Shown here: one piece after another, positions 1 through 64,000 of the stretch | Numbering within the stretch: position 1 is the stretch's first letter | Layout: each line of letters starts with the position of its first letter | Assembly: GCA_016748015.1 (NCBI GenBank) | Contig: JAAOMT010000503.1 | Location: forward strand, 645,669 to 709,668 | Direction: 5' to 3' | DNA: 64,000 nucleotides | Source: Geosiphon pyriformis uo1 | Taxonomy: Eukaryota > Fungi > Glomeromycota | Made by a program: the position numbers and the translations under genes | Notes under the pieces: model-generated | Told to the model about the DNA's origin: nothing | Seen by the model: the letters and a program-made list of their open reading frames with translations, nothing else | Databases searched by the model: none

Positions 1-2925
1 ACTGTTATATGCTGCATTAAATAGTGTTCCTCTTCTGACTTTTTCTGAAATTGATAGAGCATATTAACAGATTTGATTACATACTCCTCCTCTTATTGCA
101 ATATCAATCCAGTTGCATTCTTCTGGTAGTATATCTTCACATGTGAGTTAAGGTGTGTTGTTCCATTTTCCACTTCTCTTTGGAGATCCAAATCGTTCTC
201 TATGATATGCTTTGTAAAAGTAACAGATACGAGTTTCATATTCCTCTTCTGAAAAAATACATGTTTTTATTGATGAAAGTTTCTTGTTGCAATCTTTGCA
301 TTTGAGTGGAATATAGAATGGTTGTTTTTATGGTTCTGGTGTAGAATATCTAACTTTCTTCCATCTTCTTGATTCTTCAAAAATCTTCTGTTCTGTTTTT
401 TCAGCCCAATTGGATGTTGATCTAAGAGCCATGTAGATTTCAGTAAGTGGCATTTTTTTTTCTTTTTCAAATTCAAATACTAGGGCTTTTTCTGATTGTT
501 TGTTAAAAGTACTACAAATAGCAGGTACTATAATGTATTGTCCTTAGTATAAGATTTTTAATTCCTGAGTTTCCCAGTCTAAGTTTGCATTGGTCTTAAG
601 AAGCCAATCATTTCCGACCAGAGCTTGGTATTGGGGTGCATTCATGACTAGAACTTTGACTAAAATGGTGATTCCATCAATAGTGAATAGAAAATTGTCA
701 ATTTCTTCTACTGGTGTTTTTTTCATACCATCTGCTGTAACAATTACAGTTTGGGCTGGTCTGTCAACAGTTCTTTGAAGCTGTTGTATTAACTGGTAGG
801 TGATAATACTTCCAGCTGATCCACTGTCTAAAATTAATCAGATGGGTTTTTTTTCTACTGTGGCTTCAGTATACATAGCAGTAATAGCTTTTTGTTTATT
901 AGCTGCTGCATTATTAAGCAAAAATGGTGATTTATTTGCTTCAAATTCAAATGAGAATATATTTAAGAGGTTGGCATTTTGGGCAATTTGAGCTGGTAGA
1001 ATGGTATGGTTAGAAGGGTTTGATCTTGGTGCTGCAATTTCACCTTCAGAAAGTGCAGTTTGTTGAAAATCTGATTCCTCTGGTATTATAAGATAACTGG
1101 GTTGAGTATGATAGTAATTGGGTTTTTGCTGACCAGAATTTCGGAGAACCAACTGATTATTTGGGTTGATTCTGTTGTTGTTATTCTGAAATTGATTTTG
1201 GAGTGTAAATTGGTTATGTTGAACCAATCTTCTGGCTGGTACTTAATATTGTTGAGTAGGTGGTGTCTGATATTGCTGAATTGGTAGAGTTTGCTGATAT
1301 TGTTGCTATATCAGTTGTGGAGCTGGTTGATAGTAACTGTTTTGATTTTGTGGTCTTGGTGAATAATAAGTTGGTGGTGGAAGTTAGTAATAAAATTGTT
1401 GTGATGAAGAGTAATATTGATTACTTCTGTTTTGTTGGTCTCTTTGCAATTTTCTACAATCTTATTTCCAGTGTCCTGGAATTTCACAATAATGACAATT
1501 TTAAGGTTGGTTGTTGGATAGTGATCCAAAATTGTTTTGATTGCATTGTTGTAAGAGTTAATATCTTTGTAGTTGTTGCTGTTGTTGTTGTTGGTTTGTA
1601 AAATAGCTTTCAACCTTTTTTGTGAGTTGGTCTATTTTCTCTTCAGCTGCTGAACTGGTTTCTCCAATAGCTAGGTTGACAAGTTTGGTGTGTTTTACTT
1701 CTTTTATAGCCATTTCATAGTTCTTTATATGTCTAATGGCAGTTGCTAAGTCTGCTGATGTGTGTGGACAGACTTTTTTAATGAGTTTGTCTTTTAATCT
1801 TGCTATGAATTGATCCAAAATCTGGGCATCAAAATAGTAATCATTGGTTTCCAATTGTTGAATTCATCAAAGAAGTTTGTTGAAGCTCCCAAGATAAGTC
1901 ATGACAGTTTCAAATGTTTTTTGTTTAATATTGTGAAAGTAATTACAGAGAGTGATAGAGATGTTGTTGTCAGTGAATTGTTGTAAGAAAGCATCTTTGA
2001 ATGCTTGCCAGGTTCCAAATAATTCTAAGTTTTCAAACCATTCTCTTGTAGTTCCTTGGAAAAAGTATAGAATTGCTTTAAGCATTCTTGTTGCATTCCA
2101 ACCATTTACATCTCCTGCTTTCTGGACTTTATTAAGCCATTCTTGAGGACTGGTATCATTATCTTTACCAGTAAACTCTGAGATTTTTGCAATGTAAGTG
2201 GTTGCCATTTCTTCTTTGTTTTCTGTAGTTTCTTCTTGTTCTGATTCAGTTTCTTTACTTTCCAAGTTTTCTGAATAATTACTTTTGTTTTCTTGTAAGT
2301 ACTCAATAATATTGGTACTTGTTGATATGGGTTCTTGTTGTTGAGTAGGATTTCTAGGTGACTGATAATCTTTTGGTCTGGAGAAACAGTTGAGTGGTGA
2401 ATTTGGTGTTTGTGGTTGAATAAATAAAATTGGAAATGGTGTAATAGAAAGTGGTAATTTGATACTGGTTTTTTGTTCAGATGTTTGCAAGTGTTTGGCA
2501 GTTGTCTTTGGTAGTATTGGAGTGTTCAGGGTGGTTTTTGAGTATTGTTTTACTTTGTGTTTGCCTTTGTTGCTTGTTTTTGTTTCTGATTCAAAGTCAA
2601 TAGAGTATTGAAACTGTACTAGATATGTTTCTTCACAGTACTTGATAATGTTAAAATTGAGTTCTTGGAAATAGGTAGCAAGTGTTTTACTGTTAAGGTC
2701 TTCAGTTCCCAACTGTGAATAGTGCACTAAATTATTGTAAAGATTGCTTCTAACTTCTGAAATGTTGTAATTTTCAAAAAGATAATTGTTGATATGGTTT
2801 TCAATGTATTGGTATACTGATTTCTTGACAACCTCAATTCCATCTGAGATGTTGAATCTTTGTTTGCAGTGGGTGTAAATTGACTGATAATACTTTAGAG
2901 TTGTTGTGTCTGGTGTGGTTGCCAT
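1..2925 (-). pseudogene. Degenerate gag-protease-Cys-rich polyprotein of element A
   Basis: ATG MATTPDTT at 2925; ORF pieces 1867-2970, 1558-1854, 838-1227 and 544-726 are separated by nonsense codons or small indels and match element B. Confidence 0.88.
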
Positions 2926-2957
2926 TTTGAAGTTTGTTGTTGCTATGTTATTTTTGT

Positions 2958-2969
2958 GGGAGAGCACCA
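2958..2969 (-). promoter_or_regulatory. Primer binding site of element A (TGGTGCTCTCCC)
   Basis: TGG-initial motif 2 nt downstream of the LTR terminal CA, as expected for complementarity to a tRNA 3' CCA end. Confidence 0.8.
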
Positions 2970-2971
2970 AA

Positions 2972-3944
2972 TGTTACTAGAGGTTTTTGGTCTCTTTTCT
3001 TGAATGTTGTTAATGTTGATTTGCTGTGAATTCACGTTTTTAGGAAGTAGTTGGACCTCCAATAACTGAATTTATTTTCAAATTATCTCCTATAATTTGA
3101 ACTGCTGGACTTATAAGTAAAATGGCCAATTCCTTGTCAGTTACTTTATGTAATTATGTTGTAGTAAATGTCAATTTTTTCCCAGGAATTGCTCATTTGG
3201 AAGCTCACTAAAAATGTGTAGTTATTTTGCTGTGAAAGTCAACTTTTCTACAGGAATCTTGTCTGTAAGCTACCCAATTGATTATGATAAAAAAAGAAAA
3301 AATAAAATAAAAGAAATGTAAAAGAAATAAAATTCTGTTAAGGGAAATGTTTTCTATCCAGGCCTGGAGTCACTAACAGTTTATTGAAATTGGTAGCTAA
3401 TCAATTTCAAAACGTTGGTTGTGTTGAGGGAATTTCAAGTATAATAATTTAAGAATTTGGTTTTCAAATATTTAATTTTTATTTGATTTTGTAAAAGATA
3501 ATTTGTTTCAATTAAGATATCTAAAGTAAGATACTATGGTAAGATACTATGAGAAGATACATTTTCTTGAAGAGAGAAGCTCTTCTTTTATACAACTTGT
3601 TGTAGTACTATTCTTTAAACTTGTACTTTTCTTTTTTCTTCAATTTGGATAAACTAAAAATATATTTCGGCTAATTTACAAGTTATTTCACTGAACTATT
3701 GATTATTTCGGCGAATTTTCATTAATTTCGGCAAATTTTGACTATGTTAAATGGTTCAGGGTATTGTGTAATTTGATCATCTTAATTTCTAGAGTACAAA
3801 TCGGATTATTGATTGAGTAATGATATTTGATAATTTGATTAAATAATAAGTGATAATCAAAATAATAATAATATATGCTAATTAATAATAAGAATTATGA
3901 AGGTAATTTCATGCTAATTAATAGCTAAAATTCTACTGATAACA
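2972..3944 (-). repeat. 5' LTR of element A (~973 bp)
   Basis: Minus strand begins TGTTATCAG and ends CTAGTAACA; homologous to 11869-12848 and 57722-58707; directly followed by the PBS. Confidence 0.92.
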
Positions 3945-4381
3945 TTGGTTGTTTTCCTTCTTCCAATGAGTAATTTAGTATAGAAAATTGCTATGTGCAA
4001 TGTCAGAGGATTGAACAATCCTACAAAACAAAACAATGTCATTCATTGGCACAGAGACAAGGACAATTTAGTTTCTATTTTTACAGAATTAAAGTTAAGA
4101 GGGAAAGTTCACTCTTGAATTGTTAATAAATTTGATGGTGTGTGAGTGTTTACCTCTGGTATGAAATCTGGTCATCTAAGTGCTGGTGTTGTGGTCATCA
4201 TGAACTTTTCTTTGGCAAGACATGTGTGCAGGGTTTCAGAAGTGCCTGATCTGCTTCTGTCTATCAAGTTGTTTTTTAAGAATAAACTTTCAGTGTCAAT
4301 TTTAGGGCTTTACACTGGTGCTACTTTGAAGGTTTGGTTTTCTCAGGCTGATAATATCAACTCTCTTATTGCAAAGGCTGT
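3945..4381 (+). mobile_element. LINE 1, start of ORF2 (apurinic-like endonuclease N-terminus), sandwiched between two Gypsy insertions
   Basis: ATG at 3966, MSNLV*KIAMCNVRGLNNP (EN motif NVRG), ...INSLIAKAV; rejoins 12853+ to give IAKAVNKFFFVILSGDFN. Confidence 0.88.
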
Positions 4382-4794
4382 TGTTACCAGTAGAATTTTA
4401 GCTATTAATTAGCATAAAATTCTCCTTATAATTCCTATAATTCATTAGTATATTAATATCATTTCAAATTATCATTTATTATTTAGTCAATTATCACATA
4501 TCACGATTCAATTAAAATAATCTAATTAGTATAACAGAAAGTAGGATGATCAAATTACACAATACCCTGAACTTTGTAACATTCAAAAATTCACAGAAAT
4601 TCGCCGATATTTATAAGAAATTCGCCGAAATTTACAGAAATTCGCCGAAATTATGAATAGTTCACCCAAATTAATCAATAGTTCAGCGAAATAACTTGTA
4701 GTTCATTAAAATGTATCTTTAGTTTGCCGAAATTTGAGCAAAGAGAAAAAGTGCAAGTTCATAGACTAGTACTACAACAAGTTGTATAAAAGAA
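4382..4794 (+). repeat. 5' LTR of element B (U3 part, truncated by gap)
   Basis: Near-identical to 11869-12260, plus one extra ~20-bp repeat unit. Confidence 0.93.
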
Positions 4795-5187
4795 NNNNNN
4801 NNNNNNNNNNNNNNNNNNNNNNNNNNNNNNNNNNNNNNNNNNNNNNNNNNNNNNNNNNNNNNNNNNNNNNNNNNNNNNNNNNNNNNNNNNNNNNNNNNNN
4901 NNNNNNNNNNNNNNNNNNNNNNNNNNNNNNNNNNNNNNNNNNNNNNNNNNNNNNNNNNNNNNNNNNNNNNNNNNNNNNNNNNNNNNNNNNNNNNNNNNNN
5001 NNNNNNNNNNNNNNNNNNNNNNNNNNNNNNNNNNNNNNNNNNNNNNNNNNNNNNNNNNNNNNNNNNNNNNNNNNNNNNNNNNNNNNNNNNNNNNNNNNNN
5101 NNNNNNNNNNNNNNNNNNNNNNNNNNNNNNNNNNNNNNNNNNNNNNNNNNNNNNNNNNNNNNNNNNNNNNNNNNNNNNNNNNNNNNN
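4795..5187. other. Assembly gap (393 N)
   Basis: Run of N. Confidence 0.99.
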
Positions 5188-8100
5188 GAAATGCAAATGG
5201 TTGGATTGCAGCAAGAATGCTCAAAGCAATTCCCTACTTTCTCCAAGGAACAGCAGGAGAATGGTTTGAAAATTTAGAAGAACTATTTGAAAACTGGCAA
5301 GCATTCAAAGATGTTTTTCTACAACAATTCACTGACAACAATACCTCTATCACTCTCAGAAACCGCTTTCACAATATCAAACAAGAAACATCTGAATCTG
5401 TTATGACCTATCTTGGAAGATTTAACAAACTTTTCAGACAAATCCGACAATTGGAAACCAATGACTACTATTCTGATGCTCAAATTCTGAATCAGTTTAT
5501 AGCAGAGTTAAAAGACAAACTGATTAAGAAAGTCTGTCTACATGCTCTAGCAGACTTAGCAACTGCTATTAGACATGCAAAGAGCTATGAGATGACAATG
5601 GAAAAAGCAAATTACACCAAGCTTGTAAACCTTGCAATTAGAGAAACCAGCTCAGCAGCTGAAAAAAAGATAGACCAATTCACAAGGAAAGTTGAAAGCT
5701 ATTTTACAAACCAACAACAACAGCAGCAACAACCACAAAGATATCAACCACTACAACAATGCAACCAAAACAATTTTGGATTACCATTCAACAACCAATC
5801 TAAAAATTATCATTATTGTGGAATTCCAGGACACTGAAAACGAGATTGTAGGAAATTACAAAGAGACCAACAAAACAGGAGTAATCAATATTACTCTTTA
5901 TCACAACAATCCTATTACCAATCTCCACCACCAACTTATTATTCACCAAGACCACAAAATCAAAACTACTATTCACCAGCTCCACAATTAATGCAGCAAC
6001 AATATCAGCAACTTTTACCAATTCAGCCATATCAGACACCACCCACTCAACAATATCAAGTACCAGCAAGAAGATTGGTTCAATATAATCAATTCATACC
6101 CCAAAATCAATTGCAAAGTAACAACAACAGAATCAATCCAAATAACCAGTTGGTTCCCTAAAATTCGGGTCAGCAAAGACCCAATCACTATCACACTCAA
6201 CCCAGTTATCTTACAATACTAGAGGAATTGGATTTTCAACAAACTGTACTTTCTGAAGATGAAGTTGCAGTGCTAAGATCAAACCCTTCCAACCACACCA
6301 TTCCACCAGCTCAAATTGCCCAAAATGCTAATCTGTCAGATATATTTCCATTTGAATTTGAAGCAAATGAATCATCATTTCTGCTTAGTAATGCAGCAGT
6401 TAATGAACAGAAAGCAATTACTGCTATGTACACAGAAGTTACAGTGGAAAAAAAACCCATTCACTTAATCTTAGATAGTAGATCAGCTGGAAGTATCATC
6501 ACTTATCAGCTGATGCAACAACTCAAACGAAACGTAGACAGACCAGCTCAAACAGTTATTGTCACAGCTAATGGTATGAAGAAGACTCCAGTAAGAGAAA
6601 TTGATAATTTCCCTTTTTCAATTGATGAAATTACTATTCCAGTTAAAGTTCTTGTTATGGATACACCCCAATACTAAGCTCTAGTTGGAAATGATTGGCT
6701 TCTTAAGGCCAATGCAAATCTGAACTGGAAAACTCAAGAACTTAAAATCTCATACCAAGGACAATATACCATAGTACCTGCAATCTGTAGTATCTTTAAC
6801 AAATGATCAAAAAAAGCTCCAGTATTTGAATTTGAAGAGGAGAAAGAAATACCACTTACTGAAACCTACATGACTCTTAGATTAACATCCAATTGGGCTA
6901 AAGAAACTGAACAAGAGATTTTTGAAAAATCAAGGGGATGGAAGAAAGTTAGATATTCTACACCAGAACCATGGAAACAACCACCCTATATTTTACTTAA
7001 ATGCAAAGATTGCAACAAAAAACTTTCATCAATAAGAACATGTATTTCTTCAGAAGAGGAATATGAAACTCGTATCTGTTACTTTTACAAAGCATATCAT
7101 AGAGAACGATTTGGATCTCCAAAGAGAAGTGGAAAATGGAACAACACATCTTGTCTTACATGTGGAGAAATACTACCAGAAGAATGCAATTGGATTGATG
7201 TAGCAATAAGAGGAGTATGTGATCAAATCTGTTAATATGCTCTATCAATTTCGGAAAAAGTCAGAAGAAGAACACCATTTGATGCAGCATACAACAGTGC
7301 TCTCAATAAACTTTACCACTACTCTCATGATGCTGAAATGATTTTTGATCTAGCAATGGCATTGATCAATGAAGCCACCCAAGAAGATGTCTGCCAAATG
7401 AAAGAAGCTGAACATATTGAGTATACCATGGAATTAGCTGGATTTGATTATGAAGATAAAGTAGAAACCTACCACCAAATTGCAAGCCATACATATCCGA
7501 CCAAAGAAGCTCAAATTCAATGATTAGAGCAAATAAACATTCAATTGTGTGAAGAATGTGTTATGCCTTGTAATGACCAATGGTGTTTAGAATGTTATGT
7601 TCTTAACATTCCTCTGCCAGATGAGAATGATGAAAATGAAATCGAATTTGGAGTATCTGAACTAGTAGAAGAACTACCAACCACTCCCATCTATCTTCTT
7701 GAAAAACAACCACCTCTACAACTTAAATATTTTGACAACCATGGCCAAGGAATCAGACCAGAAAAAGCACACGAAATTGATGCTGGATATAACCTAAGAT
7801 ACCCAGAAAAAGATACTTTGATTCTCCAACCAAAGTCTTTGACAAAAATTAATCTCAAAATTGCTCTCGAAATTCCACCAGGAGCAATGGTTCAAATTGC
7901 CTCCAGATTATCATTGGCAAGCAAAGGAATCAATATTAGAGGAGGAGTTATAGATGCAGGATACACTGAAGACATTACCATCATGTTACAAAATAAGACA
8001 GACAAACCATTCAAAATTGAACATGCTAAAAAAATTGTTCAAGCAATTTACTTACCCTTAATCAACATTTCGGGTTTACAATTAGTAAACAACAGAGAAC

Positions 8101-9995
8101 AATTGGGAAAAAGTGAAAGAGGAACTCAAGGTTTTGGTTCAACTGGACGATTTACAGTTCCAGTAAACATAGTTCTTAATACACAAAATGAATCTTACCA
8201 GATTCTTTAACTTCCTCAGCCAATTACCAATTCACCTTTTGGAGAACATCACAAAATTTACACTTGCTCAAAACCCACCACTACACAACAAATCTTTGAA
8301 TCCAATGAACAAATCTGTTTGAAGCATGAAATATCAATTCCAAACATTTATATTTTCAAAGGAATGAAAAAATTTTGAGTTACATTCTACAACCCCAATA
8401 ATTACCCTATTGTTTTATTAAACAAATTAAAAATTGGAATTATACACAGCAATATCTTTCAAGATGAAAACCCTCAAATTGTCTCTAATTTTATCGAAAT
8501 TGTAAAGCACACTCTACTCCCAAATCCAAATATCATTACCACTACTGAAAACTACCACTTGTTAGAAAAAAAACTCTCTTGAATCAATATGGGTCCCTTA
8601 GAACCTTAACAACAAAGACAATTGAAACAATTGATAGCTGAATTTGCAGATATATTTGCAAAAGACAACAATGACTTGAGAAAAACAGACATTGTTCAAC
8701 ATCAGATCCATACAGGAGATGCTTTACCAAAACATCAACAAGCTTATCAAGTGCCACCTGCCAGCCACCAATTCATCAGAAAAGAGGTCCAAAGAATGCT
8801 CAATAACGGATTGATTCAACCATCAAGAAGTTCTTGGGCCTCACCAGTAGTTTTAGTTAAAAAAAAAAACGGAAAAATCAGATTCTGTGTTAATTATAGA
8901 CAACTGAATAGTGTTACAATTGGAGATGTCTATCCTCTTTCAAGAATTAATGACATGCTAGATGCTCTAAAAAAAACCAAGTTCTTTTCAACTTTAGACC
9001 TGGAAAGTGGATACTGGCAAGTCGAAATAGACCCAAAAGATAGACCCAAAATAGCATTCACCACTCAAGAAGAAAATTATGAGTTTAATGTTATGCCTTT
9101 TGAACTCTGCAATGCACCAGCAACATTTCAGCGACTCATGGATGTTGTCTATGAAGGGCTTTTGTGGCAATCAGTAGTTGTTTATCTTGATGATACTGAT
9201 GTATACTTACCAAGCTTTGAAGCCCATCTCATTCACCTGCGAGAAGTTTTTCAATGATTACGGAAAGCAGGACTAAAGTTAAATATTAAGAAATGTCACT
9301 TTGGAAAAACAAGCTTGATCTTTTTTGGACACATAGTTAGTAAAGATGGAATCAAACCAAATCCAGGAACAATCAGTGCTGTCAAAAACTTTCAAATCCC
9401 CAGAAATACTACAGAACTATGAGGATTTGTGGGATTAGCCTCTTACTATCAAAAATTTATAAAAAAATTCTCAGAAATTGCCAAACCACTCAATTATCTT
9501 ACCAACAAAAATGTACTATACAAATGGACTAAAAAACAACAAAAAGCTTTTGAAATTCTCAAAACAAAATTGACAACAGCCCCAGTTCTTGCTTACCCAG
9601 ACTTTAACAAACAATTCCAATTAGCCACTGATGTCTCACACATAGCATTTGGTGCCATCTTATCACAATTGGATGAAAATGTCCAAGAACAAGTTATTGC
9701 TTATGCCAGCAGAACACTCAAGCCAACAGAACTCAAATATGGCTCAACTGAATTAGAAGCTGCTGCAGTTATTTGGGCTTTTAAACATTTTCAACAATAT
9801 CTGAAGAATGAAAAAGAATTTGACATAATAATGGACAACATTGGCCTCAAATGGTTCAATAAAAAGAAAACTGAACAAAGTGCCAAACAGTCTTGATGGA
9901 ATGACTTCTTAGCAGACTACAAATATATTGTACACTACAAACCAAGAAAACTACATACCAATGTTGATAGCCTCTCAAGAATGAGACAAGATTAA
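5188..9995 (+). pseudogene. Fused gag-PR-Cys-rich-dUTPase-RT-RNaseH ORF of element B (single frame, nonsense-disrupted)
   Basis: All fragments share one frame; Zn knuckle YHYCGIPGH*KRDC (~5810-5850), PR LILDS(R)SAGS (~6465), RT YLDD (~9183), RNaseH LATDVS..ELEAAA..MDN; ends NVDSLSRMRQD* (TAA 9993-9995). Confidence 0.92.
7752..8147 (+). pseudogene. dUTPase domain within pol of element B
   Basis: All five trimeric dUTPase motifs: AGY(N/D)L, ASR(L/S)SLA, GGVIDAGYT, KI(V/A)QAI, RGTQGFGSTG. Confidence 0.92.
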
Positions 9996-10052
9996 TACCA
10001 ACAACAATTCCACCACAACTTACCAATTTACCAACAAAATAACCAAACAAGA

Positions 10053-11420
10053 ATGGATTCCAAAAACTACAGCAATCTTAAAAATTATTTGGAGACTCTT
10101 ACCATGCCAGAAAACTGGTCTCCAAGTAAAAAACACTGCTTACAACACCAATCAAAACAATATTTCATACACCAGAACAAAATCTATTATAAAAATCACA
10201 GAAAACCAAACCAGCCACTCAGATTAGTATAAGAGAATGAAAAAAAAACAATTTTATACAACATGCACACAGATCCGTCTTCAGTACACTTGGGAAAAGA
10301 GGGAACAATTCAAAGAACTCTTGAACATTATTTTTGGCCTCACATGCAAAAAGACATTCGACAATATGTAGAATCTTGTAATAATTGTCAAAGAATAGGA
10401 GGAACTCGCTCCACAGAACCTTTAAATCCAATCAAAGTTGGACAACTTTTTGACAGAGTTGGAATTGATTTAGTCGAACCATTACTTATCACAACCCAAG
10501 GAAATCATTATATTGCAGTTGCAGTGGATTATCTTACCAAATAGCCTGAAGCTAGAGCCATCCAAAGAGCAGATGCAAAATCAGTAGCAAATTTCATCTA
10601 TAAAGACATTATCTGTAGACATAGATGCTCAATTGAACTCTTATCTGATCAAGGAACACATTTTGTAAACAACTTGATACAAGAAATTTGTGAATGGTTC
10701 AATGTCAAAAGACCTCTATTATCACTTTATCACCCTCAAACAAATGAACTTGTAGAACGTTTTAACAGAACATTGTGTAAATCTCTAGCCAAAGTCTCAA
10801 CAGACTTTGAGCAGGAATGGGATATCTTTATTTCATCAGTGTTACTAGTATACAGAACACTAAAACAAGATACTACAAAACACATACCATTTGATCTTAC
10901 TTATGGAAGGACAGCAACATTACCAATTAATTTCACAGTAGAAACATATCCAGTACAACCAATCAATAAAGAAAACTTTCAAGAGACACTCCAAAGAAGA
11001 GCCTACACTCTTCTTAGTACACTGGAAGAAAAAAGAAAAATAGCAGCAACTCATATTGAACATTCCCAAGCTCAACAAAAAGAAAGACATGACAACAAAT
11101 TACCACCTATTACCAATGAATTTAAAGTTGGAAATAAAGTTCTCTTACACAGAACTAAGGCTGAAAAACAATGGAGTGAGAAATTTGAAAACAAATGGGA
11201 TGGACCATTTTATATTCACGAAATTCTAAGCAATGGATCATATAAGTTAAGACTTGATGACAAAATATTAGCAAAAGTTGCACATGGAGACAGATTAAAA
11301 CACTATCATTCCAAAAACAATCCTGAATCATTAATTCCACAAATTGGTACACATTCCCCTTTAATTAATCCTGAAGATATTCCCCGAAATTTAGAACCAA
11401 TAATTATAATAGAACAATAA
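10053..11420 (+). pseudogene. Stand-alone integrase ORF of element B
   Basis: ATG MDSKNY at 10053; HHCC (H..H..CNNC), GIDL, SDQG, N(G)LVERFN, GPF motif (WDGPFYI); no chromodomain. Confidence 0.9.
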
Positions 11421-11424
11421 CCAA

Positions 11425-11634
11425 NNNNNNNNNNNNNNNNNNNNNNNNNNNNNNNNNNNNNNNNNNNNNNNNNNNNNNNNNNNNNNNNNNNNNNNNNNNN
11501 NNNNNNNNNNNNNNNNNNNNNNNNNNNNNNNNNNNNNNNNNNNNNNNNNNNNNNNNNNNNNNNNNNNNNNNNNNNNNNNNNNNNNNNNNNNNNNNNNNNN
11601 NNNNNNNNNNNNNNNNNNNNNNNNNNNNNNNNNN
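11425..11634. other. Assembly gap (210 N)
   Basis: Run of N. Confidence 0.99.
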
Positions 11635-11888
11635 ACACTCACTACAAACTTAAAGCAGCTCTTAGACTCTATGACTTGTTTAATACTTGTGAAAATGTTC
11701 TACAAAATCCAATACTGCAACCAATGAAAGTCCAATACATTGGCAAACTCACAGAACTGAAATTTCAACAATTTTCAGACCAGATTACTTCAATTATTTT
11801 AGATCACTATCTCAATATTACAGATAGTGCTTGGACTTCGATGGAGCTCAGTCTTGAGGAGAAAATTATGTTACCAGTAGAATTTTAG
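11635..11888 (+). CDS. 3' part of ORF3 (unknown protein) of element B, reading through the PPT into the 3' LTR
   Basis: HYKLKAALRLYDLF..QYIGKLTELKFQQFSDQI..MELSLEE matches ORF3 of element D. Confidence 0.8.
11856..11865 (+). promoter_or_regulatory. Polypurine tract of element B
   Basis: GAGGAGAAAA 3 nt upstream of the LTR TG; element D has GAGGAGGAGG. Confidence 0.8.
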
Positions 11889-12848
11889 CTATTAATTAGC
11901 ATGAAATTACCCTTACAATTCCTATAATTCATTAGTATATTAATATTATTTCAAATTATCATTTATTATTTAATCAATTATCACATATCATGATTCAATT
12001 AAAATAATCTAATTAGTATAACAGAAAGTAGGATAATCAAATTACACAATACCCTGAACTTTGTAACATTCAAAAATTCACAGAAATTCGCCGAAATTTA
12101 CAGAAATTTGCCGAAATTATGAATAGTTCACCCAAATTAATCAATAGTTCAGCGAAATAACTTATAGTTCATCAAAATGTATCTTTAGTTCATCGAAATT
12201 TGAGCAAAGAGAAAAAGTGCAAGTTCATAGATTAGTACTACAACAAGTTGTATAAAAGAAGAGCTTTTTTCTTCTGGAAAATGTATCTTACTTTAGATTT
12301 ATCTCTTAAAACCATTCCTATACACACAAAAAAAAAAATATCAAATAATTTAAAAAACCAAATTCTTTAATTATTGTACTTGGAAAAACCCCCAAAAACC
12401 CAACTAACATTTCGAAATTGATTAGCTACCAATTTCAGTAAACTGTTAGTGACTCCAGGCCTGAATAAAAAACGTTTTTCTTGACAAAATTCTATTTCTT
12501 TTACATTTCTTTTATTTTTCTTTTATTTTCTTATTACAATCATTAGGGTAGCCTACAGACAAGATTCCTGTAGAAGAGTTGACTTTCACAGCAAAGTAAC
12601 TATACATTTTAGTGAGCTTTCAGACGAGCAATTCTTGGGAAAGAGTTGATGTTTATTACAACGTAACTACATAAAGTAACTGGCAAAGAATTGGCCATTC
12701 CACTTATAAGTCCAGCAGTTCAAATTATAGGAGATAATTTGAAGATAAATTCAGTTATTCGAGGTTCAACCACATCCAGAAAACGTGAATTCACAACAAA
12801 CAGGCATCAATAACATTTAAGAAAAGAGACCAAAAACCTCTGATAACA
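11869..12848 (+). repeat. 3' LTR of element B (980 bp)
   Basis: TGTTACCAG...CTGATAACA with short terminal inverted repeats; TATAAAA box near 12251. Confidence 0.95.
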
Positions 12849-15800
12849 CTGTCAATAAATTTTTTTTTGTTATTCTCAGTGGTGATTTTAATAAAGATGG
12901 CTCTCTTAAGTGTACAAGCTTCAAAAAATGCCTTGATTTAAGGCTAGTTAATTTTTTGGTTAGCAGTCTAATTGTAAAGAAGCCTACTTGGGCAAATTTT
13001 AGGGGCATTATTAAAACAATTAATTATGTGCTTATTTCTCTAAATTTGATTAATGCAATAGTGCCTTATAATGTTTTAGAAGTTAACAAGTATTTTAACA
13101 CAGATTACCAATTTGTTTCTGTGTCTGTAAGTTTGGGTAAACTTTTGGATATGCAGTTAAACTCTCTTTGCAAGCAAGCAAATAGGGATTAATAGAAGTT
13201 TGGGTTCAAGGGTGCCAATGAAACTAAATGGAACAATTTTAAGAGTGTCATGTTGGCCAATGCAGCAATGTTCTCAGATGAATTTGCTGTCTCTGCAAGA
13301 TTCTCAGATTTGGACATAATGTAAGATATTGTTTACAAGATAATAGTTATCTTAGCTAATAAGATGTTCAAGAAGAAATGGTTTAAGGATTTTGATAATG
13401 TCTTTACCAAGGAATCTTCAAAATTTTACAAATTAGAGCTTTTGGTTTCTAGAATTTTTAAGGCTTTACATGAGAAAAGTGGTATAAAGTTTAACTCTTT
13501 TATGAGATGCTAGATTTCTTTGGACAATGTTAAGGCTTTGGTCATTTAGAACATAGTAAACTCTAATGCTGGCTATGATTATATCCATTCTGCTTTCTTT
13601 AGTGCTAGAAGGTTTTATTATACTGCCAAACTTGCTAAATCTCTAAGGATTAAGAAGGTGAACATTAGGTCTGCTATTGATAAGAAAATAGAAAGCTTTG
13701 AGATGAATAAGGATCATATAATCAAGAGTGTGCAGGAGTGTTCTTTTCACAAAGTGGTACTTAATCATCTAGTGGTTGATAATAAGCTGATTCTAAAACC
13801 TGTTCTGGTTAAGTCTAAAATAGATGTGATCATAGAGGGGTGGACTAAAAAGCATAAAATAGCAGATGATATCTTTGGTAACTGGCATTACCAATATCAA
13901 TCTTTGGAGTATGTTTTTGATAAGACTTTTTTTGGTGTTATGTGTTCAATTGAATTTGATGAATTTTTTGAAGTGGTTTCTAATCTGCCTAATGACAAAG
14001 CTGCTGGTCTATCAGATATATTAAATGAGCTTTGGAAGCATTGTGATAAGGCAATATTGGATATGCTTTTGGCGCTTTTGAATTCTTGTTTGTCTAGTAA
14101 ATCAGTGCCTGGCTTTTGGAGAGAGGCTTGGATCTCAATAATTTCCAAACCATATGAATGGGAGGGTGTCTTAATGAATACCTGTTCTATTGCTTTAATT
14201 AAAACAGTTTGTAAGATTTTTTCTAAGATTCTCTCTAACAGAATTTCTTTGGCATACAGCACTTTCAATATTTTTTGTGGGGACAATTTTTTGGTTTTAA
14301 AAGATATAATGACTCAGTTTCCTATTTTTGCAAGACATGGAGAAAACATACAATTCAGTTGGCTAAAAACATCTTGAGAAGAGTTTGGTTAGGATCAAAA
14401 TGTGCAGCAAATTTATTCGATTTTTTGGTAGTATTTATAAGAATCACACCAACTGAATTATGACAGATTTTGGTTTGACAGATAATTATTGTATGCACAA
14501 TGATTTGGACCAAGAAAAAATATTCTTTCTCTTCCTGTGGTGCATATTTTATGATCCTCTATTGTGTGAAGTCAAGCATCAGAAAAGTGTGTGTGAGTAC
14601 AGATTGAATTCTTATTTTATTTCCAGAAGTGGTCGCACTGAATCTCAGACTGGACTTTTTTCTTTTTTTACTATTGGCACTTTTGTTGATAATACAATTT
14701 GGGTTGGTAGTAGTCAAAGTGCTACTCAACATATTCTCAATGTTGCTGGTGAATTTTTTCAAATCAATAACATTTTAATCAATAATGACAAAATGGTAGC
14801 CATTCCCATCAATAGCAGAGTTAACAATTCTTCTCTTTTTATTAGTGGTTCACCAATTTCCATTGCCAAAAAGGGTGAATCTCATCAGTATCTGGGTATT
14901 TATCTTTCAACTAAAGACCTTTTGAAGCCTAGTTTGGCTAAGACACATTCAGATGTTTGTTTTTTTACCAATCTAGTCTTGAGAAAAACTGTCTCAGATA
15001 AACAGTTCTTGTATTTGGTTTTAGTAGTTTTTTATCCTATAGTCAGCTATAGGATGCAGTTCAGCTTTGTTTCTGTTGGTATGTATAACAAGTGGAATGC
15101 TCTGATTCATAAGAGCTTGAAGCTTAAATCCAGTCTACTATTTGATTTCTCTGGTGATACAATTCACCACTCTTCTTTTTATGATTTGAAATCTTTTTTA
15201 CAAGTTCAATCTAAAAGTAAGATTGCTTTTCTTGTTAGTTTTATGAACTTTAGTGGAATTATGGGTCACTTGTTTTCTTACAGATTTCATAACTTGTAAG
15301 TTCTATGTTGGCACCCTGTTTATTCATTAAGTTCTTTTGTACACATTTGTGTTAGTGCTTCTAATAATTTTCTGACAGACATAGTTCATATTCTTCTTAA
15401 TTGCAATTTGTTCCTGAGTGGCTTTTTGGCCAGTTTCTTTTGGTTTCATGGTGGAATTCTCATGTTTGCTGTTCTGAATAAGTCAAGTTTTCTTAAGTTT
15501 CTCTTTTTTCTCCATTGGTATGACATAGTTTTTGTGAATCAACTTTGTAATAATCATGATGCTGTCTTTGATTGATGTACTTTTAGGTAATAGAAGAAAC
15601 TGGACTCCTGTGGCCCTTTTCTTAAGTGGTTCAAAATTTTTACAACATTTTTCAATAGTGTAACTTCTTTTTTTGCTCATCTTTTGGCTTTGAGTGGAGT
15701 TGGTTCTTTGAACATTCTTAACTTTGGTGATTTTGTGTCTGTTTGTGACAATTTCTTTTGGGTTGGTTCTGGTAGTTTATCTGTATATACAAATGGGTTT

Positions 15801-17200
15801 TTGAAAGATTTGGGTACAGTCAACTGTAAGGCTGGCACTGCCACTTTTTTCAAGGACATTAATTTGGTTTGAGTGTTGGTATATCAGGTTTGATGTCTTC
15901 TACTATGGCAGAATTGCAGACTATTGCATTGGCTCTAGAGTGTGTTCTCTTGTCTAGTTTTGTTCACTTGTTTTTGAATAGTCAATCTGCTTTGGATGCT
16001 TGTAAGTTGGAATTGGGCCTGGTATATTTTGACTTTCACAATCAGTATTGGATTGAATGTTAACATATAGTTAATGTTATTTATAGTAAGAATTTGAGAG
16101 TTAGTTGGCACAAGGTAAAGAGTCACTCAGACATTATTGAGAATAAGCTTGCCAACGTAATTGCTGGTACCACTTTTTTCTCTGGTTGGTGTTTTTTTCC
16201 TTGCTTGGATGAATGCTTTATAGTGGCTGATAGTAATGTTGTTTCTGGCAATTTTAGACATTTTGTATGTGATGTTTATCATTCTATTTGTCATGTATAC
16301 TGAGAGATTGGCTCTTGTTCCAAGTTTTTAATGGGCAGTCTACTTTCTGAAATTGATTGGCTCTACTTGTCACTGGTGTGGGATCCTGATTTACACATGG
16401 CTATTGGTTTTACTGGTAGGCTCTTGGCTAGTGTATGTACTTATTTTATAAAAGCCTTGTATTATCGACTGCCTGTTGTCGTTCAGAAACATCTTTATAA
16501 CAAATATTATCCTAGTGTGTTGTGTTTGTATTGTGGTAATGTAGAGGTGTTAGATCATGTGTTTTTTTGTAAGGTCAACAATTCTGTTAGACATCAAATA
16601 TTAGACTCCCACGTGGCTTCTTGGAAGACTTTTTCTGGTTTCTTTCACTTCTCTTTAAGTGTGCTATAGCTGTTGTTATTTTGTGTTTCTGATTCCTCTG
16701 TATCCATGGCTCTTCATAAGGGTTTTGTTTTTAATAGTTGGTTTTGTAAAGCTGTTTTCATTTTCTATAATCCCAAGATTGCTGGTTTGGAGGTTGTCAA
16801 ATTTGCGTGCTTTTCTGGTCTCACTTTTTGGGATAAAGTCTGGATGGTTTGTGTTAAACATTGTGCCTATATAGAAAAAGCCAAATTGATTCCATTGAAT
16901 GGTTCAGTTCTTGTGTTAATTTCTGGTCTAGTATTAGAATTTTCTGTTGGTGTGGTTAAATTGCTTGGCATCACCAAAGCTTTTGGTATTCATTTTGAGT
17001 TCCACAAATTTTGTTTATTTTTTTCAGATATAAGTGACTCAGTCTTAGTTCATATAATTGCATAGTATTGTTTTGGTCAGCCCAAATGACTGATTATATG
17101 TAAAAAGTACATAATTTATGCCTAATTTAAATTATTTCCTTAATGTATAACACTAGGTAATATTTGGATTTCATTCATTAAATAATAATAATAATAATAA
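12849..17200 (+). mobile_element. LINE 1 remainder: degenerate ORF2 (EN C-terminus, RT, RNase H, CCHC finger), 3' UTR and (TAA)n tail
   Basis: GDFN; KAAG; RT FVD(N); YLGI; RNaseH VYT(N)G..AELQ..(D)SQ..WHKVKSH; CLYCGNVEVLDHVFFC; (AAT)n at ~17181-17200. Confidence 0.93.
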
Positions 17201-18700
17201 AATAATTTCTATAATACTTGGTATTTTTAAAATTAAAATTTAATTTAACTTATATTAATAAATAATAATTAATTACAAAAAACATTAATTAAAATAATAA
17301 AACAAAAATTATCAATATTTAATATTAATTTATTTAATAAAATTTTATATTAAAGCTATTAAAAAAATTTTAAATTATCTAAAAATTATTTATTTGTTAA
17401 ATTTATATTTGTATATTTTTACCAAAAAATTTTTACAATATATTTAACTTATAAATATTAATTTTTTTGTTTTATAATTGTTTTAATTTGTTAACAAATT
17501 AAGAAATATAATTAATATAAATATTTATTAATTATTAATAATTTCAAAAATAAAACAAATTAGAATAAATTTAAATTAATGTTTAAAACAAAAATAAATT
17601 AACAAAAATTTAAAAAAACAATATTTGTTTTATTATTAAACAAATTATATTATATTTTTCTTAAAAATAAGATTTAAATCCATTAAGAACTGTTTTTTTA
17701 TTAATAATTAAAATTATTTTTAACATATTTAATTATATTAATATTTAATAATAATACAACTAAATTAATTTATTTATTATTAAAATTTATTACTATTTTT
17801 TAATTTTTAAGTTGTTTTTAAAAAAAAAACTTATTAAAAAATTACTTATAAAAAAGTTTTTTCATTTATAAATTTACTAATTGTATTTTTAATATATTTA
17901 ATTAATTTAAAATAGTATTATTATATATTATAAAACTTACTAATTTTATGAAAAAAAATAGTTATACTTAAATTAAAGATACATAAAAAGTTATTTTAAT
18001 TAACAATTAAATTAAAACTTAAAATATTTAAACATTATTTTTTTTTAAAAGATATTGTCAAATTTTAATATTAAAACTTAAAGCCAAAACTAAAGTTTTT
18101 GTTTATTTTTAAACTGTTTTTTTAAGTATTTTTACAATATTAACATTATTATTAAACTTCAAAATAAATTCAATATTATAAAACAATAACTTAATAAAAT
18201 AATAACTAAATACTTAAGACAATTTAATTAAATACTTTATTAAATTAAAGCTATTAAAAATAATTATTATAATAAATTTCAAATTCTTAATCAATTTATT
18301 AAAAAAATAAAAAGTAATATTTTTAAATAAATTAGGTTTTATTATTTTAATACTCTTTAAACAGTTGTTATTTTAGCTTATAATTTTGAATTTATTGAAA
18401 AAAAACTGATTACAACAAAATAATTAATACAAAAATCTTAAAAAAAATCATCTCAAAAAATAGAAAATTATCTTGTTAATACAAAACTTTAATCATTAAA
18501 TTATTATTAATTATTTTATTAATAAAATTAATATTTTAGCAATCATTTTACTTAACAACAACAAATTCAACAAAATTTGCTAATCTGCTATTATTGTTAA
18601 AAGTAAAAATATATCAAGACAAAATGTTTTTTACTTATGGCTTACCAAAAATCAAGTTTACATTAATTCATAAAATTTACTCAATTATAATTATATTATT
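17201..18700. other. Extremely AT-rich relic DNA (probable hypermutated repeat)
   Basis: Very few C/G, essentially no CpG; GC content rises gradually toward the gene at 18.86 kb. Confidence 0.7.
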
Positions 18701-18861
18701 ACATTTCAAAATCAATATTTAAATATTCATACAAAATTACTCTCAACAGTAACCACCACACCAATAATATTCACATTAGTATTACCAACAAAATTATTCA
18801 GCATAACCACAAAAATTTTATATTCAAAACCCAAATAGGAGACCAAATTCAAAACCTCAAA

Positions 18862-19806
18862 ATGCTAGGTGAAGCTTCCTCCAGCAAATCTTCCGCAAAA
18901 TTGCCACAGGTATCTCCAAGAAAAGTCATCCCCCAAACACATTTTAAGGTTGAACAAAGTATGTTATTCACACATTCCTCAATTATTCAAATCAAAAGTA
19001 GCATGCGCTTATTCCAAAACCTTTTACAGGTTCTTTAAGAAAAGTGGTGGATTTTATGAAACAATACCAAAATCAAATTAACGCGCAACATGATTTTGAA
19101 CCAGGGGATTCCCAAGATCAGAACGCCTTTGATATGACAACTGTAAAATATCATTTTAATTATTCTTCATTTGCTATTTATAACTCGCAAACATATTCTA
19201 ATGTTTTGAACTAGGCATTCGATCTAACAGAACGTAAGCAATATAATTAAATCTTGACAAATTCAAGCAAGTTTTCAAATTTATATATGCTTCATTTTAG
19301 ATGATTACAACTCTCTGGATCAAGATTATCAATGTGCTCACGATTATTTGGCATATGTGGTTAAATCAGTTAACCCGAATCATGATGGCGAGGCTCCCTC
19401 TCTCACGACCCGAGGTATATCATTATTTATAAAGTGTATTACCTTGTTTTAACATTACATTTTTCTCCTTTTTCAAACATTAATAGCTTCTGGAATCCTA
19501 GCCACCTTGGTCGAGAATCTTGTGACCACACTTCCGGCTAGAGCAACTTATGTCCAATTCTTGGCCTTGAGAACCGGTCTCTCTGAGGCCAAGAAAGCTC
19601 AAAGCTCTGGCGGTCCCTTTCAGGTTAGGGCCCCGAAAACCAATCTGCTCTCAATACCCGAAAAATCTTGGGGTTTTGATTGGACTTCTCCCGCTGAATC
19701 TGCTCGTCGTCGGGGTCGTCCTCGTCGCCAAGATGTGAACGAGGGACCCGGACCTCGAACGGGCACTCTTAAGAGGCGTCGGGGAGAGGGATCCAGGAAA
19801 AAGTGA
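18862..19806 (+). CDS. Predicted 5-exon orphan gene (~220 aa) with C-terminal AT-hook/NLS-like basic tail
   Basis: Exons 18862-18958, 19030-19142, 19215-19233, 19301-19414 and 19487-19806 join through four 67-72 nt GT-AG introns into one 663-nt open frame; RRRGRPRR and KRRR near the C-terminus. Confidence 0.7.
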
Positions 19807-21285
19807 GACAAAAAAGAGTAGCGAGTTTGTAAAACGGGTAAATATGTTGCTGAATAAAGTTAAGATGTTTCAATAAATAGAGTCTTAGCAACATTTCCAA
19901 ATGATATGAATTTGCAATTAATTTTTACTCCCCCCTTGAATAATCATATTAAATTGGAAAAAATTGTTGATGGCAACATTTTGCGATAAGTACCAAAATT
20001 TTTGAATCAAATAAAAATATAATATCCGGGCAACGCTCCGGATTAATTCTTTCGATGAGAGTATCACTTTGAGAAAAATTCGGAAGCTTTCAAAGATTGA
20101 ACTGACTTTTTTCCAACCAATTAATGATTTTGAATTCCCACCGTTTGATTTAGACACCGATCTTTATGTATGGATTGTAATACACCAATAGTACCAGGCA
20201 TTGCTAAGTAACATTACTATTTCTTCCATTGCCCTCAGAAAGATCAAGACTCCATCAAGTATTGCCCAGAGGAGGATCCCCGAGCGCTATTTTCATCTCT
20301 GTTCATTACAGCCCCAGGTTAGGGGTTGTACACTTCGGGCTCTCCGATGCTTTTTATGTTATCACACTAGCTACAACACGGGCTTCTAACTCCTCGGCGA
20401 TCAGACATTGACAGAAACGAGAATGTGCCCAACAGAGGATTTTCTGGACCTTTTACCCAACTTTTCTCAAACCGCGGAATGAAGATTGTCAAACTCGCGA
20501 ATGAGCACAATCGCCTTTCTGTGGATTTCACTCTGCAGACGCAGTCCTTCGTCGGGAAAGAGTTTACGAAGGCCAGGATCAATAGACTGCATGAACGTGG
20601 GTTTCGTAGACTTGTTTTTGGGTCTCATCGACACCGGAAAACCTCCATTATTTGGTTTATCGAGAAGGAAAATCTTCTTCATTATGCGAAATATATTTTA
20701 TTGGATGAGAGAAAAAGAATGGGAGTATAATCAAAAAAATAAAAAGTTTGATAAAACAATGTTTTATATAATATTACGTAAACAAATTAAAACAATTTTT
20801 AAATACAGTTATCATGTAAAAAATCAATTTCTAAAAATCAATTAATTGAATTTTGAAATAAATTTATTTAAAATAAAAATCAATAATTTCAATTTAAAAT
20901 TAAAATTTCCATATTTATAAATTATTAATTTTAAAAAAATTATTTTCTATAGTTAATCACAATATAAATATTTGTTGATTATTTTTTCAAAACCCTCACT
21001 TATTTTTTTCCTGGAATTGAGATTATTACTCATTGCCAATACGATTGACAGGTATGGTTAGTCCCAAACGGCTAGTCTTGCAGATTGATTGTCTCAAAAG
21101 CACCAAACTTCAAACAAAAAGTTTCGTCTCGAACAGAAAACCTCATTATAAAAGTTTATTTCAAAGGCAAATACATCTAATAACTTTCTTTTCATATCAC
21201 CCTTTGTTTGAATAGCCTTATTGGCTATTGACTCTTAAGAAAAGATCCTAGCTATATCATCTTTCGAAACATCTTCGATAGCCTA

Positions 21286-23769
21286 ATGACTTCAAACGGG
21301 GACACTTGTCCGTTTTGTTCAGAAAGCAACGTTGCTTGGTATATAAGAGATCCTTTAGGAACTTGGATTGAATGCGATATTTGTAAAACATGGTATCATG
21401 CTGTTTGCCTTAAATTATCTGCCGAGAAATGTGAAAAAATCGAACGTTATCATTGCCCCGATTGCATTATCTCACACGGGCCTAGTATACGTAAGTAGCA
21501 AGTTAACTGCTTCACCAGTCAGTTCAGGAAGCTCTTTGGTTATGAATTTTGTAATTATATGCATTAATTATTCAATTAACAAAGTTAAAAGAGATGTACG
21601 GAAATCAAAGCGCCAACTTCCAAAGGTGAACTATGCTGATTTAGACAATGGGTTCACAGTTCACCAATTCAAATGGAAAAGGATCCTTGAATCCAAGAAA
21701 TTTTCCACGGCAAATTTTCAGCGACTACGTGGGGACTTATTAACTGTTGATTGGCTTAAACGTAATGGGCTTTCACAACCAATTATTATTGAGAAACCTG
21801 ATGGGCTGGGTATGAAAATGCTCCCTTCATCAATAACTATAAGGGATATTGGTACAGCTGTTGGTAATTATCATGGAGTTTGATTGATTTTTTCTGCCAA
21901 GAGGTGGTTATCAAATTTAATTCGGAATCAACTTTCTAAACATCTCACTTCAACTACCTTGAATTCTATTGAAGGATTCAACCATCCAATCGAAGTAATT
22001 GGTAAGATTTTAAAATTTTATATCAATTTGCTATTGAAAAGAAACATATTTCTCAAAGGGATACTCTTCTCTTTTGACACCTCAGACGTAGCGACTCAAC
22101 AAGAATTGCCAGGATGGAATATGCTGCAATGGTCAACATATTTTCAAAAAAAGAAAAAGGATCAAGTCTTAAATGTTATAAGTCTGGAGATTAGCGGGAC
22201 TCCGTTGGCAGATCAAATAGTTCGTCCAAAAGTCGTAAGGCATGTTATCTCATCTTTAATTTCACATTCCCACTTGATTGAATTCAAAGTTTTTATTCTT
22301 GAGATATCACGTTTCTTATTTGGAAGTTATTTTAAAAATAGAGAACTTGATTGGATAGATCAGATTTGGCCAGTTGAATTGGAAATCTACGATTTTCCTA
22401 AAACACAACTCTATTGTCTAATGAGTGTCAAGGAGAGCTACACAGATTTTCATATTGACTTTGGCGGCACATCTGTATTCTACCACATTATTAAGGGATC
22501 GAAACATTTCTACTTTATTCCGCCATCTCAACTAAATTTGAAAAAATATGAAAAGTGGATAACATCTCCCGAACAATCGACCACTTTTTTGGGCGATTTA
22601 GTAAAAGATTGTTATGAGGTTCACTTAAAAGCGGGCAATACAATGTAAGTGAATCTTTTTCATAATTTCTTTTTTTACAAATTCACTTTGTAAAAAGAAG
22701 AACATTGTATAATTATGTATATCAGGATAATACCCACTGGATGGATTCATGCTGTTTACACCCCAGAAGATTCGATTGTAATTGGTGGTAACTTTTTACA
22801 TAGTCTCAATATCCCCGGACAGCTGCAAATATATGACATGGAAAAACGCACCAACGTCCCTATCAAGTACAGATTTCCACATTTCGAGAAGATGTGTTGG
22901 TATGCTGCAAAGAAATATAATACAATTCTCAAAGGTATAGTTTGAAAGCAAATTAAATTTATGTTATTTGGCAATGTAAAATGATTCAAATATCTTTATT
23001 AAAAAGTATTTTTATATATATAGATAACCCTGAAATTTTGTGTAAAAGCGAGAAGGATGGGCTAAATGAATTATCAAAGTTTCTCACTTCTCTAACTGAA
23101 AACCTTGATAGTGATAGTGAAACTACGACGGGAGGAAAAAACTCGGTGAAGAAAAATATTCCAGAGACTATAACAGATCCCAAAAAATTGGCGAAACGAC
23201 TAGGTCGTCGAACAAGTAAAACTGTTGTTGTCGTTGAAAATCAACCTACAAGTGCCCGAGAGGAATTTCAGATGAAGCTAGCTATGAATAGGAAGTTACA
23301 AGAGGAAATAAAAAGAGGCAGGGCTAACGATTTTATCGAGTCAACACCACTGGCTAAAGCGGGTGTATATAAAACAACCGAACTTTCTGATAAAATTCTC
23401 AATATTTCGAATAAATCTATTTTGGAAATGGCGGAGCCAATTTTTTCACTTAATCCAAAAATCGATTCCACCGTATCAACTCCTTCCCCATCGAGTCCCC
23501 CAAAGATCAACAGAATTGTAATAAAACTTAAAGGTAAAGATGAAAAGTCGAAAATTGGTGAATCCTGTTCAACGCAGAAGAATTCCAAAAGAAAGCTGGA
23601 TGATGAGAGTATTAAAACGGTTAATGAAGATGATGAAATCGTCAGCATAATCGAAGATACTTTTGAACCTAAATCTTTACTTACACCACCTTCTTTCAAC
23701 GAACCGAAAGTTATTAATTTGGAGCCATCAACGAAGAAGCGAAGGGTAGACGATGAGGATGAGAAATAA
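21286..23769 (+). CDS. JHD1: PHD-finger + JmjC histone demethylase (Jhd1/KDM2/PHF8-like), 7 exons
   Basis: PHD CPFC..WIECDICKTWYHAVC..YHCPDC; JmjC YTDFHIDFGGTSVFYH..GWIHAV; exons 21286-21490, 21585-21863, 21975-22001, 22086-22239, 22342-22644, 22726-22934, 23024-23769. Confidence 0.9.
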
Positions 23770-24426
23770 GTATCTAGTTTGATTAGGTTTATTCATCTGT
23801 ACATTATTGATTCCTGGTATCCAAGAATTGGGATTATATATTCTTTTCAAAGATCGAATTCCTCGAATGGCTGGCGATATTAATATAATTCAAGGTATCT
23901 GTTAGTACCTCTCTTTTTCTTATTTCTTTATGTGGGGTCACTGAATTTCTTCATGAGCATCAGATCCTCAATTTTCCATCCAGTTTTTGTTCAAATACTA
24001 ATCAGGAAAAGAGGCTATGGAAAATCGAGCATTGCGGGAAGGTTTCATATTTGAGTAACATCCTGATTAGATCTAGTAAATGTGCGTTTCACCAAAAGAG
24101 AGGGGTCACCTCCCAGTGATCTTGTAAAACTTTGATGCCTGTTTCGGGTATGAGTACATGTTTATCATAATAGTAGTTTTAATATCGAGTGATTTTTTTA
24201 TTCACAATTTCGGTTGAGCAAGAGAAAAAGTGTGACCATCTAACAAATGACCTAATTGCTTAATGCTAAAAAGTTGCCCTTTTTACCCGCAAGCGAAGCG
24301 TGCATTTTCCCTTTTACTGCTTTTGCCTAAAAGAACTGGTGCTAAAAGATGCTAGTCAAAATTTACTCTTGCATAGACAAGCCTGTTGATTAAAAGCGAC
24401 TAACCTATTTTTGATTCGATTCCTCG

Positions 24427-27400
24427 ATGGCACAAGTTGAAGACATATCAATTATTGAAATACCACCACCTCTTCCACCAAAAAACGACCTTCCTCTTTT
24501 ACCACCTAAAGATATTTCTCGAATAACTTTTGCAACCGGGGTAGCACTTAGTCCATCCCAGACCAAAGGTTTAAACCCTCGAGTTATATCAGACTCTGAG
24601 AGTCATAACTCTTCCTATACGTTCTCTGGGGCGAAGGGTGCAAAACGCCCAAGAGTTTCTCCTAGTCTACCTCCACCTCCACCTTCACCTTTAAATACTT
24701 TTTCCTTACAGTCTAACGAAGACATAGCAGATCAAGATAAAGGGAAATCTGCACCTCGTGAGATGCTGGCCAAACTCTCACTCTGGTTAAGCTTGAGCAA
24801 ATTTAAAAAACCAAAAGACGATCCTGCAAGTTCCGAAATGGCAACAAACGACTCAACAGATATCGTTTCAGAAGCAACAGATATTCCTCGTTTAAAAAAG
24901 ACAACCAGTATTTCTAAATTATTCCGTAGAATAAGTACCAGACGTAGGAAAGAAGTAATTAATGAGGGAGATCCTCTCCCTGAAGTTAGACACCCGACAA
25001 CAACCTCAACCTCTAATTTCTCCACAATCTCGCCTCGTAGAAAAAATTTCAATACATTTTTAGATAAGTTTACCAATCGTAAAGCTTCTGATCAAGTTCT
25101 CGGGACAAAAGGGGAGGCATCAAATTCCAAGGTTGGTTCATCACCTTGGGATATTACTGGAATTAACAGAGGTGAAACCCAACTCCAAAAATTGTTCGTC
25201 GAAGGTCTGGATTTCTCGATTTCTTCGCAAACATTGTTCCAAGACGATGAATCTTTATCGCCTTCTTCAACCCAAAATTCTACTACAGCCACTACAATGG
25301 AATCAATTTTTTACGGAAATGATCATGAATATATCAATGACAATAGTGACTATTTTGGAATAAACATTGATTCTATCGCTTCCTTTAGGGATTCAATAGT
25401 TCCCATAAGAGATTCGATAGTTCCTATTAGAGATTCAATGGCTAAATCATCAGTATATTCAACGGAACGTGCTGATGATGATACTATAAAAGGTGTATCT
25501 GGGACTATTCGATCACATAGCCGAGTTTTTGATGGCAACACTGCATTATTCTTAAGAGACGATTCCAATCAAAGATTAACAATTGTAGGAAGACCTGTTT
25601 CTAATCAGGTTAATCCAATGAATACATCACAACCTAAAATAGAGAAATCATTTAAAGAAGTATCCTCAATAGAAATTTCTAAATTAAAAAACAATCAAAA
25701 TCAACAAAGTTTGCCTTTGAACACTCCAAGCAGAAGTGAATCTTTAACATTCAACAAGAAAGTTCTTGTAAATAATGCCATTAATAATAGGTTGAACCTA
25801 GACAATAGGAAATCATCTCTTTCACTATTAGATCCTAAATTCAGCAATATTTCAACAACACCAATGCCAATAACACCAACTATTCGAATAGAATCAGATA
25901 AGAGAGTAACAATCCTTGACTCGGAAACTGATGTTCATACAATACATAAAACAAATCCCACGGATCCGGTAACATCCCCAGAGACTATTGGACCTTCCAA
26001 ATCAGATAAATCCCCTTTAAAATTCTTTACTAAAAGGCTTTATCAAAGTCTTCGCCCGTCAAATTCTATGACAGATGAAAAGCGTCAAAAGCATATATCA
26101 ATGAATATCAATGGAATCAATGAATTGACCACAGGTACATTGTTAGATATTAAAAAATCGCCAAAATTAGATGAACGAATGTTTGACGGAGTTAGCTCAC
26201 AAGTAGATCTTTTAAAAGGGCTTGAAGAAGAATCTGAAGTTGATAGTGATGATATTTCAAAAGATGTGGATAATATAACATTTGATGATGGAGTTGAGGG
26301 TGATGTGTCAGCGACTCAATCACAAGCACAAGATTCTAGCTTATATACCCCATCCGAATATGAATCATCTTCGAATAATAAACCGTTATCGAGAATGTCT
26401 TCATTCGCTAGATCTTATAATTCAGAGGATCCATCTGCAATGAGTACCACTTTTTCTGATTCCCAAATCGCTGAATCTGAAGTTTTAAAAACCGATTGGC
26501 CGGTAGAGACTGCTCTCATTAACTTTGCAGATTTCGACAAAGGTCCAGCTCGTTTATCGAACAATCATTTGGCATATATTCCTAATAATTTTTTTGATGA
26601 GCTTCATAGTCTTAAAGCGTTATACCTTGATCGTAATTCATTGAGGGATTTGCCAGAGGAATTATTGAAGCTTACGAAATTGGAAATACTGGATCTAAGT
26701 AACAATTGTATTGCTGAATTCCATCCGAGGTTAAAGTTTAAACGTTTAAGAAACATGCGACGCCTTAACTTGGACAATAATGGACTTATTGATATTACGA
26801 GTATAACGAAATTGAAAACATTAAGAGAGCTTCGTGTAAACAACAATTTCCTAGATAATTTAACTCCTGACATTGGAAGACTAGTAAAACTGAAACATCT
26901 TCACCTGAGTAACAATGATCTGTCCTCCTTACCTGAAACAATTTGTCGATTAAGGTGTTTAACTGTACTTCGATTGAACAATAATCATATTCGCAATTTA
27001 CCATCATCTTTCTGTTCTTTACGACAATTACAAGTGTTGGAAATTAGGGGTAATCTCTTGAGCCAATTGCCTGAGAATTTAAAAGATCTAGAGAATCTGA
27101 CTGAGCTGGACATTTCCCAGAATAACCTAGGATTGCTTCCCAACGACATAACAAGGTGCACAAAGCTAGTTAAATTAGACGTACATAGTAATCAACTGGA
27201 ATCAATTCCGCTAAAAATTGGTCAACTATCTCGATTAGTTAATTTGAACCTTCAAAATAATCGACTTTCCACTCTTCCTGCTGATATAGGAAAACTGACT
27301 GCTCTGACAGATTTGGACTTGTCAAAAAATCAGCTGATAGTTCTTCCCGAAGAACTTGGGAAACTTGTGAAGTTAACGGAGATTAAGCTTAATGACAATC

Positions 27401-28332
27401 CTTCACTTTTGACATTGCCGCCAACTCTAAAAAAATTGACATCAGTCAAAAAAGTACATTTGCAAAATTGTAGTCTTAGCCAAATTCCGTTTGATATTGG
27501 CCTCGCTTACAAGAAATTAACTCTTCTGGACATATCTTGTAATTCATTGGATACAATTCCGAAGCTTGACAGTATGGAAAAGCTATGGATTCTCAAAATT
27601 TCAAATAACCGTATTAATGATTTGACAGATCAAATCGATCAATTGAGTAATCTACGAGAGCTTTACGCCTCTGGTAACAAATTGAAGCAGCTTCCAAGGT
27701 CAATTGGTCGTCTAAAAAATCTGGAAATTTTGGATATTGCACAGAATTTGTTAATGGGGATACCTCTTGCCATTGGTCAATGTCAAGCTTTAAAGGAGAT
27801 CCGGCTGTCAGGTAATCATTCTTTAGGAAATATACCAGCAACTCTGGGACGACTTAGCGTTTTGAACATTTTTCATGTTGGTGAATGGCCTGACTCTGGC
27901 TTCACAGTTACGCAGGAAGATTCTCGCACCACACATAATACCAAGACAAACCCATATCAACAAAAGGTTCCTCAAAGTGTAGAACGAGCGCTTTTATGGA
28001 GAATGCATGATTCAATATTGAAGAGATTAAGGGAACTTGATAATAATGATGGAGCTTCAGATTCTGTATTGAGTGGGGAATCCTTGAATGTTTCTCAGCA
28101 GGATTTCACTGCTAGTCATCCACCATCCCCAATACCACCACGTGACGACGTTATTTTGAAAATGGCTGTATTAAAAGGTGTTTATGACCAAATCATAAGA
28201 GATGTGCGCAATCTCGAATCCGATAAGGAATCTAGTGGAGATGAAGCCACAGAATTTCCCGGAGACAGTGGAAAAAAGAAAAAATTTATGAAATTAAAAG
28301 ACTTTAAATTCTTGAACCGGGGTGACAAATAA
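24427..28332 (+). CDS. Large leucine-rich-repeat protein (1301 aa; low-complexity N-half, ~19-20 LxxLxLxxNxLxxLP repeats)
   Basis: Intronless ORF with regular ~23-aa LRRs of the SHOC2/adenylate-cyclase type; no catalytic domain recognised. Confidence 0.88.
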   Translation: MAQVEDISIIEIPPPLPPKNDLPLLPPKDISRITFATGVALSPSQTKGLNPRVISDSESHNSSYTFSGAKGAKRPRVSPSLPPPPPSPLNTFSLQSNEDIADQDKGKSAPREMLAKLSLWLSLSKFKKPKDDPASSEMATNDSTDIVSEATDIPRLKKTTSISKLFRRISTRRRKEVINEGDPLPEVRHPTTTSTSNFSTISPRRKNFNTFLDKFTNRKASDQVLGTKGEASNSKVGSSPWDITGINRGETQLQKLFVEGLDFSISSQTLFQDDESLSPSSTQNSTTATTMESIFYGNDHEYINDNSDYFGINIDSIASFRDSIVPIRDSIVPIRDSMAKSSVYSTERADDDTIKGVSGTIRSHSRVFDGNTALFLRDDSNQRLTIVGRPVSNQVNPMNTSQPKIEKSFKEVSSIEISKLKNNQNQQSLPLNTPSRSESLTFNKKVLVNNAINNRLNLDNRKSSLSLLDPKFSNISTTPMPITPTIRIESDKRVTILDSETDVHTIHKTNPTDPVTSPETIGPSKSDKSPLKFFTKRLYQSLRPSNSMTDEKRQKHISMNINGINELTTGTLLDIKKSPKLDERMFDGVSSQVDLLKGLEEESEVDSDDISKDVDNITFDDGVEGDVSATQSQAQDSSLYTPSEYESSSNNKPLSRMSSFARSYNSEDPSAMSTTFSDSQIAESEVLKTDWPVETALINFADFDKGPARLSNNHLAYIPNNFFDELHSLKALYLDRNSLRDLPEELLKLTKLEILDLSNNCIAEFHPRLKFKRLRNMRRLNLDNNGLIDITSITKLKTLRELRVNNNFLDNLTPDIGRLVKLKHLHLSNNDLSSLPETICRLRCLTVLRLNNNHIRNLPSSFCSLRQLQVLEIRGNLLSQLPENLKDLENLTELDISQNNLGLLPNDITRCTKLVKLDVHSNQLESIPLKIGQLSRLVNLNLQNNRLSTLPADIGKLTALTDLDLSKNQLIVLPEELGKLVKLTEIKLNDNPSLLTLPPTLKKLTSVKKVHLQNCSLSQIPFDIGLAYKKLTLLDISCNSLDTIPKLDSMEKLWILKISNNRINDLTDQIDQLSNLRELYASGNKLKQLPRSIGRLKNLEILDIAQNLLMGIPLAIGQCQALKEIRLSGNHSLGNIPATLGRLSVLNIFHVGEWPDSGFTVTQEDSRTTHNTKTNPYQQKVPQSVERALLWRMHDSILKRLRELDNNDGASDSVLSGESLNVSQQDFTASHPPSPIPPRDDVILKMAVLKGVYDQIIRDVRNLESDKESSGDEATEFPGDSGKKKKFMKLKDFKFLNRGDK
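25388..25437 (+). repeat. In-frame 21-bp tandem repeat (RDSIVPI x2 + RDS)
   Basis: Visible in both DNA and protein. Confidence 0.75.
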
Positions 28333-28809
28333 TTTTTTATTTAAACAAGTCGATCTACGAGCCAATTCATTTTTATTGGGAATTCCTTTTTATTGGAAAT
28401 TCCTTTTAGCAAATCTATGCCTTCCTTGACTAAATTAGTCTCGCCCTTCTATATTATATCTCCATTAATTCCGGCATGTTATGTATTCATTGTATTACCA
28501 TATAATTATATAGATTTCACGTGTACTGAAGCATTTTTTCTTGTAATATAGTTTTTGCTAAGTTCGACCTTGTAATTCTTTTGCATTTTCACGATAAAAA
28601 TTATTTCCCTGTATAAAAAACAAATTATGCTAACAAGAACTTTTCATTTCTAACCTTACCAAAAATTGGTGATATAATGCCGTCCGAATAGTAGAATAGC
28701 CAGATAAACGCAAAGCGGCAACACGTTATTGATATCATAGTAAAACAGATCTTCCAAAATGTACCCGAATCTACTTTAGTTTCCATGAAAACTGTGGCCC
28801 TGATTTATC

Positions 28810-29679
28810 TTAATCTAATTTCTTGCTTAAAATAAAGGCGTCTGGTGGAGTAATATTTTTGTAATACCCTTCAATAGTACCGACAATTTGGAAATTGTAT
28901 TTTTTATAAAAAGCAAGGGCTTCCTCGTTCGATGTTTGAACATGTAAATAAATCTCGGCAAACTTGTTAGGATTTGCATGCTCCAAAATGTGTTTTAGAA
29001 GTTCGGTACCTTGGTATATTGAACGAAAGTAAATCACTCGAAGAATAGGATGAAAAAGAGCATATTAAAGGTCACGTTTCGATCATTTACCTATGCCTAG
29101 ATTTCGATAAGGAGCTAAAACTCCAAGTGTCATTATATAAAGTTTGAGGTGCTTAGAAACCGGAATCGGTTCCTTACGACAACAAACTCCTCCCACGCAT
29201 GCATCATTAAAGTATGCTATTGAAGACGAGTATGAAAGATGGAGTATGTTATATTTCGTATCTAAGCAATAAGCTGCTTCCTTAACCCATTAATTTCAAG
29301 CTTCTGTAAACAGAGTTCAATGATTAAATTGGAAGTGGTTATAAAGGTAACATTGAAGAAACATAAAACAAGCCATTTTACCTTTCTCTTGAAGCTCACT
29401 TTCCTTAAAAGGGGCAAGGAGTCATTAAACTGAAAGATTACGCGACCTACCCAACTTCGCGAATTCCCCGACCTCAAGGACATCTTTATAAAACTTTTCA
29501 CTATAATGAACAGGGAAAAGGACAGAGTTTAGGCGTTTCAACTGGCCCAAGTTATTTGAGGTTACGTCTCCAAGTTCTATTATGTGACGGGCTGTTTTCT
29601 TATGGGAAGATATCTTTGGTTCTACAGAGGTTTCTGAAGTCGCGGTATTCTCAGAGGTTTGTTTGGTAGGAGCTCCCAT
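28810..29679 (-). CDS. NAA50: N-alpha-acetyltransferase 50 (NatE catalytic subunit), 3 exons
   Basis: ELGDVT..NLGQLKRLNSVLFPVHYSEKFY; LYIMTLGVLAPYRNLGIG; YLHVQTSNEEALAFYKK; exons 29679-29451, 29216-29091, 29009-28810. Confidence 0.93.
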
Positions 29680-31386
29680 ATTAAATTCGCAGAGTTGGAC
29701 TTTCGCGTTAAAAATATTGGGAATAAATCTTCCGGAAATCACCTGATTTCCGGATAGTAATAATCAAAAAACAGGATTTCAGAAGTTATAGATACGTAAG
29801 TTATTGCATCATAATACTACGGTTCGCGCTCAGAATTTTTCATTATCACCGTGGAATCGTTTTTATAATAAGGATAAAAGCGTACCATGGCCTTTGTACA
29901 TAGAAACAATAACTTGCCTTATCCGCACAAGATATCTGATGGCAAAATACATATTTTTTACTTAATCGCAATAAATTGATAGGATATAAAAACCTTTTTA
30001 TTGTTGTTGCTTTTGTTAACAACTCGTCAAAATACCTCTCACCAAATCTATCTATTGTCCCAAAATCATTTGGAAACCCCATCAGTGATCCGTAAGCGAG
30101 TGCTAATGAAAGGAATTATGTTGGGTTAACACATTCTTGAAGCTCGATGTTATGAGCACTTGCAGTATTTGAACTAGTAAAAGGAAGAAGATTTTGCGCG
30201 TATATGTGCCAAAATGTTCTATAAAATTGTCCCAAAACTCGTTGCTCCGGGGATTTATTATTTATTTTTTCAAGATATTCTGCTTCGCAATCTTGACCCC
30301 ATAGGAGAAGTAATATTTAGTATAAAGCGCGAAATGAAATTTAAAATCCAACCTATCATCTACATATACAACCCACCTTATACTTATAATTGCTCTCAAG
30401 GTAATAACGATCATTTATGGCGAATGGATTTCATCACTTGATAAGGATAAATAAGATCAAGTCAGAAAATCTCAAGTAAATGTTGAAAGTTGTAAAAAGC
30501 TCCTCGATTTAGCAGGAATTTTTTCGTCTTTTGTCTAATTTGGTCAAAAAAAATATCTCATTATATAATTGACTATCCACTTTCAACCTATGGTAAAATG
30601 GAAATAATATGTACAGGTATATTAGTTAAAGTTATAAATTATGCTCTATCCGCCTTCGCACATGTGCATTTTCAGAAATTTTAAAAAGACATTGTTACCA
30701 ACCTGAGATAACACTTCTATACTCTTGTTTTTCGTTCAATATCTTCTATTTTCAACAGAGATGAATTTATTGCACGATATATTACTCCTCAGGAATATTA
30801 TTAAGAAAATTGACCAAAGAATTATATTTTTCTGTAATAAATTTTCCTAACTGGATATTGGGTTTATAGAAAACGAGTCGAACTAGAACTCCACAATTAA
30901 AAGGAATAAAAAATGACGGTAAAAATTTAAAAAAATAGCTATCGATGATGAAGATATCTGGTTTTTTTTTTTTCATGTCATAAGCGTCGATTAATGAGAT
31001 TCCCGGAATAGTCGGCGTGAGAAATTTCCTTTTATCTATTAAATGGAAATGTATAAATAAGTAAAAATAATTCTATAATTTTCAATATAAAACTATTTTT
31101 TAATTGAATTTTTTGCATTTTTAAATAAAATGGTTTAATTTTTGCACAAATTAGTTTATAAATATTAATTTATTCAATAAAAAATAAAATAATTAATATC
31201 CAATTTTTATATACACAATTTAATATAGAAACATGTATGTTTTTTGGAATTTAAAAAATTCAATATTAAAAAAAAATTGTACATAGATTTTCACTTTAAA
31301 CATCTAATGGCTCTTAACAGTAGTAATTTTTTATTTTAAAGTCGCTAAGCAATTTAACATATAGGGTTACAGCGAAAGAAGTCTCA

Positions 31387-31887
31387 ATGAGTTTATTACG
31401 CCTAAGTTGTCCAATACCCCGTCCGATATTTCGTTTCTTTTCTTCTACTGCTGTTTCCCAAGTAACAAAGCCAAGTATTTTCGCGAGGAAAAGGCAAAGC
31501 CAAAAGGCTCGACAGACACCCAGAAATATACCTCTCTCACAAATTGACCCTGACGCTGGTGATGGATATTTCAAGATAACCTTGCGTCGCTCAGTAATTG
31601 GACTTCCAGGAAGGCTTCGACTTATAGTAGAGGCTCTTGGGCTTCGAAGAATAAATCATACTGTTTACCGTGAACAAAGACCCAACATTGCAGGCATGAT
31701 ACTGAAAATCAAAGAAATTGTTGAATTGGAAAACGTTGATGTAATTCCTCCAAAAGATTTACCCACACCAAGAGGCTATACGATAACAAGTAGAAGAAAT
31801 ATCGATAATCTCAACATCCTCAAAAAGAAACCAAAAAAATATGAACCAAAGAATCTTGAACAGAATATACATTCAAAAGCTAATTAA
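31387..31887 (+). CDS. MRPL33: Mitochondrial large ribosomal subunit protein uL30m (yeast MrpL33-like)
   Basis: Arg/Ser-rich presequence; YFKITLRRSVIGLP..VEALGLRR..GMILKIKEIV L30 signature. Confidence 0.88.
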   Translation: MSLLRLSCPIPRPIFRFFSSTAVSQVTKPSIFARKRQSQKARQTPRNIPLSQIDPDAGDGYFKITLRRSVIGLPGRLRLIVEALGLRRINHTVYREQRPNIAGMILKIKEIVELENVDVIPPKDLPTPRGYTITSRRNIDNLNILKKKPKKYEPKNLEQNIHSKAN

Positions 31888-31888
31888 A

Positions 31889-33973
31889 TTAGTTAGGTAT
31901 TTCAATTTTCACGTCAATTTGGGCCTCGCGTGCAAGTTTAACGATCTGCGATATTTGAACGGATTTTTTTGCCGCATCATCCAGATCGTCACATGAAATT
32001 ATACGAAGTCCAGATTCTTGAATAAGCCTTTTTGCAGCTGTAACCTCAGTACCTAAAAAAAATATGTCTTTAAGGATAGATCTAGTTTTGGTGATAAAAA
32101 TTTTACTTGCCATACCTTGTAATCGTACAATCACAGGCAAGTTTAAATTTAGTTCGGACGTAGCTTGAATTACCCCTTTGGCGATTATATCACAGCGCAT
32201 AATACCACCAAAAATGTTTACTAATATTGCTGTCACGTGTGGATCCGATGATATGATTTTAAAAGCTTCAGTGACTTGTTCGGCAGTAGCACCACCACCA
32301 ACGTCCAAAAAATTAGCGGGTTCTCCGCCATGAAGTTTGATAATATCCATAGTCGACATGGCTAATCCGGCACCGTTAACTGTAAAAACCAGTTGAAACG
32401 AATAATAATAATAAATACCAAGTTAAAAAAGACTCATTCCGCGACCAAACTCACCTAGGCATCCGATTTGACCTTCTAAACCAATATAATTTAAGTTATA
32501 CTTTGCCGCCTCAACTTCACGGGGGTCTTCTTGAGAAGTGTCTCTCAATGCAAATATGTCCTTCTGGCGAAAATACGCATTATCATCGAAATTAATTTTC
32601 GCATCCATGGCAAGAACTAAATGAAGGCATCCACAAAAATTTGAGAATCGAATTGTAAAATACGAAGCTAACGGTATCTGCCGAACATCATATCTTTACC
32701 TTCATTTTCTACAGATTCAGCAAGAGGGTTGATTTCCACTTGAGTAGCATCTTTTTCTATAAACAGTTTATAGAGCTTGAGAAACAAATCAGCTGCCTAT
32801 ATGAGAGTTATGTGACTATTTGCGTTAGTTAGAAAAAACATAAATGAAGTACATATCATGTTTCAAGGTCTTTCAAATAGCTATTCATATTGAACTCTAA
32901 GCGATATTTAAAATAAAAGCTTTCCCAGATTACTTACATCGTCAGTAACTCTTGGAGAAAGACCTAATTTATCAGCCAATGCCTTTGCATCCTCTACGGT
33001 TAAACCGATATCGATGTCAATTGGTAATTTAATAATAGCATCCGGATCCTCAGCGGCCACAGTTTCAATGTCAACACCACCTTGAGACGAGGCCACTATA
33101 ACAGGCCCTTGAGACGTTCTATCTTGTAAAATAGCAAAATAATACTCGTGACGAAGGAACTTGCGCTCAGCGATAAAAACCTGGTAATTAAATCGAATAT
33201 CAAAGAAATAGTGGTGAGTAATTTAATTCAAAGATAAAATTAAATGCAAATCTGAAATTCGCATTACCGCATTACAAATTTTCCCCGCAGGACCAGTTTG
33301 CTTGGTTATAAGTTTATATCCTAGCATTTGTTCTGCAAATTTCTTTGATTCGGCGGGTCTGAAGGTTATATTGAATCAATATATATCCTAAGCATCAAAC
33401 CCTGACTAGGAAATATATAAATATTCTTACGAAGAGACCGTTTTGACACCACCCTTGAGGCCACTGTCGAATACACCTTTGCCACGTCCCCCAGCAAGAA
33501 CTTGGGCCTTGATAACAGCGTCTTCTTTACCTAATACCGGTCATAGCATTCCAAAATTTTTGATCAAAAACACCATCGATTGGCCGGTTGGTTCAAAGAA
33601 CTAGATATTCCAATGCTAGCAAGTCATGACTTTTTTTGCAAAGATTAATTAAAATTTAGGAAAATGAAAAGTTCTCTTCCACTCACCAAGTTTTTGTGTA
33701 ACTTCATAAGCTTCTTGGGGTGTCCTAGCAACACTTCCTTTAGGTATGTTTACGCCATACCTTTTCAGTAAATCCATGGAGAGATATTCGTGAATCGCCA
33801 GAAATCGTTTTTGTTGCCCCTTACGGAGCTGATGTTAGTTTCGTGCAAAAAAAAAGTTTTCTCAATAAATTCTCATTAGGTAAATAAACGGTAAATCGAC
33901 AGATAATTAAAGAGAGTAATACCATTGAGACTCGGCTCACATTTATTTTATTGAGTCTTAAAGAGCGAAACAT
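31889..33973 (-). CDS. LSC2: Succinyl-CoA ligase beta subunit, mitochondrial, ~9 exons
   Basis: [73 protein letters not shown]; GT-AG introns between the pieces. Confidence 0.95.
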
Positions 33974-34524
33974 ATTTATTAGTCGAGACTCGAGAAATGA
34001 GAATGTGGACAATCACTAATCAGCCGAAATTTTGGACATTGAAAATATTTGACCAATGATTGTTTAATTAATTTGGTAATTAACTTTTAATGATATTAAA
34101 TAATGATAATATTAATAATAATAATAATAATAATATCAAAGCCATTTTTTAGAATTATAAATTTTTAAGTTTGAGCTTTAATTATATGTTCTTGAGTTTT
34201 TATAATTATAAATAAATAATTAATTAATTAATTAGATGTCAATTTTTTTTTAAATACATATTAATATTTATTTGTTTTTACCTTAAAAATTTATAAAAAT
34301 ATTTTCAATATTACAATATTACAATATTTAATTTGTAAATTTAAAATCATTGAAATTAGATATGATAAAAATTAAAATTATTTTATATTTTTAATAAATA
34401 AATTAAAAAAACATAGGTTTAATTATTTTGTTAAAATATTAAATAAAATTATATGTTACATTTATATACAATTTATAAATAATTAAATTTTTTTATGCTT
34501 ATTTAATTTTGTTATAAATACTTA

Positions 34525-34563
<39 letters not shown>
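34525..34563. repeat. (AAT)13 microsatellite in an AT-rich intergenic block
   Basis: Perfect AAT run. Confidence 0.9.
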
Positions 34564-34566
<3 letters not shown>

Positions 34567-35334
34567 AAAATAAAAATGTCATATACAAAATTAAAAATAA
34601 AAAGAATAATTTTTATTAATAATATACATACGTATTTAATAAAGAATGCTATAGAAATTTCTTTACCATTAATGATTTTTTCATGTTTATCGATTACAAA
34701 TTAACTTTATCTTGACCACTCTTTTATAACCCAAACTCGCTAAACGACCTGTCGATGATTTAAATTACATAGTGTTCTTTTTAAAAAATAACAATATGGC
34801 TTTATAAACAAAACAAATCACCGGTTAAATTGGGTAATTTCACTTCAGATGTATAAAATTTCTACAAACGAGTATATTTAAGTGAATTATAAATCAAAAA
34901 ATTAACGGGGTATCGAAATATTAATCTGCCTCTAATTTTAGGGAAAGATGAATCTTTTATGAAAATTTCAAATTAATTTATTCCCCTGCAATGGGAAATA
35001 TCCCATTCAGCTTTGTAATAAGGATAATCAGACCTTATGTGATTTTTTCCCATTGTAATTTTTTGGATGACCGCAAAGAGGGCGGGAAACGGGAAATCTA
35101 TTTGGTCACGGCCCGAAATTTTTTATAACACACATTGTCGATCCACCCGTCAACTTATTATAAAAAATTTTAAATTTTCCTTTGGCTGTGTGCTCCACCT
35201 TTAATTACTGAAAATAAAAATCTTAAAAATTTTTGGCTTTTTTATTTAATTCCATTGTCAAGCATTTCGCGTATGATGCAGTTTTTTTGATCGTTTTCAC
35301 ATTTGAAAAATATCTTAGTAAATTGATATCAGTT

Positions 35335-37249
35335 ATGGTGGCGGAAGTAAAGTCTAAGCAGGTTTATAATGAACCCTAATTTTTTTTGAATTCTTTTTTA
35401 TTAAAAGCCATCACTATAGTAAACCTTTTTTTATCAACCCATTTTTTCCATGATTGCTTATTGAAGGTCGACAATGTTTCATCATTGTCAGAGACAAAGT
35501 CCCTGACTAGTCAAGCTTACTCCATAAAGACTACAACCACAATCACTGCCACCATCAAAACCACTGCTAAAGGTTTTACTAACGACGATCTGACTGCCCT
35601 CTCAAAGTCTCTTAACCAACGTCACATCAACTTTAAACCCCGTGGATCACATTTTGACCGTGAGACCATGGATCAAGAGCAGTCAACCTTTCGGGGTTTT
35701 TTTACTTTATTTTGGATCGCTATGGGTTTTTATATTATTCAGACAGTGGTCCACAATTTAGAAAGCGCCGGCACCCTTTTCGATTTGTCATTTGCAAAAC
35801 TTTTTTCGTCTGATGCTATTGTACTGATTTTGAGCGACGCTTGTATGGTTGGTGCTACATTTTTTGATGTTTTATTACAAAAAGTGGTTGCACGCGGCTG
35901 GATAAAATGGAGATACACCGGAATGATTCTTCAGCATGTGTTTCAGATTTCTTTTCTTTTCATATCCGTATGTTGGACTTTTTACAGGTAAGATTATCAT
36001 ATCGTGAATTCAAACCAAAGAGTTGAAATTTATTCAATCATAGAAATTAACTTTCACGCTTTTCATTTAGAGGATGGCCTTGGGTACAATCTGGGTTCTT
36101 TGTACTGCATACTATTTCCATGTTGATGAAAATTCATTCATACGCCTTTTATAATGGTGATCTATCTTCATTGGCACTTCGTGTTTCAAACCTAAAGGAA
36201 GAATACAACCAAATTATAGGTAGAAATAAAAAGTCAGATAGTGAACCGACCTCAATCGGCAATGACGATTCAAAAAAAAGTGCAGAGGTGACGCGAAACG
36301 TCGCAGATTTGCGCCAGGAGATTCAAGACATTGAAAACTGTTTAATAAGTACATCTGGGAAAATATCTTATCCCGATAATCTCAGCTTTACAAAATTTGC
36401 CGACTATTTATTCATTCCGACATTAGTTTACGAATTCGAATACCCAAGGACAACAAAGTACTTTATGGTTTCTTTATTATTTACATCAAATTAATTACTA
36501 CAAAGTCTTTACCTTAATACTTTTGTTTATCCAAAAATAGAATTCGCCCATGGTACGTTTTTGAAAAGGCACTGGCAACTTTGGGCACCTTCTTCCTTCT
36601 TTATGTTAATACAGAAACCTACATTATTCCGGTGATTCCGCGTGCGACCGAATCTTTCGCAAAAGCATTTTTTCAAATGTCCCTTCCGTTTATGGTCAAT
36701 TATTTGCTTATTTTCTACATTATTTTCGAGTGTATCTGTAACTTATTTGCTGAGCTAAGTTGGTAAGTAATTTATTTTCAACATTTTTAATGTATTGCTA
36801 AAATTAAATCATAATCTTGATTCAATCTTGTTCAACTATGTTTGTCTTCTAGCTTCGCTGATCGTAATTTTTACGACGATTGGTGGAACAGCGCGACTTT
36901 TGATGAATACGCACGAAAATGGAACAAACCCGTACATCATTTCCTGCTCCGACATGTTTACCAGTCCTCAATTCAATCCTATAAACTGTCCAAACGTGAC
37001 GCAAGTTTCATGACCTTTTTCTTATCATCGCTAGTTCACGAGCTTGTTATGATCGTGGTGGCAAGGAAGATTCGAATGTATTTGTTCTTTTTACAAATGC
37101 TTCAATTGCCGTTGATTTGGATAGGACAAATGCCTGCGATTAAGCAACGAAAATGGTTGGGAAATGCTTTCTTTTGGTTTGGAATGTTTTCAGGGCCACC
37201 GCTTTTGGGTATCTTGTACTGTTGTGAAATCAATGTCCCTTTATATTAG
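35335..37249 (+). CDS. ARE2: Sterol O-acyltransferase (ARE1/ARE2, MBOAT family), ~5 exons
   Basis: FRGFFTLFWI, LMKIHSY, YPDNL..PTLVY..YPRT, FADRNFYDDWWN, WNKPVHHFLLRHVY, catalytic VHE, GNAFFW; first micro-exon MVAEVKSKQ is inferred. Confidence 0.9.
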
Positions 37250-37510
37250 AATGATCCTTACGATTTACCTTTTGAAAGATTGATTATTGCTTCTATTAAT
37301 AATGACCTTTTTGGTTTATTCAGACTATATTTCATATAGATTACCATTGTAATTTTATCGTTGATCGGTTTCTTGCATCTACCATTTTTATCGTTAATTC
37401 GTACGTATTCTCACCAAGCAACAAATTTGTATATATGTTGTAGTTTTTTATAAATTAATTGTTTTTTGGATGAAATTTTTACATAGACAACAAAATAGAA
37501 ATAAAATAAT

Positions 37511-40500
37511 CTATGTGTATCGGGTAAAATCTATCAAAGATTCAAATCTAAGCATACTGCTTTGAGTCTGATTTTGTTCTTCATTCTTATTATTTGATTG
37601 TTTTTCCCCTGGAGCAAAAGCAGAAGTCCCGAGACTAGTAGGGACTGATGTAACACTGGTCATTCCAGATCCAGACATGTTGGGAATACTGGAAGCAGTA
37701 TTACTGTTTGGCGTAGTTCCAATGGAAGAGAATGGCCCAGGAGGCGTGTTCGAGGCTAAGACACGTTCTTTCAATCGTTTAATCTGTTTTAGACGCTCAC
37801 GCCAATTAGATACGTATTCCAGCCCACGCGAATCACCACTTTGCAGAAAAACTTGCGCAAAAATGTTGGAATGCAATGCAATGTTTCTTACGAAGGCAGG
37901 CAAAGCAGCCAGCGAGATCATCTTAAATTCAGTGATTGGCCCCGTCTCTGGCATATCTTTTCTACATTGCATGACTACTTTAAAAAATATGTTGTGGTCT
38001 GAGTTATTCACTGGTTCTCTATTCTGAGAAAATTGCAATGATCTCGAAAGATCTGAGTGAGGAGATATCACAATATTGATGAAATTGAATTGTGCTGGAA
38101 CAGTATCAAATGCGTATTCTTGCCCAGAATCATTATAAACGATTCTCACAAAGTCATTGCCAATATGCCTTTTTTTCCCATTGCATTGTGGATCCGTTTT
38201 CAAATTTGTAGGCATGAGTGTGGCACAATGAAATATCACCTGAATTATATCATCTTTCCAATAATAAGCGTATTCACCGTCTAAATCCATCTGCGTGTCT
38301 AACCCACCAGTATAAATATCTTTGTTGTTTTTGAGTCGAAATAATTCACCCAAATTATTCAAGAATTTGATGTATTCGGGCGATCCATGAATATTGGCCA
38401 ATATTTCTGATTCCTTGGTTTGATTCTTTGCTACATAAAGTATACCCACTTTGTGAAAATCAACAACGGCAGTACGATCTAGCACATCCAACGCTCTCCT
38501 CGTGGAATCATCATCTGGAAGAGGTTTTGGTCCATCCTTGGAGATTATGTCAGGATAAGGGGAAAGTTGTAAAAATAAGAAGCTTGGATCGACATGAGGA
38601 TCATCTTTTCGGTAAACAAGTTTCTCTGACGATGTAACTGGATCTACGAGAATCTCATCCAATATATGCCGCTTTTGTTCAGAAAATACAAAAGATTTTT
38701 CATCTATAGCGTCCAATGAAACGGATTCTTCAGAAGACAAGCCCGTCATTTTACTATTAATGGACAGTGAATCCTCTTTGTCCATAGTTGTTAAATGAAT
38801 AGTATCTTTTTCGTCAGTAACTAAATTATTAATTAATGATCCTTTTTCATTCATTGAATCATCAGTATTTGAAATTTTAATAATATCCTGAGAATCAGGG
38901 TCATAATGCGCCATCAACATGGCGGGGAGAGTTACAAAGTCTTTATCATCAAATTTGCTTCGATTTTCAAGCTTACAAAGAAGTCCTATTGTACCCGATG
39001 GACGACGGATAATAATCTCAGCCCACCCAAGTGATTTAAACGTACGCATTGTGAGAAACTCGTTTCCTTGTACCCAAGTACGTGACATGACCTTATCTTT
39101 ACCTCGTTCCAATAAAACTTCGTTGATGAATGAATTTTCTGGTTTAGGATCACAGTTTGCATATGAATATCGAGCAAGCATGTCAAAACATGTCTCTGTT
39201 TGCTCATCTACTTGCTGTGAACCTTCATTTGCGAGCAAAAGATTACGAATAATGTATGGAACATATTTACGACGTTCCGGTAACCTGATCGAAGTGAACC
39301 ATACGTATATCACGTGATACGCCATAATTCGTTCATATTGTACCAAAGCATTAATACTTTGGCGGTTCGAGGAGCCGCCAACCTGACTACTTGAAGAAGT
39401 AAAAGTATTTCCTGTTGCAGATCCAAGGGAATTAATAGGAGCAGCAGAAAGAGCTTTACTGTATTGTATATATTGCATAGCAATTCCAAATACACGTTTA
39501 AAATCGGCTTCAGTAAAGTTGACGTACAAATCTGGGAGACGCGCCAGTGAACACAAAAATTCTAAAATGTGTACACTAATTGTAGCAGTTGTTATAATCT
39601 GTGATAACTTGGCAAGGGTATCTGCTAGCCATTTCGTCATTGAAAGAGGCAACTCATAGCAACATACATTCAAAGCATGAATGCACGATTTTGCGGCAAG
39701 TGGCCATTTTTGCAACCCCAAATGAAACGCTAAAACAAGCTCGTCTCTTTCTGTCTTTTTAAATATATTACAATAGCTTATCAGAACTGTCAAAGTTTGA
39801 TAGGCTACAACATAAATATCCACTTTTTTGATATCTGAAGGATGAAGAACACTTTCGGCCAGGCGACTGTTCAAGATCCTATCACAAAGAGTTTGCCTTA
39901 GTTCCAAGATTTCACTATTTGCACCGCAGAATAAATGTTTGTCACTTAATTGTAGGGGTAGATGACAAAGGATATAAGAATAAACTTCCCAATTGTTCTC
40001 ATTCGAAAGAATGTCAATCAATACATTTAAATACATTGGGATTGAGAGGAGTATTGGATCCGATTTTTGATAATCAAAAGTAGTCGAGCCCAATTCTGAT
40101 GTATCATTATCATGTAGTGTTGCTCTGACTTGAACCTCTTCCAATTGAGATTTGTGTTGAAAAGAAACAACATAAGGGGTTGGACGGGAAGCTGTGATAC
40201 GAAAACGAATATCCTCGGGAATCTGCCATAAAGGAGGTAAAATTGCTGCAAGTTCTTCATCTAAGCTTTTATTCCGATTATGAGATGAAGTTGTCGATTT
40301 GTTACTATCTTTACGATCGCTACCAGTTTGAGAAACCTGTAAATCTTGTGGTGAAGCAGCTTTTCGATCTAAGATTACTGAAGCCAAATCTTTTATGCTA
40401 GATTTCTTTGCAAGTCGACGTTGTCCACTCGGTTTTGCTTGAACTTTCTCATTCACTGAACTAACATTACTGGCCATCGGGATTTTTTCGAATCCAGACT

Positions 40501-42655
40501 TATCTTCATCTCCTAGAAAGAAATTATCCCGATGAAAGACATGTGCACCATTCACATTACCCAAATTCTCAACAAAATAGACCCTATGATTATGATCAAC
40601 ACGCATTCTGAGCATTAATTGCAGTATCATAAGGCGAGATGTTATGGGAGTGGAAAAGTCGGCAAGGATATTCATTAATTGTGTATAAACTTCAATTATT
40701 TGTGTCGATGAATTGATTCCGAAAAGTGTATGCTGAAAAACATCAATCAGGCCAATCGTGGCCGATAATGATTTACAGTCACTTAAATGAGTATGTCGTT
40801 GGCCGAGGTGTGAAAAGCATTTACAGGAAGAAACACACTTCAACAGGATTTGTAACAATAATATAAACCATCGATCTGAAACTTCCTTGAGAACTTCTAT
40901 AAGGAATCTCATGGCACTGGTTGATAGATCTATATCAGTTTCCTGTGGCAATGTAGAAAACATCGGTATTATGGCTGCTTCTATCACTTGATCCTGATAA
41001 AAATCTTTGGTCGCTTGATAAACTTCCACGACTAAGGAAAGAGCCCTTGATCTTACTGTGAAGGCTATCTTAGAGTTATTGTAAAAGGAAGAGGTAATAT
41101 AAGGGAGCATAACAAGCCAGTCAGGTGAAGAAGGATAAAGGAGATGTTCTGTGTTATAATAGTCAAGAAGCATCAATATAGTGTTTTCAGATACAAAATC
41201 ACGAATATTTTGTATAAGTAACATAAAGCGGGAGATCGGTCCTTCAAAAGAGCCTGCGAGATATAAAGTTTGTATTTGAAATATTAATTTGCTAAAAGCT
41301 GATATCACTAAAGCGCTTTTTTCCCCATCAATAATTTGATCCGAAGTGGCTAACATAATATACGTCTCATTCGCTGGTGCAGCCCTTTCTAAAACATGAT
41401 GCTTTGTATTGTCCAAGATTTCAAGAAGAATTTCCCATTCAAGAAAACTAATATTTTTTTCATATTTCGTTATCAACTCGCAGATTTGGTTCAAGATTTC
41501 ACAGTCTAATTCCTCCAAATTATAGGTTGTTGCCTTTCTCATTGCCGAAAGGATGGTAATATAACTCTGTGAGAAAGTGTCAACTTCTTCCTTTCCCCAT
41601 AAAGAATAACCAAGAAACAATACAGAGCCACGTAGTAGTTTAAGAAAACCAGCATTTTCGGAATTTTCCAGATTAGAGCATAGTATCCTTATTCCGCTGA
41701 ATGCACAATGACTTAGCAATAAATTGCGCATGATATGCCAAGTTTTTTGCGATACAGATTCAATATTCATGATATTGCAGAGAATTTCAATGTAAATATT
41801 GAGTGAAGAATTCGGAACATATCCATATCGAACCAATACATCACAAAAACTCAGGCAATATTCAATATCGGTTAAGTCGGCTGAAGGATGGTTGCATACA
41901 TTTGCGATATCACCAACAAGACGGGATATATCATGCTCTTCGAATTGAACGAAATTAAATTTTAAAATATTAGTTAGCAAGCTAATAATAGACTGCAATT
42001 TTGAAAGTTTGGAGAATTCCGTCTCGATCTCAGATATAGCGGATAGTGAGGGATTATTATTGATTGATTTAGGTGCACCATAGGATAAAGATCCTTTTTT
42101 ATCGTTCATCTCATGTATGTTCTGATTAATCCAGCCTGAGAGAAGTTTGCTAATGTTCTTTTCGAAAGATGAGATATCTCGGCCATCCCTAGAAAGCATT
42201 CTGAGTGCCTTAAATCTAATTCCAAAATCCTCTAGTATATCGTGGTTTTTAATGGTGTCGTAAAAAATTCCCCGCAGAAACCCCAGTTCATTATATTGTC
42301 CTTGAATACACGATATCATGAATTGAAATGCAACATTTCGTGCCTCTTGAGGCATATCCTGGTGGAGAAGATCTCTGATAGACACCCAAACTTCAATTAC
42401 GTTTGAGAAAGTGTATTTCGTGACCACCTCGCATAGTTGTTTTACGAGTTTTATACGCGTTGTAAGGGGGTAAGGACTTTTTAACTTAATAAGTAATTTC
42501 GCGTCAATAGGTCCATTTAAAGAGATTTCGGCAAGATCAAAGCTTTCTTCCAAAGAAATATCCTCAGTATAATTCTTATTTATCCCAAACACATTGAACA
42601 ACATTCCGCGTTTTCCTTTATTATCTTGCTTCCCTGCCATAGATAAGATGGTCAT
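37511..42655 (-). CDS. TSC2: Tuberin / TSC2 (Rheb GAP), intronless, ~1710 aa
   Basis: HEAT-like N-terminus, tuberin region (LHLPLQL..VHILEFL..LARLP), Rap-GAP domain (DFHKVGILYV, YTGGLD, IFHCATLMP, KKRHIGNDFV); start ATG 42655 or 42640. Confidence 0.95.
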   Translation of the reverse strand: MTILSMAGKQDNKGKRGMLFNVFGINKNYTEDISLEESFDLAEISLNGPIDAKLLIKLKSPYPLTTRIKLVKQLCEVVTKYTFSNVIEVWVSIRDLLHQDMPQEARNVAFQFMISCIQGQYNELGFLRGIFYDTIKNHDILEDFGIRFKALRMLSRDGRDISSFEKNISKLLSGWINQNIHEMNDKKGSLSYGAPKSINNNPSLSAISEIETEFSKLSKLQSIISLLTNILKFNFVQFEEHDISRLVGDIANVCNHPSADLTDIEYCLSFCDVLVRYGYVPNSSLNIYIEILCNIMNIESVSQKTWHIMRNLLLSHCAFSGIRILCSNLENSENAGFLKLLRGSVLFLGYSLWGKEEVDTFSQSYITILSAMRKATTYNLEELDCEILNQICELITKYEKNISFLEWEILLEILDNTKHHVLERAAPANETYIMLATSDQIIDGEKSALVISAFSKLIFQIQTLYLAGSFEGPISRFMLLIQNIRDFVSENTILMLLDYYNTEHLLYPSSPDWLVMLPYITSSFYNNSKIAFTVRSRALSLVVEVYQATKDFYQDQVIEAAIIPMFSTLPQETDIDLSTSAMRFLIEVLKEVSDRWFILLLQILLKCVSSCKCFSHLGQRHTHLSDCKSLSATIGLIDVFQHTLFGINSSTQIIEVYTQLMNILADFSTPITSRLMILQLMLRMRVDHNHRVYFVENLGNVNGAHVFHRDNFFLGDEDKSGFEKIPMASNVSSVNEKVQAKPSGQRRLAKKSSIKDLASVILDRKAASPQDLQVSQTGSDRKDSNKSTTSSHNRNKSLDEELAAILPPLWQIPEDIRFRITASRPTPYVVSFQHKSQLEEVQVRATLHDNDTSELGSTTFDYQKSDPILLSIPMYLNVLIDILSNENNWEVYSYILCHLPLQLSDKHLFCGANSEILELRQTLCDRILNSRLAESVLHPSDIKKVDIYVVAYQTLTVLISYCNIFKKTERDELVLAFHLGLQKWPLAAKSCIHALNVCCYELPLSMTKWLADTLAKLSQIITTATISVHILEFLCSLARLPDLYVNFTEADFKRVFGIAMQYIQYSKALSAAPINSLGSATGNTFTSSSSQVGGSSNRQSINALVQYERIMAYHVIYVWFTSIRLPERRKYVPYIIRNLLLANEGSQQVDEQTETCFDMLARYSYANCDPKPENSFINEVLLERGKDKVMSRTWVQGNEFLTMRTFKSLGWAEIIIRRPSGTIGLLCKLENRSKFDDKDFVTLPAMLMAHYDPDSQDIIKISNTDDSMNEKGSLINNLVTDEKDTIHLTTMDKEDSLSINSKMTGLSSEESVSLDAIDEKSFVFSEQKRHILDEILVDPVTSSEKLVYRKDDPHVDPSFLFLQLSPYPDIISKDGPKPLPDDDSTRRALDVLDRTAVVDFHKVGILYVAKNQTKESEILANIHGSPEYIKFLNNLGELFRLKNNKDIYTGGLDTQMDLDGEYAYYWKDDIIQVIFHCATLMPTNLKTDPQCNGKKRHIGNDFVRIVYNDSGQEYAFDTVPAQFNFINIVISPHSDLSRSLQFSQNREPVNNSDHNIFFKVVMQCRKDMPETGPITEFKMISLAALPAFVRNIALHSNIFAQVFLQSGDSRGLEYVSNWRERLKQIKRLKERVLASNTPPGPFSSIGTTPNSNTASSIPNMSGSGMTSVTSVPTSLGTSAFAPGEKQSNNKNEEQNQTQSSMLRFESLIDFTRYT

Positions 42656-42719
42656 TAATTTTCCTGTGAATCTTTCCCAATGATTGTCAATCACTATTTG
42701 AATTGTATTTTTTCTTAAA

Positions 42720-45700
42720 GTTGTTTAAATTTAAATTATTAAGCCAAATTTTCAAAATTGTAAAAATAATTGTAATAACAATAATTATTAAATATTGTTT
42801 TTTAAAATAAAATTATATACATATGTATAAATTTGAAATACATAAATTTTTATTTGATTTGTATTTTTTTTTACACTTTTACAAAGTGTAATTCTACAAA
42901 TAAATACAGTTTATATGGTTTTAACATATAACCAGTTATTGTTATCTAAATAGGGTATTATAATATTTGGTGTTTTATATTATATTAGTATTTAAAAATT
43001 TTACTGAATTTCCTATTATGTTTTATTTATAAATGTTTTTTATAATAAAAAAAAATATGGTAATGTTTTTTAAGTTAATAATATTTATAATTAATTATAT
43101 TAATATTCTATTTTTTTTTTTATTTAATTATAATTAATAAGATTTAATTTTGTTTTTTTGTTTTTTTGGTAAATTAATAAATATGTTGTTTTTTAATTAT
43201 TATTATTAAAGACTTTTTATTAGACTATTATAATATTATATTATGTTTTTATTTTACTTTTGGTTTTTTATTAATTAATTAATAATTTTGCAAAAAAAAA
43301 ATAAAAATTAATATTTTATTAATAATTATAATTAACAGCTATTATTTTAAGTAGTAATTTTAAAAGTATTATGTAATTAATATCTGGTTTTAAATAAAAA
43401 AAATTGTTAAGTTTTTAAAAATAATATAATATTTAATTATTTTTAATTAAATCTAAATTTTTTTGATTTTAATTAAAAATTTTTTTTTAAACTAAAAATT
43501 ACTTATATATATATATTTATTTAATTTTATAAAGTAATTTTTAAAAATTTATTATTTTTAATATTTTTATGTTTATTTATTATTGTTAATTATATTTTAT
43601 TATTTTATACTATTTTGTATTATTTTATACTATTTTATATTGTTAATTATTTTATATTATTCTTTATTATTACATTTTTTCTGTAATTAATTGGTTTTTT
43701 ATTTGAATAATACTATTTAAATTTAAATTAATAAATTAATAAAAGCTTTTTTTTATTTTATTTATTTAATTAAATATAATTTAATTACTATTTAATATAT
43801 AGATACAAACTAAGTATTTTTAATTAAATATAATTTATATACTTTTTATATATATTTAATTATTTGAACCAATCAAATTAATATTATATAATTGTATATA
43901 TTATAATATTTTTACTTGTATCTAAAAAAAATAACATAATTTACAAAACTTAAAATTAATTATAAAAGCTTTAATTATTTTAAATATATAAATTACATTT
44001 CTTAAAAGCTTAATAGATAAATTATTTTATATGTTTAATTTATTATTATTATTAATAATTAATATATTTTTTTTATGATTACTTTAAATTTAAATTCATA
44101 TATTCAGATTTTATTTTAATAATTTACTATTAATTTTATAACTTTTTTTGTATCTTTAAAAACTAAAACTGTTTTAATATACCAATTTTTTAAAACCATT
44201 TTTTTATAAAATATTATATACAAATTATTATTAAAATAGCTAAAAATTAATATTTGTAAAACCAAAAATAATAAAACATAAATATTAAACAAATTTTTTT
44301 AATAATATATGTGTTTTAATAAGAATTTTTTATATATATTAATATTTTTTAAATATGTAAAAACATGATTAAACAATTTTATTTTTACACAATACAAATA
44401 TTAAATATTTAAATTTTTATTATATATGTATTTTTTTATTTTTAATAATTTCTTATAAATAGTTTTTAATATATAAATTTATAATTTAACTAAAAATTTA
44501 TTAATAAAACCAAAAAATATATATTGTTATTAATATATTAAATCAAAATATAATATATATTATAAAAATTAGTATTAAGATTATATAAAAAAAATTATAT
44601 TATTAAATTAATTTAATAAATATTAATTAATAATAAAAAAGTAAAAGATTAGTAATTAACTTATTTATAATTAAATTATAATACAATTCAGTTAAAAATT
44701 TAAATTAAATACAAAAAAATCTTGTTAAATCTAAAAAATACCAATAAAAATTTAGAATTAATGCATATAATTTAATAACAAACTTTAAGATTCTTATATA
44801 TCTTATTTAAACAATTTACTATTCCAAATTTGCAATTATTATTCAAAAATAATTTTAAAAAATTTAATTAATTAATTTGTTTTTAATTATATTAATTATA
44901 ATTATAATTAATTATTTTAAATCTGATTATTTAAATTATTAACTTCAAAGTAAATTAATTAATTTAATGTATATAAATAATTAATACAATTAAAAGAATA
45001 TTAATATAATATTATATTTCAAATAATTTAGTTATATATACAATTTTTTTATAAACTAAAAAAAATATTAATTTTATATTAAACCAATTTTTTATTATAG
45101 TTTTATTATAAACAATAGATTGTTTTTTTTTACTTTTTTTTTGTTTTAGATATTTTTTTATTTGCATATATATTTTTATCTTTTTATAAACAATTTTTTT
45201 AATTATGTTATCTTTTAAATATATTATAAAAGAAATAATTCTATTATAATTTTATTTTAAATAAATAAAGTAATACAATAAAATATTTTATAAAAACATA
45301 TTTGTTAAATATTTAAGTAATATTATTATAATTTATGTTTACTATTTTATAATTTCTTAATAATTTTTTTTATTTTTATTTTTTAAATCAGATATTTAAA
45401 AATCATATCTTTTCAATAGCTAATTAAAAAAATTTTAATGTAACTTTAATAAAATAGTTTGGTTATTTTTAATTTGTATTTATGTTTTAAGTAAAAGTTA
45501 ATTACTATTTTTTAAATAAAACTCTAAACTAGTTTTTTCTAAAAATAAATATTAATAACTTTATAATTTTTTTATTTTATAAATATCTTTTTATGATTTT
45601 TATCTTTTTTTTTTTATATATATTATAAAATAAATTTATATAATTAATACTAATATTTATATTATTTATAGTATTATTAATATTTAATAATAATATTTAA

Positions 45701-47040
45701 ATTTATAATACTATAACTTAATAATAATATTTTTGAAAAAAAAATGATTTTTTTACTTTTTTTATAATAATAAGTAGTTTATATATAAGATTTTTATTAT
45801 ATGTATTTTAAAGTTAGTTAATTTACAACTTATTAAAAATATTATTAAAATATTAAACCAAAATTATTATAATTTAATCAATATTTTTGGCCAAATAAAT
45901 ATTAATATACTTAATTATATGTTTAATTTTTCAATAAATATAACTTAAAAAGTCTAAAAACTTTTTAATTAAATAATTTTTTTTAAATACAATATTATTT
46001 TTATAATAATAAGTAATAAATACTTAAAATTTTTAATTATATTAACCAATATATTAACAATATTATTTAATCTTAATTTTATTAATAATAAGCTTTTTTT
46101 ATAATTAAATTAATAATTTAATGTTTTTTAATAGCATTTATTTTTAATTACTGAGTTTTTTTAAAAAAATATATTAAAATTAATATTCATTTTATTTTTT
46201 TTAAGAGTTTTAAAGTTTTTAATAATAGAATAATTAATAAGCTAATTTTTTCTGTTTTTATTATTATTATTATTATTATTAGTAAATAATTAAAAAAACC
46301 AAAAACTTTAAAAAATAATAGTAATTGTTTGTATCTATTATTATTATATTAAATTTTTTTGTAGTTTTAAATAAAATTTTTATAATAATAATTCGTTTTT
46401 TTTTAATATAAATAACAATAATAATAATATAGCTTTTAAAATAAGCTAAAATTAACTATTAGCTGTATTATTAATATATAATATTTTTTAGTAGATTATT
46501 ATTAATTCTAAAAACAAATTAATCTATTTAATTATCTAATCTTAAAAATTAAACTAATTAAATAAAAACCAAATCAATTTTTTCTTTTTTGTTTTTTAAT
46601 ATTGTTTTTAATAATGTTTAAAAAACAATTTTTAATTGTTAAAAGTTTTTAGAATAATCTTTATCTTTATATTTAATATTATATTTAAGATTAAATTAAT
46701 TTTGATTAATTTTTTGTTTAAATTGCTGTTTAATTTTATTAATATTAAATTAATTTTAAAGAACAATATTAAGTTATTTTGTATAAAGTTTGTTTTTAAG
46801 ATTTTTTTGGTTGCTGTTATCAAAATTTTTATTGGTAATTTTTTTTTCTGATTATATTTAAGATTATAAAGTTTTTTGTAATAGTTTTTTTTTTTTTTTT
46901 TTTCTATTTTGTTGTATTTTATAATATTTTTTTGACATATCTGTTAATAATATTAAAACTGTTTTTGGTATTTTTAGTGTTGTTATTTTAGTTAAATTAA
47001 AGTTTGTTGGTTTATAATAATATATTATTGTTTATTTTAA
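42720..47040. other. Extremely AT-rich relic DNA (~4.3 kb)
   Basis: Almost no C/G; ghost K/I/N/L-only ORFs (46632-46851); short 10-bp tandem at ~43600-43640. Confidence 0.7.
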
Positions 47041-47046
47041 AGACTT

Positions 47047-48250
47047 TTATTATTATTATTATTATTTTAATAAGTGCAGTCCAATTATTATCTAATATAT
47101 AGAACCAAAACTAGAGATTTCAGTTAAATATAATTCATGTTTTTTCTATTTATAACCAGTTATTTGGACCAATTAAAACAATATTATATATTTATATAAA
47201 CAAAAACCTCTTTATTTAGATCTAAAAAGAATAAACAAAATTTATAAAAACTAAAACTAACACCAAAAAATTCATTAATACTAATTAATTTAACTACTTT
47301 ATCTGACAATTCAGTCTTTAAAATATAAAAAACACCAAATATTATTTTATTATTACTAATCAATATATGTTTTTTTATGTTGGTACTGTGTTTAAATCTA
47401 AACTCTCACAAAACAAAATAATAATATTCATCCAATTTATACACAAAATTAACTAATACATAAATGGCTTTTTAATAATTATTAAACATTTGTATTGTTT
47501 TACTATATTAATTTTTAAGAATAAAGTTCTTGTAAAAAAGCATATATAATCTAATATTTAACAAACATACTAAAAATAATTTTATTACCACAAAAAAAAA
47601 TAAAGCATAGAACTCTATCAAAAACTTTTAAACCAAAACTTAGTCAAAAATAATCTTCTTGTAAAAATTAGCCTTATGTAAATATGTGAATGTATGATCA
47701 AAAAACTCAACTTTTTTATATTGTAAACACAAAACATTTAAATAATCTTTCTTATAAAGTTTTTTTCTAATTATAATAGGCAATTTCTTATAAATAGTCT
47801 TTATAAAATATTTGCATAAACTAGCTAAAGTCTTACTAATAAAATCTGAAAACATATACACATTCAGATGCCAAACCATAATAGTACAAACCCAATTAAT
47901 CTTATAAACCAAAAAACTTTTAATTACTCTAAAATCAGATCCAGCTTTTTAGTAAATACAACTTACTAATTTATAAATATTATAAACAAAATAATAAATA
48001 TTACCAAAAACTGCCAAATCATTAGTCTTAATAAAGTGTTTATACATATTGTTAAGTAATAGCAAAAACAAATATACAGTCTTATTTACTAAAGTATTAG
48101 TATAAACCTTGTCTAGAATTTCTAAATATTTCTTAATTTTTAACCAAATCACTAAAAAAATTTTATTTCTAACCAGATTTGCAATGTGTTTTTTCTTTAT
48201 CTAACAGTAATCACAAAAATCAGAATTTGAAGACTTCAATTCTAATATGT
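47047..48250 (-). mobile_element. LINE 2, heavily mutated 3' part (RNase H end, CCHC region, 3' UTR, (TAA)n tail); same family as LINE 1
   Basis: INWVCTIMVWH..YFIKTIYKKLP..VLCLQY..FDHTF parallels LINE 1 IDWLYLSLVWD..YFIKALYYRLP..VLCLYC..LDHVF; homologous 3' UTR and tail. Confidence 0.85.
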
Positions 48251-49106
48251 TGTTATTCATAGAATATAGAAAGTATATATTAGCATAAATTAGCCAATCA
48301 GAAGTAACCGTAGTAAAATGTGAAATTCCAGAATTCCTCTTAGAAGAATTGCAGAATTTCAGAAATTTCAGGATTTTTGTACAAGAAATCGCAGGATTCT
48401 AGAATTCCTCTTAAAAAAATTGCAGGATTCCAGGAATCCAGGATTCCTGGTATGAAGAATTGAAGAATTGAAGAATATCAATTATGTATATATAATAGTA
48501 GTGTTAAAAACAGAAAAGACAGAATTTTTTAGTTAAAAACATTGCAGTTTAGATTTAATCTAAGCAATCTTCTATATCACAAATATCAATAAATAATTAT
48601 TCAAATATCTCCAATCTACTCTCCACTATCAACACTTAATGTTAATAACAATTGATACTTAACCACACTGGAACAATAACTCTTAATCATGACTATTAAT
48701 AGGATACTAACATTCATTGCCTTGACTTATTTTTCTTTTATTTTCTTTATTTTCTTTTATTTTGTTATTTTTTTTGTTTTACTAAATTGATTAAAAATTA
48801 AGCACTGAATTATTGATGTTAAGGATTGTCTGGTAAAAGACCTCTGCGAGTGAGTAGAACATATAAAGAATATAGATTATTTATTAAAAGAGTGCTGGCC
48901 ATTAAGCTAAAAAAAGAAATTGACAGAATTGTGATTCTGAAAAGCCATGGATAAAACAACTACTGAATCTCTGTTTATTATACAAAAGACTCAACCAAAA
49001 CTTTCAGATAACAATACCTTCAGATCATCATTATCGCAAATAGCTTCTGAGCACCAAGTTACAAGTTTGTTATTTAATTTGAGACTCCAAATAATCACTT
49101 GTAACA
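48251..49106 (+). repeat. 5' LTR of C1 (856 bp)
   Basis: Homologous to 49297-50174; unrelated to family-1 LTRs; internal 9-bp GGAATTCCA-type array. Confidence 0.9.
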
Positions 49107-49296
49107 TTTGGTGCTCTCTGTGAAGTATAATCCTATAGAGAACCAGCACCAACAATAATTATCCAAAAGTGGCAGAATCAGAAATCATAAGGACAAACCA
49201 TTTAGGATTCACCAAATCTTTATTTCAATAGTATAGCCAACAATTGAGCTTAACTAACAATTATTATTCAGTAGAATTAGCCTTCAACTTTTATGT
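48251..49296 (+). mobile_element. Gypsy element C1 (family 2): 5' LTR, PBS and first ~190 bp, interrupted by C2
   Basis: LTR 48251-49106 (TG..CA), PBS TGGTGCTC at 49109, gag start VAESE..NHLGF homologous to C2. Confidence 0.88.
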
Positions 49297-50174
49297 TGTT
49301 ACTCATAGAATATAGAAAATATATATTAGCATAAATTAGCCAATCAAAAATAATCATAGTAAATGTAGAATTCTAGGATTCCTCTTAAGAAGAATTGCAG
49401 GATTCCAGGAATTTCAGGATTCTCATATAAGGAATTGCAGAATTCCAGAATTCCAGAATTCCTCTCAAAAGAAATTGCAAGATTCCAGAAATTTTAGAAT
49501 TTCTGGTGTGAGAAATTGAGGAATCGAAGAATCTCAATTATGTATATATAGCAGTAGTATTAGAAGGAGAAAAAAACAGAATTCTTTAGTTAGAGACCTC
49601 TCAGTTTAAATCTGATCTAAGCAACCTTTTATTCATAATTATTAATAAATAATTATTTACTATCACAATCTACTCTCTACTATTAACACTTCATGTTGAT
49701 AGTAATTGATACTTGATTACATGGGAACAATAGCTTTTAATCATGGCTATTGACAGGATACTAATTTGCAATTGCTTTTACTCATTTTTTTTTATTCTTT
49801 TATTTTTTTTTATTTCTTTTGTTATTTTTTTGGTTTTACTAAATTGATTAAAGATTAAGTGCTAAGATACAAACATCATAAGAACTGGTAAAAGACCCAT
49901 GAAACAAGAGTAAAACACTCATAGATTTAAGGATAGCTTACCAGGAGGATTACCAGCCATCACGCTAAGAAAAAAATTTGATGAAACTGCAGTTTCAAGA
50001 AACTACAAATAAAACCATTAATTAAATCTCTGTCTATTATATAAAGAACTCAACCAAAACCTTCAGATAAAGACAAAGTACCAATATTACCAACATCATT
50101 TACCAGATTAGTTACTAAGTACCAAGTTATAAGTTTGTTATTTGATTTAAGACCCCAAATAATTACTTGTAATA
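49297..50174 (+). repeat. 5' LTR of C2 (878 bp; terminal CA mutated to TA)
   Basis: TGTTACTCATAG...CTTGTAATA followed by the PBS. Confidence 0.9.
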
Positions 50175-50176
50175 TT

Positions 50177-50193
50177 TGGTGCTCCATGTAAGG
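50177..50193 (+). promoter_or_regulatory. PBS of C2 (TGGTGCTCCATGTAAGG), resembles the complement of tRNA-Ile(UAU)
   Basis: Lies 2 nt after the LTR; similar to TGGTGCTCCAGGTGAGG expected from the eukaryotic tRNA-Ile(UAU) 3' end as I recall it. Confidence 0.6.
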
Positions 50194-50236
50194 TATAATC
50201 CTACAGAAAACCAGCACCAACTACACTCATTTAAAA

Positions 50237-53200
50237 GTGGCAGAATCAGAAAGAATAGGAGCAAACCATTTAGAATTTGCAAAATTCTTATTTCAATAGT
50301 ACAGCCAACAATTAAGATTAAACAATAATCATTTTCCAGCAAAATCAGCTTTCAACTTCTATGTTAATGACAAAATTACAGACTGCTTAGGAGAAACAGT
50401 TAACATTGAATCCACAAGAAAAAACTTCTATACAGAATTATTCCAACATACCAGCTTACCAAGAAACTACAGTTTCACACCAATCATCAGAGAAATAAAC
50501 CAAACTATTGAAAAATATACACAACAACAATTCTCAATTACCTATGCAGACAAAGAAAAAGGAAGACTACAAATACCAACAGTGACACCAAAAGGGATCC
50601 AACCACCCACTTGGAAAAAAACTAGAGTTGAATTGCCAACAAATTCATTATATCACTATACACCAGAAAGTGTTATTAACATCTCATCAACAGGCATGTC
50701 CACATCAAATATGACATCAACATTTGGATGATTTTTATTTCAAAGTAAACAAACGAAAGCAGAATTACTAAGAACCTATGACAATTATTTTGAAAAATTT
50801 AAATTGTGATTGCCAATGCTATCAGAATTCTGATCACCACCACCTCAACCAAATTTTGGAAATGCAAGTCTCTGAGAGATAATAGAATCAGAAAAGAAGG
50901 AAGAAAAAGAAGCCAAAGATTAAGAATTTACTTACTAGAACCTGATTCTGGAAAACCCGAACATCAAAATCCCAAACTTTTAGACTCAACAAGATCCAAA
51001 TTTAGAAAATCCAGAAATCAAAACTCCAAATTTTCAAACTCAGCAAAATCGGAACAATCAAAGCCCCAACATTAATAATCAACAATACTTACTTCTAGTA
51101 ATTGTCATCAACCCACTACCAGTTGCCCTACAACAACAGCCACTGCCACAATTCCAAATTCAATTACTACTTCAACTACCACAGCAACTAAACTTGAATC
51201 AAATGGCTTATGCTTCCATAGTGAAACTCAAAAAATTTACTGGCAAAGAGAATGACACCCAAGTATGGCTGAACGATATGAAAAAAGCCATTGTAGCCAA
51301 TGGATGGGATGACACCAAAGTCATGCAAGCCATCTCCTACTTTCTCCAGAATACTGCCAATTCATGATATCAAAGTCTAGCCAACAAACTCCAGGATTTT
51401 AATAAATTCAAACTTGCATTTCTACAATATTTCAGCAATAATAATAGTATTAATCATCTAGCAAACACTTTTACCACCATCAAACAAAGAAAAAATGAAG
51501 CAGTTACTATTTATTTAGGACACTTTCACAAAAATCTGCACCAAATCCAGACAATCCAGGCTGATTATTTTACAGCACCACAAATCCTAAATCAATTCAT
51601 TAAAGGTCTATGCAATAACATCTTTTAGCATATACATCCAATGCATTCAGTAGATCTTCAAGCTGCAGTTACAAATGCCAGAGATTTTGAAGCAGATAAA
51701 CTCAAAGCCAACCACACCCAAGCCATTAATCTAGTAATGAATGGATCATCTGAATTAGATTCCAAATTGAAACAATTCAGTGATTCAATCAATCAGAAAT
51801 TAGAGGGATACTTAACTGACAATCATGCAATTTATAAACTACCATAATAACACAATAATTCAGAAAATGCAAATTGTTTCTAAAATCAGTCACATCTATT
51901 ATCTTCAACCAATCAACAGTGGCAACAGGAGATGTGTGTTTGCTACTACTGTGGTAAACAAAGGCATTTAAAAATTGATTGTAAGTTAAGGATAGAAAAC
52001 CAATGATCAGGAAATCAATATCAAAACTCTAATTGCTGGTTTCAAACTCTGAATTACCAACTCAATCCAGCATCATATCAATTGACTTATCTACCAATGA
52101 TGTAACAGCCAATATATTAACCACCCATATATCAATCTTCAATTTATCAACCACCACCATCAGTAATATATCAACCACTGTAGCCACAAATAATTTATCA
52201 GACATCTGCAGTTCAAACACTGCCATCAAACCCAGCTCAAATGACATCAAGAAACCCTAGATCAAGAGTCATCCAAAACTGGAGATTAGTAATAGTTGTC
52301 CACCAACCAATTTCCAGTTTATCCAACTAGCCATTAAGATCATGCCAGTAGAGTTCAGGAACTGGGTATACTCAAAACCCGAATTCCCAACACTATTTAA
52401 GTTTTCTGGTTACTCCAGAAGATACCCAACTCAATAATCCAGAAACAAACCAACAATCAACACTTACCAGCAACATTTCACCAGCTATCATCACCGAGAA
52501 TGAATTACTGGACGCCATCTTCCCATTTGAACTCAAAGAACTGTTAGCTACACTGTTGTTTAGTGAAGCTGCTCTTAAAGAAAAACCTATCACTGCCATA
52601 TACACTAATGCCAAAGTTGATGGCCATCCTATCAAACTAATCCTAGACAATAGATCAGCTGGCAGCATCATCACACAACAACTCATGGACCAATTAGGTC
52701 GCCAAATTGATCAAGCTGCCAGTGCCAGAATCATAACAGCTAATGGAGTGACCAAAACTCTGATTGGCAAGATAAATGACTTACCTATTAAAATCAATGG
52801 CATCATCATATCCATCAAAGTTCTTGTGATAGAAGCAATTCAGTACCAAGCACTTGTTGGTAATGACTGGCTGTCCAAAACCAATACAATGCTTGATTGG
52901 ATTATGCAGGAATTACAATTTAGCCAGGACAGTTAACACACACATATACCAGCCATGTGTGACCACTTTAAGACTACCACCCTGCTAGCACTACTGATAG
53001 AATTTGAGGAAGAAAAAGAAAAACCTACTTGGAAAGCCTATCAAGTGGCCTGGACTGATGAAGATCACAATAAGCTATCACTGATACTCTCTTGGAATGA
53101 CAAGGGAAAAGGGAAATGAAAAGAAAAACCTACCTGGAATGCTGACCAAATCTGAATATCTGATGACAATCAAGACAAACTAACAACTTGGAAGTGGAAA

Positions 53201-56200
53201 AAAGATAACAATAAAAAAAAAAGAAAGAAAAGGAAGAAGATCCAACACCAATTACCACTTATAGTCCATATGCTTACTCTTCACTACTGCCATCTAACTA
53301 TTGCTGATTAAAATTAATATGTGTAGATTGTGGCAAGAAATTGTTGTTAATGGATGCATGCTGTAATGATGATGATGAATACTCCACAGCAACAAAGTTC
53401 TATTGTTACCATGTATTATAGAATGGTTTGGATGCCCAAAAAGACAAAAAAAATGGGATAACAAATCTTGTCTTGCATGTGGAACTATTTTGCCTGACAA
53501 AGAAATGTGGAATGACATTCCTGGATGAGAAAGAACATGTGATGAGACATGCCAGTATATCATCCTAATAAATAACTGGATACATAAAGAAACCCCAATT
53601 GACAATGCCTGGAAAAAAGCATTGCAATGATTGGAAGGATATCCTCACAACAAACATGAAATCTGAAAAATAACAAGTGTAAAAGCAAAAGGTGCTACTA
53701 CCAGCAAGTTATTAGAAATTAAAAATAACTCACTCTCACTGTCTGAACCTGAATATGTCCTCATCTTCAATGTTTTCAGTAATATTGAAGATGATCTGGA
53801 AGAATTCCACGAATATTATCAATGATTAGCATCTACTAGAAAAGAACAAAAGCAGTGTTTAGAGCAATTGAATACTCGATTATGTCAACATTGCTTAATT
53901 TTCTGTGACTTTCAATATTGTAATGAGTGTGACCTTATTTACAATCCACCAATACACATGATCTATATGATCCTGAAAGAAGAAGAATCAATCAGCAGCT
54001 GTGTATTAGAATTGGAATCAATTTTCAATTCTGATTTAAACTCCAACAATGATGATGACAAAAACAATAGTCCCAGCTCTGCTCAATATGGCAATGGAAA
54101 ATATAGCAATTCAAACTCTGATTCAAACCCTGAAACATACATCACACTCCCTGATTTCACCAAAGAACAGAAACTTAAATAGTTTAACAATAATAATGAA
54201 GATATTATGCCAGAATGCACACATGATACCGATGCAAGGTTTGATCTGAGATATTTAGAAAAAAATCTCATCAAATTAGAACCTCATTTGTGCATCTGCA
54301 TTAATCTCAAAATAGCACTGGAAATTCCAGCAACAACAATGGTTTAGTTAGCATCTAAAAATAGCTTAGCCAAAAAAGGAATCAACATCAGAGGAGGAAT
54401 AATTGATGCAGGATATGTAGGAAATATCATTGTAATGCTATAAAATGACTCAGAAAAGGCATATATTATAGATCTAAATAAAAAGATAGCACAGGCAATA
54501 TTCCTGCCTCTGATTAAAATAGCTCACTTAGTATCAGTGGAAAACAGAGAAGAATTAGGGATCACAGCTAGAGAGATACAGAGATTTGGATCCACAGGTA
54601 GAATAGATATACCAGTCAATATGGCAGAGAAAAAAATTATTGACAAGGAAAAAATTATCTTCACCCATCAACCAATTTTCATTCTATCATATGACCAGTA
54701 CATGGTAGTCATAGAAAAAAAAGTAAAAGATCAGATACAGATTTTTGAAGTGGAAGCAACACTTTGTGAATTAGGAAAGATCAGATTAGTCAATCTACAC
54801 ATACCAGCCAAAAACCACAGCCACATCAAAATTCCTATTTACAACAATACAGAAGACATTATTAAGATACCAAAAGGAACCACTATTGGATACTTGACCA
54901 CAGAAATTAAAGACCAATTCCAGACTTTCTACAACTGTGTGAATATGTGGATATCATATTTCAAATCATATACAGATGAAAAAAATGTTATTTGCTTCAA
55001 TTAGAACAATTGAAACAAATGAACATAGGACACTTAGATTCATTACAATATATGCAGCTCAAAATGTTACTCAACAATTTCAATGACATCTTTGCCAGTG
55101 AAAACAAATTTGGCAGAACTAACATCATCCAATATCAAATCAAGACTGGAAATACAATGCCAATTAAACAGAGAGCATACAGAGTACCACCAGCCAGCCA
55201 TGAGATCATTTGTCAAGAAATTAACTGAATGCTTAACAATGGGTTAATTCAACTATCAATGAGCCCATGGTCATTATCAGTAGTACTAGTTTATAAGAAA
55301 AATGGAAAAATTCACTTTTGTGTGGATTACTAAAAACTGAATAGAGTAATCAAAGGAAATAGTTACCCAACATCAAAGATTCAAGAACTGTTTGATGCTT
55401 TTGGAAGAAAAAAATGGTTCTCAACTTTAGACTTGGACAGTAGTTATTGGCAAGTAGCCATAAAACCAGAAGATAAGGAAAAAACAGCTTTCACAACATG
55501 AAAAGAAAATTTTGAGTTCAAAGTCATGCCATTTGGATTGATAAATGCTCTAGCAACATTCCAACAGCTTATGGAAATTGTCTATACTGGATTACTGTGG
55601 AAATCAGTAGTCATATACTTAGATGACACCAATGTGTTTTCAAAAACATTTAATGATCATCTGCATTATCTTCAACAAGTGTTTAAAAGACTAAGAAGAG
55701 CCAGACTAAAGCTAAATGCAATCAAATGTTTCTTTGGAAAAACTGAACTCAAGTTTTTGGGACATATGGTAAGCAAAAACGGAATTAAAACAGATCCAGA
55801 CAAGATTGAGATCATCAAGAACTTTTCAGTACCAAATAATTTCACAGAATTGAGAGCATTTTTGGAATTTGCTGGATACTACTGCCACTTTATCAAAGAC
55901 TTTTCCAAAATAGCTTAACCACTACACCAACTCCAAACAAAGAACACCAAGTATAAATGAACAAAAATTCAGCAAGAAGCTTTTGATACATTAAGAAAAA
56001 AGCTTATTCAAGCTCCAATACTGATCTATTTAGATCATAACAAGCCATTCATAATCACAACTAATACATCTGGTCAAGCATTAGAAGCAGTATTATCTCA
56101 GAAAAGACCAGATGGATGAGAACATCCAGTAGTTTACACCAGTAGAAGCTTAAGTCCAGCAGAAAAAAACTATAGAACACTAGCATTAGAACACTTAGCA

Positions 56201-56419
56201 ATCTATTGGGCAGTTATGAAATGGAAAAAATACTTGAGTCAAAAGTTTGATGTATACACAGATTATAAAGGATTGATTTCAATCCAGAAACAAGAATTTG
56301 CAGATAATTGCCATGTCAGATGGAAAATAAAACTGTTACCATTTAATTATACAGTGCATTACAAAAAAAAAAAAGAAAACGGAAATATCGACAGTCTGTT
56401 GTAAATGAGACAAATCTAA
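50237..56419 (+). pseudogene. Degenerate gag-PR-Cys-rich-dUTPase-RT-RNaseH polyprotein of C2
   Basis: Gag (KFTG..QVWLND..NGWDD), CYYCGKQRHLKIDC knuckle, PR, dUTPase (~54200-54600; GGIIDAGYVG, FGSTG), RT YLDD, RH; ends NIDSLL*MRQI* (TAA 56417-56419). Confidence 0.88.
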
Positions 56420-56450
56420 AAAACATTTCAACCCAAAAATATAACAAAAG

Positions 56451-57721
56451 ATAAATATACAAAAATACCAACAACTACAACATTATATAAATACCCAATT
56501 GTTTAAAGAGAAATTATCTCAAAAGAAACAAAGGAACATAAAACAACAATCAAAATATTTTATCAACCATCAAAATATACTTTATTGGAAGAACAGAAAA
56601 AATACAGATCAATCAACCAGAGTAATCACAGAATTAGAGAAAGAGACAATATTATTTAATATACACTCAGATTCAACAGCAGGACATTTTTATAAAAAAA
56701 CAACCATAGAAAAAATTAAAAAAAAATATTATTAATTATCAATGTATCCAGACATCATCCAATATGTTCAAAATTGTGATGCTTGTTAGAAAAGAGGAGA
56801 AACAAGACCCAATGAACCATTAAAACCAATCAAAATGGGACAACTATCCGATCATATTGAGATTGACTTAATTGGATCATTAACAATCACCAATAGAGGC
56901 AACAGATATATTGCAGTAGCCATGAACTATCTCACTAAATGGCCAGAAGCAAAAGCCATTCAAAGAGCAGATGCAGAATCTATTGCCAAATTTGTTCATC
57001 AAGATTTAATCTGTCAACATGGATGTCCAAAAAAACTATTATCAGATCAAAGAACTCACTTTGTAAATAGAACATTGACAGAATTAAGTCAAAGATTTGG
57101 GATAAAAAGACTATTATTATCATCATACCATCTATAAACAAATGGACTAGTTGAAAGGTTTAACAGAACATTGTGTAAAGCCATTGCCAAAATCAGCCAA
57201 GAAAACCAGGACAAATAGGATTTGATTATACCATCAGTATTATTTGCTTATTAGACAATGAAGCAAGACACTACACAAGCAACACCATTTGAATTAGTAT
57301 ATAGTAGAACAGCAACATTATTAGTTGAGATAAAAGTCAAAACTTATCCAACAGAACCAATAACAGAAGAAAATTTTCAAAAAACATTGTTAAGAAAAAC
57401 ATATGACTTAATGGAAACATTAGAAAACACATGGCAAAAAGCAGCTGATAATATCCAAAAGTCACAAGAGAAACAAAAAAAGACATAATAACCAACTACC
57501 AGATAAACCAGTTGAATTCAAGATTGGAAACAAAGTATTTTTAGATTGTACCAAAGCAAAAAAGCAATAGAATAGAAAATTTGACCCCAAATGGGACAGA
57601 CCATTTCACATAGAAGAAATTCTTAGAAATGAAGCTTACAAATTAAGGTTGAACAACAAAATCTTAACCAAAGCAGCACATAGTGATTAACTAAAACCAT
57701 ATCACTATATAGTATCACTAT
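56451..57721 (+). pseudogene. Stand-alone integrase ORF of C2 (start probably ATG mutated to ATA)
   Basis: HSDSTAGHF..CDAC, IDL, SDQ, NGLVERFN, WD(R)PFHI. Confidence 0.85.
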
Positions 57722-58707
57722 TGTTACCGGAGGTTTTTGGTCTCTTTTCTTGAATGTTGTTGATGCCTGTTTGCTGTGAATTTACGTTTTCTGGATGTGG
57801 TTGAACCTCCAGTAACTGAATTTATCCTCAAATTATCTCTTATAATTTGAACTGCTGGACTTATAAGTAAAATGGCCAATTCTATGCCAGTTACTTTGTA
57901 TAGTTACATTGTAGTAAATGTCAACTCTTTTCTAAGAATTGCTTGTCTGGAAGCTCACTAAAATGTGTAGTTACTTTGCTGTGAAAGTCAACTCTTCTAC
58001 AGAAATCTCATCTGTAGACTACCCTAATGATTGTAATAAGAAAAGAAAAGAAAAATAAAAGAAATGTAAAAGAAAAAGTAAAACTGATGATTTATGGAAG
58101 TCGTTTCGGATCCAGGCCTGGAAGTGCTTTAACAGTCTACTGAAATTGATAGCTAATCAATTTCAAACTGTTAGTAAGAATTAATTAATTCCAAGAGAAA
58201 TAATTAAGAATTTGGTTTTTCGAATTTATTTAATATTTATTTTGTTTTTGTGTGTAAAGGCTGATTCTAATTATTAAATCTGAAGTAAGATACATTTCCT
58301 CAAAAAAAGAAGCTCTTCTTTTATACAACTTGTTGTAACACTATTCTATAAACTTGAACTTTGCTATTTTTTATAATTTCACTGAACTAAAGATACATTT
58401 CGGTGAACTACAAGTTATTTCTGTGAACTATTAGATATTTCGGCAAACTATCAATTATTTCGGCGAATTTCTTACAAATTTCGGCAACTTTTTGAATGTT
58501 ACATAGTTCAGGGTATTGCATGATTGATCATCACAATTAGGTTACATTTGTGTTATGTACAAATTGGGTTATTAATTAAATGATAATTTTGGATATTTTG
58601 CTAATGTAATAAGTAATAATTTGGAAATGATAATATATGCTAATTAATGATAAGATTTATAAGAGTAATTTCATGCTAAACAATATCTCTAATTTTGTCT
58701 GGTAATA
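57722..58707 (-). repeat. 3' LTR of D (986 bp; initial TG mutated to TA)
   Basis: Minus strand TATTACCAG...CCGGTAACA; homologous to the A and B LTRs. Confidence 0.92.
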
Positions 58708-59395
58708 TAACCTCCTCCTCAAGACTGAGCTCCATCAAAGTCCAAGTACTGTCTGTAATTTTCAGATAATAATCCAAAATTATTGAAGAAATTTGGTCTG
58801 AAAATTGTTGAAATTTCAGTTCTGTAAGCTTTCCAATGTATTGAATCTTCAAAGGCTGTAAAATTGGGTCTTGTAGGACGTTTTTATAGGTGTAGAATAG
58901 GTCATAAAGTCTAAGAACAGCTCTTAGTTTATAATGACTGTTTGTAGACCCAGCTGTTGTCTTGAATTCATTGTAAAGTTGTTTCCGAATAGCTTCTTTT
59001 GCAAGGTTTGCTGTTGTAAGCTCTAGTTTTTGCTTATGAAGTGTTTTTTCAATATAAAAATATCTATATATTGGAGGGTATTTGCCATTTTCTTCATTAA
59101 GATACAGTTGAAGTTTTTGTTGAATAATAGCATTTGGTGAAATACTAATAGGGGCGAGCAATAAGTTTTCTCATAAAACAAGCTTCAAAAGTTCTGGTAA
59201 ATAAATTCCAGAATAACTTCTTGTGTTCTTCTTATATGGATGATATTTTTGTGCATTTGGAGCTAAATTTGCAACTACTTCTGTTTAGGTATAATTAATG
59301 TGGTTTCGAGTAACAGTAATGGATAATTTGAGTATTGTTTTTAAAGCTAACATTAGTTTTTGGGATAATTGTTGAATGTTTTGAGGAATAGACAT
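58676..59395 (-). pseudogene. ORF3 of element D, ~239 codons, unknown protein (two nonsense codons)
   Basis: ATG MSIPQNIQQ at 59395 is in frame with ORF 58676-59161; the TAA and TGA stops are explicable by single C->T changes. Confidence 0.8.
58711..58720 (-). promoter_or_regulatory. Polypurine tract of D
   Basis: GAGGAGGAGG 3 nt before the LTR. Confidence 0.85.
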
Positions 59396-59517
59396 TATAA
59401 GAGATTTGAAAATAAAAGAAAATTATTTTTGGTGTATGGGTTTTTATGTTATTTTTGTTTTGTTTTTGTAAGATTGTTTCTAAATTATAATGATATAACT
59501 ATAATAATAAATTTAAA

Positions 59518-60900
59518 TTAAGTATTCAAGTTAGGAGGTTGTTCAATGATAACTATTGGTTCTAAATTTTGGAGAATGTCTTTGGAATTGATTAAAAAAG
59601 AATGTGTATCAATTTGTGGAATTAATGGTTCAGGGTTGTTTCTGGAATTATAGTATTTCAAATGATCTCCATGTGCAACTTTTGCTAGGATTTTGTTATC
59701 AAGTCTTAGCTTGTATGATCCGTTGCCTAAAACTTCATGGATAAAAAATGGTCCATCCCATTTATTCTCAAATTTTCTACTTCATTGTTTTTCAGCTTTA
59801 GTTCTGTGTAAAAGAACTTTGTTTCTAATTTTAAATTCATTGGTGACTGGAGGCAATTTGTCATCATGCCATTCTTTTTGTTGAGCTTGGGAGTGTTCAA
59901 TATGGGTGGCTGCTATTCATTGTTTTCTTTCCAATGTGCTAAGCAGAGTGTAGGCTTTTCGCTGAAGCATTTTCTGGAAATTGTTTTCATCAATTGGTTG
60001 TGCTGGGTATGTTTCCACTGTGAAACTAATTGGTAATGTTGCTGTCCTTCCATAAGTTAAATCAAATGGTGTGTGTTTTGTGATATCTTGTTTTAGTGTT
60101 CTATATGCTAGTAACACTGATGGAATAAAGAGATCCCATTCTTGCTCAAAATTGGTTGAAACTTTGGCTAATAATTCACACAATGTTCTGTTGAAACATT
60201 CTACAAATCCATTGGTTTGTGGATGGTAGAACAAAAATAATGGTCTCTTGACATTAAATTGTCCACAAAATTCCTGGATTAAATTGTTCACAAAATGTGT
60301 TCCTTGATCAGATAAAAGTTCTATTGGGCATCCATGTCTACAAATGATGTCTTTGTAGATGAAGTTTGCTACTGATTTTGCATCTGCTCATTGAATGGCT
60401 CTGGCTTTAGGCCATTTGGTGAAATAGTCTATAGCTACTGCAATATAACGGTTTTCTTGGTTTGTGATAGGTAGTGGTTTGACTAAATTGATACCAACTT
60501 AGTCAAAAGGCTGTCCAACTTTGATTGGGTTTAATGGTTCAGTAGGGTGTGTTCCTCCTCTTCTTTGACAACTATCACAAGATTTGACATATTCGTGAAT
60601 GTCTTTTCTTATTTGAGGCCAAAAGTAGTATTCTAGTGTTCTTTGGGTGGTGCTGTCTTTTCCGAAGTGTGCTAATGAAGAATCTGAGTGCATGTTGTAT
60701 AATATAGTTTTTTTTTTCTGTTTTTGTATTAATCTGAGTGGTTTGTCTGGGTTTTTGAAATTTCGCTGATAAATAATGTTGTTGTGTAGAAAATATTGTT
60801 TGGCTTGTTGTAGTTAATGTTTTTCATCTGGAGACCAATCTGTTGGAATTGTTAATGTTTCCAAATATTGTTTGAGATTGTTGTAGTTTTCCAAATTCAT
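59518..60900 (-). pseudogene. Stand-alone integrase ORF of D
   Basis: ATG MNLENY at 60900; HSDSSLAHFG..CDSC, SDQG, TNGFVE, WDGPF. Confidence 0.88.
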
Positions 60901-60947
60901 TGTTTGTTGGCTGTTTTGGTTGGTTAAGTTGAATGTTGGTTTTTTTT

Positions 60948-63900
60948 CTAATCTTGTCTTATTCTGGAGAGACAGTCAACATTGGTGTGGAGTTTTTCTG
61001 GTTTATGATGTACTATGTATCAATAGTTTGCTAGAAATTCTGTCCATTAGATTTGTTTTGTATTTAGCTGAGTATTTTTGTTCTGAAGCCATTTAAGTTC
61101 AATATTATCAGTAATAATATCAAATTCCTTTGGCCAGAGATAAAAGTTGAAATGATGTAGGGCCCAAATTACAGCTGCTGTTTCCAATTCAGTGGCAGGA
61201 TAATTTTTTTCAGCTGGTTTTAATGTTCTGCTAGCATAGGTGATTACTCGCTCATTTCTATTGTCATCCAATTGTGATAGGATAGCACCAAAGGCAGTAT
61301 AAGAGGCATCTGTTGCTAATCGGAATCAGTTGCTGAAATCTGGGTAGGCAAGAATTAGAGCTGTCATTAGTTTTTCTTTGAGGATTTCAAATACATTTTG
61401 GCATTCAGCAGTTCATTCATATTTGACGTTTTTGGTGGTAAGCTAGTTGAGAGGTTTTGCAATTTCTGAGAATTCTTTGATAAACTTCTGATAGTAAGAG
61501 GCTAACCCTATGAATCCTCTTAATTCTGTAGTGTTTCGAGGAGTTTTGAAGTTTTTGACAGTGCTGATTTTTTTAGGGTCCAGTTTGATTCCATTTTTAC
61601 TAACGATATGACCAAGGAAGGCCAAGCTTGTTTTTTCAAAGTAGCATTTTTCAATGTTGAGTTTTAGTCCTGCTTTTTGTAATCGTTGAAAAACTTCTCG
61701 CAGGTGTTTTAAGTGTAATTTGAACAATAGAGAATAAACATCAGTATTGTCAAGATAAATGACTACTGACTTCTAAAAGAGTCCTTGGTACACAACATCC
61801 ATTAATCTCTAAAATGTTGCTGGTGCATTACATAATCCGAAAGGCATTACATTGAACTTGTAATTTCCGCCTTGGGTGGTGAATGCTGTTTTGGGACAAT
61901 CTTTGGGATCCATAGCAACTTGTCAGTAACCACTTTCTAAATCTAGTGTTGAAAAGTATTTGGATTTTCCAAGGGCATCTAATATGTTATCAATTCGGAG
62001 AAGGGGATAGGCATCTCCAATTGTAATACTGTTGAGTTGTCAGTAGTCAACACAAAATTGTATCTTTCCATTTTTTTTTTAACTAACACTACAGATGAAG
62101 TCCAAGAACTCATGGAGGGTTGGATGAGCCCGTTGTTAAGCATTTGTTGTACTTATTCTTGGATGAATTGGTGGCTTTCTGAAGCAACTCGATATGCTTG
62201 TTGTCTTCTTGGTTTGGCATCTCCTGTATAAATTTGGTGTTGAACCAAATTGGTTTTTCCTAAGTCATTGTTGTTTTCAGTAAAAATATTGGTAAATTCT
62301 GCAATTAGCTCTTTGAGCTGGCTCTGTTGTTGTGGTTCAAGTTGTTCTATGTTGATTCAAGATAGTTTTTTTTATGACAACATGGTAGTTTTCAGAGCTA
62401 GGGTTTGGGTTGATTTTTGGTAGTGAATGTCCAATAATTTCCGAAAAATTGGGAACTGTCTGAAGTAGTTCTTGTTGAAAGATGTTACTGTGAATGACTC
62501 CAATTTTTAAGTTATTTAATAGAACTATGGGGTAATTGTTGGGATTGTAAAAAGTAACTTGGACTTTCTTTGTTTTTTCTGAAATATAAATGTTTGGGAT
62601 CAAAATATTATGTTCCAAGCAAACTTGTTCATTGGACTCAAAAATTTGTTGTGTGGTTGTTGGCTTTGGGCAGGTGTAGATGTTCTTCAAAAGATAAGAT
62701 GGTAATTGGTTGTGGAAGTCTGAGAATCTGGTGGGATTTGTTCTGTGTGTTAAGAGCTATATTAACTAGAACTGTGAATTGTCCAGTTGAACCAAAACTT
62801 TGGGTTTTTCTATTGCTTTTTCCTAATTGTTCTCTTTGATTGACTAGTTGCAAACCCAAAATGTTGATTAGGGATAGGTAAATAGCTTGGGCAATTTTTT
62901 CAGCATAGTCGATCTTGAATGGTTTGTCAGTTTCATTTTGAAGCATCACTGTAATGTCTCCAGTATATCCAGCATCAATTATTCCTCCTCTGACATTGAT
63001 TCCTTTGCTTGCCAGAGAGAACTGGGAGGCAATTTGAACCATTGCTCCTAGTGGGATTTTGAGTGCAATTTTGAGGTTGATTTTTGTGAGAGATTTGAGT
63101 TTGAGAACAAGAGTATCCTTGTCTGGATATCTTAGATCGTATCCAGCATCAATTTTATGTGCTTTTTCAGGTTTTATTCCTTGTCCGTTGTTGTTGAAGT
63201 ATTTGAATTGTAAGGCAGGTTGACTTTCAATAAGATAGATAGGTGTTGTTTCAATTTCTTCTGTTGCTTCAGGTTCTCCAAATTCAATTTCATTTTCATT
63301 GTTTTTACTGGGCAGAAGAACGCTAAGAGCATAGCATTAAAGACACCATTGCTCATCGCAGGGCATTATGCATTCTTCACACAATTTAACGTTCATTTGC
63401 TCTAGCCGTTGAGCTTGAGCTTCTTTGGTTGGGTAAGTGTGACTGGCAATTTGGTGATATATTTCTACTTCATCTTCGTAGTTGTATCTAGCAATTTCAA
63501 AGGTGTATGCAATGTATTCTGATTCTTTTATTTGACAAACATTTTCTTGAGTGGCTCCGTTGATTAAAGCCATTGCTAGGTCAAAAATTATTTCGGCATC
63601 ATGAGGATAATGGTACAGTTTGTTGAGAACACTGTTGTATGCTGCATCAAATTTTGACTTTTTCTGAGATTGATAAAGCATATTGGCAGGTTTGATCACA
63701 GACTCTTCCTCTTATTGCTACATTAATCCAATTGCATTTTTCTGGTAGCATATTTCCACAAGTCAAACAAGGAGTGTTGTCCCATTTTCCACTTCTTTTT
63801 ATTAGATGGCCCCATCGTTTTTTGTGGCAAGCCTTGCAGTAGTAACAAGTATGATTTTCATATTTTTCTTCAGGTGAAATACAGGCTCCCATTGACAATA

Positions 63901-64000
63901 GTTTCTTGTGGCAGTCCTTACATTTAAGAGGAATGTAGGTGCATTGTTTCCTTAGTTCAGGCTTTGAGTAAAGGATATTCTATCCAGGGGTTTCGGGATT
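60948..64000 (-). pseudogene. Degenerate Cys-rich-dUTPase-RT-RNaseH region of D
   Basis: CYYCKACH..CLTCG..CDQTC, CEECIMPCDEQWC, dUTPase (DAGYDL, GGIIDAGYTGD, FGSTG), RT YLD(N), RH; ends NVDCLSRIRQD* (TAG 60950-60948). Confidence 0.9.

What the first reader, a model, noticed from the sequence alone, without database searches (positions are those of the whole stretch)
9960..10100. Split pol: integrase is a separate ORF in three Gypsy copies from two LTR families
Seen: the polyprotein stops at the same place after RNase H in B (LSRMRQD-TAA 9993), D (LSRIRQD-TAG 60950) and C2 (MRQI-TAA 56417). A G-poor, A/C-rich spacer of 57, 47 and 31 nt follows, so the three copies are in three different frames. 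The homologous integrase N-terminus then starts with its own Met (MDSKNY 10053, MNLENY 60900, and ATA, probably from ATG, 56451). Different stop codons and spacer phases argue against random decay, readthrough or a fixed frameshift. Established: Ty3/Gypsy and retroviral IN is normally cleaved from the Pol polyprotein, which also packages it. Inference: IN here needs reinitiation, an internal entry site or a spliced subgenomic RNA, plus its own packaging route. D has CTTAAC...CAG just before the ATG, and B and C2 have TAAC...AAG, which resemble a branch point and acceptor.
Basis: partly seen in the sequence, partly recalled or inferred. Interest (0 to 1): 0.88.

Follow-up and report, generated by a model that had tools for sequence, protein, structure and literature searches.

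The report
Retrotransposons with a separate integrase gene
In a large lineage of fungal Ty3/Gypsy jumping genes the integrase, normally the tail of one long polyprotein, is written as its own gene after a fixed stop codon, and ribosomes likely restart on the same RNA to make it.

Summary
Confirmed, and a lineage-wide design rather than decay. Stops, spacers (57/47/31 nt, three phases) and integrase starts lie where stated. In a DNA run holding this family, the stop of B shows no variant at 2% or more among 408 laid contigs, while B's internal stops are mostly sense codons in other copies. All 45 of 45 metagenome loci with RNase H upstream stop before the integrase (spacer -20 to +446 nt, all phases; 37 with intact integrase ORFs). 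97 of 122 integrase proteins compared (120 homologs plus B and D) align from the same first residue. Spacers avoid ATG (5 vs 19 expected) and the start has -3 purine, so initiation there is by scanning. The proposed branch point and acceptor are not enriched. Stop/start overlaps favour termination-reinitiation (about 45%); a subgenomic RNA (33%) or internal entry (17%) remain open, and no RNA data were available. New here: a covarying 40-nt RNA structure just before the AUG in one subclade (absent from the window; no Rfam hit), and a further separate ORF after integrase. Not found in my paper searches; this scan noted the layout twice before on other genomes.

The parts
4382..4794 (+). Copy B 5' LTR (partial; N gap 4795-5187), starts TG, preceded by CTGT
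5190..9992 (+). Copy B gag-protease-dUTPase-RT-RNase H in one reading frame, broken by 13 stops
9993..9995 (+). B pol stop TAA after the RNase H end (DSLSRMRQD), fixed in the family
9996..10052 (+). B spacer, 57 nt, A/C-rich, one G, no ATG, unstructured
10053..11420 (+). B integrase ORF with its own ATG (HHCC zinc finger, core, GPF motif); stops at 10230, 10542 and 11418
11635..11888 (+). Remnant of a further ORF after integrase; its end resembles, by eye, the ORF after integrase in locus L003; 5' part lost in N gap 11425-11634
11869..12848 (+). B 3' LTR, ends CA, followed by CTGT (4-bp target duplication)
56417..56419 (+). C2 pol stop TAA
56420..56450 (+). C2 spacer, 31 nt
56451..57700 (+). 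C2 integrase remnant starting ATA at the homologous Met position, frameshifted and decayed
60948..60950 (-). D pol stop TAG
60901..60947 (-). D spacer, 47 nt
59521..60900 (-). D integrase ORF, 460 codons, own ATG, 5 internal stops

Best explanation
These are dead copies of a fungal Ty3/Gypsy lineage whose pol frame ends right after RNase H and whose integrase is a separate ORF with its own AUG, likely made by ribosomes that finish pol and restart on the same polycistronic RNA. Shown: the fixed stop, variable spacer phase, conserved Met, ATG-poor spacer, -3 purine context, and a further separate ORF downstream. I put the layout itself at about 0.97. Inferred: that the AUG is chosen by scanning. 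Untested: that the scanning subunits come from pol termination, and how the free integrase reaches the cDNA (direct binding to Gag or RT, or meeting the cDNA outside the particle).
For: Layout. 45 of 45 loci with an RNase H hit upstream (of 80 fetched) stop before integrase; phases 0/1/2 = 11/17/17; 37 have an integrase ORF of 395 aa or more. 97 of 122 integrase proteins (120 homologs plus B and D) align from the same first position, and 120 of 122 begin with M. From the RT side, 100 of the best 120 RT-RH hits carry no integrase, and most end 0-27 residues after RNase H. The stop is fixed in the source family. Scanning. Spacers of 10-170 nt (29 of 42 non-duplicate loci) hold 5 ATGs, against 28.4 in base shuffles and 18.9 in dinucleotide shuffles (minimum 9 in 300). 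-3 is a purine in 63 of 71 loci, against 42-48 of 71 at -10, -7, -4, -2 and -1. In one subclade the last 60 nt of RNase H use NAC-G 10 times and NAT-G never, against 29:182 in their integrase ORFs. Reinitiation. 8 of 45 junctions overlap or abut (-20 to +2 nt, one UAAUG) although the RNase H end just upstream is ATG-rich (NAC-G:NAT-G 5:34), which a scanning 5' end further upstream would have to pass. The next junction (integrase to ORF-X) also overlaps or abuts in 8 of 30. Window spacers are unstructured.
Against: No RNA run was listed, so transcripts were not seen. Six loci have spacers of 190-446 nt with 2-10 upstream ATGs (L010, L015, L032, L035, L040, L065), which simple reinitiation does not explain unless small ORFs relay it. 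ATG avoidance reaching into RNase H fits an internal 5' end equally well. Where pol lies behind a frameshift or a leaky stop, reinitiated integrase would be scarce (inference). GTA is as depleted as ATG in the dinucleotide control (6 vs 17.4), so the depletion is not unique to ATG. +4 G is confounded by Asp/Glu at residue 2. The structured motif in one subclade points to something beyond plain scanning. One continuous protein, P0448, groups with L069 in one RT tree, and L069 fell outside the clade.
Confidence: 0.45

Rival explanations
1. Integrase comes from a 3'-coterminal subgenomic mRNA, started at an internal promoter in or after RNase H or spliced from the leader, and scanned from its own 5' end.
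For: Spacers are ATG-poor and G-poor like 5' UTRs, and ATG avoidance extends about 60 nt into RNase H in one subclade. Long spacers with upstream ATGs are easiest to explain by a 5' end close to the AUG. This would uncouple integrase dose from a low pol level.
Against: No enrichment of branch point plus acceptor (22 of 67 vs 25.8) and no consistent U12 signals. In overlap-type junctions the 5' end would have to fall within about 30 nt of the AUG, inside coding sequence.
Confidence: 0.33
2. Ribosomes enter internally at the spacer: through the unstructured A/C- or U-rich tract in the window's branch, and through a 40-nt structured element in one subclade.
For: A covarying structure sits 0-30 nt before the AUG in 23 loci (2 more weak). 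8 of 13 pairs have double-sided changes, 96.9% of cells pair, and 0 of 500 shuffles reach that. It was not found before ORF-X or elsewhere in these loci.
Against: The motif is absent from the window (best E 1.1) and from most of the lineage. Single copies fold no better than shuffles. It could as well be a protein-binding, autoregulatory or nuclease-blocking element. No function was tested.
Confidence: 0.17
3. The spacer lies in an intron whose removal fuses RNase H to integrase (Ogre-like pol intron).
For: Six database gene models inside the clade join RH to IN (P0123, P0124, P0309, P0340, P0369, P0370). Three near-identical R. clarus models share one junction.
Against: Those models use four different junctions, and each deletes the conserved RNase H C-terminus (NxDxLSR) and the integrase start, as gene predictors do to skip stops (inference). 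A conserved Met, -3 purine and ATG avoidance would have no purpose. Overlapping stop/start junctions leave no spacer to splice.
Confidence: 0.03
4. The stops are mutational decay of a normal fused pol.
For: The window copies are riddled with C>T and G>A changes.
Against: The stop is fixed in the family, and intact relatives show it in 45 of 45 loci.
Confidence: 0.01

Closest known systems
Ty3/Gypsy LTR retrotransposons (Metaviridae), e.g. Ty3, Tf1; described with integrase inside the pol ORF (PMC3248453, passages read)
   Same: LTRs with TG..CA ends and a short target duplication; gag, protease, RT, RNase H, integrase in Gypsy order; HHCC, DDE and GPY/F-type integrase
   Different: Pol ends after RNase H; integrase has its own AUG and is followed by another separate ORF
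Tat elements with additional RNase H in a separate ORF (PMC10508981, PMC13468544, passages read)
   Same: A pol-type enzyme domain placed outside pol in its own ORF, with the same open question of how it works
   Different: There it is an extra, captured domain; here it is the element's only integrase
Termination-reinitiation in LINE-1 ORF2, SART1 (UAAUG), calicivirus/influenza B and fungal victoriviruses (recalled, not from a call)
   Same: Downstream ORF after a long ORF, with short spacer or stop/start overlap
   Different: None is an LTR element splitting pol; no TURBS-like element was tested here
Foamy virus pol from a spliced mRNA (recalled)
   Same: An enzyme made without Gag fusion that needs its own packaging route
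   Different: There the whole Pol, integrase included, is one protein; here no acceptor signal was found
Ginger1 DNA transposons (PMC2836005, passages read)
   Same: Stand-alone Gypsy-like integrase of about 400 aa with an N-terminal YPYY-type segment. Two integrase+Ulp1 proteins match the profile from position 1, one with its Met at residue 1. B's 4-bp duplication CTGT is one C>T step from Ginger1's CCGT.
   Different: These elements have LTRs and RT, not TIRs; the tree does not resolve a sister relation
REM1 and PVCV integrase arrangements (PMC2774666, passage read)
   Same: Integrase displaced from the usual pol position
   Different: REM1's is truncated and reversed and PVCV's lies upstream of gag; here it is complete, sense and downstream

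Membership tests
Ty3/Gypsy LTR retrotransposon | LTRs with TG..CA ends and short target duplication | tested here: met
   B: LTRs 4382-4794 (partial) and 11869-12848, flanked by CTGT
Ty3/Gypsy LTR retrotransposon | gag, protease, RT, RNase H, integrase in that order | tested here: met
   Pfam hits in B and in intact loci
Ty3/Gypsy LTR retrotransposon | RT-RH groups among Gypsy-type polyproteins | tested here: met
   Trees; outgroups are unnamed or plant/animal Gypsy-type hits, no named reference lineage was included
Ty3/Gypsy LTR retrotransposon | Integrase encoded within the pol ORF (usual, not taxonomically required) | tested here: not met
   45 of 45 loci stop before integrase; this is the variant feature
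Ty3/Gypsy LTR retrotransposon | Primer-binding site and polypurine tract | not tested
   B's PBS region lies in an N gap; not examined in other loci
Chromovirus | Chromodomain at integrase C-terminus | tested here: not met
   No PF00385 among the 120 best homologs or in window ORFs
Ginger1 DNA transposon | Terminal inverted repeats, no RT | tested here: not met
   Direct LTRs and RT-RH upstream
Ginger1 DNA transposon | Integrase clusters with Ginger1 transposases | tested here: inconclusive
   Two Ulp1-bearing proteins sit in an unresolved polytomy beside the split clade
Ogre-like pol intron | Conserved splice donor, branch point and acceptor around the non-coding spacer | tested here: not met
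   22 of 67 vs 25.8 expected; overlaps leave no spacer
Termination-reinitiation systems | Downstream ORF output depends on upstream translation and stop position | not testable with these tools
   Needs a reporter assay or ribosome profiling
Known Rfam RNA families | Covariance-model match for the 40-nt motif | tested here: not met
   0 matches at E up to 5 in 10 loci, 6 of them carrying the motif

The most novel reading that the evidence does not exclude
A whole LTR-retrotransposon lineage runs a polycistronic gag-pol | integrase | ORF-X message in a eukaryote. One subclade uses a new 40-nt RNA structure as a ribosome entry or restart element, integrase acts unpackaged or in trans, and the free-standing integrase gene is the intermediate between Gypsy elements and Ginger1 DNA transposons.
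Probability: 0.2. Interest if true: 0.9.

Novelty: new variant of a known kind. Interest (0 to 1): 0.74.

Why it matters
Making integrase as part of Pol is how LTR elements and retroviruses fix its dose and bring it into the particle. A diverse lineage with many intact members that has given this up must solve both problems another way. That makes eukaryotic reinitiation after a long ORF, or a compact new entry element, directly testable with short natural spacers. It also changes annotation: the stand-alone 'integrase' or 'DDE transposase' genes named in Rhizophagus are probably parts of these LTR elements, and ORF-based filters would score intact copies as broken. It offers a simple route for the Gypsy-to-Ginger1 transition that PMC2836005 calls unclear.

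Tried and rejected
No whole genome is held for this window, so other genomic copies were reached only through Logan contigs of run X1. X2 and X3 laid nothing. No RNA holder was listed; this is no evidence on expression. Eight joints, one ending at 10052, have short sides and unknown sequence between, came from a DNA run at 80% likeness, and did not recur; I do not count them. Viral contigs gave 3 weak integrase-core hits and no exact match to the motif pattern. U2 branch/acceptor and U12 donor/branch scans showed no consistent signal. The motif model found nothing in the window. ORF-X has no Pfam match in 11 of 12 copies tested; L014's unrelated ORF has a weak HTH hit. The Atlas look-up for ORF-X could not be run. 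The first tree run and the careful tree did not finish; FastTree and quick IQ-TREE trees were used, and no AU test was run. A Ginger1 sister relation was not resolved. Ten paper searches listed no paper describing this layout. For seven papers I read only passages around search terms, for the rest only listings and abstract starts, and no supplements. Subscription journals and Repbase/Dfam entries are not searchable here and could hold a description.

Full report
Setting. The window is AT-rich fungal DNA with host genes for tuberin, a CoA-ligase and an MBOAT, and nested decayed Gypsy copies carrying gag, protease, dUTPase, RT, RNase H and integrase. Named homologs are from Glomeromycotina: Rhizophagus, Cetraspora, and a Geosiphon pyriformis model at 81% identity over part of the integrase. 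Copy B is a full LTR element with TG..CA ends and a CTGT duplication. B and D are 77.5% identical over 4.5 kb; C is about 70% identical in RT and integrase segments.

Observation. Stops, spacers and starts are exactly as described, in phases 0, 2 and 1. Because B has 13 other stops in gag-pol, decay had to be excluded. Contigs of DNA run X1, possibly the assembly's own source, were laid on B. Two internal stops of B are sense codons in most or nearly all depth (9894: 57% C; 10230: 99% C). The junction stop has no variant at 2% or more among 408 records, with all 17 variant places listed. The start codon shows G>A in 38% of depth, within the range of other G positions (13-62%), which explains the ATA in C2.

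Relatives. The D integrase, with stops read as X, found 912 proteins of similar length; the best 120 are 360-453 aa. In a set of those 120 plus B and D, 97 align from the same first position, 15 start at a second Met 17 residues in, and 120 begin with M. That search cannot show context, so I fetched 80 metagenome loci with a DNA-level search that does not require a start or a stop. 45 have an RT-RH hit upstream, and all 45 stop before integrase (TAA 26, TAG 13, TGA 6). Spacers run from -20 to +446 nt, phases 0/1/2 are 11/17/17, and 37 have an integrase ORF of 395 aa or more. Caveats: L061's start is unresolved, and L070's stop was taken at the end of a broken extension. Of 21 other loci with 100 nt or more upstream, 16 show the RNase H end or its extension there and 5 show no hit. 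Several contigs are whole units with gag, pol, integrase and a further ORF. An independent search from the RT side gave the same picture: 100 of the best 120 hits lack integrase, and 84 of 96 that reach the RNase H end stop within 27 residues. The longer-protein search found close fused forms only as gene models. Six such models fall inside the clade, use four different junctions and each lose the RNase H end; I read them as prediction artefacts, which RNA data should check.

Phylogeny. Split elements form one group with support 99 (28 loci, 3 window copies, 2 gene models). With more rows the group is 131 rows at 91, with L054 and L069 unresolved outside. In an IQ-TREE quick tree 18 of 19 group at 98, with L069 outside. 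With other outgroups 19 of 19 group at 92 together with one continuous protein, P0448. Their integrases group at 93. One origin is likely but was not tested formally.

Mechanism. The AUG appears to be chosen by scanning. 29 spacers of 10-170 nt (from 42 loci after dropping L039, L040 and L061) hold 5 ATGs against 28.4 and 18.9 in base and dinucleotide shuffles, although GTA is similarly low. -3 is a purine in 63 of 71 loci. Nine related loci avoid NAT-G in the last 60 nt of RNase H (10:0 against 29:182 in their integrases); they share ancestry, but other synonymous sites there vary. Splicing to a fixed acceptor is not supported (22 of 67 vs 25.8; nearest AG 0-109 nt). Eight junctions overlap or abut, including UAAUG, behind ATG-rich RNase H ends. 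The following junction, integrase to a conserved 130-220 aa ORF of unknown function (24 of 30 in one family; 54 loci examined), overlaps or abuts in 8 of 30. This pattern is typical of termination-reinitiation (recalled knowledge), which I therefore favour at about 0.45. Six long spacers with upstream ATGs, and the expected low yield behind frameshift or readthrough sites, keep a subgenomic RNA (0.33) and internal entry (0.17) alive. No RNA run was available.

A structured element. 23 loci, plus 2 weak ones, carry a 40-nt motif ending 0-30 nt before the integrase AUG: a short basal stem, a 12-nt purine-rich bulge, and an 8-pair hairpin with a bulged A. On 20 distinct sequences 8 of 13 pairs show double-sided changes and 96.9% of cells pair; shuffled and slid controls are far lower. 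Relatedness can inflate the shuffle test. There is no Rfam match. The motif is mostly confined to one integrase subclade, with one outlier (L049) and four members without it, and the window's branch has unstructured A/C-rich spacers instead. Its function is untested.

Known context. Fungal LTR surveys describe integrase as part of pol (PMC3248453, passages). A survey of integrase arrangements lists five states, none described as a separate sense ORF after RNase H (PMC2774666, passage). Tat elements place an extra RNase H in a separate ORF (PMC10508981, PMC13468544, passages). Passages of two papers on mycorrhizal-fungus transposons do not address it (PMC11952901; bioRxiv 2021.03.30.436303). 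PMC2836005 (passages) notes the close likeness of Ginger1 transposases to some Gypsy integrases and calls the route between them unclear. Two integrase+Ulp1 proteins match this lineage's profile from position 1, but the tree leaves them unresolved. Ten searches found no description of the layout; supplements, subscription journals and Repbase were not seen. Two earlier notes of this scan report the same layout on other genomes and favour reinitiation. They are unchecked AI notes and not independent support; reinitiation or internal entry was already in my reading before I saw them.

Verdict. A real, lineage-wide and apparently unpublished variant of Ty3/Gypsy gene expression. The layout is shown; the mechanism is inferred and open to simple tests.

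Noticed in passing
L055:4464-4500, L030:5193-5229, L024:3352-3388 and 20 more loci: Covarying 40-nt RNA structure just before the integrase AUG; no Rfam match; absent from the window.
   Followed up: partly
L010:2498, L015:870, L016:2882, L047:902, L052:3290, L072:780, L077:1955: In-frame TGA followed by CTA between gag-protease and RT in 7 of 7 loci examined. This is the known leaky-stop context (recalled), here after protease rather than after gag.
   Followed up: partly
L030, L051, L055, L068, L078, L024, L036 (end of pol ORF): A 220-345 aa acidic, Cys/His-rich extension after RNase H with no Pfam match in the three scanned (L030, L055, L068), found in the motif-bearing subclade.
   Followed up: no
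L001:4516-4929, L013:4878-5501, L055:5890-6333; window 11635-11888 and 58676-59170 (-): A conserved separate ORF of unknown function after integrase; in B the remnant runs into the 3' LTR.
   Followed up: partly
L015:2490-2854, L040:1665-2110, L032, L035: Long spacers contain a small basic ORF and a conserved short stretch, duplicated in L040.
   Followed up: no
window 7524-8210, 54444-55004, 62638-63336 (-): dUTPase between protease and RT in all three copies; other members carry a Nudix domain instead (P0320, P0328, P0364).
   Followed up: no
window 4378-4381 and 12849-12852: 4-bp target duplication CTGT, one C>T step from the Ginger1-type CCGT.
   Followed up: partly
whole window: CpG is depleted (observed/expected 0.54) and element copies show heavy C>T/G>A change.
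   Followed up: no
L001:327-342, L013, L014, L008 (gag end): gag ends in ...SLN or ...HLN and overlaps an open pol frame, as expected for a -1 frameshift, whereas window B has gag and pol in one frame.
   Followed up: no

Follow-up and report, generated by a model that had tools for sequence, protein, structure and literature searches.

A sense reading frame downstream of the integrase, referred to here as ORF3, is almost certainly a real accessory gene of a dUTPase-bearing clade of Ty3/Gypsy retrotransposons in the fungus Geosiphon pyriformis. As the sequence-only reading of this DNA had proposed, the gene is conserved: it is found in many copies between pol and the 3' LTR, is preserved as well as pol itself, falls into six families and also occurs downstream of an integrase on a metagenome contig. 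The window, i.e. the whole stretch of 64,000 nucleotides that was analysed, contains a complete but dead copy in element D and the 3' part of a second copy in element B. The features on which the analysis draws are as follows.

59518..64000, minus strand: pol of element D with dUTPase, RVT_1, Integrase_H2C2 and rve domains and an RNase H region, decayed and running past the window edge
59396..59517, minus strand: AT-rich spacer of 122 nt between the pol stop and the ORF3 ATG of element D
59422-59406, minus strand: pyrimidine tract in the D spacer
58676..59395, minus strand: ORF3 of element D, 239 codons from the ATG at 59395 to the TAG at 58676, with two in-frame stops
58711..58720, minus strand: PPT GAGGAGGAGG, inside ORF3 of D and 3 nt before the LTR
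57722..58707, minus strand: 3' LTR of element D, 986 nt, TA...CA
58112..58121, unstranded: palindrome CCAGGCCTGG in the LTR of D, a candidate cis element
4382..12848, plus strand: element B, a whole Ty3/Gypsy copy with Pfam domains, LTRs and the 4-bp target duplication CTGT
11637..11888, plus strand: codons 153-235 and stop of ORF3 of element B, which represents a second subfamily with the tail PVEF

Element B reveals the architecture of the host element. Between LTRs of the TG...CA type, flanked by the CTGT duplication, Pfam domains for gag, protease, dUTPase, RT, RNase H and integrase follow each other in Ty3/Gypsy order, and ORF3 and the PPT precede the downstream LTR. Element D aligns to element B at 77% over 4.5 kb and likewise possesses the PPT; its LTR starts with a mutated TA in place of the TG seen in B and in metagenome contig L001, and its 5' end lies beyond the window. 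In element A, the LTR is followed by TGGTGCTC, taken as the PBS. The integrase ends in an SH3-like tail, and a Pfam search returned no chromodomain match for it. The dUTPase domain is located between protease and RT in both D (62638-63336) and B (7524-8210), and its dN/dS of 0.18 indicates purifying selection. The same placement is known from the rotifer elements Juno, Vesta and TelKA, and dUTPase was described as rare in retrotransposons and, as of 2017, known in fungi only from basidiomycetes (PMC5408684).

The sequence-only reading had described ORF3 as a 239-codon sense frame in D that is partly visible in B. The frame from 59395 to 58676 is indeed present, in sense with the pol of element D, but it is not open. 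Codon 37 is a TAA (59287-59285) and codon 75 a TGA (59173-59171); both stops had been overlooked when the frame was taken as open, and they leave a longest stop-free part of 164 codons. Each is one C>T away from the Gln and Arg, respectively, shown at these positions by most intact relatives. Over its full length, ORF3 of D is 87% identical to the intact gene model G9A89_002041. Another model, G9A89_021608, shows 100% identity wherever the two align and omits the stretch with both stops; thus, it evidently represents the D locus itself with a mispredicted intron. The D copy is dead, a pseudogene. As for element B, the 3' third of ORF3 is visible as claimed, and the remaining 5' part falls into a gap of Ns (11425-11634).

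The differences between the two copies bear out the earlier claim of purifying selection. In the 77 codons preceding the LTR, which represent the best-conserved part of ORF3 (78% between subfamilies vs 49-64% for residues 15-152), 30 synonymous and 16 non-synonymous differences were counted, 29 of these 46 at third positions and including the CTA/CTT and GCT/GCA exchanges. The resulting dN/dS of 0.084, far from a value near 1, compares with 0.21 for integrase, 0.18 for dUTPase and 0.16 for RT/RNase H in the same pair, and with 0.85 and 1.4 for the other two sense frames over the ORF3 stretch. The corresponding pN/pS was 0.15 (95% bootstrap CI 0.08-0.27), or 0.13 when the PPT-proximal codons were left out. 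Since transition bias alone lowers pN/pS, neutral simulations were carried out in which the same types of substitution were placed at random sites. They gave a median of 0.61, and none of the 2000 runs reached a value as low as the observed one. The B-D signal is purifying selection, beyond chance.

Superimposed on this selection is decay. Within the two ORF3 subfamilies, a single C>T or G>A reaches 381 of 572 and 351 of 585 minority residues, respectively; these changes are decay of inserted copies, to which we attribute the stops in the D copy. Intact copies exist nonetheless, as 28 of the best 120 among 186 homologues are full length. The two LTRs of element B (4382-4794 and 11869-12260) differ at 15 of 391 sites, and 14 of the 15 changes are transitions, spread over CpA (8), CpC (2), CpT (2) and CpG (2) and hence not limited to CpG. 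These transitions are genome-wide C>T decay. RIP was reported as undetected in Gigaspora and Mucoromycotina (PMC8647823).

Relatives of ORF3 are numerous in Geosiphon. The best 120 of the 186 homologues are all G. pyriformis gene models. Two profile searches yielded 62 matches (60 from Geosiphon, 2 from ENA) and 50 matches (49 from Geosiphon, 1 from JGI), respectively. A HMMER scan of 1.84 billion representatives, run with the close alignment only, returned 35 matches, and the eight whose source was looked up comprise six G. pyriformis and two metagenome proteins. The homologue search recommended earlier was therefore productive for Geosiphon and metagenomes, but it named no second species. 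A possible place of ORF3 in a large protein family of Rhizophagus found no support, G. pyriformis being the only species named in the word-index searches and the HMMER scan. Likewise, no relative was found in viral_contigs, the plasmid search gave no match, and the best of four phage matches by tblastn (E 0.4) ran antisense to annotated genes. The ESM Atlas contributed only leads of low recognition, among them a cluster of 190 aa from Mucoromycota at 0.90.

The matches form six families, four of them (D, B, E, F) from Geosiphon and two (M1, M2) from metagenomes, whose cores are 21-35% identical to one another, except for the closer pair D/B (73%). Membership of the E family is backed by profile comparison (probability 89%, E 2e-6). 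In the search with 62 matches, 7 of the 62 proteins carry the SH3_Tf2-1 label and 19 of the 48 new proteins are gene models that include integrase C-terminal sequence, which indicates that ORF3 of the E family follows an integrase as well. The gene order could be read directly outside the window on L001, which came from a pattern scan of metagenome contigs that 2 of 485 matches passed. Here, RT, RNase H, integrase, a spacer of 316 nt, ORF3, PPT and LTR follow each other; the pol/integrase part is 57% identical to that of B and shows some decay (two stops in pol), and ORF3 is intact with 230 codons. At the DNA level, the comparison covers two Geosiphon copies (B in part, and D) plus two metagenome contigs. 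An unrooted ORF3 tree places M1 and M2 with B and D against E and F, and an unrooted integrase tree places L001 with B and D against E and element C. The trees are concordant for the three groups they have in common, (L001,(B,D)) vs E. This is consistent with joint inheritance of ORF3 and integrase, as judged from three groups, unrooted trees and long branches.

At its 3' end, ORF3 reads through the PPT into the LTR, as had been noted. The PPT translates as E-E-E in D and as E-E-K in B, and the frame extends 32 nt (D) or 20 nt (B) into the LTR; an overlap is also present in L001. ORF3 of D, B, M1 and M2 reads the PPT in one and the same frame and shares the tail E-L-x-L-E-E-x-I-M-L-P. However, the 40-nt junction encoding it is the sole stretch past pol in which L001 aligns to B or D at the DNA level, and because this junction comprises the PPT and the LTR edge, conservation of the tail reflects cis-acting DNA. 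A different end seems to be used in the E family, whose proteins finish with F-A-G-A-Q-F, similar to the F-D-G-A-Q-S-stop that results when the DNA at the PPT edge of D is read one base on. Judging from this protein tail, ORF3 of the E family seems to terminate immediately ahead of the PPT. Thus, the read-through is real and old in one branch, and it is needless for ORF3 function.

A parallel to lentiviral nef had been drawn from this layout. Nef overlaps much of U3 and carries an N-terminal Gly for myristoylation. ORF3 resembles nef in running through the PPT into U3, but the parallel turned out to be weak: the overlap amounts to about 10 codons, the tail is set by cis-acting DNA, and the E family apparently stops earlier. 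Moreover, ORF3 proteins start with MS, MT, MI, MD or ME in the alignments and thus lack the N-terminal Gly, and there is no homology between the two. ORF3 may still have the Nef core fold, although the rows listed in the fold searches with its model do not include it.

The protein itself was predicted to be helical, in agreement with the sequence-only reading. An AlphaFold run on 47 close rows alone reached a pLDDT of 42.9 and was not used. With 23 rows from all six families, representative P0146 was modelled at a mean pLDDT of 81.7 (pTM 0.65), with core blocks mostly at 85-97; three of the five models scored near 80 and two near 58. The model consists of an N-terminal helix and a beta-hairpin, a flexible linker containing a PY motif, and a confident helical core. 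The Foldseek check that had been suggested, run against PDB and BFVD, gave no match at E <= 0.001. In the VIA fold search, no Z >= 5 was obtained among 48,161 and 992 chains, and the best value, 4.3, is below the level usually reached by unmatched models. These searches barely cover the N-terminal 77 residues, and their outcome is not proof of a new fold. PDB sequence searches ended at E 0.32 and 0.77. Two family matches, PHROGs phrog_23683 (unknown function; 6 of 23 members, E 4e-4) and NCBIfam FtsQ (8 of 23 members, E 5e-4), were judged to be chance because the ORF3 members are close kin; in addition, a periplasmic cell-division protein does not fit.

Eight columns are invariant among the six family representatives (I, I, L, L, N, F, L, I), all of them structural and none catalytic, and no Pfam match to the enzymatic ORF3 types (GDSL, DEDDy, dioxygenase) was detected in the 47 members of set A2 or the 23 of set A6. 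The invariant Asn148 is part of a G-K-T-N turn between two helices. This basic helix-G-K-T-N-helix segment (~residues 130-167) has a net charge of +2 to +8 in all six families, and its Arg/Lys residues at 134, 146, 152 and 158 are conserved in at least four of them. With its Y-x-x-I-G-x-x-L motif followed by a helix, a G-K-T/S turn and a helix with R-L, it resembles DUF1016_N (PF17761) and the ParB/Spo0J HTH. DUF1016_N scored weakly on 7 of 47 members in the same register (best E 0.015; 12.9-13 bits vs a cut-off of 32.8), and the VIA rows include sigma-F (Z 3.8, rmsd 2.4, 56 aligned), Spo0J (Z 3.6, rmsd 5.6, 96 aligned) and ParB (Z 3.5, rmsd 3.0, 59 aligned), all tied with unrelated helical proteins. 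With scores at chance level (E >= 0.015; Z 3.5-3.6), the likeness falls short of showing membership in either family. Near residue 50, in a segment modelled with low confidence, all six representatives carry an R/K/H-x2-5-PY motif, which matches the PY-NLS consensus (PMC2408616); each shuffled ORF3 protein carries such a motif in 12-26% of cases. Among the 47 D/B members, the full motif is present in 20, the Tyr in 47 and the Pro in 27, and its alignment is loose in the E family. The pI varies from 5.2 to 9.7, so that overall charge is not basic in every family, and apart from the tail no acidic stretch is evident as an activation domain.

Which signals might serve expression of ORF3? The pyrimidine tract noted earlier upstream of the ATG exists in D, but its interpretation as part of a splice acceptor mutated by G->A found no support. 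The D spacer is free of ATG, and the AG closest to the ORF3 start codon is situated 86 nt upstream of it; L001 has a similar tract with no adjoining AG, the nearest being 73 nt upstream of the ATG. Two lineages without an AG beside the tract speak against an acceptor, although, L001 being partly decayed, a G may have been lost. The D and L001 spacers share their order of a TATA-like stretch, an A-rich run, the pyrimidine tract and the ATG. Judged by base composition, the simplest source of a separate ORF3 mRNA would be a promoter within the AT-rich spacer that follows pol.

Candidate target sites are present in the LTRs. Upstream of the TATA, U3 contains TT[CT]GCC repeats, of the form ...GCCG in A, B and D and ...GCCC in L001 and L002. 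The palindrome CCAGGCCTGG is situated 180-225 nt after TATAAA in the LTRs of A, D and L002; the LTR of this metagenome contig cannot otherwise be aligned and, as a single distant LTR, constitutes the support for the palindrome outside Geosiphon. In shuffle tests its score was reached in 2 of 300 cases for D, 3 of 300 for A and 29 of 300 for B, where it is one base off. Host factors could equally bind the repeats and the palindrome. The 3' 300 nt of the LTR (57722-58025; also in A and B) show 28 differences in 302 sites between B and D vs 99 in 535 in U3, and contain no coding frame. Being preceded by a long pyrimidine tract and an AG, this part may hold a splice site or an RNA element.

By analogy to foamy-virus Tas, our preferred model, plausible though short of probable, is that the ORF3 product would act in the nucleus as a regulator, binding nucleic acid of its own element. 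The nucleic-acid-binding transactivator or anti-silencing factor suggested by the sequence-only reading is likewise plausible. The PY motif would carry the protein into the nucleus and the basic helix-G-K-T-N-helix segment would bind nucleic acid. If the target is LTR DNA, i.e. the U3 repeats or the palindrome, binding might switch on or protect transcription of the element and create positive feedback as in the case of Tas. Tas, a dimeric activator that binds DNA in the nucleus, is expressed from an internal promoter, and foamy viruses also have accessory genes, tas and bel2, at their 3' end, with bel2 reaching U3 (PMC6950176). In contrast, no sequence or fold similarity between these proteins and ORF3 was found, the host is a fungus, the element is devoid of env, and the internal promoter, dimer formation and DNA binding of Tas are putative traits in ORF3. 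The complete scenario, namely that a fungal Ty3/Gypsy clade encodes a factor for transcription or anti-silencing that is sequence-specific, adopts an undescribed helical fold, is expressed from an internal promoter and binds a conserved LTR palindrome, is improbable when all of its parts are taken together. Should it be true, it would establish a foamy-virus-like feedback circuit in a retrotransposon without env, helping LTR elements to fill 41% of the Geosiphon genome.

Two explanations for ORF3 have largely lost their ground. A passenger, that is a captured fragment of a host gene or a chance frame, might be suspected from the two stops in the D copy and the many C>T/G>A-type changes in most copies; it is refuted for the B-D branch and hardly conceivable at large, considering that selection on ORF3 is as strong as on pol, that the frame is kept across six families and outside Geosiphon, and that no named host gene is among the matches of the searches. 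An env-like or membrane protein would be in its usual place, as env-like ORFs are sense frames between pol and the 3' LTR (PMC7264820). Against it, and in line with the sequence-only reading, none of ten representatives has a Kyte-Doolittle window of 19 residues above 1.5 (maxima 0.44-1.50) or a membrane helix, Cys residues number only 1-3, no Pfam family matches ORF3 of D below E 0.01, and the model is that of a soluble helical protein, making this reading very improbable and largely refuted already.

Two further functions deserve more weight. The candidate nucleic-acid-binding patch would fit RNA equally well, and ORF3 might accordingly be an RNA-binding helper that exports or shields unspliced genomic RNA in the manner of Rev or CERV, or that suppresses small-RNA silencing. 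The basic helical patch and the PY motif suit RNA as well as DNA, and the acceptor-like site formed by the long pyrimidine tract and AG in the LTR suggests that the RNA may carry splice signals. CERV of the C. elegans element Cer1, a nuclear accessory protein for RNA export made from a spliced mRNA, sets a precedent (PMC10309623), and small-RNA silencing of transposable elements acts in R. irregularis (PMC8647823). Yet no Arg-rich motif is common to all ORF3 families, and the ATG is without an adjoining AG in D and L001; we regard an RNA helper as rather unlikely, but as a serious contender. The other possibility is a protein-binding adaptor with a nef-like role, which would counteract a restriction or chromatin factor of the host, direct integration or transport particles through the multinucleate hyphae. 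Over long distances, ORF3 evolves much faster than integrase (21-35% vs 55-61% identity), as host-facing proteins do, its model is all-helical with the N-terminal helix and beta-hairpin set apart, and the integrase of the element gave no chromodomain match. What renders the adaptor unlikely is that the best-conserved part in B/D (78%, residues 153-215) starts at the basic helix, and that a myristoylation Gly and a match to a viral fold are both missing.

Returning to the putative nuclear regulator, other transposons are known to encode nuclear accessory proteins. Besides CERV, these include VANC21, the anti-silencing protein of the DNA transposon VANDAL21 (PMC8616336), and the antisense GENE23 of maize Grande, a nuclear protein without an assigned role (PMC7264820); homology of any of them to ORF3 was not detected. 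Third sense ORFs between pol and the 3' LTR (aORF-3S/ORF3), present in many copies as here, are known from Ty3/Gypsy elements of plants (PMC7264820) and bdelloid rotifers (PMC5408684). Those described are env-like with membrane helices or encode enzymes such as GDSL esterase and DEDDy exonuclease, whereas the Geosiphon protein is soluble, lacks any invariant catalytic residue and could not be matched to a family. No description of it was found in the open literature, subscription Geosiphon genome papers, Repbase and supplements aside. Extra sense ORFs in LTR elements are of a known kind, but a soluble, non-enzymatic and unmatched ORF3 family appears to be undescribed.

Retrotransposons are thought to need gag and pol alone. 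Extra genes under selection point to further steps in the life cycle or to counter-defence against silencing by the host. In G. pyriformis, 41.2% of the genome consists of LTR elements (PMC11952901), and a self-activating or anti-silencing ORF3 is therefore a testable cause of the LTR burst. Being small and soluble, with intact natural copies and a confident model without fold match, the protein is a tractable target. For genome annotation, well over a hundred 'hypothetical proteins' of G. pyriformis are copies or chimeras of ORF3 and not host genes.

The remainder of the window offers some additional observations. Element C (48222-57721) belongs to a related Gypsy family whose integrase groups with the E family; it is cut at the integrase end by the LTR of D, and no ORF3 of this element is found within the 64-kb window. 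It has two tandem LTR-like units (48222-49297 and 49273-50365) that are 77% alike. The gag of element A (1867-2973, minus strand) has ~300 residues ahead of its Retrotrans_gag domain, for which no Pfam match was obtained, and Pfam gave no clear assignment for the stop-free frames at 13550-15299 either. The sequence flanking element B (3945-4381 and 12849 onward) resembles the start of a LINE endonuclease, judging by its motif. Between the elements, host genes are located at 21884-22648, 24415-28332, 31327-32422 and 37511-42724, with labels comprising a weak JmjC match, an LRR protein, a ribosomal L30/L7 domain, a CoA-ligase domain and tuberin (TSC2-like).
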